Shown: positions 1 through 63,777, counted from the first letter of the whole stretch. The stretch: DNA of 63,777 bases, filler included, from Octopus bimaculoides (GCF_001194135.2; 5 parts of 4 records of this genome joined end to end with filler, not necessarily neighbours in it), one strand, 5' to 3'. Numbers and translations: made by a program. Notes: generated by a model from the letters alone, not told the origin.

Positions 1-31
<31 letters not shown>

Positions 32-418
32 TATATATATATACTACATATTATTACAAATACTGTTAATATTATAAATGATACTAAGAATTCAAAAAGA
101 AGTCTTTGTGACTGACATCTTCTGTCAGGAGCTGGCGACAGAAGCAGAATTCATCTTGTAAGGTTGTGTCGCCATTTTTATTGGTAACAATATCTATTTA
201 TCTATGAGAGAAAATCTGTTGGAGTAACCCTGGTTTGAAAACGTACAAACAAGATATATGAAACTTGTAGGAGTTTGGGATCTCATCTGTAATACACGTT
301 TTGAGGGTTACAGGTTATCAGCTGGTGTTAAAAGTGAATTTAGAGTACAAAGACGAGATTGGCGATTATCGGAATGTTCTCGAATAATTTGGACTGGTGT
401 CATCTGTCAGGATGAAGC

Positions 419-420
<2 letters not shown>

Positions 421-481
<61 letters not shown>

Positions 482-485
482 TATC

Positions 486-568
<83 letters not shown>

Positions 569-575
569 CTCTCTC
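421..575. repeat. Compound (ATC)n(CT)n microsatellite. Representative of many (TA)n, (CA)n, (AAT)n and (CATA)n tracts, e.g. 5953-6005, 8174-8295, 23098-23190, 25220-25280
   Basis: Direct reading; most N gaps begin or end in (TA)n/(CA)n. Confidence 0.97.
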
Positions 576-771
576 ACACACACATACATATCTTTTATCT
601 TTTACTTGTTTCAGACTTGAAGAAATTTTAGTAGAATGTGTCGACACCAATACTTAAGTCTGCTACTTGTTCTATCGGTCTCTTTTGCCGAACCGTTAAG
701 TTACAGGGACAAGGATACACCGGTTGTCAAGCGGTAGTGGGTGGACAAACACGGACACAAAGACACACATG

Positions 772-813
<42 letters not shown>

Positions 814-983
814 NNNNNNNNNNNNNNNNNNNNNNNNNNNNNNNNNNNNNNNNNNNNNNNNNNNNNNNNNNNNNNNNNNNNNNNNNNNNNNNNNNNNNNN
901 NNNNNNNNNNNNNNNNNNNNNNNNNNNNNNNNNNNNNNNNNNNNNNNNNNNNNNNNNNNNNNNNNNNNNNNNNNNNNNNNNNN

Positions 984-1056
<73 letters not shown>

Positions 1057-1906
1057 TGTATGTATGTATATATATATATACACGCACACACACACACGCA
1101 CACACACATATATAAATGTTTGTTTTCTTATGTTCACTTAGATAAAAAGTAATTACTCCATACTTTTGATGAATACAAATTATTATCCTTAAAACAGAAC
1201 AGTGTTGACAGTGACTTCGAAATTTCAGCCAGCCAAGCCAGGATGGGACTGCCCAATAATGGCTTGCCTGATCGAAACTTGAAAGTCATGTCAATACTAA
1301 GTCTTCTCAAAGAATTATATATATATATATCTATATATAAATAATTATATATACATATATACTTGTTTATACATATATATACATACATACTATTAAAATG
1401 AAACAAAAAAGGGAATAAATAAATCCAGTTAAATGTTTTCTTAAACACTGTAAGTCTCAAACCTTGTGTTGATGCTGCGTTTTTTCTTTATATATATTCG
1501 TACTTACAAGGACATCCATACACACACGCACTCACATTTATTACATACATCTATGTATATATTACAGAAAGAAAATTCAACTAAATGACTGGGGTATGCG
1601 GTTTGATATTTGTTGGTTAGTAGGTATGTGGTTTGATATTTGTTGGTTAGTAGGTATGTGGTTTTTACATCCAAGAGTTTGGCGGGTAACCGGTGTTGCG
1701 CGTGCTGCTTGCGTTCATCCTCTCTTTTGTTATGGCCTTTGGAGAGACAAATGAAAGAAGGGAAAGGAAAATTGAAGAAAAGAAACGAAAGTCGAATAGA
1801 CTGGAAAGAGAAACAAACCAAATGCATTAGTTTACAGAAATTGATACCTTGGTGGAAACATGGTCCAACGAACATATATATATATATATCTATATATATA
1901 TAAATG

Positions 1907-1937
<31 letters not shown>

Positions 1938-2084
1938 NNNNNNNNNNNNNNNNNNNNNNNNNNNNNNNNNNNNNNNNNNNNNNNNNNNNNNNNNNNNNNN
2001 NNNNNNNNNNNNNNNNNNNNNNNNNNNNNNNNNNNNNNNNNNNNNNNNNNNNNNNNNNNNNNNNNNNNNNNNNNNNNNNNNNNN

Positions 2085-3325
2085 AGGTTAAGTCAAAAGT
2101 CTTTTTCGGATTTTCGTTGGTGATTTTTGGCAACTCGTATCTCCATATTATATCCTTCATTTGAGACAACTTGTCCAAACTGTTGCTGAGTTGTTTGTTC
2201 TTTATCTTCGTATATAACATTAATCGGTTATTTTACAGCTTTGAGAACGGATGGTGAAAAATTAAAAAAAATATATGTGTCAGATTGAGGAACTGTCAAC
2301 TAGCGTGTGGCACAAAAGTTGTTCAGATGTTTCAAGGAAGGTGACACCAGCTTCAAAGACAAAGCAAGGTCAGGGAGACATTCTGTTGTGGAAGATGAGG
2401 CTTTGCTTCAAATGGTTGAACAACAGACAATCGCAGGCACTCGTACATTATTGGCGGAACTTGGTCCTTCACAAAGCACCATCAATCGACATTTTCATAA
2501 GCTCAGCCTTGTGAACAGACGCTGTTGGCAAGTTCCTCGTCAACTGACCAATCACCAGACACAACGATTTGCGAATATTTGCAGACAGCTGCTGGCAAAT
2601 CCTCAAGATGCCCGTTTTTGGCCTTGAATTGTAATTAGGGATGAAGAAATGGATCTATTTTCGTAATCCTAATAAGAGCAATCAGTGGTTTCGTTGTGGA
2701 CAGACTTCCGAACCTGTTGTTCGAACAGAAGGTCATGGTGTATGTTTGGTAGAATTTCGAGGGAGTGTTGCGCTTTGAGCTTGTCCCAAATGGTCAGGCT
2801 TTGAGCGCTGACATTTATGCTCAACGGCCGCAGTGAATATATAGCGCTTTGAAAGCCTGCTCCTTGGCATTGGTCAATCAACGACACACATTCCTATAGC
2901 GTGTTCAATACCCCAGCACACACTGTCAATGTGACTGAGTGCAAAGTTGAGGAATTTGAAGGGCTGGAAGGGCTGCCTCACCTTGCCTACAGTCCAGACC
3001 TTACACCATCGGATTACCACCTTTTCCGAGTTATGGCTCATTTCCTGCACGGACGGAGGATCAGCAGTGCGGATGAGGTTGAAAACTGGTGCACGGAGAC
3101 TTGGGCCTCTAAACCAGCCAAATGGCATTAGCATTAAACGGAGCTTCGGGCATAATGATGACAACAGACAATAGAATTAATGAGGTGTAGGCACCCGGTA
3201 TTTCGTTAGGGAGACAATAGAATACGATCGGATATATATTTTGATGAATAAACGCTTTACAAATGTAATTTGATTGAACAATTAATTAAAGCTTGAAATA
3301 CGAAAAAACGTTTGACTCAACCTGG
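2085..3325 (+). mobile_element. Near full-length mariner (Tc1/mariner) DNA transposon, ~1.24 kb, decayed
   Basis: Imperfect ~30-bp TIRs: aggttaagtcaaaagtctttttcggattttc at 2085, and gaaatacgaaaaaacgtttgactcaacctgg|TA ending 3325. The extreme left end is in the N gap. Encloses transposase remnants. Confidence 0.9.
2290..3160 (+). pseudogene. Mariner transposase pseudogene
   Basis: FRCFKEGDTSFKDKARSGR (HTH), W.VPRQLT (WVPHEL-like), IVIRDE (first D), NTPAH (decayed HDNA.PH), LPHLAYSPDLTPSDYHLF. Multiple stops and frameshifts. Confidence 0.92.
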
Positions 3326-3813
3326 TAAATACTTACAGCGAGTTTTCGATAACGGTTGACGCCGAATATAAGGAAGGTCAAAAGGATCACAACAATTAAC
3401 AGCAACAGTACGGAGATGAGGCAAAAGGCAAAATGGGTGTGTATCTGTAATAACAGAGAAACAGACAATCAATTAAACATATATACAATGATAATCAATG
3501 AATATATAACGATTTTGAATGGGCAAAATTTGCTTGGTTAGAACTAAGAGGATTGGTCCGTTGCTATAGATAGTGTAGTGAACTATATGAGTTGTAAACG
3601 AATGGAATAAACACCTACTCTCTCACCTCTCTTCTCTTATCTGTTCTATTTATATATAAATATGAAAAGAAGTAACATCGCCTATTAGATTCGAACGCCG
3701 CCTCTGCTCTAAACCGTTTATTGTGTGAGCCATTACACTAATGTGATACCATAGTCATTGGTCTCCCAAATTAATGGACTTTAATTAAATAGCTACAATA
3801 ATACACCAGTGAT

Positions 3814-4010
3814 AAGGCGGCGAGCTGGCAGAAACGTTAGGACATCGGGCGAAATGCTTAGCGGTATTTCGTCCGTCTTCACGTTCTCAGTTCAAATGCC
3901 TTTCATCCTTTCGGAGTTGATAAATTAAGTACCAGTTGTATACTGCGGGTGGATCTAATCGACTGGTCCCTCCCCCAAAATTTCGGGCCTTATGCCTAAA
4001 GTAGAAAAGA
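3814..4010 (+). mobile_element. Full-length Nin/Deu-domain SINE with target-site duplication
   Basis: Head aaggcggcgagctggcagaa..ttcaaat; central gcctttcatcctttcgg..gataaattaagtaccag (Deu/Nin-like); 16-17-bp direct repeat (a)ataatacaccagtgat at 3797-3813 and 4010-4026. Confidence 0.85.
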
Positions 4011-4919
4011 ATAATACACCAGTGATGTGTCAACGAAGAGTCTCAGTCCACACAGTATTCGAGTTATAGTGTTACTCTCTCTCTCTCCCTCCCCCTTCTC
4101 TCTGTCTGTGTATGTTATGTGTGCATTTGTACAAAAGTGCCACAAAAAAGTTTATACTTACATACTCGTCTGTATCCTGCAATAAAACAGCAAAGTGAAA
4201 TATTTAATTTTGGATATAATTTAATCTATCTATCTTCACAGACACACACACACACTCACACACACACACACTCACACATACACACACACTCACACATACA
4301 CACACATACGCACAAATGAACCAAGTGAAATAACTCAATCGGCCATTGACATGTAGTTAAACAACATAGATGCACACAGGTTACACCGAATACCATACGA
4401 CATAAATTCTTGCCTTATTAAAATCCTCTTCGCCCGCAGAAGATGTGCTACAATTGCTGAATGGCAAAGAAGGTCAGCTCCACATAAGAACAGGAGATAA
4501 TTACAAGAATCAGGAATTCTTGAATGCTAACTTACCATTAAGGAGAAGGAGAAAGAAAATAAGAGGACAATTGTAGAACACGTGTTTCTGCCTTGATAGG
4601 CGTCATCGATTTGACAATTGTTTCAGTCTATCTCCAGCAGCCACCCTTCTCATATGGAGGTGTTCTCAATTGCTATTTGTTTATTGTGACCCATCGAGGT
4701 CTTTGTACTGCTTGCTCCGCCGCTTTATATACTGGGGTCGATTCTTCTTCCTTTATCTAAGCCTTTCATTCGGTTTGTCTATTTCTCTCATTGTTGAAGG
4801 AATCGAGTGGAGTCAGAGCCGGACAGGAATCAGCTCTGCCAAGTCTAAAAAATCTCGGCAACAAGCCGTACGACACGATGGCACCCTTATATTCTAGCCA
4901 TCGGGGCCCAAAGGCATAG

Positions 4920-4985
<66 letters not shown>

Positions 4986-5740
4986 NNNNNNNNNNNNNNN
5001 NNNNNNNNNNNNNNNNNNNNNNNNNNNNNNNNNNNNNNNNNNNNNNNNNNNNNNNNNNNNNNNNNNNNNNNNNNNNNNNNNNNNNNNNNNNNNNNNNNNN
5101 NNNNNNNNNNNNNNNNNNNNNNNNNNNNNNNNNNNNNNNNNNNNNNNNNNNNNNNNNNNNNNNNNNNNNNNNNNNNNNNNNNNNNNNNNNNNNNNNNNNN
5201 NNNNNNNNNNNNNNNNNNNNNNNNNNNNNNNNNNNNNNNNNNNNNNNNNAAAAAAAAAAAAAAAAAAAAAAGAAATTTTGCAAAATTTTTATTAGCAGAT
5301 TTAGCGTTTGTGAACTACGGAAGGGTATATATGATGTACCACAGGCATGGTATAGAGGTGTTAAAATGCAGTTTTGTTAGTATTAAAAGATGAGCAAATG
5401 GATGAAAAAAAAACAACAAAATGCTCAGTATGCTACCAACAGGTGAAAACTATAAAGAAGCTTTTGAAAGATACGCGATGTGCGTTAGTATTGAAATATA
5501 GAAAGCGCGTCGGTTCTAGTGCATTGTCAGAACTATAGTTGAAGACTATTAGGCTCGAAGGTTCTTACTAAAATAGGGTTTATTAAAGGAAGCGTACAAG
5601 TGTTGTAGTACAGGAGGCAAGGGTGTCAGCTGTGCCCTACTAAATTACTAAAACATTTGGTATGAATATAGAAAGAGGAAACACACTACATACCTTTCTG
5701 AATTCCTACAAGAAAATAAAAACAACAATAATTATAAAAA

Positions 5741-5950
5741 TGGTTTCAAATTTTAGCACAAGGCCAGCAGTTTCAAGATGGGGAGGGAAAGTCAATTACA
5801 TCGATCCTAGTACTTAACTGTTACTCATTTTTATCGATTTCGAAAGGGTGAAAGATAAAGTGGTGGCATTTGAACTCAGAGCGTAAAGACCGACCAAATG
5901 CCGCCAAGCATTTTGTCCGCCGCACTAACAATTCTGCCAGTTCGCTGCCA
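5741..5950 (-). mobile_element. Nin/Deu-domain SINE copy
   Basis: Reverse-complement match to the 3814 copy; abuts (AAT)n. Confidence 0.8.
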
Positions 5951-5958
5951 CAATAATG

Positions 5959-6006
<48 letters not shown>

Positions 6007-7458
6007 TACATGCATGTGTGTGCATATATATATATAGATATACCATAAGTTTAGACATACACACACACACACATATGCATGTATGTTTACACACACATAT
6101 GCATGTATGTTTAATAGTATATCTACATATGGGGAACAATCTCTCATTTATGCATGTTTCACTAAAAGAACGACTATGTTCAAGTTTTATCTTTTACTAT
6201 TTATCTTTCATCCTTCTTTCTTGGATTTTTGCAGTTAGTTTGGAGCAATAGAGTTTCTAAGTCCATATCCGACCTTCTCACCCTTACTATTAGGAATTCT
6301 ATTGAATATATTCAGAGGCTGTAATGTCTCTTTTATACAGATTGAATTCGTAGAGGCTTTTATTATGACCGCTGACTTTATTCGTCAACAATCGAGTGAC
6401 AGGTTTTGCTAAGAAAATATGAAAGATGTCTAGGATAAAAATGATGAAGCTTAAAAATAGTCGTGTATTTAATGAAACACACATACATAGACTCCCCCAC
6501 ACGCACACACTCACACATACATACACACATACGCAGTCATGTGTGTTATGCTCGCATTTCATATGTCTTATTTTGAGTAAATTGTGTATATTCAAATGTG
6601 TGTCTGTATGTTTCGAGTTGTGTGTTTGTGTGGGTATATGTGTATATGCGCGCGCGCGTGTGTTTGCGTGTGTGTATATATGTGTGTGTACAGATAATGT
6701 TAAAAAAGGAATTTAAAGAAATGTCAACTTACGTCTGCCAAGTAACAGAATAAACAAAATGAGACAAGTGCCAAAATGTCTGCCACAATGACCAACACCA
6801 ACAGATGAGTAGCCTAGAACAATGGAATTTCCATATACATACATTATTAATATAAAGCTCTGTATATATATATATATATATATATNNNNNNNNNNNNNNN
6901 NNNNNNNNNNNNNNNNNNNNNNNNNNNNNNNNNNNNNNNNNNNNNNNNNNNNNNNNNNNNNNNNNNNNNNNNNNNNNNNNNNNNNNNNNNNNNNNNNNNN
7001 NNNNNNNNNNNNNNNNNNNNNNNNNNNNNNNNNNNNNNNNNNNNNNNNNNNNNNNNNNNNNNNNNNNNNNNNNNNNNNNNNNNNNNNNNNNNNNNNNNNN
7101 NNNNNNNNNNNNNNNNNNNNNNNNNNNNNNNNNNNNNNNNNNNNNNNNNNNNNNNNNNNNNNNNNNNNNNNNNNNNNNNNNNNNNNNNNNNNNNNNNNNN
7201 NNNNNNNNNNNNNNNNNNNNNNNNNNNNNNNNNNNNNNNNNNNNNNNNNNNNNNNNNNNNNNNNNNNNNNNNNNNNNNNNNNNNNNNNNNNNNNNNNNNN
7301 NNNNNNNNNNNNNNNNNNNNNNNNNNNNNNNNNNNNNNNNNNNNNNNNNNNNNNNNNNNNNNNNNNNNNNNNNNNNNNNNNNNNNNNNNNNNNNNNNNNN
7401 NNNNNNNNNNNNNNNNNNNNNNNNNNNNNNNNNNNNNNNNNNNNNNNNNNNNNNNNNN

Positions 7459-7501
<43 letters not shown>

Positions 7502-7958
7502 CATATGCATGTATATATGTGTGTGTGTATATATATGTATGTACACACATACCTCATACTTGAAAGGGAGAGTGGTTGAGAGAGTGAAAGAGAGTATAAC
7601 CCAATATATTTATTAAAGCTTATTTCTAAATAATAACCTTCAATCCGACATTACTCCGAGTTTCACTCTTCAACCTTAAGCACATTAGCTGTTTGTGTTA
7701 TGGTTCTTTATACAACACCATTTACAACTCCACAAGCGTAACTCTTTGAGCGGGTTGACTGAGAAATGTAAGCAGGTACAATTTGCTCCTTGGCGATGAC
7801 GAATGATTGAGCAATAAGGGAATGGTGACAAGACTAGCTGACTTTAACGTTGTTAGTATTGAAGAGGTCATTATACCTGTGCATTTTAAGTATTTGAACC
7901 CAGAACGTAAAGATCCGGAACGAATACTGCAAGGCATTTGAACTCAGAATAAGTAATG

Positions 7959-8172
7959 ATCCTTCTTACTATAGGCACAAAGCCTGAATTTTGTGGAGAG
8001 GGGGATAGTCGATCACATTGACCCCACTACTCAATTAGTACTTAATTTATCGACCCTAAAAGGTTGAAAGGCAAAGTCGACTCTGGCAGAATTTGAACTC
8101 AGAACGTAGCGACAGACGAAATACTGCTAAGCATTTCGTCCAGCGTGCTAACGATTTTGCCAGCCCGTCGAC
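7959..8172 (-). mobile_element. Nin/Deu-domain SINE copy (fragments also at ~7900-7950 and ~8412-8465)
   Basis: ggcaaagtcgactctggcagaatttgaactcagaacgtag...; abuts (AAT)n(AGT)n. Confidence 0.82.
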
Positions 8173-8295
<123 letters not shown>

Positions 8296-9419
8296 ATGTC
8301 ATGCTGGTTACTTACATTGTCCACAAGGGACCTCAAGATCTTGAGACCAGCGAGAACGATGGTCGCACCGATTATAGCAAGCTGAAAATAAATATATTGA
8401 AGAGTAATATGCTTTCTACGAAAGGCACAAGGCCTGAAATTTTGTGGGAGGGAATCGGTCAATTACTCACTGCCTTGTAATATTGAAGTGTAATATCAGT
8501 ATAAACATGTGTGTGGTGGTAACTCTCTATACGCTGACACAGCCTGTTAGATATAGCAGCCAAATTTTTTCTCAAACGCTACCATCTTAGCCAAATTTAT
8601 GTGGTACCTCGGTCTGTTCTCACAAGCACACTATAGAACCTCACAACATCCTTTCGCTTCTTCACTGCACTAGTTGTACACGCGTCTCCAGAGTCACACA
8701 GCATAGTATATCTTCGTTACGTACTACATACTTGTCGAACTGACTTTATTGCCAAGTGACACTTCCACACATCATGTAATTATTGTCTCAATACAGCTGC
8801 ACGCAAACATCATGGTCTCCTTATCATAGTCCCACAATACCACACAACCAACGCGTGTCTACACAACAGGACTCAGCCACAATGCCACTCCATTTCACGT
8901 ATATGAACTGCCTTATAAGATGTCACCACTGCTACATCACCCAATAAATGCAGTGGAGCAGGACAAGAGGGAGAAAAAGACAGTGAAAGAGGGAAAGAGA
9001 GAAAGGAAAGACGCCAAGAGAAGAAGAAGAAAAAGAAGATANNNNNNNNNNNNNNNNNNNNNNNNNNNNNNNNNNNNNNNNNNNNNNNNNNNNNNNNNNN
9101 NNNNNNNNNNNNNNNNNNNNNNNNNNNNNNNNNNNNNNNNNNNNNNNNNNNNNNNNNNNNNNNNNNNNNNNNNNNNNNNNNNNNNNNNNNNNNNNNNNNN
9201 NNNNNNNNNNNNNNNNNNNNNNNNNNNNNNNNNNNNNNNNNNNNNNNNNNNNNNNNNNNNNNNNNNNNNNNNNNNNNNNNNNNNNNNNNNNNNNNNNNNN
9301 NNNNNNNNNNNNNNNNNNNNNNNNNNNNNNNNNNNNNNNNNNNNNNNNNNNNNNNNNNNNNNNNNNNNNNNNNNNNNNNNNNNNNNNNNNNNNNNNNNNN
9401 NNNNNNNNNNNNNNNNNNA

Positions 9420-9850
9420 CACGACCCTGAGCCTTGAAGTAAGATGTAGTTTTAAGGTCTAAAAAGGCAAGGAAAATAATTTTAGGTTTTAGAGTCCCGT
9501 GGTATGATCAAGCCTACAACTAGAAGCGTGTCATGCACGAGAGCCTTTTGCAGGATTCCAGGAAGAAAGAGTGGCAGTCATAGCTTTTCGCAGTCGAGGT
9601 TGGCAGCAGAGGATTCCCTATCCAGTCGGTATGGAGGAGTGAGAAGAAAAGAGCATCCGGTGAGTAGAATGGGAGAGGCCACAGAAAGACTCTCTGCTGG
9701 TTATGGAGTAAGGGAGAGGAGTTAATGTAGAAGCCAGGGGATGATGATGAGCTGTGATTTGGCCACCTCTGCAGTCCACCGGAAGGGTGTAACGGCCCAG
9801 GGTAAAAAAAACCAATGCCCCTTGGATACCGTCTGATGACATCAGTTCCT
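9420..9850 (-). mobile_element. Probable degenerate non-LTR retrotransposon (AP-endonuclease region) fragment
   Basis: Minus translation ...FYSPD..LLHTDWIG...LDL.TT loosely resembles CR1/Jockey-type endonuclease motifs; higher GC than flanks. Confidence 0.3.
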
Positions 9851-9932
9851 CCTGCCCGAATTTCCATTCACTTTGGTGAGTGGGAGAGAAGCAATTTCTA
9901 GGTGGGATTAATATCAGATACATTGACAGGCA

Positions 9933-9983
<51 letters not shown>

Positions 9984-10083
9984 NNNNNNNNNNNNNNNNN
10001 NNNNNNNNNNNNNNNNNNNNNNNNNNNTTAATTAATTAANNNNNNNNNNNNNNNNNNNNNNNNNNNNNNNNNNNNNNNNNNNN
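9984..10083. other. Artificial scaffold linker N44-TTAATTAATTAA-N44 (also 28204-28303, 56233-56332, 61499-61598)
   Basis: Identical 100-nt structure four times; the 12-mer gives stops in all six frames. Confidence 0.95.
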
Positions 10084-11556
10084 CAACGCAACTTTCACCC
10101 AACGTCAAAACAAAGACCTTCATTTTATTAGGAAATTCGGGTCAAGTTTAAACACCCTTAGCCAGTAACATTAAAATCATATATTAGTTATTACGGTCAC
10201 TACTACTACTACTACTATTAAGGTCACTACTAACAATCTCTGCTACTACTATCACTACTACTGCAGCTGCCGCTGCTTCTGCTGTTACTACTGCTACTGT
10301 TATAACGGTTACTACTACTGCTCCTATTTCGGTCACTACTACAGCTACTGCTGCCTCTGCTGCTGCTTCTGCTGCTGCTTCTGCTGCTGCTGCTGCTTGT
10401 GCTGCTTCCACGCCTACCACTACAACCAATTAACTACTGCTACGGACACGGACAGAGGTCACTGCCATTTACAATTACCAACAGGGTCACTACTACTACT
10501 ACAACCAACAAAAACTGTCCCCACGTGAACTATTAACACCAGTAAGGAACAATTACGAACTCTTCATTTAATTTCATTTTTTTTAAATATGTATTTTTGA
10601 TAAGGTTCGTTTTTACAAGAACCGAAACATGTTAAAAATATCTCTGACAAAATTTTAAATTAAAATTCANNNNNNNNNNNNNNNNNNNNNNNNNNNNNNN
10701 NNNNNNNNNNNNNNNNNNNNNNNNNNNNNNNNNNNNNNNNNNNNNNNNNNNNNNNNNNNNNNNNNNNNNNNNNNNNNNNNNNNNNNNNNNNNNNNNNNNN
10801 NNNNNNNNNNNNNNNNNNNNNNNNNNNNNNNNNNNNNNNNNNNNNNNNNNTATATATATATATATATATTTATATATACATACATATGTATATGCACGTG
10901 TTTATATACGATGAAATGTGTTTATAAAATATAATTATATTAGTGACTTATTCCTCTACGTTCTTATATAATCTCGATCACATTTCTGCTGGAAGCATTA
11001 ATTTTATTCAAATCCTTTGAATTTATCAATATTGTTGCTATCCTCGCTGGACAGAAGCAATCGATCTTCGCGTAGAGATTCACCGATGCTTAAAATAAAG
11101 GCAATCTCTATCTCTTACAGATGATTGTTTATAACATAGTTTTCTTTACTTTTCTTCCCTTCCCTTTCGTATTTCTTTTCTTATTTTTCCATCACTCATA
11201 TCTTCCGTCCCCCCCCCCATTTCCCATGATTTTTTTTCACACAATGGTTTCGTATTTCACTTATTTTTTGTGTGCTAATACAAATAGTTTAAACGCCATG
11301 ATTTCACTGAAGCGAATAGACAGTTGAATGTGATGCTCGGAAATTAGACTAGGAATCAGATGACATTTCATTTAATGTGTGTATGCGGAATTCATGATAG
11401 ATGAAACAAAATAAATAAAATTACCCTCATAGATATTTCGATATATATTTATTGGCAACGAAATAGATTTCATTCCCCCAACAGTATCAAGGTTGTGTTT
11501 GTGTGGTTGCGTGTGGGTATGTGTGTGTGTGCGTGCGTGTACGTGTGTGCGTGTGT

Positions 11557-11590
<34 letters not shown>

Positions 11591-13611
11591 ATATATTTTT
11601 ACATACGTGCATGTATATATATATATATATAACGTATGTCGAGGGATATGACAATCAAGGAAGAACCTTAAATGGAAGTCTTATTTAACAGACATTGGTT
11701 CAACCTCAGCATCAGTCACAGATTTAATATGTCGAGGAACTGACGTATAGTTTCTGATTGGTTGTTCGGGGAATTTTCATTCATTCTTTAAATGGTCACC
11801 ACTGGAACTCATTCAGTGACAATGCCAAAGAGAAGACGAACCCTGCTTGCTGTTCCAAAAAGCCCCCTAAATCTTCGGGTATATAGATTGTATTTGGGTC
11901 CAGTGATTGTCGCGGCCAATATATAAGTCGACTTCGCTTTTGAGCTATTCCTACGAATTTAGATTTTCATTGGCTGTGTGAATATGAAGATTATCATCAC
12001 GACAATGAGGAAACAATATTCATCACATAGAATGCACAAGGTCAAGGAAGATACATAACCGTTGACGTTAACACGTACAGCAGCAAAAATGATTAAGAGG
12101 ATTCCTTGATACTGCTGCCCATGTAGTCACAGAGACAGTTCAATGTTTTATGTTAGCAGTCTCAAATTCAGAGATAGCGGTATCTTTATGCTTCCAGACA
12201 TAAATTGGTCGGGAAATTGAAAAACTGTGAATGACGATTCATAAGAAGTCACGACATTGTACCACTGAGCAATTGACTCCTATTAAAAGTTTAGCCGCCA
12301 TTTTCTGCTTATCTTTCTTGATCAGGAAGTGAAGTAGCAACAACAGTCATTCCTAAGAAGCCATCAAGTTATGACAAAAGATTTTGGTTGACACATGTAG
12401 GGCAAGCTATAGTTTTTAGATGCATTGCGATTGTATTAGACGCAATACCTTTCATAATTGGTTCTCATTCGCTATGAGATTTGCCTGATCTCCAGAACTG
12501 TCTTCACCAGAGCTGTGTTGCCATGGTCTCGAATGGCCCTTTAGAAAGAGTAAGGCTAGAAACATTAAGTATTTCAACAATTTAATGACTGTGTCTCCCA
12601 CCATCTGAACCTGAACTACTCTTTGAAAATAAAGCAGTTCAAGCATTTTAATTGATACAATTATAAATATTCCCAAAAGTGTAAAAGCAGATAACTGTAT
12701 TATTATGTTCAAGGCGTATGTAATGCATATAAATGTATCTATACACAATACTGCCATATTGGTAATAGCAAAAACAAAAAAGAAAAGGAAGAGACAGAAA
12801 ATACTTTTATTAAAACGTGTATAGTCCTTATTTTCATAAGTATATGTATATATATATATATGCACACACACTTACAATCACATACACAAACACACACACA
12901 GGCATATATATATATATATATATNNNNNNNNNNNNNNNNNNNNNNNNNNNNNNNNNNNNNNNNNNNNNNNNNNNNNNNNNNNNNNNNNNNNNNNNNNNNN
13001 NNNNNNNNNNNNNNNNNNNNNNNNNNNNNNNNNNNNNNNNNNNNNNNNNNNNNNNNNNNNNNNNNNNNNNNNNNNNNNNNNNNNNNNNNNNNNNNNNNNN
13101 NNNNNNNNNNNNNNNNNNNNNNNNNNNNNNNNNNNNNNNNNNNNNNNNNNNNNNNNNNNNNNNNNNNNNNNNNNNNNNNNNNNNNNNNNNNNNNNNNNNN
13201 NNNNNNNNNNNNNNNNNNNNNNNNNNNNNNNNNNNNNNNNNNNNNNNNNNNNNNNNNNNNNNNNNNNNNNNNNNNNNNNNNNNNNNNNNNNNNNNNNNNN
13301 NNNNNNNNNNNNNNNNNNNNNNNNNNNNNNNNNNNNNNNNNNNNNNNNNNNNNNNNNNNNNNNNNNNNNNNNNNNNNNNNNNNNNNNNNNNNNNNNNNNN
13401 NNNNNNNNNNNNNNNNNNNNNNNNNNNNNNNNNNNNNNNNNNNNNNNNNNNNNNNNNNNNNNNNNNNNNNNNNNNNNNNNNNNNNNNNNNNNNNNNNNNN
13501 NNNNNNNNNNNNNNNNNNNNNNNNNNNNNNNNNNNNNNNNNNNNNNNNNNNNNNNNNNNNNNNNNNNNNNNNNNNNNNATATATGTGTGTGTGTTTGTGT
13601 ATCCGTATGTG

Positions 13612-13658
<47 letters not shown>

Positions 13659-14400
13659 TATGTGAGTTTATGTGTACGTAATTTACATCTATCTCTAATT
13701 ACTCTTTACTCTCTCGTTAAATATTACTTCTGCTCTTTTTTATATCGATCCCTTGCTATGACTCCTGATTTAATATTCGATACTATATATATATATATAT
13801 ATTGCCGCTCATTTCAATGTGGGTTTGTATTAATTTAACTCTCGAATTGATGAATTACTGATTAGTTTGTAATTGTGTATGGCTTTTGCTTGTTTGTGTG
13901 TTTGCATGTGTGTTTCTATGTCTATGTGTGAGTATTAAGCCTTGTCTTCCGTTGGTTTGGACGTTGGTTCTAAATTCGTGTGTACAGCCCATGGGTCGGG
14001 AGACGAATTTTGCCCTTCAGAGTAAAAATTTCTCTTCGCATTGCTTTCAATTACACAGTTATACAGAACAGCAGTCGAGTGCTGATGCAATTTTGTTTCC
14101 ACAGATGGTTTTACATCGTGGGTGTTCTGCTGATTAATAGTTGTGGAGGCGGTGAACACGTCTATGCATTTTGACGTCAACACATCTGCATAAACCATTG
14201 AATGATCGGGACGTAGTGCAAACCTATATCTGTTACCAACGTACTGCTCACATTTTTTTNNNNNNNNNNNNNNNNNNNNNNNNNNNNNNNNNNNNNNNNN
14301 NNNNNNNNNNNNNNNNNNNNNNNNNNNNNNNNNNNNNNNNNNNNNNNNNNNNNNNNNNNGTGTTTGTGTGTGTGTGTGCGTGTGCGTGCATTCTGGTGTC

Positions 14401-15169
14401 GATCTAGGATCTTCTCACTTTCATCGCTAGATCGAGAAATTAATTTTTTGTAACTAAACACTTCCTAACCTCGGACACTGGCAAGATGTGTCATATAAAA
14501 CATCATTTACTCTTAGTGTTGTTGAGAAGAGTTTATATTTTTAAAGTTATTTCGTGTTAAAGTTGTCGTATTTCGGTAATTTCAACCAATCAATGACGTG
14601 CATTCAGCTGTTGTTTGTCAACAACAACCTTCACCGGTGTATATTTCGTTTGTCACTGTTATTCATGGGTTTTTGGCAAAAAAGAATTACAAAAAAAAAA
14701 CGATAATTTGCAAGAAAATGGGTTGGTGGATGGGAGGAAGTCTTTCCGAAAATAGTAGCTGAAAAACAGGAAAAAACCCCTCTAAAAAGCAATACAAATG
14801 CACGAACCATTATGTTGGTGTCATGAAGTAAACGTGCTTCAGATACACTCCTATATTCATACGTAGGTAATTGAGATGAAATATGTCATAAATAACAGTG
14901 AAAAACGAAATATACACCGCCGGAAGTTGTTGTTGACAAACAACAGCAGTAATTTTATTCAGCTTAATACACGTCATTGATTGGTTGACATTACCGAAAT
15001 ACGACAACTATAACACGAAATAACTTCTTAAATAAAAAGTTTTCCCAACAACGCTAAGAGTAAAAAATGTTTTATATGACACATTCTACCAGTGTCCGAA
15101 GTTTGAAAGTGTTTAGTTACAAAAATTTAATTTCTCGATCTGCCGATGAAAATGAAAAGATCCTCGATC
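14401..15169. mobile_element. ~770-bp foldback/MITE with ~270-bp inverted arms
   Basis: 14401-14666 is the reverse complement of 14887-15169 (roughly 85% by eye, e.g. aaccaatcaatgacgtg / cacgtcattgattggtt). A solo arm fragment recurs at ~28540-28690. Confidence 0.85.
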
Positions 15170-15926
15170 TAATCGACTGACCCCACTCCCTACAAATTTC
15201 GGGCCTTGTGTCTCACGTAGAAAAGATTGTAATTCATTCCGAAAGTTTGACATTCCCCGTATTATGGGGATTGTGGACAAAAAAAATTTAATCTATTCTA
15301 CGAATTTGGATCCTTTTAATTTCTATACTTTATGCTCAGTAATTTGCACGATTCGTGTCATTTCGTACATTTGTCCAAACTATGCGCTATTTATGTATAG
15401 TATACTGAAGCCAATGTTTCATTGATTATCCAATGAAAATGAACAGAAAATTTACAGTGTCCACTAAATTTATAAAATAATTTGCCGAATAATTGCATTA
15501 CTCTCTGTATTTTAATCAGAACAGAAATAAACAAATGGAGGTATTTATAGCCATTGTCGTTTGTTTTCAGTTATACATTGTTACCGAACAATAAGCTATG
15601 GAACATAGAATTAATACAAAAAGGTCAATGGAAAAATGAATTAGAAGCCTTTTTTTAGACCTTGTTATTATGTAGAACAATACTAACATAAAATTGTATT
15701 TTCATTTAGGCGTGTGCAAAATAATATAGGAATAAAGCTCTCTATAAAGTATACAAAATCTGTGTATCAGATATTCCAATTAAAGTTGATTCAGAAAGAA
15801 TAAAGAAATCTAGAAATAGATATTTAATCTGTTTTCATATCGCTTCTGAAATAGATACTCATTTTAACTATACCTCAAAATAATAGGTGAATCAAAATAT
15901 TCTATTCGTAGAAATACTTATTTTAT

Positions 15927-16405
15927 TACGTTCCGAGTTCAAATTCCGCCGGGGTCGACTATGCTTTTAATCCTTTCGGAGTGGATCAATTAAGCACCAG
16001 TTGCGTACTGGGGTCGGTCTAATGGAGTCATATAAATATAATTAAAGGACGATTCGAAGTTCATTTACGGCTAAACATAGAGAGGACAAACACGGACAAA
16101 GGGATTAAGCCGATTACATCGACCCCAGTGCGTAACTGGTACTTGTTTAATGGACCCCGAAAGGATGAAAGGCAAAGTCGACCTCGGCGGATTTGAACTC
16201 AGAGCGTAAAGACAGACGAAATACCGCTAAGCATTTCGCTCAGCGTGCGCACGATTCTGCCAGCTCGTTAGTTTTTAATATTCTTTTCTATTCTAGGCAC
16301 ATGGCCCGAAATTTTTGGTGAGGGGGCCAGTCGATTAGATAGACACCAGTACATAACTGGTACTTAATTTAACGACCCCGAAAAGATGAAAGGCAAAGTC
16401 GACCT
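15927..16405. mobile_element. Cluster of Nin/Deu SINE pieces: + partial 15927-16023, - copy 16105-16268, - copy 16285-16405 (runs into gap)
   Basis: Shared gtcgact(t/a)tgc/ggcaaagtcgacc and ggggtcga motifs. Confidence 0.8.
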
Positions 16406-16831
16406 NNNNNNNNNNNNNNNNNNNNNNNNNNNNNNNNNNNNNNNNNNNNNNNNNNNNNNNNNNNNNNNNNNNNNNNNNNNNNNNNNNNNNNNNNNNNNNN
16501 NNNNNNNNNNNNNNNNNNNNNNNNNNNNNNNNNNNNNNNNNNNNNNNNNNNNNNNNNNNNNNNNNNNNNNNNNNNNNNNNNNNNNNNNNNNNNNNNNNNN
16601 NNNNNNNNNNNNNNNNNNNNNNNNNNNNNNNNNNNNNNNNNNNNNNNNNNNNNNNNNNNNNNNNNNNNNNNNNNNNNNNNNNNNNNNNNNNNNNNNNNNN
16701 NNNNNNNNNNNNNNNNNNNNNNNNNNNNNNNNNNNNNNNNNNNNNNNNNNNNNNNNNNNNNNNNNNNNNNNNNNNNNNNNNNNNNNNNNNNNNNNNNNNN
16801 NNNNNNNNNNNNNNNNNNNNNNNNNNNNNNN

Positions 16832-16891
<60 letters not shown>

Positions 16892-17028
16892 ATACACACA
16901 TAGAGTGTAAATTTAACCACATAAGAGAGATGTCCATAATAGGACATCTATCCCGCTAGAAGGAGCAGTCAAACTCCAAACCACAATTAAGGATAATTTC
17001 GAAAGGGAATGAAAAGTAAAAACATTTA

Positions 17029-17415
17029 CCATCTATTCCCTGAACCAAGGTTTCAAGCTTTCTTTAGCAAAATAAAATAATTTGCAAGGCCAGCTGTCAT
17101 CAGCAGGAAAGCCAACATTAAAACAGAAATATGAGGCACTACATGGAAACATGCCACGTGCTTATGTGTTATAATTTTCATATCTAAGATTTTCATATCT
17201 AAAATTTTCATATCTACTGCGCATGTGCGGGTTTTCTTATCGGCAGCAAATCCCAAAAATGCCGAAATTTGTCCATAATTTAGCCAAAAAAACATTATAT
17301 CATTACTAATAAATCTCAGGTTAGCAAAAAATTTAGAAATTGATGACAGCTGGCCTTGCAAATTATTTTATCTTTGCTAAAAATAGCTTGAAAGCTTGGT
17401 TCAGGAAATAGATGG
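17029..17415. mobile_element. 387-bp Tc1/mariner-type MITE with ~75-bp TIRs and TA target duplication
   Basis: TA|ccatctattccctgaaccaagg...cagctgtcatca versus tgatgacagctgg...ttggttcaggaaatagatgg|TA; internal 15-bp repeat x3 at 17174-17216. Confidence 0.85.
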
Positions 17416-18544
17416 TAAGCCTCCTTTCACTAGATTAGCTTAGGCTTATGTTAAGGTTTAGTTGTGATCCAAACATAACCTCTTATGACACAGAGTATTG
17501 ACAGCCCTTTTGGGTGATCTATTTTCCTTGCTGGAAGGGCTCCAATCGCATGGGCAAGTGGGGTTAGATGATGGGGGTGTTGGTTTCGAAAGGGCTAGCA
17601 TGTTCAACCTGATCACTTCTGCCGGTCAAACTCCCAACCCATGCGTTTCCCTCGCGACACTGATCCTGCAGAACTGGGTTGGTGTTAAAACCAACTTTAA
17701 AGTATAAATATAGATGGTTTCGAATCAGCAATGTTGTGTTCGGTTAAGCTCTATTTGGAGTGAAAAATCAATAAACTGTTTTCTTATTGGGGTTTCCATT
17801 CAATGAGGATAAAAAATCGATAAACCGATTCTTTTTAGGATTTCTCACTAAAATTGGCTACACCACATTTTCAGCCATAACTTTTACCAATTTTGATGTA
17901 TTTTGTTCAAACTTGATGCCGGCGTTACTTAGGACTCATGGGATCTTTGAATGCTTTAAGTTCACAAAAAAACCAACGAAAAACAAAAAAAAAAGAAAAC
18001 AATCGATGAGTGGAAAAATGGATAAACCGATTCCTTATGGGATTTCCCATTTTCAGCCAAACATTTAGCAATTTCAACGGATTTCGCTCAAATTTGACGT
18101 CAGTGTTACTTAGTCTGGTCTGAGACAAAGCGCCTGATTAGCTTAATAATCCTAACTTAATAGTGTAGTATCCAAACCTTTTGGGTATGTCCTAATAGTA
18201 TGTTTTGAGAGCACGTCCACATCTTACGGTTACCAGCCGTCATACACAGTACTGCACTTTCGTCGTAGGATCTACACAAGGCATTTCTCGATGCATATAT
18301 AGTATATTTCAAATGGTTGACGGGTCGACACAGTTGTACTATAAGCTTTATTTAGCACGAAGCCCGCTTCGACTTACGTCTGCATTTCTCCCTAGCGTAT
18401 TATGTAACCTGATGAAATTTCTTCTGCACTCTCGGGTGCATTCGATTACATTATGTCGTCCCCCATCCACTAGGGAGCAGTGCAGATGTAAGCCGAAAGA
18501 AAGCTTAAGGTACACTCTGTCTTGCTTATCGATGATTGATATAC

Positions 18545-18784
18545 ACAGGCGTAGTTATGTGCTAAGGACCCTGTTGCCAATTGCTTGGTTTCAGGTTCAG
18601 CTCTCTGATGAGACTTGAGCAAGTATCTTCCATTAAAGCTACGGGTAGACCAAAGCCCTGAGGGAATATCATTGTATATATACATATATAAATATGTGTG
18701 TGTGTACATACATGCACTCTCTCTCTCTCACACACACACGCACTCACAAACACACACATACCTATATATATGAATATATGTATT

Positions 18785-18816
<32 letters not shown>

Positions 18817-19020
18817 TATGTATGTATTAGTGTATATGTGTGTATCTATGTGTGTATATGTGTGCTTGCGGCCCTGTAACCTAGCGGTTCGGCAAATAAA
18901 AAGATAGAATAACACCAGGTTTTAATAAAATCAGTACTTGGGGTAATTTGTTCGACTAAAATATTTGAAGCAGATCCTGAAGCACGGCCGTAGTTTCATG
19001 ACCAAAACAATTAAAACAAC
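18545..19020 (+). mobile_element. Diverged composite tRNA-headed SINE (head - internal microsatellite - tail)
   Basis: Head ...ggttcag...gagcaagtatcttc...gaccaaagccc, (TA/TG)n core, tail gtaacctagcggttcggcaa; same architecture as 33299-33703. Confidence 0.7.
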
Positions 19021-20779
19021 ATATCAAAGATAAATTACAATAACTACCAATAAATGTATAAACATGTTGTAACATCTATAAATACAAATCGCTTGCATTT
19101 AAAGTGTATAAATATATTTCTCTTTGAATATAAATATATTTTGTTGGGATACAAAGTGTGTTGATATATTTTTGTTTCGTATAATAAATATATTTCATTT
19201 TCATTTAAGGTATTAATATATTTTGTTGTCTGTAATATATATTTCGATGGCATTTGAAATGTATAAATATATTTGTAATTGTATTTCATCTTTAATAAAT
19301 TCGAACTGTAATGATAGTTTTAAATTATCTGATTGCAAAACAAACTAACGCTTCCAAATGCAACCAAAATATTTATTTGAACACTTCAAATATAACCCAA
19401 ACATATTTATGGAAAATTACAAGTACTGAGGTTGCCAATTCGATAATTGAAATCAATTTCTCATTAAAAACAAAAACAAAAATACAATGTTTTTATTTAT
19501 AAAAGATGCAGACTCGGATTCACTATTGCTGCAAATGTTATTAAAGGCATCATACAAATCTTAGGGAGGTTTTAGAAATAATTTTTATTTCTACATTTTA
19601 AATTGACAGTACAATCTTTCATATTACATGTGTTAAATTCTAAAAGCACATCTATGTTTTAAGCCAAATTATATAGTTTCAGGAATAATTTGAAATTGGG
19701 CTCAGACTTCCGGTGGTTGTAATATGAAACAGAGTGTAACGTGAATTCTTTAAACCGGGATCGGGGATTGGATATATTCAATGCGACACCGATTGGTAAA
19801 ATCGTCTGAAACAGATGTCTAATACTGTATTGAGCATATGCTTATACACATACACGCACACACACACACCCACACAACACATGTGCACACACACACACAT
19901 GTGCACACACACACATATACCCACACCACACACACAANNNNNNNNNNNNNNNNNNNNNNNNNNNNNNNNNNNNNNNNNNNNNNNNNNNNNNNNNNNNNNN
20001 NNNNNNNNNNNNNNNNNNNNNNNNNNNNNNNNNNNNNNNNNNNNNNNNNNNNNNNNNNNNNNNNNNNNNNNNNNNNNNNNNNNNNNNNNNNNNNNNNNNN
20101 NNNNNNNNNNNNNNNNNNNNNNNNNNNNNNNNNNNNNNNNNNNNNNNNNNNNNNNNNNNNNNNNNNNNNNNNNNNNNNNNNNNNNNNNNNNNNNNACTGC
20201 TTGGCCGTAGTCTGAAGACTGAAGCAAAAAAAAAAAATACCAGAAGGTAATATTTATATATATATAATTTATTAATGAGGGTAGAAATTGAAATTAATCA
20301 ATTAAAACCAGTGGCCTAGCATATCAACAAAAAAAAATCCGAAGATTAAAATTATATTACATACAAAAATAAGAGGAATCTGTTGTGTCGGTGAATTTTT
20401 ACTGAGAACATTTTTTTTTTTTCGTGGTTAGATGATTCGGCATCTGTTTCTAGCATATAGGAGTCCACTTTTGCTGGTCATTCCTCTTATTTTTGTATAT
20501 GTATATATATATATATGAATAAGAATGACTCTCCAATTATCTGATCATATTGTATTTAACTGTTTGGAGCATGCTGCACGAAACCTGAAATTTTCGGCAA
20601 TGGTTTGTCGATATCATCAGTGGTTCACTATTTTATTCATTTGCAAGAGATGAAAGTCTTAGGTTACATGATCGAGTTTTGAACCCTGGTTGTAAAGCAG
20701 TTTAATCAAATATCAGCTGTCAATTCGGTTTGACACTCAATGGTACCTGGCAATTCACACACTAGGGTTTTAATCACGT

Positions 20780-21027
20780 GATCACGTGACCGACCAGACT
20801 ACCAGTCGTATTTCTGGTCACAAGGCGCATTTGCGTTGTTTTAGTCCTTAAATAACGCCACCCCGCTGGTTAAGCAAGCAGGCCAACAATCCACACTGAT
20901 CAAAGGAGGACTGGAGCAATGGAAAATGAAGTGCTTTGCTCAAGAACACAACGATCCGCCCACTCAGGGAATTGAACCCACGATCTAGTGAATGCAACAG
21001 TCTAACCAGTAGCCCGTGTGCCTTCAA
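20780..21027 (-). mobile_element. CORE-like tRNA-derived SINE
   Basis: gggaattgaacccacgatc (B-box, reverse) and tgaagtgctttgctcaagaacacaac (CORE-like AAGTG.CTTGC.CAAG..CACA). Confidence 0.55.
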
Positions 21028-23114
21028 GAGGGTTTTAATACTGACGTTAAATGCTTTCCTCATATCCTTCTCAGTCACAATGTCATAATTGTCTATTCTG
21101 GCGGAACTCTGTCTTTTGCAAGCATAGTAATCAGAAATATAGTTGTCCATCTGCTCTACTCTCCAGTTTAGTTCCTAGTTTTGTACATGAAAGCATTGAC
21201 ACATAGTCGCTCCCCGTTAAATCACGGAAAACCTCATAGATATTCTTCGTGTCAATATTTGGAGACACTGTCCTGTTTTCCCATATCCGTTACTCTAAAA
21301 TATGAATATTCATTTGAATAATGTAGCCATAGATGAAGTTGATGGAGGCTATAAACAGTAACCAAGAACAATTGAAATTACAGACTATCATCTTTAAAAT
21401 AAAAGAGCTCATTCGATGCTTTAGGCCAGAATACATTAACTGAAAAGTGGTTGCGTGTCCGTGTCTACAGCAATTTGAATATATGTCAGCTCAATCAGAG
21501 AAGTCGTAGATCAAACGAAACTAACGTGAAGAAAAACAAATCAATAGAAATTTATGATTCAGACGTCAGTGCAAATATTTCCACGAAAGAAAGCAGCTAG
21601 TGATTTGGTAAATACATCGTTATGTTATTGAAATATTAAGTATAAAGTGAGTTGAAAATGCCTCAAGGCTTGCATTGGATGGACCTTGGTAAGACAGTGG
21701 GATTTTCTGTTACGTGCGTAAGCACACATCATACACACTTTAATATTTCTCTAATATTACAATCGATGACCCTGTTACATAAGAAACAAACTGCAAAAGT
21801 ATTTCAGCCATGATTATGCTATATAGCTATTGAAGCAGAAATACATTATATGATATGGATACAAACAAAAATGTTTCCTTTTCCACTTGTAAAAGCTATT
21901 TTATTATTAATTTGTCAGCAAAGTAGTCTAGAAATTATTTTGGTATTAACAAAATCTGAAAAAGAAACGAAACAAAATAAAACAAATACAAACAGAACAT
22001 GATCTATTATGGAATTCAGACAACTGTATTTATAGAAGAGCTACTTGCGTTATAGCGACGGATTGAAAGCCGTGCTATATTTCTCTTCACACGGTGTCTA
22101 CTAACTTTGTTGAAGCCAACTTGCTGGTCAGCAAATCGAAGTAGATAGATACAGTATCATTCTACTATTGTGTCATTCTTCTTTTTCTTCTGTATATTCA
22201 TTTTCATAGATGTTACCTACATTTCAAACATATAACCAGGTGACTGATATATTGTAACGTTGTGTCGCCCAGAGAAATACCTTAAATGTGCGTTTATACG
22301 TAGAATATCTAAACGTTAATATTACGTTAATATTACGAGTAGATTTTTCGTTGATCGAATAACTGTATACTCATTTTCGAAACGACAGAGGATGTTACAG
22401 AATCAATGTAGTATTGTGGTGAAATAAAATAAATACGTAGCTAAACTAAATAAATGCAAGCGGTAAATCTGTATGCCTGTGACATTTTCCAGATATATCA
22501 TTTGTTGTCCGTTCAGTAGTATTGGATAAAGAAAAAAAAACACACTAACAAATATACATACATATGCATATATATATANNNNNNNNNNNNNNNNNNNNNN
22601 NNNNNNNNNNNNNNNNNNNNNNNNNNNNNNNNNNNNNNNNNNNNNNNNNNNNNNNNNNNNNNNNNNNNNNNNNNNNNNNNNNNNNNNNNNNNNNNNNNNN
22701 NNNNNNNNNNNNNNNNNNNNNNNNNNNNNNNNNNNNNNNNNNNNNNNNNNNNNNNNNNNNNNNNNNNNNNNNNNNNNNNNNNNNNNNNNNNNNNNNNNNN
22801 NNNNNNNNNNNNNNNNNNNNNNNNNNNNNNNNNNNNNNNNNNNNNNNNNNNNNNNNNNNNNNNNNNNNNNNNNNNNNNNNNNNNNNNNNNNNNNNNNNNN
22901 NNNNNNNNNNNNNNNNNNNNNNNNNNNNNNNNNNNNNNNNNNNNNNNNNNNNNNNNNNNNNNNNNNNNNNNNNNNNNNNNNNNNNNNATATGCATATAAA
23001 AGCTTCTATTTAATTATGTAAGATTCAGCCTAATGATATCTACATGCAATAACAGTTTTATGGGGTTCTATCGAGATATGTCGATATAATATATTATAAA
23101 TATAATAATAATAA

Positions 23115-23182
<68 letters not shown>

Positions 23183-24514
23183 GTAATAATAGTACGTGGA
23201 TGTATAAATATGTTTATGCATCGCTACGCGTGTTTCCACAATTCAGTGTATTTACAGCATTATCTATAGTATTCATGCACATCGCGTGGATCATTGCACA
23301 TGCGTTCATTTCATCTGGTGAAATAACATCCAGGCTGGAGACAACGAATGTATACCTGAAAGATGTTTATCAATTTTCACCAATGAAAATGTTCATTGCA
23401 GTATGTGGTTAGTTGTGGATGTATTTGGCAGGGATTGATAGAATGTGATAGAAAGAAAGAGAAAGGAAGGGCAATGATAAAGGAGAGGGAGGAGCTTGTG
23501 GTGGGCTAGACTTGTATTGATATTTCAGTGTGCAGATGTTGTGATGGATAGTGTAGTCTACAAGTTTGCGCTTTGTCACAACAAGCAATCCCTCAGTGAA
23601 TTTAGGTATTGCAGGGTGAGGGAATAAATTCATTTGCTTTCGTGTTGAATATCATTGTCTGCGTTGACAAATAGTGTTGCTTAGATCCTTTTAAAATTAC
23701 TTCTGGCGGTACGGTAACATAGCATAGCAAGATATAGTTTTCATTCTTTATTTCGTTTATATGTTCTTCACTTATTCCCTTACATGTTAATGACGGTTGG
23801 TGTTTCTCTGTTTCTATTGCTATGTTCGAATTCAAAGAAGGATGCCTTTATCTTATGCTTGCATGATATAATTACATGGGAAAGTCAATTGATTATATTT
23901 TCGCTAGATATGATGATCTCAAGTGTTTCCTTCTGGCATGAATTGCACGCTCGCGGTGTTCAATTGTACGTTCTAGCGTTATGGTACTAATGTAGAGAAA
24001 ACTTATGACAGAGACGGCTGAGGAAACAAGTAGGTGCATTAGTTTGACGGTTGTGAAGAACGGAAATATCTTTTATGTTTCGAGTCTATGCTCTTCCACA
24101 GAAAGGGGTGAAAGGAAAACAGATTGGAGGGACAGAGAAAAACACAAGAAAAAGATTGTGTAGGGGTTAACGTTTCGACATCCACTCACTTTCCCTCTCT
24201 CTTCCTCCCTCCCTCTCTCTGTACATATATATGTATTTTCTATATGTCTCCCTCTCTCTCTTCCTCTTTGTCTAGTGCACACATGCACACAGATGCGCGC
24301 ACGCACACACATACACACACTCATATATACATACATACATACACACACACACATATATATTTATATATACACGCATATATATTGGGCACACATTGAGTCG
24401 TTAACCAGCTGTTGATGTTCTCCTGGTGTTAAAAAATAGTAGTAACGTTGTAACGTTGTTCCCTACTGAACAGCCATGTTAAAGTGGCATCAAACACTAC
24501 TATATATAGTATAT

Positions 24515-24545
<31 letters not shown>

Positions 24546-25277
24546 NNNNNNNNNNNNNNNNNNNNNNNNNNNNNNNNNNNNNNNNNNNNNNNNNNNNNNN
24601 NNNNNNNNNTATGTATATATATATATATAGGGAGAATTCACAAAAAATAAAAACAACAGACAAAGACAGGTGGCGTTGACGACAAATAGATGTATTAGTA
24701 TAACGCTCGGGAATTGAGAAAGTCTTGAACGTTTCGAACCTACGCGCTTCTACAGAAAGGAACACGGAAAGAAACAAGGAGAGAAAAAAAATTGTGTCAG
24801 CGATCTATCAGCCGGACAGAAGGGTCACACAGGAGAGTTAAGAGGAAGGGGAGATACCAAAGTAGTATTGATCCCAAAACGATGGTGCGTGTGTGTGAGA
24901 GAATGCTGGTGATCTTCACGTATGTGTGTGAGTATATGGGTGTGAAGGTGTGAAAATGTGGGGACGGGAATTGGTCAGCGCTGGTGTGTGCATAGTGTTG
25001 TGTTGTGAAGTGATGCGTTGTGTGGCATGGTGTAGCGGTGTGTGGTGTGGTGGTGTTGGGTGGTGGGGGAGGCAAGAGTGGGGAAAGTATGGGTGGAGTG
25101 TGGGTTAGGTTTGAGTGGAGGTAGAGGTGGTATGTATATATATATACATACACACCCATACATATTTATATATATGTATTTTATATACATACAAATATGT
25201 ATATATATATACACCCACACATACATGCATACATGCATACATACATACATACATACATACATACATACATACATACA

Positions 25278-25745
25278 TACAAGGGAGTTCCGTAAAGTTC
25301 CAGGCTGTTAGGGTGTCGTAAAAGGCATGGTTGGATGCCCAAACTTCCGAAAATTTGAAAAGAAAAACACATTGGCATTCGAAGGAATTAATCACGTCGA
25401 TGTCTTACTAATTGCAAGTAATAGACTGCAAGCATTGTGTACAATTCTAGACATATAGCTAATGGATTGAAAGTAAGATTAATGACATAGTTATGTAGGA
25501 AAAAATACAATGTGTATATACATTATAAAATTAATAATGATTCATTAGAAATATAGCAAATTATGTAGTAAATTATCAAAAGTTTGATTGATTATGTTTT
25601 TGTTATAATTTATATATGTATATGCATAAATACATACATACATGCATGCATACATACATGCATACATACATAGTAGGGGGTGCTGAAGATTTCCTGGATG
25701 TGAGGGTGTCGCGAAAGGCCTGGCTGGAGGTCCAACCTTCAGTAC
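25278..25745 (+). mobile_element. Two left-end fragments (25278-25350, 25675-25745) of the mariner-type MITE seen complete at 38440
   Basis: caagggagttccgtaaagttccaggct / agggggtgctgaagatttcctgg followed by aaaggcctggctggaggtccaacc; each follows (CATA)n. Confidence 0.65.
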
Positions 25746-25796
25746 AGTTGCAACGAATGTTTGAATAAATGATGTGTAAAACACTTTATAACACAA

Positions 25797-26290
25797 GTGT
25801 AAGCGTGGCTTACACCTGTCCTAAGAAAATATTTCCCAACCCCATGTGTACCAGGTTCAATCCCACTGCGTGGCACCTTTCTCGAGTGTCTTTTACTATA
25901 GCCTCAGGCCTACCATGGCTTTGTGAGTGGTTTTGGTAGATGGAAGCTGAAAGAAGCCCTTTGTATACTTACATACACACACACACACACACATACACAC
26001 ACACACACACACACACAAACACACAAACACACACACACACACACGTGCGTGTGTATGTATATGCGTGTGTGTCTCTGTGTATGCGTTTCTACCCATGACT
26101 ACTTGACAACTAGTGTTGGTGTGTTTAGACCCCGTAACCGAGCGGCTCGCCAAAAACGCCTCATGCAATAAGTCGGAAGCTTTAGAAAAAATAAGTATTA
26201 GTTTCGATTCGTTTGACTAAAATTCTCCAAGGCTGTGTCCTAGTATGGCTGCAGTCTAAGGACTGAAACAAGTAAAAATAAAATAAAGAT
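25797..26290 (+). mobile_element. Composite tRNA-headed SINE with internal (CA)n
   Basis: ggttcaatcccactgcgtggcacc...ctatagcctcaggcc...gaaagaagccc-(CA)n-...gactgaaacaagtaaaa. Confidence 0.8.
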
Positions 26291-26454
26291 TTAAAAAGAA
26301 TACTTGAAAATATTCACATATGTGTGCGAACTTCGTATTTCCACACCGTGCATTATCGATAGAAATACATAAATACTTATATTAACATCTCTTAAGTTTC
26401 ATAAAAGAATAAAAAAAACAAATGATAGCACTTCCTACACGTACGTAGACATTC

Positions 26455-26640
26455 GTTTCTACTCTAGGCACAATGCCTGAAATTTGGTGGGAGGAGGTCA
26501 GTCGATTAGATCCATCTCAGTACGCAACTGGTACTTAATTTATCGACTCCGAAAGGCAAAGTCGACCTCGGCAGAATTTGAACTTAGAACGTAAAGACAG
26601 CCGATATAGCGCTAAGCATTTCGCCGGGCGTGTGAACGTT
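26455..26640 (-). mobile_element. Nin/Deu-domain SINE copy
   Basis: ggcaaagtcgacctcggcagaatttgaac...gctaagcatttcgccgggcg. Confidence 0.8.
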
Positions 26641-27282
26641 TCTTATTTCTTTATTGCCCACTAACTACCACTTCTTCCAGAATTTGGATAACGTTTTGAT
26701 AGGAAAAAAATTTAATTCCCACGATGTTGTAAAACAGACCTTCCAAGATTTTACTGACTCTAGATTGCCAAGATTTTACAGTTCCGGGCTGGACAAGCTA
26801 CCGCTGAAATAGCAAAAGTGTATCGACAATATGGTTGCATACTTTGATGAATAAAACTATTGCTTGAATTCATAAAACATTAGCAAACTGTTTTATTCCT
26901 TTCTACAAATTTCATACTTGACGACCTAATATATAATTTTTGTTTATAAATATCTAATAATTTTGCTTATACGTCTTTAGCATTCGGTTACTTACATTAA
27001 TATCTCTCATGAGTATTAATATTGTTTATATAATTTAATCTATCTATCTCTATACATATACTTATATAGATATTCGTATATAAAACTTGATCATAGTCGT
27101 GTATTTATTCAAATTTGCACTCTATCGTCCTCCTCCACCTTGAGATTAAGAAGACCTATCAGGATTTCAAAATTATATTCAATATTTCACTAATGTTTCA
27201 AATAAATACGTTCTTCGAAAGCAAACTCTCTGTATGTCTGTTTTTCTCGCTCACACACACATATACCAGAGTGACTGATTTC

Positions 27283-27329
<47 letters not shown>

Positions 27330-28137
27330 TATATAAATGTGTAGACAGACCATCTCATCGGTAGCTTTTATTTAATTTGACCATGAGTATTAAAGTACAC
27401 ATTCATTCTGTGAAAGTATGTCACAGTCTGAGAAAGTGCTTCAATAATAATCGTACGAAAATGTTTACATAAATTGTGATGCTATTTCTCTCTCTCTCGA
27501 CCTGCAACAAATACTACACTAATTTCCTTAAGCATACTTTCCCTGTAATTTGATGAACTTTCTAAATATGTAACGAGGTAAAGAAAGACAAATATTTATC
27601 ATCGAAAGAACACATCTGCAAATAAACCTGAATAGTTGGAAAGAAATACAATGCTGTTCGAAGGAATAAAAAATTTGATGCTCGGCTTTTATTTCAAGCT
27701 GTTCACAGCAAATATAATTTAGACATTTTGACATAGTGCCTGATAGATTCAGTTCAAATTAAGATTAATGGCATAGTTAAGTATAAAAAAAAAATTGATA
27801 GGGGTATACACTTCATAAAACTAAAAATGATTCATTAGATTTAAATATTTGGAATATAGCAAATTAAATTGTAAATTATTGAAACTGATTGAGTATGTTC
27901 AGTTAAAATTTATACAGATGTCAATGTATATATTTGAATGCACACTGTGCGTAAGACAGGAAGATATTTATATATATACATGTGACCTTCACAGTTGTAC
28001 GTCCTGCATTATCTGCAAGAATGCAGAAATACATATATTAATGTCGCTAAAGTTTCATAAATAAATAAGATTCAAATTGTAACACTTTTTATACATACTA
28101 CGTATACACACAGACACAGACACAAACACACAGAGAT

Positions 28138-28171
<34 letters not shown>

Positions 28172-28303
28172 ATATAGTCACACACATAAATAAGCATAAA
28201 TATNNNNNNNNNNNNNNNNNNNNNNNNNNNNNNNNNNNNNNNNNNNNTTAATTAATTAANNNNNNNNNNNNNNNNNNNNNNNNNNNNNNNNNNNNNNNNN
28301 NNN

Positions 28304-28455
28304 CTAACCCCAACCCTAACCCCAACCCTAACCCTAAAACCCCAACCATAACCCTAACCCTAACCCCAACCCTAACCCCAACCCTAACCCCAACCCTAAC
28401 CCTAAAACCCGAACCCTAAAACCCGAACCCTAACCCTAAAACTCTAAACCCTTAC
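28304..28455 (-). repeat. Degenerate telomeric-type (TTAGGG)n array, read as CCCTAA/CCCCAA/CCCTAAAA on +
   Basis: ~150 bp of ccctaa variants starting immediately after a scaffold linker. Confidence 0.9.
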
Positions 28456-28729
28456 TAGGGAATAATGATATAGTTAAACAGGGAATAACACACTTGACAC
28501 CGAACGGCAGTAACTGTATACAGATGAATAGACGTCAGTGGCTGGTTGAAATTACAGAAATACGACAACTTTAACATGAAATAACTTGCGATGTACAATT
28601 TTTTGTTAAGAAGGTTAAGAGAAGAAGTTGTTTTATATGACACATTCTACCAGTGTCCCAAGTTTGAAATTGTTTCGTTAAGAAAACAAATGTTGCCCGT
28701 CAAACCCCAAAGATCCAAACACTGTAGTC

Positions 28730-29244
28730 GATGTAATTGACAAGTTCCCTCCCAAAAAATTTCAGGCCTTGTGCCGATAATAAAAAGGATTATTATTGTT
28801 ATTATTATTATTAAGGCGGCGAGCTGACAGAATTCGTTAGCAGGCTGGGCAAGCAGCATTTAGTCCGTCTTTACATTCTGAGTTCAAATTCTGCCGAGGT
28901 CGACTTCGCTTTTCATCTCTTAGAGGTCGATAAATTAAGTACCAGTCAAACACGGGAATAAATGTAATCGACTTACTCCTCCCCCAAAATTTCAGGCCTT
29001 GTGCCTATAGTAGAAAGGATTATTATTAGTATTATTATTAGGGTGGTGAGCTGGTAGACTCGTTAGTACACCGGGCAAAATGCTTCGTGACATTTCGCCC
29101 GTCATTAGGTTCTGAGTTCAAATTCCGCCGAGGTCGACTTTGTCTTTCATCCTTTCGGTGTTGGTAAAATAAGTACCGGTTGAACACTGGGATAGATGTA
29201 ATCGACTCATCCCCCACCCCCCAAAATGCTGCCCTTGTGGCAAA

Positions 29245-29270
<26 letters not shown>
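28730..29270 (+). mobile_element. Head-to-tail Nin/Deu SINE array (partial + 2 full copies) separated by (ATT)n
   Basis: Monomers at ~28730-28790, 28813-29020 and 29040-29245. Confidence 0.85.
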
Positions 29271-29277
<7 letters not shown>

Positions 29278-30158
29278 TAAGAAGTATAGTGGTATAGTAT
29301 TATCAGTGACTTCGAAGTTTCGTTCTGCTATCATCGATGACGGCGTAGCTGGCTGAAAATATGTACTCTACAATACGCATTGAGTAATCCCTTCAGCTTA
29401 ATGTAAAAGTGTTTTTATAACTTGATCCAACAACAATCATTAATATATATATATATNNNNNNNNNNNNNNNNNNNNNNNNNNNNNNNNNNNNNNNNNNNN
29501 NNNNNNNNNNNNNNNNNNNNNNNNNNNNNNNNNNNNNNNNNNNNNNNNNNNNNNNNNNNNNNNNNNNNNNNNNNNNNNNNNNNNNNNNNNNNNNNNNNNN
29601 NNNNNNNNNNNNNNNNNNNNNNNNNNNNNNNNNNCTATGTGTGCGTGCTAGAGCTATAAAAAAATCAGCTAAGTTTAGTTGTATTAAAACCGCCTTTGAA
29701 TGAAAATAACTCTTGAATTGTATGCCCTACAGCGACATCAGTTCTCTGTAAATATTTATATTTATTACTTATTTATTTATTTATTATTATTTATTGAATA
29801 TCTTCATTTACTTATTTCTCTCTCTTTTATTTATTTCTATGGATGAAGCAAACTTGTTTACGGCAAATTACCAACATTACCTTTTTGCAGTAAATAATCA
29901 CAGAAGAATAGAAAGAATCTTTATTTAATATGTAACAAACTGATGTGGTTGTTATAATGTGATCTACTATTATTATTTTTATTATTATTCATATTTTTGT
30001 GAATATGCTAATTTATTTATGCCTCCTCTAATACTAAATGGAAGTTTGTCAAGTGGGGATATGTTTACACCGGGCACCGCATGATGAATACAATATTTGA
30101 AAATTACGAACCGTACATACTTCTGAAAACTGTAAAAATTTTATTTCAGATTTAAATT

Positions 30159-30200
30159 ATGTCAGAAACTAACGGTTACCTTGTATTCCAACGAGGTCAG
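30159..30200 (+). CDS. SMN: SMN coding exon 1 ([14 protein letters not shown])
   Basis: ATG at 30159. LVFQRGQ resembles human VLFRRGTGQ. CAG|GTACTG donor in phase 0, joining DSDDSD. Confidence 0.8.
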
Positions 30201-33200
30201 GTACTGTAACAAACTGTGTATAGGCTTACTGTGCCAAATTTGAAACCAATGTTTTGTTTGTAAACCTCACATGCGATTCCTTAATCTGAATATTTGATAA
30301 CAGTTTTATTGAAGTTAAATTGTTTCTTTGACATGATTGTTTCCACACACTACTAAACTATGTTTCATTTATGTATCATCAGATCAGCTCCGTAACATAA
30401 TCAACGATCCCTCAACCCTTTATTAATATCATGTCAACTGAATTGTTATATTGTTCGTCGTAAAATATATTCATTCATTTTGGTTTTTGTTTTCTCACCA
30501 TATCCATAGAGAACAATTGAAATAGTTACATGGATAAAACACTGGAACAGCAACCAACTCATGTACCGTAAATTTAAACATTCTGTTGTGTTTTTGTGCT
30601 GCTAGCTAGTCGTGAGTGGTCGATCCTAACCCTAACCCTAACCCTATCCCTAACCCTATCCTTAACCCTAAACACGTATTCATTTGCACACGCTCACACG
30701 CGCACTTTTTGTAGGATCGACCACTCACGATAGGGTTAGGGTTAGGATCGACCACTCACGACTAGCTAGCGCGACTGCGCGTTCGGGACCATGCTGCTTT
30801 AGTAGTACCGAAAATGTTCTTGNNNNNNNNNNCACCAAAAAAAAAAAAAAAAAAAAGCTCTCCAGTACATGCTAGTCTAGAAAATCCGTTTGGTATTTCT
30901 TACGCAGTATCACCAGGCGATAAATTTGATACCAGTGGTGTATATCTGTGCACAGGAATTGTGGTCTTGGTGGGGTAAGCATCTACCAAAGTCTTGTTTA
31001 AGTGGCATAAGACTGCATGGTACTACATTCGGTTACTGCTATTGAGCTGAACAGCAGTTCATACTAAATGATATATTTTGGAGACATCATTATTCTAATA
31101 AAGGGCGAAGATTATCCAACTTCATTAATGTCATTGACAGAGACGTGCACAACTTGAAAGTGAGATCCAACCGAAGTTAATGGGGAACAAATGCTTGCAT
31201 TAGCTTTGGTAGGTCCTTGTGCCTGGCCTTAACTAGGGTGAAATACACCTCAGTTGCTTGAAAAAGTCATTTGTACTGGAATGCATCTGTCAGTTCCAAA
31301 ATGTGATATTTATATCTATAAATATTGCTTCCAAAAGACCTACCCTGACTCCCATGAACAGAGATTTCAAAAATATTCTACAATGGAATCACGCCTATCT
31401 TGTCTCTTTTAACAGGACAAAGTCACAATCATTACATATGACAAATATATTTATATGTGTTTGTATATATATATATATATATATGTATATAAATGTATGT
31501 AATTGTGTGTGTGTACATATGTATATATATATATTTTAATATTTTGCTTAGGCATACCGAGATGTATGTGTATTTACATATATCTATGTATGTGTGTATA
31601 TATATATATATGTGTGTATGTACATATGTGTATGTATATATGTGTATGTACATATGTGTATGTATATATGTGTGTGTATATATGTATATATATGTGTGCA
31701 TATGTACATATGTGTGTGTGTGTATATATATATAACGTGAGAGAGTTAGGGGTTGGGGGTTCAACCCACTAAGGGATAGTATCTATCCAGTATACTGATG
31801 GGAGGGTACCCAATTATTGCTATACTAGGTGCAATCAATGGGAGCGGGTAAAAGTGGAGGTTTTTACCCCAAATTTGTATAACAATTAGAAAATGAAGGA
31901 TAATATGCTGAACCTAACTACTTGCAGACGGTGTATCCCGTTGAATTCAAAAGTGACAAAAAAAGAAAGAAAAAGAAAGAAAGAACCAAAGCACAGGTGT
32001 CTATGGCAGACTATGTTATTTTGCCAACATGGTTTACATATAGAAGTACATAAGGAATTAGAGGATGAACAGAAGTTTAATCTTACAGCTGTTTCGGCCT
32101 AATTTTAGCAAGCCCCATTCTATCCGAATATTCCTTTCCGGAGTGATTATCGGATGACATTTTGAAATGGGGTTATATGCCCGNNNNNNNNNNNNNNNNN
32201 NNNNNNNNNNNNNNNNNNNNNNNNNNNNNNNNNNNNNNNNNNNNNNNNNNNNNNNNNNNNNNNNNNNNNNNNNNNNNNNNNNNNNNNNNNNNNNNNNNNN
32301 NNNNNNNNNNNNNNNNNNNNNNNNNNNNNNNNNNNNNNNNNNNNNNNNNNNNNNNNNNNNNNNNNNNNNNNNNNNNNNNNNNNNNNNNNNNNNNNNNNNN
32401 NNNNNNNNNNNNNNNNNNNNNNNNNNNNNNNNNNNNNNNNNNNNNNNNNNNNNNNNNNNNNNNNNNNNNNNNNNNNNNNNNNNNNNNNNNNNNNNNNNNN
32501 NNNNNNNNNNNNNNNNNNNNNNNNNNNNNNNNNNNNNNNNNNNNNNNNNNNNNNNNNNNNNNNNNNNNNNNNNNNNNNNNNNNNNNNNNNNNNNNNNNNN
32601 NNNNNNNNNNNNNNNNNNNNNNNNNNNNNNNNNNNNNNNNNNNNNNNNNNNNNNNNNNNNNNNNNNNNNNNNNNNGGATGTCCCCTTACTCCCATGTGTG
32701 CATATACAAGTTTTTATAAGCAAACATTCCACCACATACGTTGTTTGTGGCATCAGCTCTATTAGTCGTATCTAGAAAGCTGTAAGTGTTTTTTAGACAG
32801 GAAGTTTTGTTGAGTGTGTGTGTGTCATTTCTGTATATATTGGAAGGTTCTATGTAGAAGTTCATTTTATACAAGCTATTAATGTTCTAGTAGGAATAAC
32901 AGTGATGATGACAACAACAACAACAATAATATGCCAAACTTTCAAACTTAGCGGTGTAAGATATCCTGTTGCCTCTTCCATATATATATATATATATATA
33001 TATATGTTTAAGAGAAATGGAAAATGGAGACAAATGCACAAGATGTTACTTAAATCATTTATATCGCTGAAATATATGTTTCGATGGATACATTAATCCG
33101 GGAGGAAAAATAATGTGGAATAATGTATCAGTCTTATCAGGGAGGAGATTATCAATAACAATGTTCATTAATGAACCATTTTTACAGATGTAACAAATTA

Positions 33201-36200
33201 TAATGTACAGGGTGTCCCAGAAGTCACACACCATTCTGGTTTGTATTAGAAATAATTTTTTAATGATAATGTGACTGGTGAAACCTATTTAGAGCTCCTC
33301 TTTTACTCTTTTACTTGTTTCAGTCTTTTGACTGTGGCCATGCTGGAGCACCGCCTTTTAGTCGAGCAAATCGACCCCAGGACTTATTCTTTAGAAGCCT
33401 AGTACTTATTCTATCGAAAAATCTTTTGTCGAACCGCTAAGTTACGGGGACATAAACACACCAGCATCGGTTGTCAAGCGATGTTGGGGGGACAAACACA
33501 CACATACAAACATACACATACATATATATATATACATATATACGACGGGCTTCTTTCAGTTTCCGTCTACCAAATCCACTCACAAGGCTTTGGTCGGCCC
33601 GAGGCTATAGTAGAAGACACTTGCCCAAGATGCCGCGCAGTGGGACTGAACCCGGGACCATGTGGTTGGTAAGCTAGCTACTTACCACACAGCCACTCCT
33701 GCAAACTTTCTTGTTTGATTACCTTCAGGATCTTCCCATAATTCCCCATAACTTAGCGGTTCGGCAAAAGAGACCAATAGAATAAGTACTAGACATCCAA
33801 AGAATAAGTCTGGGGGCGATTTGCTCAACTAAAGGCAGTGCTCCAGCATGGCCACAGTCAAATGACTGAAACAAGTAAAAGAGTAAAAGTAGCTGTCTAT
33901 ATTGGAATAGTTTGTTCTCACTCTGTTATTTTGCATTCACAGGACTCAGATGATTCTGATATTTGGGATGATACAGCACTTATTAAAGCTTATGACAATG
34001 CAGTTGATAACATAAAGGTGTGTAAATTATATTTTCAGTTTCTTTTCTCATCACATTGCTGTTTTGCGTAATCATTGCAATATGCAGTGATTGACCATGT
34101 TGAGTAGAATATGACGTGTGTATATGTTCTTGAGTGGAGGCGCAATGGCCCAGTGGTTAAGGCAGCGGACTCGCGGTCATAGGATCGCGGTTTCGATTCC
34201 CACACCGGGCGTTGTGAGTGTTTATTGAGCGAAAACACCTAAAAGCTCCACGAGGCTCCGGCAGGGGATGGTCGCGAACCCTGCTGTACTCTTTCACCAC
34301 AACTTTCTCTCACTCTTACTTCTTGTTTCTGTTGTGCCTGTAATTCAAAGGGTCAGCTTTGTCACACTGAGTCACGCTGAATATCCCTGAGAAGTACGTT
34401 AAGGGTACACGTGTCTGTAGAGTGCTCAGCCACTTGCACGTTAATTTCACGAGCAGGCTGTTCCGTTGATCGGATCAACTGGAACCCTCGACGTCGTAAG
34501 CGACGGAGTACCAACAATATGTTCTTGTCTTGAGTTTATTGTTTGTGAATTTTTTGTTGTTTTTTTTTTCTGTATATTTATGAACATTCTGGTACTGATT
34601 TGATAGATAGTGATTTGTTGATTAAATTGATGTTTCAGGCACAACTTGATGATAAAATGGACTCTGAACAAAGCCCATCTAATGAGAAGGTAAATTGTCA
34701 ACAAAGTAGAAAAAGCAAAAAACAGACAAAGAAAAAAAATAAATGCAAGGTAAAAAATTTTTTAAATGATTGGTTTTCATCATTTGACTCAAGGCTGACA
34801 GAGTGTTTGTTTATTTTTGTCATTTATCTTTATTATTATCTTTCTCTGCTAGTATTGGTGAAATACTAGTAGAAACCATACCAAAACAAACATTTGAGCT
34901 CAGCACAGTCCAATAACTTGCCAGATCCTGTTGAACTGTCCAACTCATTTCAGCATAGAAAAAAAAATAGACATTAACTAATTATGGTGATGATATAAAC
35001 AAGATGGTTTTTTGGAAAATTCTAAAATTTGTATATTAACTATCTATACAGGTGCAGGCATGGCTGTGTGGTAAGAAGATAGCTTCCCAACCACATAGTT
35101 CCAGGTTCAGTCCCACTTCATGGCACCTTGGGCAAGTGTCATCTACTATAGCCTCAGGCCAACCAAAGCCTTGTGAGTAGATTTAGTAGAAGCCTGTTGT
35201 ATATCATTGCTATTATGCAAAAGTGTCATAAGTCCAAAACGTTGCTTTTTAAGAAAAAAAAAAATAGTTTCACAATTCCATTTCTTTTTACGTTAGCAGC
35301 AGTGTCAGCTTAACGATAATACTTTGTTGGGTGCATAAAATTGTAACTCTATGCATGTATGATATTTTCAGTCAGAAATGATTTTGTAAAACTGTCATAT
35401 GTTGGACTTGCTACACTTTTGAAAAATGCTCAGACTTACTACACTTTGACAATTTTCATATCTTGGCATCTGAAGCAGCTGGAGATACAATAGTTTGACC
35501 AAAAGAACCAGCTATTACAAGCAAAAATGAATATTGAACAAAATGCATTTGGCCAAATTTGGACATATGACAGTTTAACATAATAACAAGATATATATAT
35601 ATATATATANNNNNNNNNNNNNNNNNNNNNNNNNNNNNNNNNNNNNNNNNNNNNNNNNNNNNNNNNNNNNNNNNNNNNNNNNNNNNNNNNNNNNNNNNNN
35701 NNNNNNNNNNNNNNNNNNNNNNNNNNNNNNNNNNNNNNNNNNNNNNNNNNNNNNNNNNNNNNNNNNNNNNNNNNNNNNNNNNNNNNNNNNNNNNNNNNNN
35801 NNNNNNNNNNNNNNNNNNNNNNNNNNNNNNNNNNNNNNNNNNNNNNNNNNNNNNNNNNNNNNNNNNNNNNNNNNNNNNNNNNNNNNNNNNNNNNNNNNNN
35901 NNNNNNNNNNNNNNNNNNNNNNNNNNNNNNNNNNNNNNNNNNNNNNNNNNNNNNNNNNNNNNNNNNNNNNNNNNNNNNNNNNNNNNNNNNNNNNNNNNNN
36001 NNNNCAATCAACGGAACAGCCTGCTCGTGAAATTAACGTGCAAGTGGCTGAGCACTCCACAGACACGTGTGCCCTTAACGTAGTTCTCGGGGATGTTCAG
36101 CGTGACACAGTGTGACAAGGCTGACCCTTTGAATTACAGGCACAACAGAAACAGGAAGTAAGAGTGAGAGAAAGTTGTAGTGAAAGAGTACAGCAGGGTT

Positions 36201-39200
36201 CGCCACCATCCCCTGCCGGAGCCTCGTGGAGCTTTAGGTGTTTTCGCTCAATAAACACTCACAACGCCCGGTCTGGGAATCGAAACCGCGATCCTATGAC
36301 CGCGAGTCCGCTGCCTTAACCACTGGGCCATTGCGCCTCCACTAGGAAATAGTAAATCAACAAATTCAGGTTATTATTGATAGTTTATTTATCAATAAGA
36401 ATGTCCAAATATTCATCAAAAATTATCAGTCTCAAACTTTTTCTTACCATACATTGTTGAAATATACTGACTTTGTCTCAATTAATTTTGGAAATAATGG
36501 AGATTTAGGAAAATAACTTTGTTGTTAAAAATCGGATTTTGGAACATAAATCACCATGAAATTTTGATGAAAGGTTTTAATTTTGATCATTTTAAAGCAG
36601 GGAAAGCAAATTTCTTAATCACACACCAATGCCTTGTACCTATGTTGGAAATAATTATGAGTTGATGTTTAACATACGGACAGAGAGGCAGGCAGGTAGG
36701 CATGGTTTATCTAAGATTATGTTATCCAATGTTTTCTTCCATTTTTAAGATGGCAGACTGTGTTTTGAGTACAATTTTGACTGCTATTTCTAGTAGATTG
36801 AGCAGTCTCATAATGACCAAGATCAGTTTTGGCGTTCATTTTTTGTGGGGGTCATTAAAGTACCAGTCACATACTAAGGTTGACAGAATCAACTAAAAAA
36901 AATGTCAGGCTTTGTACCATTACTGGAAACAACTATAATTATATGAGTTAATGGTCTGAGAAATAGACAAGCAGAACATGTGTGCTATTTGTATTTTTGT
37001 TTTGCAAGAAATGATCGTGGTTGTATTACTTTCTCTTCTTACACCTAACACAAAACATGAGTTATGTATGTGCAACACAGTATAATGCAAGAAAGATGTA
37101 TGAAGTGCATGCATGTGCTATTAACACTCATGTTGAGGCATGCCTCAGTGTACATGTATATAAGTATGTATAATGCTGCAATTAATAATTCAGTTATTTT
37201 TTTGGTATGTTGTTGTCCTTCAGTGGAAAGTTGGAGATGAGTGCCTAGCTACCTACACAGAAGACTGTTTACTTTATGAAGCCAAAATAATATCAGTCAA
37301 CTATGAAGATGATACTTGTTTTGTCCGCTACTCTGGTTATGGCAATGAAGAACAGCAAAAGTTATGTGACCTGCTTTTACCTGATCCCAAATCTTTCACT
37401 TCAGATGTTCAGGTATATTTAATTTATTTATTCTAACATTCATTACTTAGAGTCCTGATTTTATTAACTTTTGTTTTTTCAAATTTGTCTGGATTACATC
37501 CTTAAAACAATAACAACTAAAAATCACTTATTATTTCGTGCCGGTGGCACGTAAAAGCACCCACTACACTCTCTGAGTGGTTGGCGTTAGGAAGGGCATC
37601 CAGCTGTATAAACTCTGCCAAATCAGATTGGAGCCTGGTGTAGCCATCTGGTTCACCAGTCCTCAGTCAAATCGTCCAACCCATGCTAGCATGGAAAGCG
37701 GACGTTAAACAATGATGATGATGATTGTGATGATTCTCATTCTTTACACAATTAGTGTATCTTATTGTGAGTTTTATCAATTAGTCAATTAGTTCTTATT
37801 GTTTAATCTGTTGTCATGGAATCCCTGTCACCTGATTCAGCAAACCTGTGATCAAAGGCAGCAGCCCAGGTTCGATTTTGTTTTAAGCTAATGTAAATCG
37901 ACAACTGCAATATCTAGTGTATCCTTCCCTTTTTTAAAGACAGTAAGTGGTGATTTTCACAGCACCAGCCCTGGAAACATCATCATGTTCCTGCTAAAAC
38001 AAGACTGAGGATTCTCTCAATTCTATAATTTCTCCATTCATTTCTCTACCACTTCACAAAATTTACTTGGTGCTACCATTCAAGAACAGAGGTTGATGAA
38101 ATCAACTAAAAAAATTTCAGGCCATGATGTACTTTAACATGTCATCACTACTTATGGAGTTGCCTGGCCCTAGGATCATTAAAGATACCCTGGCCCTCCG
38201 TTCATTAAAGATACCCTGACCATTAGTGGGAGAAGAAAAGGCAATTGCAAAGGATATATTAGGATGAGATGGAGAGTAGGGCATTTTCAGAAATAGTTTT
38301 AGAAGAGTAATTGTAGGTAACAGGAGTGTGTAAAGAGAATGATAGTAGAAGCAAAGGGAAATAGCAGCTGCCAATTCATAGGTAAAGGGGAGAGAGCTGT
38401 TGGTGGGTTGCTGTATGATCAGCAGTAAGAGAGCATATACAAGGGAGTTCTGAAAAGTTCCTGGCTTTAAGGGTATTTTGAAAAGCCTGGCTGGAGGCCC
38501 AACCTTCCAAGTTCTTTTACAGGGCTTAGAAATACTGAAGGGCCACTCCAATAAATGTATGAATCTGAGAGGGAAATATATTGGATAAAATCATAATTAA
38601 CTGATCCTCTTGTATTTTCTTTTACCCAAAACCAGGAACTTTTCAGCACCCCCGTGTACACTCAAACAGAATCCACAGAGACTGTTATTGGTCTGTGTCA
38701 GCCAGACTTGTATTATTTAGTAAAAGTGATAAAAGTAGTACAGTGAAGTTGCTGTGGGAAATGGAAAGTCAATCATCTTAGATAGAATCTTTCCTCTGGT
38801 AAAAATTAACAGGAATGAAATTAAAGAGAGACAGCAGCATCTTACATTCTCTAAGTTAGAAAAACTGGTTGTAAGTGATTAGGAATGCAGGACCAGGGGT
38901 GCTTCATATGTAGACAGAAAGTGGTAAGAGTGAGAAATTGGATGAGATAGGTAGGAGATAAAAGGTATGGAATTAGGAAGAGAAGAATGATGGATGACAG
39001 TAAGGAGTGATTATTTGCATCTATTTTAATTAGCATTCTTATGTGTTAAAATTTTAGGTGGATTCCAGCAAATTTTACCACAATGAACCAGCACAATCAC
39101 AGAAAAGTCACAAAAAGCGATCTGGTAAAAACAAATCAGCTAAAGGTAAAAATTGTGACAAAACCAGTTCAAATCCCTGGATGCCACCATTCTTAGGAAT

Positions 39201-42200
39201 GCCTAATGGTGCAGTAAGTATTTTTCTGTATCTTTATTTTCCCTTCATTTTGTACTAACTACTACTACCACCACCACTACTTACTATTATTGAGTGAGTG
39301 AGCTAAACATGCCATCAAAGTGACACTGGAGTACAACTATATGAAGCCCAATATACTCATCATTACTACCCAACTGATAAGGGTACACTCGTCACATGCA
39401 TCACAACCATATGTACATGACATGGTGATTGCATACCAAGATAAACAGCTCATAACTTTGCAGGTGGGGCCCAGTTAGAATTTCCTTCAGGTTGAGTAGC
39501 CCATTCCACTCAAACTGTCCCTGAATAAGGTTTGTTTAAGGATGGTGAACAAAACATCTATGTTGCCAGAGGTGAATTATTCAAACCCCAAAGAATTTCT
39601 CCCAACACATGGCTATGATGCTCCCCTCACTACTTCTGCTCATGATCAGAGATGCACATATCGTCAGCCATTAAGAGACATGTTCAACTGGTTATGTTCA
39701 AGCAACTGACAAGCCAATCTGTGGTATTGAGCAGAATATTTGCTGTAGCCCATCTTATACCATGACAAAACAATGTACATGATCACACATCTAATCATTT
39801 AAGATCAGAAACCATGAGAGTCACTGCCTGGCACTGCATTAGGACATTATGATTATTATCATTATTAGGAGACAAAATGGCAGAATCTTTAGAGTGTCAG
39901 AAAAAATGCTTTGTGGTATTTCCTCTGATGCTTTACATTCTAATGATTTCATTGTTGCCTTTCATCCTACTAGGGGTCAAAAGAATAAAGTACTGGGGTT
40001 GATGTAATCAACTAATCTCTCCCACTCAAAAATGCTGGCCTTGCACCTGAAATTGAAACCATTGTTATTATTATTATTATCACTTCATCCATCTTTACAT
40101 TCTAAGTTCAAATTCTGTCAAGGTTGACTTCGTCTTTCATTCTTTTGGGGTTGATTAAAAAAAAAGCACCAGTTGAGCACTGGGAATGATGTTATTAACT
40201 AGCACCCACTCCCCCAAAATTTCAGGCTTTGTGCCCTATAGTAGAAAGGATTATTATTATTATTTCATCCGTCTTCACATTCTGAGTTCAGATGCCACTC
40301 AGGTCGACCTTGCCTTTCATTTTTTCAAGATTGATGAAATAAGTACCAGTTTAACACTTAAGGTTGATGCAATTGAGTTTACCCTTCCCCCACAATTTCC
40401 GGCCTTGTGCCTTTAGTAGAAAGGTTTATTATTATTATTATTATTATTGTTGTTGTTGTTGTTGTGGTAGCAGCTGATAGAATTGGTCACATGCCAAACA
40501 AAATGCTTTTGTCCATCTTTACATTCTGAGTTTAAATTCCACCAAAGTCGACTTTGCTCTTCATCCTTCTCACATCAATGAAATTAAGTACCTATTGAAC
40601 AATGGCCAATGTAACTGACTTAAACCCCTCCCCAAAATTTCAAACCTTGTACCTATATCAGATAGGATAATTATTATTTCACACTGCAGTAGTGATTCTA
40701 TTGATTTTCTTCACAGAACATTAAACCACTACGCTTGTCTTCGGACCAAAGAGACATCCTCTCTGTAGTGTCACTGAAGTAATTACATTGATTGTAGAAA
40801 GTCATTTTGGTAATATTTTCAGGCACTCTACTTATTGACCATATTATAGCAGAAATAAACTATTACCTCTCTACATTTCCAAAATCTTAAATTCCCATTT
40901 TAGTTCCTGGTGTTTATCTTCTCATTTTCTTTTTTCTTTACCCTGTATAGCAAGTCTTCAAAGTTTTCATACAAACACCACTCAACAACATTTACAATAT
41001 TACTTAACAGAAAAAACAACAATAATTGTAGCAGCGACAACAATGATAAAAATAGGAAATGTCGTTGTTATCTCCCTTGCCAACATCACTGCTCTATTTA
41101 GAATACATTTAAAAATGATCACTTTATATACATAAACGATTTTTGTAATCATGACACAAAAAGTAAAAAAATTCTCCAATACAGCTCTTACGGATTAAGA
41201 AACACTTCAAAAATCTGAAAGATTTTACCGTCATTTATGACATTCGTGTGTTAATGATTTGGGAAACATTCTTACTATCAGAGCACACCACCATTCTAAA
41301 ATTCTACCCAGATCAGATTAAACAAACCTTTTCACAATGGAGTGCTTTTATAATATGCATAAAAACTTGCATTACATTTATAGATATTACAAATAGTATC
41401 CATAGACTTAGAAACAACATTATGCTAAGCATACAGGCTTTCAAAATGTAAGCCAGAAATAAAGGCTTTTGAAATAAAAATGCAAAATATTAATATAATG
41501 CACACACACACATACATTTCTGTGTGTGTGTGTGTGTGCATGCGTGTATTGAAGCAGTGAGCTGGCAAAATCGTTTTGCTTGGCAGCATTTTATCTGTCT
41601 TTACTTCTGAATTCAAATTCCACTAAGGTCGACTATGCCTTTCTTCCTTTCAGGATCAATAAAATGGTACCAGTTTAGCACTGGGGTCAATGTAATCAGC
41701 TTATTCCTTCTCCCAAAAATTTTGACCTTGTGCCAAAATTTGAATCTTGATGATGTTTTCTCGGAGTGGTTGGCGTTAGGAAGGGCATCCAGCTGTAGAA
41801 ACACTGCCAAATCAGATTGGAGCCTGGTGTAACCATCTGGTTCACCAGTACTCAGTTAAATCGTCCAACCCATGCTAGCATGGAAAGCAGACGTTAAACG
41901 ATGATGATGATGATGATGATGATGATGATATACACACACACACACATATACATATATGTATGTACATACCAGTCTGGCTACCACTGACATCAATAAAGCC
42001 TTCGACTACATTCCCATTTCTCTGTTAATAAAAAAAATACTTAACCCCACTTGAGCAATCAACACAAAAAGCACTGGTTAAACACCAAGTGTATGTCCTG
42101 TACAAATGCTGCCCTTCCAGAATCTCTAATTTCCTGAATGGAGTACAACAGTGACACATTCTCTGTTCTACTGCATGACATCTTGTGCTAGTGTCTCCCA

Positions 42201-45200
42201 CTATAGCCTTGAGCTGATCAATGCCTAACTTAGTGGATTGTCAAAAGAAACCAATAGAATAAGTGACAGACTTGAAAAAAATAAGTACTGAGGCTGATTT
42301 ATTTTATTAAAACCCATTGAGGCAGTACCCCAGCATGATTACAGTCCAATGACTGAAACTAGTAAAAGATAAAGATACAATTTTCCCACACTTCCATAAA
42401 ACCTATAAGCAGCTATTATTATTGTTGTTGTTGTTGTTGTTGTTAGCACTCCGTTGCTTACGATATCGAGGGTTCCAGTTGATCCGATCAACGGAACAGC
42501 CTGCTCGTGAAATTAACATGCAAGTGGCTGAGAACTCCACAGACATGTGTACCCTTAACGTAGTTCTCGGGGATATTCAGCGTAACAGTGTGACAAGGCT
42601 GACCCTTTGAATTACAGGCACAACAGAAACAGGAAGTAAGAGTGAGAGAAAGTTGTGGTACAGCAGGGTTCACCACCATCCCCTGCCAGAGCCTTGTGGA
42701 GCTTTAGGTGTTTTCGCTCAATAAACACTTACAACGCCCGGTCTGGGAATCGAAACCACGATCCTATGACCGTGAGTCCGCTGCCCTAACCACTGGGCCN
42801 NNNNNNNNNNNNNNNNNNNNNNNNNNNNNNNNNNNNNNNNNNNNNNNNNNNNNNNNNNNNNNNNNNNNNNNNNNNNNNNNNNNNNNNNNNNNNNNNNNNN
42901 NNNNNNNNNNNNNNNNNNNNNNNNNNNNNNNNNNNNNNNNNNNNNNNNNNNNNNNNNNNNNNNNNNNNNNNNNNNNNNNNNNNTATTTGTTTTCATCAAT
43001 TTCTTAAGTCGAAAAGGACATAACTCAAATTGACATATGTTGAAGTATGCCTGTGTATGTAAATCAAAGAGATCGCACATCATTTCTAAGTGAGACTTTA
43101 CCACTTCAGTCAGAGAATAACGAATTCATTGTAAGATTAATACGAAAATTATTTATTTAATAGAAAATACATCAAAACATCGCTTCATACAGCCTTATGT
43201 CCTCATTTACCTTTGCCAAACGATATATTGATAGATTGGTATTTTCACTTGGTACTAATTGCCTTTGGGTAATGTTTCTTGTTTTTATGTAGTCTTTTTT
43301 TTTTTTTTTTGCATTCTTCAAATTAATGTCCATACTTTGTGGAGATTCCTTATAGTCCAATCCACAATCATAAGACAACGTTGGACTCTGGTTTCTTTGT
43401 TTCAAAGAAAACAAGTTATACAAGGGATATAACTCTTTATATTACTCTGCATAATTTGCCTTGAATTGGAAAATAGCAAATTTCTTTTTTTGTTGTTGCT
43501 TTTTGTTTTGTATATGATTTCATAGCATCGAATTTGCCAACTGATATAATCTTTCTTCTTGGAGATGACAATATTCTTGGCTAAATAAACCAAGTAAGTT
43601 TAGTGAAGCTTTGTTTAAACTCACTTTGAAATCACTATTCTTACATTGTCAGTGACTTTGAAGTTTCAACTTGCTTTTCAGAACCCTTTTGCTGGAATGT
43701 ATGCACCACCTTGGGCAGGAATGCCTTCTCCACACAGACACATGGTAAGTTATTTCAGTTTGTACTATATGTTGCCTATAACTAATTCAGTTTACTGGGA
43801 ATAGTTGCAGATATTGTTGTATTCTAAGAGCTGAAACTCGTGAAATTTAAAATGGAAGCTCTGACATTCATATCTTCTTACCAGAGAGTGCAACCTGCAA
43901 GGTAATATCACAAGTACTGGTAGCACAAAAACAAACACCTAGTAAATGCTATAAAGTGGTTGGCATTAGCAAAGACATCCAGCCATAGAAACCCTACAAA
44001 AGGAGACACTGGTGCACAATGCAGTCTTCAGACTCATCAGATCCTGTTAAACCATACAACTCATGCCAACATGGAGCATGGATGTTAAATGTCATTGTTA
44101 TTGATGATGGAGGATGGTGGTGATGATGATGAAATTGGTAGTATGGTACTTTTGTCACATTTCAATGTGGCAATCATTCTGAGTCCCTGGTTATCTTAAC
44201 TCAAAAGTTTGTTTCATAGACAAATGTGAACACTTTGACGAATAGATTATGTGCCCAAAAGCTGGAAAAAAAGGGAGAGGGGGCGACCAAAAGAAGAATG
44301 AAATGGGGAGTATTAGAATTCAAAAGGAGGGCCATTACAAAAGTTAGGTGAATGAAGGTTCAGAAACACTGGTTCTCTGAACAAAATCTATTGTAATAGG
44401 AGATGGTAAGTCACAAATAGAAGAAACTATTATTGCTAAATAGAACGTATTTCTTATCTTGAACAGAGGGCCTTGTTACCTCATTGAAGCCTATTGATGT
44501 AACCCCATGGCAAAAGTTTGGGGAAGTAAAACAAGTAGTCACACATAGCCCCTTACTTTTGTTGGCCTTAATAACCAAAATAATCACATAAAGCTGCAGT
44601 TGCATGTTAAATAGCTTTCATCTCATAACCATCAGGTTTGGATCACATTACATTGTCATGCAAAATGCATGTAACACTACAATAATAAAACGATGACACC
44701 ACAAGGGTCAGACAGAATTTACTGAAGCAGATTTTCTACAACTGGATGTTGTTCCTGTCACCAACACTCATTCGTTTCTAAACAAGATATTTCGCAAGGT
44801 TAGGCATACTTCCTATGGAAGACTGGAAGTGAACAATATTGTTTGTATGATGCTGATACCTATTTACAACCACCACATGAAGCCAAGACACACAGAGCCT
44901 TCCTTCAGTTTCTGTCCACCAAATCCTGTCACAGGTTTTGGGTAGAGTAGAAGACACTTCCCCAAAGTACCTCACATTGGGACTGAACCCAAAACCACAT
45001 AGCTAGGAAACTTCTCAACCACACCTTTACCAACTTCATGATTATAGAACTTGTGATAGAAACTTCTCTGACAAAATTAACCTACTCACTGCTAACATTG
45101 AATAATTGATGTAACAAAACAACATTCCGCAATTTTTTTCTTTTCGTCTACACCAACTTGATAATATTTTCAAGTTAATGGGATTCTTTTTGTTTTTGTT

Positions 45201-48200
45201 TTTTTCCAGAACTTGCCAAATATTCCTCCACCACCTCCTCCAATGGCCAGCTGGGACATGGATAATAATGAAGCTCTCTGTAGTATGTTAATGTCATGGT
45301 ATATGAGTGGTTATCACACAGGATACTATCAGGTAACAGTTTCTGTTATTGTTTTTTTTTAATATAAATATGTAATTTTTCTATTGTTATTTGGGATATT
45401 TACAGTGTTTTTTGGTTTTTGTTTTTTTAACACTGGAACAAAAAAGCAAAACGTTTTTGAAGATTTCCTTACAGCCAACCATTGCCTCTGTTTTGTCTGG
45501 CAGTTAAATTACTTCCCTGACAAATCAGCGATCTGTTTTAATGATGTTGCGGTTGTTTAGCCACATTCTAATTAAAACAAAGTTTCTAAATATGATACCT
45601 GCTAATTGTTGTTTTTGTTTAGTGTCTGGTCAGCCTAGCAGACCAATTATCAAAGCATTCCAACCATGACCATTCCCTTTTATTTTTCAGACAGTCTATA
45701 TATTCATGACTACATATTACGTAGTGTGTCTTTCCTGCTTAACTTTTTTTAAGACAGTAAGATATGGTATGAAGGGAGATTTGGCTGCTATTTTTAGCAG
45801 GTCATTGGCTTGACATCTGCAAATTGCTATATTCTGTTAAAATCTACTGTTTGCTTCATCTATTATTATTATTATTTAATATTATATTCTTAACATTTCA
45901 GTTTTTGTTTTTTGGTGGATTTTTTTTCTCTCAACAACACCAGTTTTTGTCAGAGCTGAAGAAAATTTTTCAATAAGAACCAACTTAGAACTATGTTTCA
46001 GAAATGCTCCAACCATTCCTAAAATGCATAATTTTTCTTCTTCAAACAGTCAACCATCAGGAGCTAAATTCCTGGTGAGCTGCATCCAAGACTGAGTATT
46101 AACAACTCCTGGCTGTAGTAATTTCGTTTCACTTCACTTGCATAGTTTAGTGCCGTTAAGGCTTATTTGTCATGTATTCTCATTCCATATTCTTCACTTA
46201 AGAATCTTTGTGTGTTTATAATAACTTGACATCATTTAATCTTATTCCAAGGTGGTGAGTGGCAGAATTGTTAACTTGCTGGATAAAATGGTTAGCAGCA
46301 TTTCTTCCAGTTGTTTATGTTCTGAGTTCACATCCCACCAAGGTCAAACTGTGCCCTTCATCCTTTTGGGGTTTATAAAATAAAGTACCAGTCAAGTACT
46401 GGGGTCGGTGCAATTGACTTGTCCCCTACTCTCAAATTTGCTGACCTTTCACCCTGCAACAGACGAATGTCCCATTCAGAGGGAATGTTGTGATCTTGGT
46501 CAGTTATTTGTCATGGAAACCAAGTAACCAGCTTATGAATTCTCAATACGAAAATCTTACATCACCCCAACTCCTATAAACCTACTTTTTTGTCTGTATC
46601 TAATGCAAGAAATTAATACTTTTCCCCACTGAACCTTCGGTTTGCAAGACATCAGTTACATAGGGCCATTGTGTGGACACTGATACATCTAAAGATGTTA
46701 TATTAACATTTGAGAACCTTTGTTACGTCGTTTATTATCTTGTAGTAATTGTTAAAGTTTCATCATTCATGTGCAAATGTTAGCATTTGTTAAATAATCT
46801 CTCCATACGCTATTGTTGAAAATGAATGAAAGGTAGATTTTTACATGGCTGTGTGGTAAGAAGTTTGCTTCCCAACCCTATGGTTTCAGGTTCAGTCCCA
46901 CTGTGTAGCACCTTGGTCAAGTTTCTTCTTTTGCCCCAGACCAACCAAAGCCTTTGGAGTGGGTTTCATAGAGGGAAACTGAAAGAAACTCATCATGTGC
47001 ATGTATATATATATATTGCCGGACTGGCCCTCGTGCCGGTGGCACATGAAAAGCACCCACTACACTCTTGGAGTGGTTGGCGTTAGGAAGGGCATCCAGC
47101 TGTAGAAACTCTGCCAGATCAAATTGGAGTCTGGTGTAGCCATCTGGTTTGCCAGTCTCCAGTCAAATCGTCCAACCCATGCTAGCATGGAAAACGGACG
47201 TTAAATGATGATGATGATGATGATGATAGAAGGCAAAGGTAGTGGGGGTAGGGATGCCTACGACAATATTATACTGAACCAAATGCTTTATTGTAACTAG
47301 TTTGGTGCTTTAACCATTTTCAGGTTCAAATCCTGCTAAATCTGCTTCGCTTTTTTATTGGTCTTAATAAAATTAAGTATCAGCAATATGCTTTAATTAA
47401 TAACTTTCACACTAGCATTTAAACTGGCCAGATCTGGCCTCATCAAAATCTCAAAGATACGAGATAATGCATGAACAATTCAAAACAGTATGAATAAATA
47501 AGCATTGCATTTGATAGAATACTAAAGGGTTAAGGTGATGTTGTTGGCCAAGACTGTAACATGTTGGATTAGGATAAAATAGCTTGTATTTGTTCTGGTT
47601 CTCTGTAATCAGTTGAAATACCAGTCTAATACTGGGGTTGATTCTTTTCATTTTTCTCTCACTCTCATTCCCTTTGGAAGGACTCAGCTGTATTCAGCCT
47701 AAGACAAGTATTTCATGATGGTACTCCTACAATATCTATTTCTGGTAGGACGTTGACCACTTTTATTTTTACCACACTTCAGCTAAGATAGATCAGTATG
47801 ACAACCAGTTTCTCACTCTTTTGAGTATTACAGAATGCTTCCTGGCTTTTTTTTTTCTCATCTCTGTCATGTGAAACCTTCTCCCTCAAGCAATTTGGCT
47901 TTTAGTGCCCCAGCTTAGTTTAAGACACTTCTCAATTTTGGTTAAGTACCTGCCACCATCACCAACTCTCATATTACAATACCACTATGCTTCAGGTATG
48001 AGTACTAACTGACATTAGCAGCCATTTTACTAGTGGATGTAAAAGTAAAAATATGTTAACATAAGAAAACAAATTATATTTAAGTCAAGGGATAATCAAT
48101 GTCACTAGGGATTGAGGTGATCCTAATATATCAGAATAGATTAAACATCTTTTAAAAATTGTAAAAAAGCACAGACAATAACAACAGCACATACACACTG

Positions 48201-50488
48201 ATACTGAAAAAAAAAAAAGAGGGCATGGAAACAATTATATGAGTGGTTGTTGAATGAGAATTTGTATAGGAAGAGGAATTAATACAGGGGGATCCAACAG
48301 ACAGACTAGTTATTGAGGTTGACAGCTATATGGTAAAATGAGATGATAAGGATATGAAGTTAAGGAAAGCAACCTGACATATGCAATAGTTGCTTAGGTG
48401 CCAAAAAAAATCTGCAAAATAGATTGGGTATGAGCTGGTTATTTACATCGTCCATCAGAAGTGGTGGGGGATCTCAGGATGCTCACATAAAAAGATGGCA
48501 AAGGACCACAAATGCACAAATGCTGTGTGGAAATTAACTCATCTAACTTATGCTAGCATATTAAAGTGGATGTGAAAATCATGGTAATAATGGTAAAGAT
48601 ATTTAAATTTTCATTTTTTTAAAAATGAATGTAAACTCTTTGACACTGACAATGATCAAAATATAGTGAAATGTTTCCAACAAATTTTATTGATTTTTTT
48701 GTTTTTTGTTTGCTTTTGGACTACTTTCAGCACTTACAACAAAGAGTTGTCACTTTTGCAGTGTAGGATAGGGGTCAGTGAAGGAAGGACAATGTTCATA
48801 CCCTTTCTAAACTGGTGAAAGCAATAAGGATTGAGTTTGCACTTTTGTAAGGGAAATGCAAGTGGGAGTGATACTTCAGTGTTTAGATTAAAGTTCCATT
48901 TGTGATAAGTGTTTCTTTTTATTGCCTATAGCATCAATCAAATAAGCACAAGCAGTGTACAGGGTATGTGTGATACAGTTGTTTGTAACTTTACAGAAAG
49001 GTTATTGGTACCTGAGAAAGGGGAAATAATGCAGATTAGACTATTTGACATAATGACCATCAATTTAATGATCACTTTTTCATGCTCTCCTAGGTTGGCT
49101 GCAGTAGCATAGCCGGGTTCTAAAGTTAGGAGTGAGCACATAAATAAAAGGTGCTATGAGACATACCAAACAATTTTTCACACATTTCTTTAATATTACA
49201 CAAAATATTTCATTATTTATATGTAATTGTATTCTCCATTCATCCAGTGATGAGAGGTTATGACATCAGTAGACAGTTCAAAAACATGAGAGGTTGGTCA
49301 AATCAAGTAATGACCCAGAAATTTCTTCCAAGGCCTTGCAATTAACAAAAAAAAAAAGATTCAGCTTCTATTGTTCAAGTGAACTAAGTTTTAAAAATTG
49401 TTGAAAAGGCACCACCACTGGTCAAATGGAATTTGTTGACGCAGATATTTTACAGCTTGATGCCTTTCCTATCACCAACCCTTCCTTGTTTCTAAGATAG
49501 GTAATATTTCTTCATGGCCAGGCACAAGAATGGAAGCAAACAACATGGGTTATATGATGATGCTCATTTACAGCCATCACAATAGTTTTATTTACTTACG
49601 TTAGTTTAGTTTCTACTTTTTCTTTTAATTGGAAGATTACATACATCTCTATTCATGTTACAGGCATTTATTACAAATCCTTTTGCGTGAAAGGCTGAGG
49701 CTATCTCAATGGAATATGAAAATGAAACTGAATTACTATGAATCATAAATTGTTGCATTGTTTAAATTCTAAGAAATGCGAACTTGCTCACAGAGAAAGG
49801 TGCAAGTAGTAGGTTAGTAAAATAGTTCAAGCAAGAATTGAAACCTCATTGTTAATGCTGCATTAAACTACCTCACAGGTGTGACACAGTTTGGATCATA
49901 ATCTTGAATGTCACTACACTGAATATTTAAAAATAAAATATAAGGATAGCTAAGTAAAATTGCTGTCTTCCACACATACAGACTTGTCCTTTCAGGCACT
50001 GGTGTCACATAAAGGGCACCTGTTCTGGTGCTGCATAAACACATCTATACTGGTGCTGCATAAACACATCTATACTGGTGCTGTGTAAATGCACCTGTGC
50101 TGGTGGCACATAAAAAGCACCTAGCATACTCTGTTAAGTGGTCAGCGTTAGGAAGGGCATCTATCCATAGAAACCATGTCACAACAGACAGCTGGTCTGG
50201 ACAGCTCCCAGTTGGCCTGCTCCATGTCAAATCATCAAACTCATGCCAGCATAGAAAGCAAATAACGATGATGATGACGATGGGTGATAGACTGTATTTG
50301 TAACAACAGCAGACACCTTTTATATTGAATAAGCTTCAACCAGAAAATAAAAGTAATTTTTATTCTTGAAGCACAAATTTATTTTAAATTCTAAAAAATT
50401 GTTATTTAAAAGAATATTGTTTTATCTTTATTTACATATCTATGTATTTGTTTTCTATCTTCAGGGCTTAAAGAGTAAACAAAATTAA
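30159..50488 (+). CDS. SMN: Survival motor neuron protein, 8 coding exons: join(30159-30200,33943-34017,34639-34749,37224-37412,39058-39213,43682-43744,45210-45332,50465-50488); 783 nt = 260 aa + TAA
   Basis: Manual splicing gives an uninterrupted ORF: [44 protein letters not shown]...[18 protein letters not shown]...GYGNEEQ...DVQ/VDSSK...MPNGA/NPFAG...[15 protein letters not shown]...[24 protein letters not shown]. It contains the SMN signatures [16 protein letters not shown], Tudor domain and YG box. All junctions are GT-AG, phase 0. Confidence 0.95.
30601..30810. mobile_element. Telomeric-repeat-bearing foldback element in SMN intron 1
   Basis: 30601-30640 is the exact reverse complement of 30731-30770 (40 bp, includes 3 TTAGGG-type units). 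Extra direct copy taggatcgaccactcacga at 30712-30730. Terminal motif gggacc..tttagtagtacc at 30785-30809 is shared with the 61707 element. Confidence 0.8.
33299..33703 (-). mobile_element. Young full-length composite tRNA-headed SINE with internal (CA/TA)n
   Basis: Minus strand reads tgcaggagtggctgtgtggtaag..gggttcagtcccactgcg...gaaagaagcccgtc-(TA/TG)n-...gactgaaacaagtaaaagagtaaaa; CpGs intact. Confidence 0.88.
33743..33890 (+). mobile_element. Tail half of the same composite SINE, inverted relative to 33299-33450
   Basis: tccccataacttagcggttcggcaaaag...gactgaaacaagtaaaagagtaaaa. Confidence 0.85.
33943..34017 (+). CDS. SMN: SMN exon 2a equivalent (Gemin2-binding motif)
   Basis: ttgcattcacag| acceptor; [25 protein letters not shown]; AAG|GTGTGT donor; 75 nt. 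Confidence 0.97.
34133..34517 (+). mobile_element. Young tRNA-headed SINE with (CAA)n tail (possibly octopus tRNA-Arg-related OR-type), in SMN intron 2a
   Basis: A-box tggcccagtgg, B-box ggtttcgattcc, 3' caacaa; near-identical copies at 36005 and 42422. Confidence 0.88.
34639..34749 (+). CDS. SMN: SMN exon 2b equivalent (Lys-rich)
   Basis: tgtttcag| acceptor; [37 protein letters not shown]; AAG|GTAAAA donor; 111 nt; basic stretch directly before the Tudor exon as in human. Confidence 0.85.
35050..35200 (+). mobile_element. Head fragment of composite SINE (SMN intron 2b)
   Basis: gtgcaggcatggctgtgtggtaagaag...ggttcagtcccac...accaaagccttgtgag. Confidence 0.8.
36005..36343 (-). mobile_element. 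(CAA)n-tailed tRNA SINE, inverted copy (SMN intron 2b)
   Basis: I count ~13 differences from 34133-34473 over ~340 nt (~96%); tail lost in gap. Confidence 0.9.
37224..37412 (+). CDS. SMN: SMN exon 3 equivalent (Tudor domain)
   Basis: gtccttcag| acceptor; [53 protein letters not shown]; CAG|GTATAT donor; 189 nt; aromatic-cage Y/Y/Y/Y/N and E134-equivalent present. Confidence 0.97.
37537..37725 (+). mobile_element. (GAT)n-tailed RTE-type 3'-end element. Further + copies at 41755-41928, 47030-47226, 53790-54071, 59837-60167; - copies at 55981-56232, 62664-62847; diverged copies at ~43925-44130, 50090-50280, 51045-51225
   Basis: Recurrent gtgccggtggcacgtaaaagcacccactacactctc...ggaagggcatccagctgtag...gcatggaaagcggacgttaaa(c/t)gatgatgat. 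Short tandem-repeat tails are typical of RTE clade elements (inference). Confidence 0.8.
38440..38656. mobile_element. 217-bp mariner-type MITE with TA TSD
   Basis: TA|caagggagttctgaaaagttcctgg ... ccaggaacttttcagcacccccgtg|TA. Confidence 0.8.
39058..39213 (+). CDS. SMN: SMN exon 4 equivalent
   Basis: attttag| acceptor; [52 protein letters not shown]; GCA|GTAAGT donor; 156 nt. Confidence 0.85.
39880..40670 (+). mobile_element. Head-to-tail array of four diverged Nin/Deu SINEs (SMN intron 4)
   Basis: Four cctttcatcc/aagtaccag/caaaatt..ggccttgtg units separated by (ATT)n. Confidence 0.8.
41553..41745 (+). mobile_element. Nin/Deu SINE copy, directly followed by a (GAT)n-tailed element
   Basis: gaagcagtgagctggcaaaatcg...aggtcgactatgcctttc...ccttgtgccaaaatttgaa. 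Confidence 0.8.
42422..42799 (-). mobile_element. (CAA)n-tailed tRNA SINE, inverted copy (SMN intron 4)
   Basis: (TTG)n tail at 42422-42444, body complementary to 34133-34517, head runs into gap; several CpG transitions. Confidence 0.88.
43682..43744 (+). CDS. SMN: SMN exon 5 equivalent (Pro-rich)
   Basis: ttgcttttcag| acceptor; [21 protein letters not shown]; ATG|GTAAGT donor; 63 nt. Confidence 0.85.
44880..45030 (-). mobile_element. Diverged composite-SINE head fragment (SMN intron 5); a + head fragment lies at 46845-47010 (intron 6)
   Basis: cttcagtttctgtccaccaaatcc...gtagaagacacttcccc...gggactgaaccc. Confidence 0.7.
45210..45332 (+). CDS. SMN: SMN exon 6 equivalent (poly-Pro + YG box)
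   Basis: Long T-tract-ccag| acceptor; [41 protein letters not shown]; CAG|GTAACA donor; 123 nt. Confidence 0.97.
46248..46445 (+). mobile_element. Nin/Deu SINE copy (SMN intron 6)
   Basis: aaggtggtgagtggcagaattgtt...cccttcatccttttgggg...aagtaccagtc. Confidence 0.75.
47401..47533. mobile_element. TTAA-ended piggyBac-like MITE remnant; related tandem ~180-bp units at 60790-61130
   Basis: ...gaataaataagcattgcatttgatagaatactaaagggTTAA recurs as aataaataagcattacatttgatagaataatctcaatgccaaagggTTAA at ~60967-61018. Confidence 0.5.
48235..48450 (+). mobile_element. Heavily decayed RTE LINE ORF fragment
   Basis: YE.LLN.EN ... MK.RKA ... IGYELV pattern upstream of the RT domain, with many stops. Confidence 0.35.
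50465..50488 (+). CDS. SMN: SMN terminal coding exon (GLKSKQN*), exon 7 equivalent
   Basis: Long pyrimidine tract ...ttttctatcttcag|GGC TTA AAG supplies the last Gly of YxxGYxxGYxxG; TAA at 50486-50488. Confidence 0.8.
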   Translation, partial: GLKSKQN

Positions 50489-50706
50489 GACAAGACACTG
50501 TTGTGGACTGTAGGAAGATGGTGGTTTTCACTTACACATCAACTAAATCACCTTTCAGATACAAAAGGCAAGGAAAACACAATCTTCATTCAAACTGCTC
50601 TTTTGTGCCTGTCCATAATAACAACCAATTAACATTTTTCTTTGATGATCAGTGCATAAAAATGGCACAGCTTTCCTTTTTTAATCTTTCAAATTCATAT
50701 ATATAT

Positions 50707-50743
<37 letters not shown>

Positions 50744-50782
50744 AATGTAAATGTATACAACCAATACAGTTATTTTCATAGA

Positions 50783-50918
50783 AATAAATTGAATGCTTTT
50801 GTATGTTATTATATACCATATGGAGCAGAATCAATGGCTGTGATAATTGAAGTATTGGTTAAATAAATCAACATCCTAAAAACATTACCAGAAAAAGACT
50901 GTTGTATAAAGAAATAAA
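50783..50918 (+). terminator. Candidate SMN polyadenylation signals (AATAAA at 50783, 50862, 50913)
   Basis: Three AATAAA hexamers 300-430 nt after the stop, followed by T/GT-rich sequence. Confidence 0.45.
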
Positions 50919-51387
50919 TTTTTTGCTCTCTTCTTATAATTATTTTTTGTTAGTATTACAAAGGCGGTGCTCCAGCATGGCCACAGTCAAATGACTGAAA
51001 CAAGTAAAAGAGTAAAAGAGATTACATACCGGTGATAGGTAAAAGGCACCCATGCTAGTGCCACATAAAAGACACTCAGTAACACTCTGTAAAGTGGCTG
51101 GCATTAGGAAGGATATCCAGTCATAGAAACCAAGCCAGAACAGACAACTGGAGCCTGGTGCAGGTCTCTGGCTTACCAGCTCCAGTCAAACCGTCTAACC
51201 CATGCCAGCATGGAGGACGATGATGCAGCAGCAACTGTTCTCAGGTAATGATAACTTTATAGCAATTCTACATGCACTCAAGTTTGCATTCTAAGTCTTG
51301 GCATTTTTCTGCTTTTCTCATGTTCTTTGTCTACCACTTTTATATCAAATGGACAGGCAGCAATATTATTATTATTATTATTATTAT

Positions 51388-52260
51388 AGGTTGCAAGCTT
51401 GCAGAATCATTAGCATACTGGGCTAAATGCTTAGCAGCATTTTGTTCATCTTTACGTTCAGAGTTCAAATAATACCAAGGTCGACTTTGCCTTTCATCCT
51501 TTTGGGGTCAATTTAATCAACTTACCCCTACCCCAAAATTGCTGGTCTTATGCCAAAATTTGAAACCATTATTATTATTATTGAAGGCAGCAAGCTTGTA
51601 GAATTGTTAGCACACTGGGCAAAATGCTTAGCAGCATTTTGCCTGTCTTTCTGTTCCGAGAGGTCAACTTTGCCTTTCATCCTTTCGGATGAGTACTGGA
51701 GTTGATGTAATCGACTTAACTCCTCCCCCAAAATTTCTGGCCTTGTGCCAAAATTTGAAATCATTATTGTTGTTGTTGTTGTTGTTGCCGTCGTCGTTGA
51801 GGTAGCAAGCTAGCAGAATCACTTGTGCATTGAACAAAATTCTTAGCAGCATTTTTTCTAGCCTTTTACTTTCTGATCTCAAATTCTACTGAAGTCAACT
51901 TTGTCTTTCTTTCTTTTGGAGTGGATAAAATGAAGTTTCAGTTAAGTTCTGGGGTCAATGTAATCAGCTGTCCTCCTGCTCATAAAATTTGCTGGCCTTC
52001 TACTAAAATTTGAAACAGTAATTATTCTCATTTAGAGTGTTATAAAGGTGGCATGCTAACAAGAATTGTTAGTACACTATGTAACGTGCTTAGCAGCATT
52101 TCATCCATCTTTATATTCTAAGTCTAAATTCTACCGAGGTCGACTTAACCTTTCATCCTTTTGGGGTCCATAAATTAAGTACACGTAAAACACTGAGATC
52201 AATGTAATCAACTAGTCCCCTCCCACCAAAATTTCAGGCCTTGTGCCTTTAGTAGAAAGG
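51388..52260 (+). mobile_element. Head-to-tail array of four diverged Nin/Deu SINEs downstream of SMN
   Basis: Monomers at ~51388-51570, 51585-51765, 51800-52020, 52045-52260, separated by (ATT)n/(GTT)n. Confidence 0.82.
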
Positions 52261-53157
52261 ATTATTTAGATTATCATATTAGAAATATGTCTTGTGGTAT
52301 ATTTGTTCAGATTGTTTATTTTTCTGAATTCAAATCCCAGCAAAAGAGATCACAATAGAATCATTTAAATAATTGGATGGGTTTTCATTGTATAAGTTCA
52401 ATTGGAACAAAATTTATTAATATTTAAGACATTTATAAATATTTTTAAGGAAATATATATTTAAATACTTTAATTATTTATTACCAAAAAATAAATTCAA
52501 TTTGTAAATATGTTTATTAAGATATAAGCCAATTCAATGTTAAAAAAAAGGAAGAAAAAATACAATTGCATTCAGTGTTGTTCAATATCCAAATAATTCA
52601 TTTGTCACTTTTTGATTGTCGCAATTTGTAATGTGCATCTGAAAGTGAGCGGAGTTTTTCTGCAGCCTTTCAAAGAGAAAAAGTATTAAGAATATGATGA
52701 GTATAAATGACTTCTTTTTCTTTTTTTCACAGATCTAGATGCTGAGAGAATTACAAAAGCAAATACATATATATATGGATGCAGGCATGGTTAGGTACAG
52801 CTGTGTGGTTGAGATGTTTGCTTCCCAGCTACATGGTCTCAGGTTCAGACCCACAGCATGGGGCAAGCCTTGTGAGTAGTTATGGTAAACTGAAAAAAGC
52901 TTTGTCATCTCTTTTTCTATGTGAATATATATAGATATATTGTAAGGGTCTTTCAGCTCTTGTTTCTAGCAATGTAGGTGCTACCCTGCATCCTCAGTTG
53001 CAGCTAGTGACAATTAAATTTTTCCTTTTTGGTTTTATGTAGTGTATAGCCACAGTCATTATTATATATATATATATATATATATATATTACAAAGTTTG
53101 TATGTATGTGTGTGCATATGTTCCTTATGCATTTGTAAACTTAGTTGCTGACTTTAA

Positions 53158-54600
53158 CATATGGGGTATCAAAAGATTCAGTAATCTTTCAGCTACCAAA
53201 TAAACTTTATTTTCATTTACATTTTTGCATTACAAAAATTTTATCATTTTAATCTTTCTATAAGTCAACTATCGTAAACGACATTTTATACTACAACGAT
53301 GTCACATTTTTCTATATGAGTATGTATGTGTCTGTGAGTGTGTGTTTGTGTGTTCATTCCAGGCTGATGGCTGAGAAGTATATGTGTGTGTCAGTATACA
53401 TTCATTTTTGTGATCACACAAACACACACACATCTAAAGAGAGAGAGTGACACGCACAGGGACAGAGATAGGTCTGAAGTGTGCATGAATGTATATTTCT
53501 GATAATTTTTATACGTTAGGCCAAAGACAATTGAACACATCTACACATACATATGCATATGTGTATTAGTGTGTCATTATGTATCCAAAAACTTAATTGC
53601 CAATTTTGACATATGGGGTATCAAAAGATTCAATAATCTTTCGACTACCAAAGAAACTTTATTTTCATTTACATATTTGCTTACAAAAATTTTACATTAT
53701 AATCTTTCTATAAGTCAACTATCATAAACAACATGACATCACATTTTCTATACGAGTGTGTATGTGTCTGTGAGCATGTGTGTGTTTGCGCGTGGCACGT
53801 GAACAAAACATTGGACTGACTCCTGTGCAGGTGGAACGTAAAAACACCATTTGAGCATGGCTGTTGCCAGTACCGCCGGACTAGCCCTCGTGCCGGTGGC
53901 ACGTAAAAAGTACCCACTACACTCTCGGAGTGGTTGGCATTAGGAAGGGCATCCAGCTGTAGAAACTCTGCCAGATCAGATTGGAGTCTGGTGTAGCCAT
54001 CTGGTTCGCCAGTCCCCAGTCAAATCGTCCAACCCATGCTAGCATGGAAAGCGGACGTTAAATGATGATGATTAGGCCGATGACTGAGAAGTGTATGTAT
54101 GTTAGGGTGTATGTGTGTGTCAGTATACATACATTTTTGTGATGACTGACACACACAGAGGGACAGAGATAGGCCTGAGTTGTACATGAATGTATGTCTG
54201 TATGTGTCTGTCTTAGTATGTGAGTGTATGTGTGTGCGAGTGTGTCATAATTTTTATATGTTAGGCCTCAGACAAACACATGCACATCTACATATACATA
54301 TGTGTCTGTAAATGTGTGAGAGTGCATGCATTCGTTATGGGCGTTAGGCTGATAACTGAGAAGTATATGTGTGTGTGTGGGTATACATATATTTTTGTGA
54401 CAACTGACTCACACACATCTAAAGAGAGAGACACACACACAAAGGGACAGAACTAAGCCTGAGGTGTGTGTGAATGTATGTCCGTGTGTGTCTGTCATAG
54501 TATATGTATGTGAATGCATGTTAGAGTGTATGTGTGATAATTTTTATACATTAAGCCTCAGACAATTAAACACACATACATGTGTATGAGTGTATTTGTG
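53158..54600 (+). repeat. Complex tandem repeat (two ~450-bp units plus a third partial unit); unit 2 interrupted by a (GAT)n-tailed element
   Basis: acatatggggtatcaaaagattca at ~53158 and ~53610; gctgat..ctgagaagtatatg...gggacaga...ataatttttata subunit x3. Confidence 0.85.
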
Positions 54601-55680
54601 AGTGTGTGTGTTTCCACATTTGTTACATCTATAGTAAAGGACATTTTACACAGTCTTAATGAGCTTACATCTAATGAAGTAGCCATCTTTATGGTAGGTG
54701 ATCTCCATGAAAATCATGACATTTTCATTCGTGCTCAAGATAACAACCTTAAACATGTTTCAGAGACTCATCCCTCTTATGATACTCTCCTGTATCCTCT
54801 TATTTTGTGGAATGGACAAGATGGATATCATTTCAATACTCCACAGATTGAACCTTCAATAGGAGAGCCAATTACAAACAAAGGTGTCATCAAATGACTT
54901 CTATTCTCACCAACTGATGTTAAGACTAGAACAATCAAATCAATTATACATGTATCATGATTTATTTCAGCAATACCTGGTTGATATGTATGCTAAAGTT
55001 GAGAGTGAGGATCTCCTCTACATTCATAACAATCAAAAAATGTTAAGGGCTAAAAATTATGTTCATCTCCAAAATGCTCTCCATGTCCTAGAGGCAACAA
55101 TTATAACAGGTAGTCACAAAGGAGAAAATTTCTTTCTTCCAACAATTGATCTCATACCTACAGATTTTCCATTTGAATTTAAGATACTTCACTTTCCAGT
55201 CAAACTAAGTTTTGATATTTCAATTAACAAATCTCAGGTCAATCCCTCAAGCTAGTTCGACTTGATCTATCTACTACATGCTTCTCCCACAGCCAATTTC
55301 ATGTTGCTTTCTCGCGACTTGGAAGCAGCAACAATTTATTCATTTCGACACCAACAAAAAATTACACAATGTATATTGTTTACCCTGAGGTACTTCAGCA
55401 TTGACAGGTCATCATCATCTGATAGTTCCCATGGGCAGCCAGTCTTAAATTCCTCTGTTATGGCAAGGAAGACAATGATGAATAGGAGACAGAATCCAGC
55501 CCTAGTGAACTCCTACTTGTACACTAAATTCATTTTTGTACTCATGGCTGACTCTCACTCTACTGACAGCACCTTTATACAAGGCTTGTGTGACTGTAAC
55601 AAGCCACTTAGGTACACCTTAACAACTTCTTCAGAGATCACCAGATAACATAGCAAGCAACTTTGTTGATGAATGCCTAG
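54600..55680 (+). mobile_element. Internally deleted non-autonomous Helitron, candidate 3' end CTAG|T at 55677-55681
   Basis: RepHel remnants, then ...gcaactttgttgatgaatgcCTAG t. The 5' boundary is uncertain and may include the 53158 tandem array. Confidence 0.65.
54625..55404 (+). pseudogene. Helitron RepHel remnant: N-terminal Rep-side segment fused to the PIF1 helicase C-terminus
   Basis: NEVAIFMVG..SETHPSYDTLLYPLILWNGQDGYHF; FQQYLVDMYAKVE..NQKMLRA..YVHL; then EATIITG..FPVKLSFDISINKSQ(G)QSL..FSHSQ..SR; IVYPEVLQH*. Confidence 0.92.
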
Positions 55681-55697
55681 TATAATCGTTTATTTAT

Positions 55698-55960
55698 AGC
55701 TAGATATTTCTCCTGCAGTTGCCTTACTATGAAGATAGCATCTGTAGTACTCCTTCCTAGCACAAAGCCAAAATGTATCTCATCAATTTTATTTGTTCCT
55801 AATCAGTTGAGCTATAACTCACTCTCACTCTCTCTCTCTCTCTCTCTCTCTACAACTTTCATGACCTGGTCCAACAATTTGATACCTCTTGTAATTGCCT
55901 CTATTAAAAACATCTCCTTTACCCAAGTAGTGGCTGCCTATAATGCTGCAACACCAATCA
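55698..55960 (-). mobile_element. RTE LINE reverse-transcriptase fragment
   Basis: Minus: DWC.SII....GKGD.FNRGNY.RGIKLLDQVMKVVER..IAQLIR..IDEIHFGFVLGRSTTDAIFIVRQLQEKYLA, with frameshifts and a (GA)n insertion. Confidence 0.85.
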
Positions 55961-57123
55961 TTAGGTATGATATCTTCCTGTTCATCATCATCATCATCGT
56001 TTAACGTCCGCTTTCCATGCTAGCATGGGTTGGACGACTTGACTGAGGACTGGTGAAACCAGATGGCAACACCAGGCTCCAATCTAAATTTGGCAGAGTT
56101 TCTACAGCTGGATGCCCTTCCTAACGCCAACCACTCAGAGAGTGTAGTAGGTGCTTTTACGTATCACCTGCACGAAGGCCAGTCAGGCGATACTGGCAAC
56201 GGCCACGCTCGAAATGGTGTCTTTTATGTGCCNNNNNNNNNNNNNNNNNNNNNNNNNNNNNNNNNNNNNNNNNNNNTTAATTAATTAANNNNNNNNNNNN
56301 NNNNNNNNNNNNNNNNNNNNNNNNNNNNNNNNGGGATTGAAATTTTTCAAAAAATTTTTTTTCAGAATCGGAATCTCCATAGCCTAAAACGTGGGATTCC
56401 GTAAAAAAAAATTAATAAATAAGGGGGGGGGAAGGTTCAGATTACATATAGTCAATCTCTACCGAAAATAATACTCAAAATATGAATATATGTATATTTC
56501 TAGTAATATTTAGCAAAAGCAACAGTGATTCAAGGACCGAGAGTTTTGTGGGAGACCCGCAACCAGCAGAACTGAGAAAAACATCGCATGTTTTTGTCAC
56601 CAGAACTTAGCAATTCAGGAAAGAACCGATAGAATAAGCCCAAATTTTAGGCTTAAATCCCACCAACAGACCATTAAATGTGTTTATGAGGAGAAAGATT
56701 TTGAAAAGCATTAATACATCAAACTGACAAACGAGGATGGTATGAGGTGGTCATGAGATATGCTAAAAATAACTGCTAAATAAATGCTTAATCACGCACA
56801 AAAAAAAACATTTTTGCTCTTGGCTTTTTTTTTTCTTTTTTGCATAGTCATACAATTTCGCGAAAATTTTCTGAAAATTCAAAAAATAAAAGTTATGAGG
56901 GGTTGTTTGGGGGTCCTTAAACCAGAATCCTGCCTCTCTGTGTGAGCACGCGTGTGCGAGTGTGCCGACACGGCGTGGTGGTAAAGAAGTTCGCTTCTTA
57001 ATGTTGCTGTGGGTTCAATCTCACGAAGCGTGTATTTTTTATAGCCACAAACCTAGCTAAGACATATTAACTGTAACAAGGTAGACGGAAAGTATGTATA
57101 GAAGCCCTTGCATGGACTGTACC

Positions 57124-57264
57124 CACTGGCGTGGCTAGAGTATGCGCCACCCGGGGCGGCCCTTCCGTTTGCCGCCTCCGGACCTTACAAAAAACATATA
57201 TTGCCTACAGCAGACCCAAAAGTACTGCCCGGGGATGACAGCCCCCACCTCTGCTACGCTAGTG
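57124..57264. mobile_element. 141-bp hAT-like MITE
   Basis: Imperfect TIR cactggcgtggc / gctacgctagtg; flanks actgtacc / gttgtacc (8-bp TSD with 2 mismatches). Confidence 0.5.
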
Positions 57265-58104
57265 GTTGTACCCTTTTTAATTACGAAAAGATCCAAGCTT
57301 TTTCCCTACATCATATTACACTGAGCTGACTCCGCTAAAGATCACATTGAAAAAACACGCGTATCTGAGGTATATTCGGCCACATAACAACGCTTATTCA
57401 ACGAGTATAACAACCAGTTGAACGATCGACGGAACTCACCGTGGAAAGCAACGGAGGATCGTTTTTACGTAAAACTTAAAAGTGCACGCAGATAAGTCCC
57501 AGGTTAAGCCGTGATCAGGTAGACCTAGGCAAGTCCTGATCAAAGGAATTACGACCGTGACCATCCAACCGACCGTTTATTTTAGAAATCAGAGACTTCG
57601 TTATAAATTTAGAAATGAACGCCCTCCTAGAATTAAAACACAAGGAAATTTGGCTGCTATTTCTAGCTGATTAATGTGTGTATGTATGTACGTACATGAT
57701 GGCATAACTATATAGAAGTGTGTGTGTATTACATGATTATATACATATATATATAGGTGCACATATATACAATCATGTAATTGCGTGTATGGTTGATATT
57801 TAAAGAGCAATGCATTTATATATAATATGCATGTGTGTAGAAACATGCAGAGGTATCCTTCCGATCGCTACATGTGTATAAATTATATATAATATTTATA
57901 AATAATATATATATATAAACGTGTGTTTGTTATATATATAGGCATAATTTCGCCGCGAAACTATACATATACGGCATGCCTATACATATATATCTGTGCG
58001 TTTAAAAAGTTTAATAAAACATAAACAACATACATGCATACATACATACATACATACATGTTTGGTGATGTGACAGGAAAAACAAAATTGAAAACATGAG
58101 TGCG

Positions 58105-58148
<44 letters not shown>

Positions 58149-58200
58149 GGCGGTGCTCCAGCATGGCCAAAGCAATTGGACTGAAACACATAAAAGAATA

Positions 58201-58235
<35 letters not shown>

Positions 58236-58767
58236 TGATAATCAGAGTGGCTAAAGGGTCGCGATTTTCGCGCGTTGGTTCCCTCACTCACCAAGAATCG
58301 AAACTGTAAACCCTTGAGTTACTTCTGCCGTTTATCAATTAAAAAATCGTTTATTTACTATATATATATATGTGTGTGTACATATGCATGTACATAAATG
58401 TGTGTGTGTACATTTACTGTCATAACAAAGAGACTTCATTCAAACACGATAACAAGCCGTCACCTTACCTGCACGACATGATGTTTGCTGACAAAAGGGA
58501 CACATAGACTCGTCGAGTGAGTTTATATTATGCTTATGCATAATGGACTCTTCCAGAGTTGGCGGTGTTGATTTACTACGATAACCTAACTATTAAAAGG
58601 TAGATAGTATATATAGTCCACCCTGCCGATCGTTTAGATTGCTCAGCCAGCGGCGGCTGGCTTGCTGCTACAACTTCTACTTACTATTACTACTAGTAGA
58701 TAGTGATGATGTTGTTTAGCCCAAGGTAAGACGTCATCCAGCAGGTCTACTATCAAAGGTGTTCTAG

Positions 58768-58883
58768 ATGGTTCCGGGTTCAGTCCCACTGCGTGGCACC
58801 TTGGGCAAGTATCTTCTTCTATAGCCTCGGGCCGACCAAAGCGTTGTGAGTGGATTTGATAGACGGAAACTGAAAGAAGCCCG

Positions 58884-58941
<58 letters not shown>

Positions 58942-59040
58942 ATTTGTTTGTGTGTCTGTGTTTGTTCCCCAACATCGCTTGACAACCGATGCTGGTGTGT
59001 TTACGTCTCCGTAACTTAGCTGTTCGGCGAAAGAGCCCGA
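58768..59040 (+). mobile_element. Composite tRNA-headed SINE, young, truncated, internal (TA)n(TG)n
   Basis: ggttccgggttcagtcccactgcgtggcaccttgggcaag...gaaagaagcccgtc-(TA)(TG)-...gtaacttagctgttcggc. Confidence 0.85.
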
Positions 59041-59144
59041 TGTTGTTGTTGCAACAGCAACAACAACAATTTTTGCCATGACTAAACACTAACACCTCAA
59101 CATGATATAGCATCCTTTCAATCAGTCCCTTTCTCTGTGGTTGG

Positions 59145-59171
59145 TTAGGGTTAGGGTTAGGGTTAGGGTTA
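59145..59171 (+). repeat. Perfect interstitial (TTAGGG)4 fused to (TA)n
   Basis: ttagggttagggttagggttagggtta then tatata... into gap. Confidence 0.9.
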
Positions 59172-60429
59172 TATATATATATATATATATNNNNNNNNNN
59201 NNNNNNNNNNNNNNNNNNNNNNNNNNNNNNNNNNNNNNNNNNNNNNNNNNNNNNNNNNNNNNNNNNNNNNNNNNNNNNNNNNNNNNNNNNNNNNNNNNNN
59301 NNNNNNNNNNNNNNNNNNNNNNNNNNNNNNNNNNNNNNNNNNNNNNNNNNNNNNNNNNNNNNNNNNNNNNNNNNNNNNNNNNNNNNNNNNNNNNNNNNNN
59401 NNNNNNNNNNNNNNNNNNNNNNNNNNNNNNNNNNNNNNNNNNNNNNNNNNNNNNNNNNNNNNNNNNNNNNNNNNNNNNNNNNNNNNNNNNNNNNNNNNNN
59501 NNNNNNNNNNNNNNNNNNNNNNNNNNNNNNNNNNNNNNNNNNNNNNNNNNNNNNNNNNNNNNNNNNNNNNNNNNNNNNNNNNNNNNNNNNNNNNNNNNNN
59601 NNNNNNNNNNNNNNNNNNNNNNNNNNNNNNNNNNNNNNNNNNNNNNNNNNNNNNNNNNNNNNNNNNNNNNNNNNNNNNNNNNNNNNNNNNNNNNNNNNNN
59701 NNNNNNNNNNNNNNNNNNNNNNNNNNNNNNNNNNNNNNNNNNNNNNNNNNNNNNNNNNNNNNNNNNNNNNNNNNNNNNNNNNNNNNNNNNNNNNNNNNNN
59801 NNNNNNNNNNNNNNNNNNNNNNNNNNNNNNNNNNNNGGCACTTGTGCCCGTGACATGTGTATGGATTTTCGAGCGAGATCGTTGCCAGTGCCCCTGGACT
59901 GGCTCTTGTGCAGGTGGCACATAAAATACACCATTTTGAGCGTGGCCGTTGCCAGTACCGCCTGACTGGCCTCGTGCGGGTGGCACGTAAAAGCACCCAC
60001 TACACTCTCAGAGTGGTTGGCGTTAGGAAGGGCATCCAGCTGTAGAAACTCTGCCAAATCAGATTGGAGCCTGGTGTAGCCATCTGGTTCACTAGTCCTC
60101 AGTCAAATCGTCCAACCCATGCTAGCATGGAAGGCACACGTTAAACGACGATGATGATGATGATGATCGAAGTAAGCAATTATCGTTTATTTTTATTTAG
60201 TTTTGCTTATTTTGATGCATCATCAAAATAATTTGAATTATCTGATAAGCTTGTCCTGCCTTCATTTTGTTTTCCTCCTCCTTTGATTTATATTTGCTGA
60301 TTCAGAAGTAGGCTACAAATCCCCAACTCTAGTCCGTGATGTGAACTTGGATCCTAGTAGCTTATCAATTGGAACACTTATGCAATATACCTATTTTTTT
60401 AGATCACCAGTAGCCTAAACCCTTCCTAT

Positions 60430-60466
<37 letters not shown>

Positions 60467-61145
60467 TTACATATATATCAAAGTTTGTTTTTATATGATA
60501 AAAATAATTATTACATTAAATTGAAGGATTACTCAATACATTTGGTAGAGTACAGATTTATTAATAGTACAGTAAAAGAATAGTATTGACTGTGACTTTG
60601 AAGTTTTGGCCATCATTGCACTGATTCGGTGATTATGCGAATAAGGGGTCCAACGTAGGTCATATATCAGCGNNNNNNNNNNNNNNNNNNNNNNNNNNNN
60701 NNNNNNNNNNNNNNNNNNNNNNNNNNNNNNNNNNNNNNNNNNNNNNNNNNNNNNNNNNNNNNNNNNNNNNNNATTAATACTTTTCATTAAAGCATGAATT
60801 AGCATTTGACAGAGTAATCTTAATGCTAGAGGATTAAACCAGTCATATATGACCTAAATACACTTTTACATCTGGCCTCTCACACCTCCCCTACAATGTC
60901 ATTCTAAATATAAGCAATTATATTGAAATTTTGAGGATATGAGATAAAACATAATTAATTCAATGTGAATAAATAAGCATTACATTTGATAGAATAATCT
61001 CAATGCCAAAGGGTTAAACCAGCCATACCTGGCCCAAATATTGTTCTAAGTACACATTGACTCCTCACACCTATACTACAATGTCACTCTATAAATAAAC
61101 ATTCTCATTGTCAAAATCTTAAATCTACAAGATAATGTATGATCA

Positions 61146-61355
61146 ATTACCTCTGCCAAGGAAGGAGGTTATGTTTTCATCGGCGTTGGTTTGTCTGTTT
61201 GTCCCTCTGTCTGTCCGTCTGTGTGCAAAATAACTGAAAAAGTTGTGAACGGTATTTGATGAAACTTGCAGGAAACGTTGGTAATGACACAAGGAACAGA
61301 TGATGAAATTTTGGTAGTGTTCCGGGAATTTTTATGGATTCTTGAAGGATTTTTC
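61146..61355 (+). mobile_element. Helentron-associated (DINE-1/HINE-like) element
   Basis: 5' attacctctgccaaggaaggaggttatgtttt (short hairpin acctc/gaggt), (GTCT/GTCC)n microsatellite, then ...aaaagttgtgaacggtatttgatgaaactt; typical HINE architecture. Confidence 0.7.
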
Positions 61356-61706
61356 ATTTGTTATATTTACTTTACATGAAGTATTACAATGTTACGTTCT
61401 TTGATTATCTCCCTTGAAAACACATTCATCGTTTGCACGTAACCTATGGTGGTGTTGCTGTTTCCAATGTTTATTTTCGTTTCTCTTTCAGTAATTTTNN
61501 NNNNNNNNNNNNNNNNNNNNNNNNNNNNNNNNNNNNNNNNNNTTAATTAATTAANNNNNNNNNNNNNNNNNNNNNNNNNNNNNNNNNNNNNNNNNNNNGT
61601 ACTTGCATAGCAAGTGACTTGATCCGAGATCATGTGCTGAAACAAAAACAATTGCAGTGTTGATGTTTGTAAACCATTCGAGAACACACAGAAACCATTA
61701 GTTTCA

Positions 61707-61889
61707 TGGCACTACTTAAATACAGAGATCCTGATGCATCTACATAACAATATGAAGGGGAGGGTTAGTTTTTAGGGTTACGGTTAGGGTGTCATTACAT
61801 GTCCACACAGCGTACATTTAAAATGTTTTGTACATAACACCTATATTTAAGTAGTACCATTAAGGGACCTCTGTATTTAAGTAGTACCA
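61707..61889. mobile_element. 183-bp TIR element with internal degenerate TTAGGG tract and 6-bp flanking direct repeat
   Basis: GTTTCA|tggcactacttaaatacagagatcc ... ggacctctgtatttaagtagtacca|GTTTCA; TTAGGG variants at 61761-61790; extra arm copy at 61844-61859. Confidence 0.75.
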
Positions 61890-63777
61890 GTTTCACTTCA
61901 ACATTAAAATTTCATTTGTGTCAAAATATTTTCTTCACTTTGAAACTGAAACCTGTTCGCAGACAAAACTTCACAAAACTAATGCAGCATGAAGTTTTGT
62001 CAGTGATCAGCAAACACACACACACACACACGCATGCCCACACATATTCATTGCCTTTCGTTTGTGTGTACGTGTATCTATGTGTGTGCACAAATGTGTC
62101 ACTGCTGAAGTCGCTCATGCAACTTGTTTGTGTTTATATTGGCTTAGTGGTGCAGAGTGTTTGGAAAATGTGCATAAAGTGAAAATTTTGAGTACTTGTC
62201 GGTAACATTTTTTCTCCTCGTCTTCTAATAGAAATTACCCAACTTTCTACGCTTTTCTCATGGCTATCCTGCATTCAAAAATTATACGGGTATTTTAAAA
62301 CTTTTCAGTCAATAAATAATAGATTACGTATACACTAATAGAATAAACTGTCAGTTTTCCAAATAGCGAATGAAAACTTAAAAGAGAAAGTGAGAGACAT
62401 TGCAAATGAGAATGGAATATTCCGTAGTGAATGCTATGAGTGTTTAAATTTGTTAACTGGATGCAGTGAATGGCAATGAATATTTAAATTTGTGGAAAAC
62501 TGAAGTTTAAAAAATTCAAGAAACTTGAGAAATCGAAATTATAGAAAATTTCTTAGTACATGAATTTATAAAAATATTTCCAGACGGTCAACCCTTTAAT
62601 AATTGCCTTCTTTTAGTACTTTTAGTAATTGTTACATACCTAATTAATAAGCAGCTTTCTCCATTCATCATCATCATCATCATCATCATCGTTCAACGTC
62701 CGCTTTCCATGCTAGCATGGGTTGGACGATTTGACTGAGGACTGGTGAACCAGATGGCTACACCAGGCACCAATCTGATTTGGCAGGGTTTCTACTGCTG
62801 GATGCCCTTCCTAATGCCAACCACTCAAGAGTGTAGTGGGTGCTTTTNNNNNNNNNNNNNNNNNNNNNNNNNNNNNNNNNNNNNNNNNNNNNNNNNNNNN
62901 NNNNNNNNNNNNNNNNNNNNNNNNNNNNNNNNNNNNNNNNNNNNNNNNNNNNNNNNNNNNNNNNNNNNNNNNNNNNNNNNNNNNNNNNNNNNNNNNNNNN
63001 NNNNNNNNNNNNNNNNNNNNNNNNNNNNNNNNNNNNNNNNNNNNNNNNNNNNNNNNNNNNNNNNNNNNNNNNNNNNNNNNNNNNNNNNNNNNNNNNNNNN
63101 NNNNNNNNNNNNNNNNNNNNNNNNNNNNNNNNNNNNNNNNNNNNNNNNNNNNNNNNNNNNNNNNNNNNNNNNNNNNNNNNNNNNNNNNNNNNNNNNNNNN
63201 NNNNNNNNNNNNNNNNNNNNNNNNNNNNNNNNNNNNNNNNNNNNNNNNNNNNNNNNNNNNNNNNNNNNNNNNNNNNNNNNNNNNNNNNNNNNNNNNNNNN
63301 NNNNNNNNNNATATATATATATATATACATATATAATATATGTATATATATATAATATATATATTATATATCCATGAAAGTTAGGGGTTGTGAATCCAAC
63401 CTACTAAGGGATAATATCTATCCAATATACTACTGGAAGAATACCCAATTATTATCACACTAATGTTTTTTCCTTGTATTACCAAGTGCAATAAATGGGT
63501 GCGGGTAAAAAGATATTTTATCATTAATTTATATAGCAATAAGAAAATGGAGGGGAATAGGTGGTATTCATCAACTTGCATACATTGTATTGTGTTAATT
63601 TACTTGTTTATTTGTTTACTAAAAGGACAATAATAACAATATACAAACACATGCGACATATTATGTCATATCAGTAATTATAAAAGGACATATAGTGACA
63701 GAAAATGGGATAATGACTTACAGCTGCTTCAGTCTAGAGGTGACATGCCTCATTCTATCTATATAACTCCAGTAGAC

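Follow-up and report, generated by a model that had tools for sequence, protein, structure and literature searches.

Lineage-specific inverted SINE insertions in the SMN introns of Octopus bimaculoides: a probable source of edited intronic dsRNA and, at most, of a little back-splicing

The human SMN1/2 genes give rise to the Alu-associated circular RNAs C2B-3-4, C3-4 and C2A-2B-3-4 (Ottesen et al. 2019, PMC6451121; Pagliarini et al. 2020, PMC6954450; Luo et al. 2022, PMC9323214). The abundance of C2B-3-4 and C3-4 in humans has been attributed to SINEs, the mouse lacking both those SINEs and those circles (PMC6451121). The mouse circle mC2A-2B-3-4 is, however, made although Smn has no Alu elements and its introns 2A and 2B have no SINEs; SMN circles are therefore not strictly repeat-dependent. 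More generally, back-splicing can be driven by reverse-complementary intronic sequences, alternative pairs of which compete, and is antagonized by ADAR and DHX9 (PMC5042038; Ivanov et al. 2015, via PMC9699675). Long dsRNA formed by inverted repeats has also been invoked for the very high level of hyper-editing in O. bimaculoides (Porath et al. 2017, PMC5625713).

The SMN gene in the window (the whole stretch of O. bimaculoides DNA analysed, 63,777 nucleotides) resembles human SMN1/2 in that the same gene, with the same exon architecture, carries, in introns 2a and 2b, SINEs specific to its lineage together with an inverted downstream partner, and in that early-exon circles, in octopus predicted ones, are in frame and stop-free. 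This likeness, for which a preliminary description of the locus quoted the human work accurately (PMC6451121), is an observation that counts against the explanation preferred below. By contrast with human SMN1/2, the SINE of octopus has no relationship to Alu, it is present in three copies rather than at high density throughout the gene, and its insertions are restricted to one Octopus lineage; the human circles have been verified experimentally, whereas those of octopus are predicted from sequence. As in other cases of back-splicing driven by complementary introns, inverted repeats flank exons with canonical splice sites and several alternative partners are available, but octopus SMN presents the sequence precondition only, the nearer pair surrounds a single, very short exon, and the host combines unusually high ADAR activity with few circRNAs. 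With the dsRNA class of Porath et al., the locus shares inverted copies of a young repeat lying close together in transcribed introns and a predicted long near-perfect duplex, editing here also being predicted.

The gene was identified by tblastn, the match to O. bimaculoides SMN (XP_014773931.1) being of 100% identity, which bears out the identity, exon numbering, exon sizes and phases previously assigned. The exons are all phase 0 with AG/GT boundaries. On the + strand are exon 2a (33943-34017, 75 nt), which corresponds to the Gemin2-binding region (Pfam SMN_G2-BD match), exon 2b (34639-34749, 111 nt), exon 3 (37224-37412, 189 nt), in which the Pfam SMN_Tudor match falls, and exon 4 (39058-39213, 156 nt), the donor of the predicted back-splice; they are followed by exon 5 (43682-43744, 63 nt) and exon 6 (45210-45332, 123 nt). 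Exons 2b-3-4 are present in every annotated O. bimaculoides isoform, X1-X4 differing only in their first exons, and X4 begins at an in-frame ATG in exon 2b (position 34657, offset 18, context AAAATGG). The splice signals for the predicted back-splices are canonical, with AG before 34639 and GT after 34749 and 39213. A circle of exon 2b would comprise 111 nt and one of exons 2b-3-4 456 nt; all circles tested are stop-free in frame 0, so that this part of the preliminary description, with its predicted junction sequences, exon-2b ATG and exon 3 Tudor domain, is confirmed. The absence of stops is, however, an automatic result of the exons being symmetric and phase 0. That symmetry is identical in three Octopus species (O. 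bimaculoides, O. sinensis and O. vulgaris) and the human C2A-2B-3-4 circle, at 546 nt, is likewise a multiple of 3 (PMC11076517); the "endless ORF", which had been put forward as a feature of the octopus gene, is therefore not an octopus acquisition.

Three copies of a SINE of ~385 nt, family A, with pairwise identities of 91-96.5%, occupy three different introns. A1, in intron 2a (34133-34516, + strand), is complete, its end lying 122 nt before the exon 2b acceptor; A2, in intron 2b (36005-36343, - strand), has its 3' end cut by an assembly gap; A3, in intron 4 (42417-42799, - strand), has lost its first ~14 nt in a second gap. A1 is flanked by a perfect 11-bp target-site duplication, ATATGTTCTTG, the left copy of which lies at 34122-34132 (+ strand) and the right at 34517-34527, and which is present a single time at the empty site in O. 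sinensis and O. vulgaris; because gaps conceal the distal ends of A2 and A3, a duplication can be read for A1 only. At its 5' end the element appears to have a head that bears pol-III A/B-box-like motifs, and it finishes in an (AAC)n tail. An A-box-like motif, TGGCCCAGTGG, and a B-box-like motif, GGTTTCGATTCC, are visible in the alignment of the head; ARAGORN found no tRNA, and the head alone gave no Rfam tRNA match even at E<=10. The tail of A3 is (AAC)7(AAT)n, which appears on the + strand as (GTT)n at 42417-42444, and A1 ends in CAACA. Each copy has aged on its own: private substitutions number 7 in A1 (2.2%), 4 in A2 (1.3%) and 11 in A3 (3.5%; 7 of the CpG-decay type), all these rates being below the interspecies intron divergence of 6-9%. 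The three copies, in introns 2a (+), 2b (-) and 4 (-), thus probably represent independent, recent retrotransposition events of one SINE family, a judgement made jointly with that on their predicted fate as mostly ADAR-edited dsRNA.

The inverted pairs of family A are where the preliminary description placed them. A1 matches A2 (34133-34470 with 36007-36343) at 96.5% over 338 nt (blastn E = 2e-159), a pair that brackets exon 2b, and A3 (34147-34517 with 42440-42799) at 90.8% over 371 nt, a pair that brackets exons 2b-3-4; interior sequence of A2 and A3 lies at contig ends, where repeat collapse could distort the exact identity values. Complementarity at this level comes from shared ancestry within a single repeat family and is not a coincidence. 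Duplex energies were computed at -687 kcal/mol (A1:A2) and -671 kcal/mol (A1:A3), with 331-346 predicted base pairs between arms that lie 1.5 kb (A1:A2) or 7.9 kb (A1:A3) apart on the same pre-mRNA. By this predicted pairing both are long, near-perfect intramolecular duplexes of the type associated with ADAR-edited dsRNA. A duplex of 338-371 nt at 91-96% identity is also far above the 30-40 nt that suffices in minigenes (PMC5042038), which is to be counted against the preferred explanation. The arrangement itself is not special; with three copies oriented at random, the chance of one or more inverted pairs is 75%.

A second family, B, contributes one further pair of some strength. Its + strand copy in intron 2b (35040-35200) is old and common to the sister species, being 96% identical to O. 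sinensis (L002) 17768-17928 and to O. vulgaris (L003), and a - strand copy in intron 1 (33522-33703) is inverted relative to it, the match extending over 138 nt at 88% (33566-33703 with 35053-35190). The sister species have only a + copy, elsewhere in position, so the inverted pair is specific to O. bimaculoides. Of the family B pairs proposed earlier this one stands, whereas those of 35081-35153 with 44940-45012 (71% over 73 nt) and of 44949-45024 with 46844-46972 (resting on an 80-nt match at 74%) are weak.

Two assembly gaps adjoin these elements, one in intron 2b (35610-36004), which hides the 3' end of A2 and ~367 nt of intron, and one in intron 4 (42800-42983), which adjoins A3 and had previously been missed. 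Both are intronic, and that in intron 2b leaves the reading frame unaffected. A2 begins exactly at the gap edge at 36005, A3 ends exactly at that at 42799, and the only O. bimaculoides assembly found for the locus retains both gaps, as might be seen if these copies were collapsed or misplaced repeats rather than real insertions. Such an artefact is highly improbable, given that unique intron sequence, on the contig that also holds exon 3 or exon 4, runs unbroken into each copy, that the SINE boundary is the very base at which the O. sinensis/O. vulgaris alignment resumes or stops, that each copy has private substitutions, with CpG decay in A3, and that the first gap, estimated at 395 nt, is close to the ~415 nt expected from the missing orthologous sequence plus the remainder of the SINE. 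The flanks of the first gap are colinear with gap-free O. sinensis (L002 18330/18698) and O. vulgaris (L003) sequence, with 367 nt between them, and the O. sinensis equivalent contains neither an exon nor family A sequence; those of the second gap are likewise colinear with the gap-free loci of both species, 424 nt separating them in O. sinensis (L002 23338/23763). The orientation of A2 and A3 is independent of the gaps because each is continuous with unique intron and the neighbouring exon on the same contig; a misoriented copy across 35610-36004, which would have undone the proposed pairing, is thus not what is observed.

Comparison with the sister species indicates how recent the arrangement is. 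In O. sinensis and O. vulgaris the corresponding introns contain none of the three family A copies, and the inverted family B copy is likewise missing at its orthologous position. Intron 2a is ~224 nt long in both relatives vs 621 nt in O. bimaculoides, and the 5' end of A2 abuts orthologous intron sequence exactly in the alignment. The insertions are accordingly dated, by sequence comparison, to a time when O. bimaculoides had already diverged from the O. vulgaris/O. sinensis lineage; that they were independently acquired, as had been proposed, is upheld by these absences and by the clean empty site of A1. They form part of a wider gain of repeats that this lineage has undergone in SMN, where at least 8 O. 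bimaculoides-specific insertions (~4.4 kb in total) lie between exon 2a and position 47222 and the O. sinensis lineage has almost none. Inverted pairs bracketing SMN exons number five in O. bimaculoides, one in O. sinensis, one in O. vulgaris and 12 in Argonauta hians, those of the last being built from unrelated repeats. The orthologous presence in relatives that would mark a conserved or functional regulatory element of SMN is therefore not seen. The proposal of an evolved, SINE/ADAR-tuned system fares poorly on the same grounds, i.e. insertions confined to the O. bimaculoides side, with 1.3-3.5% private substitutions, within a broad influx, while other octopods have no such pairs or unrelated ones.

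The copies are most likely neutral young SINE insertions that yield ADAR-edited intronic dsRNA and at most minor back-splicing. In the pre-mRNA, A1 would pair with A2 or A3 to give a near-perfect duplex of ~330-350 bp, which would most probably be hyper-edited by ADAR and discarded along with the introns, leaving linear SMN splicing intact; any back-splicing would be a low-level by-product. Such a fate is in keeping with the dominance of SINEs in the octopus repeat landscape (PMC9068888), with the hyper-editing signal of O. bimaculoides, the strongest among the species compared, and with the exceptionally high fraction of its loci (4.4e-3) able to form long near-perfect dsRNA (PMC5625713). A1:A2 would be expected to form preferentially because its arms are nearer (~1.5 kb), more complementary and transcribed earlier. 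The one exon that it would bracket is 2b, which at 111 nt makes a poor single-exon circle, such circles tending to use long exons (PMC5042038), and it would keep A1 from A3, so disfavouring the 2b-3-4 circle. Competing complementary sequences, and sometimes over-stable pairing, are known to lower circularization (PMC5042038). A2 is both the nearest and the strongest partner of A1, and their pairing would compete with the 2b-3-4 circle on which the preliminary description laid emphasis.

It may instead be that the inverted pairs drive a detectable, species-specific circSMN (2b and/or 2b-3-4), either as a by-product or with a function, the yield of which ADAR lowers. Strong complementary sequences are present in the flanking introns, combined with canonical splice sites; inverted repeats and good splice sites are enough in SMN minigenes (PMC9323214), and between human and mouse C2B-3-4 and C3-4 track the SINEs of introns 2A and 2B (PMC6451121; PMC9323214). 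However, besides the competition between A1:A2 and A1:A3 and the atypically short 111-nt circle, a distance of 3.2 kb separates A3 from the exon 4 donor, and profiled O. vulgaris tissues yielded only 296 high-confidence circRNAs, at low levels, which the authors attribute to ADAR (PMC9699675). SMN is not mentioned in the accessible portion of that study's supplements, and the protein database holds annotated linear isoforms of octopus SMN, none with a 4->2b junction, a weak negative. A detectable circSMN is on balance unlikely, though with a real chance of existing. A different consequence of A1:A2 pairing, in which the looping out of exon 2b chiefly alters linear splicing by skipping that exon rather than by forming circles, would suit a single short bracketed exon with A1 122 nt from its acceptor; yet exon 2b is present in all annotated O. 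bimaculoides isoforms, and the variation among X1-X4 is only 5', as in SINE-free O. sinensis, making this outcome very unlikely.

Still less can be said for translation. That O. bimaculoides-specific SINEs made a new 2b-3-4 circSMN with the Tudor domain and an endless ORF, its yield gated by ADAR through a ~340-bp duplex, and that this circle is translated, is extremely improbable. The fullest version, an adaptive SINE/ADAR-tuned system in which rolling-circle translation from the exon-2b ATG produces concatemeric Tudor peptides (predicted junction peptide ...GMPNGAAQLDDK...), is the least credible of the readings considered. It draws on a 456-nt stop-free circle with an ATG in AAAATGG and the whole Tudor exon, but the stop-free state comes automatically with conserved phase-0 exons, as in the 546-nt human circle, a human SMN circRNA paper mentions neither an ORF nor an IRES (PMC11076517), and insertions that are species-specific, very young and without conservation leave little time for a tuned system to arise.

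As it stands, with edited intronic dsRNA as the preferred explanation, the locus is one case of two documented features of the genome, SINE-rich introns and abundant long dsRNA from inverted copies, and it has no bearing on SMN biology or its open questions unless RNA evidence emerges. Were circSMN found in O. bimaculoides, the gene would provide a clean natural experiment, a strong inverted SINE pair being set against two close relatives without it, and hence a direct test of the share of a single young repeat pair, and of ADAR, in back-splicing in a host with extreme ADAR activity. If a species-specific circSMN is real, natural controls would be available in the insertion-free species O. vulgaris and O. 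sinensis.

The distribution of family A along the locus is uneven, with three copies inside 8.7 kb and 0 in the other ~32 kb; this local density of young copies is a further observation that counts against the preferred explanation. In O. sinensis and O. vulgaris, a diverged fragment of family A (78%) is located upstream of SMN.

The joined exons 2a-2b-3-4 match the Pfam SMN_Tudor and SMN_G2-BD domains and show 100% identity with the O. bimaculoides survival motor neuron protein, isoform X1 (XP_014773931.1). The SMN stretch of the window corresponds to GCA_001194135.2 CM046602.1 at ~69.49 Mb (window coordinate = coordinate in the O. bimaculoides locus, L001, + 19699), and was compared with the orthologous loci, all gap-free, of O. 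sinensis (L002), O. vulgaris (L003) and Argonauta hians (L004). Alternative first coding exons (29700-29747, 30159-30200 and 30530-30562), which give isoforms X1-X3, precede exons 2a (33943-34017, 75 nt), 2b (34639-34749, 111 nt), 3 (37224-37412, 189 nt), 4 (39058-39213, 156 nt), 5 (43682-43744, 63 nt) and 6 (45210-45332, 123 nt), and the last coding exon (50465-50488), with AG/GT boundaries at all those listed. The exon 2b ATG (34657, context AAAATGG) serves as start codon for isoform X4, which therefore lacks the Gemin2-binding region; the O. sinensis annotation has the same set of isoform types. The neighbouring gene, galactose-1-phosphate uridylyltransferase (GalP_UDP_transf domains; ~52598-56232, - strand; L001 32899-40789), is arranged tail-to-tail with SMN, and the three other loci (O. 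sinensis, O. vulgaris and Argonauta hians) keep this synteny.

Copies of one repeat family (family A) occupy introns 2a (A1, 34133-34516, +), 2b (A2, 36005-36343, -) and 4 (A3, 42417-42799, -). The inverted pairs that the preliminary description placed around exons 2b and 2b-3-4 are borne out by position, opposite strands and identity: A1 and A2 (96.5% over 338 nt) enclose exon 2b, and A1 and A3 (90.8% over 371 nt) enclose exons 2b-3-4, the predicted duplexes comprising 331 base pairs (-687 kcal/mol) and 346 base pairs (-671 kcal/mol), respectively. For three copies, one per intron, the expected chance of one or more inverted pairs is 75%. The additional pairs proposed for a second SINE family (family B) stand in part; 33566-33703 (-) with 35053-35190 (+) is 88% identical over 138 nt, while the other two are weak (71-74% over 73-80 nt).

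The three-way alignment of A1, A2 and A3 defines a ~385-nt unit, with motifs resembling pol-III A and B boxes in its 5' head, a CpG-rich body and an (AAC)n 3' end, extended in A3 but only vestigial in A1. Both sides of A1 carry a perfect 11-bp duplication, ATATGTTCTTG; the same 11-mer is single in O. sinensis and O. vulgaris, where the flanks are uninterrupted, such that the site there reads as a textbook empty site. On its unit structure, its (AAC)n end and the A1 duplication with its empty site, family A thus behaves like a SINE. A tRNA origin of the head is unconfirmed, neither ARAGORN nor the Rfam tRNA model making a call on the whole piece or on the head alone. A diverged fragment (78% identity) of the family A 3' half only is present upstream of SMN in O. 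sinensis (L002 3787-3954) and O. vulgaris (L003 1318-1485); an older family A relative, or the family's LINE-derived tail, therefore predates the species split.

Over the 315 columns common to the three copies, private substitutions number 7 in A1 (2.2%), 4 in A2 (1.3%) and 11 in A3 (3.5%), 7 of the latter 11 being of the CpG-decay type. O. bimaculoides and O. sinensis share 91-94% identity in the introns around the copies, which makes all three copies younger than the split of these species. The same substitutions indicate separate copies ageing independently rather than assembly duplicates and, together with the insertion junctions, are grounds for rejecting an assembly artefact.

The assembly gap at 35610-36004 leaves copy orientation unaffected. 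On its left, sequence to 35600 matches L002 as far as 18330; beyond the SINE, alignment resumes from 36343 at L002 18698, on the same strand, in order and at 93-94% identity, with O. vulgaris likewise colinear. The 367 nt between these L002 positions are ordinary intron, free of exon and family A sequence; adding the ~47 nt missing from A2, the expected content is ~415 nt, which fits the 395-nt gap estimate. The gap lies wholly within intron 2b, so that the reading frame is not at issue. A second gap (42800-42983), which adjoins A3 and had gone unmentioned, is also colinear (L002 23338 to 23763, 424 nt between). Because A2 and A3 are contiguous with unique intron on the same contig as exon 3 or 4, their orientation is independent of the gaps; both gaps are benign.

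The tested circles are all stop-free in frame 0 and, as proposed, the 2b-3-4 circle would carry the in-frame exon 2b ATG and the Tudor domain, which lies within exon 3; the predicted back-splice junction is 39213->34639 (AATGGTGCA joined to GCACAACTTG), with the predicted junction peptide GMPNGAAQLDDK. The resulting endless ORF is no octopus acquisition: the sizes of exons 2a to 6 are the same in the three Octopus species, and stop-free circles thus follow automatically from the symmetric exon structure of SMN. The internal exons of human SMN are 72, 120, 201 and 153 nt, summing to 546 nt. The human C2A-2B-3-4 circle, at 546 nt, is likewise divisible by three (PMC11076517), and that human SMN circRNA paper speaks of neither an ORF nor an IRES. 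A protein-collection search for back-splice ORFs with exons 2a-4 returned annotated linear SMN isoforms only (O. bimaculoides, O. sinensis, O. vulgaris and Argonauta), the collection being one without octopus transcript-assembly proteins.

O. sinensis and O. vulgaris lack all three family A copies (0/3) in their orthologous introns, and intron 2a is 621 nt in O. bimaculoides versus ~224 nt in those species. The family B - copy (33522-33703) is likewise not common to them, while the + copy (35040-35200) is old and common to them. From exon 2a to 47222 there are at least eight O. bimaculoides-specific blocks (~4.4 kb in total), comprising A1, A2 and A3, family C copies at 37536-37718 and 41756-41931, a 508-nt block in intron 3 (37872-38379) with no similarity elsewhere in the four loci, 40449-41018, and a 1.85-kb block (45373-47222) beginning only 40 nt past the exon 6 donor. 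The last combines repeats that are family D-like, of family B (46844-46972) and of family C (47018-47226) with ~850 nt unmatched in the other loci. Intron growth is strongly asymmetric (33943-47222 versus L002 17068-26187), with next to nothing gained in the O. sinensis/O. vulgaris lineage (a single ~54-nt difference). Exon-bracketing inverted pairs of at least 60 nt number 5 in the O. bimaculoides SMN locus, 1 each in those of O. sinensis and O. vulgaris, and 12 in that of Argonauta hians, where they involve unrelated repeats (up to 83% over 249 nt), some around 2b-3-4 and 3-4. Such brackets therefore come and go with repeat turnover, and the exon-bracketing arrangement in SMN is, on this comparison, not conserved.

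Human SMN yields abundant C2B-3-4, C3-4 and C2A-2B-3-4 circles, whereas in mouse mC2A-2B-3-4 is made and C2B-3-4 and C3-4 are not, which the authors ascribe to mouse introns 2A and 2B being free of SINEs (PMC6451121; PMC9323214). Given this contrast, the human analogy drawn for octopus is reasonable as a prediction. The circRNA profile of O. vulgaris, however, counts against carrying it over: in total RNA from O. vulgaris tissues circRNAs are at "overall low levels", with only 296 of high confidence, 200 of them in a single tissue; the authors ascribe this to ADAR and judge back-splicing to be in line with other invertebrates (PMC9699675). SMN is not named in the supplementary files examined for that study, which may not include its circRNA table. 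SINEs dominate the octopus repeat landscape (PMC9068888), and O. bimaculoides has the strongest hyper-editing signal among compared species and an exceptionally high fraction of loci (4.4e-3) with the potential for long, near-perfect dsRNA (PMC5625713). Young intronic inverted repeats are thus common in the O. bimaculoides genome, most of them evidently without detectable circles. Reviews add three constraints on circularisation: competition among multiple complementary sequences, possible hindrance by very stable pairing, and a tendency of single-exon circles towards long exons (PMC5042038).

The observation of the preliminary description is accurate and its prediction legitimate. Support for the idea that octopus acquired a SINE/ADAR-tuned circRNA system with Tudor concatemers as its product goes no further than sequence preconditions, and the comparison across species points to lineage-specific repeat insertion of an ordinary kind. 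A1, A2 and A3 are most likely young neutral insertions, with A1 in the pre-mRNA pairing mainly with A2 rather than A3, because A2 is closer (1.5 kb versus 7.9 kb), more complementary and transcribed first. That duplex would enclose only the 111-nt exon 2b, a poor circle substrate, and would keep A1 from A3, disfavouring the 2b-3-4 circle that had been emphasised. It would also be an ideal ADAR substrate, expected to be hyper-edited and then lost with the introns. Low-level back-splicing at SMN may occur. Skipping of exon 2b caused by the duplex is supported by no annotated isoform; exons 2b-3-4 are kept in every annotated O. bimaculoides linear isoform, and the first exons alone vary, likewise in O. 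sinensis, which is without the SINEs. O. vulgaris and O. sinensis, being free of the insertions, are useful as natural controls.

Some other repeat signals merit comment. An apparent family of 132 copies at 8-nt spacing (D1) is an artefact coinciding with N runs (29457-29634 and 32184-32675), and miRNA-like Rfam matches (mir-297, mir-3149, mir-466 and others) at 31430-31740 and 54100-54620 do not reach the gathering scores, sit in (TG)n/(TA)n microsatellite and count as low-complexity false positives. Family D units (~180-230 nt) form head-to-tail clusters at 28716-29275, 40002-40676 and 51433-52282, all +, in all three Octopus species, and the family C copies within SMN are also all + (5/5), the sole - copy (55982-56188) lying beyond the gene; this one-strand pattern may reflect orientation bias or array-like repeats. 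In intron 1, a 75-nt inverted repeat (88%; 33284-33358 with 33831-33905) flanks the family B - copy; its arms belong to another repeat family, present also in O. sinensis introns, and the whole may be a composite or TIR-bearing element.
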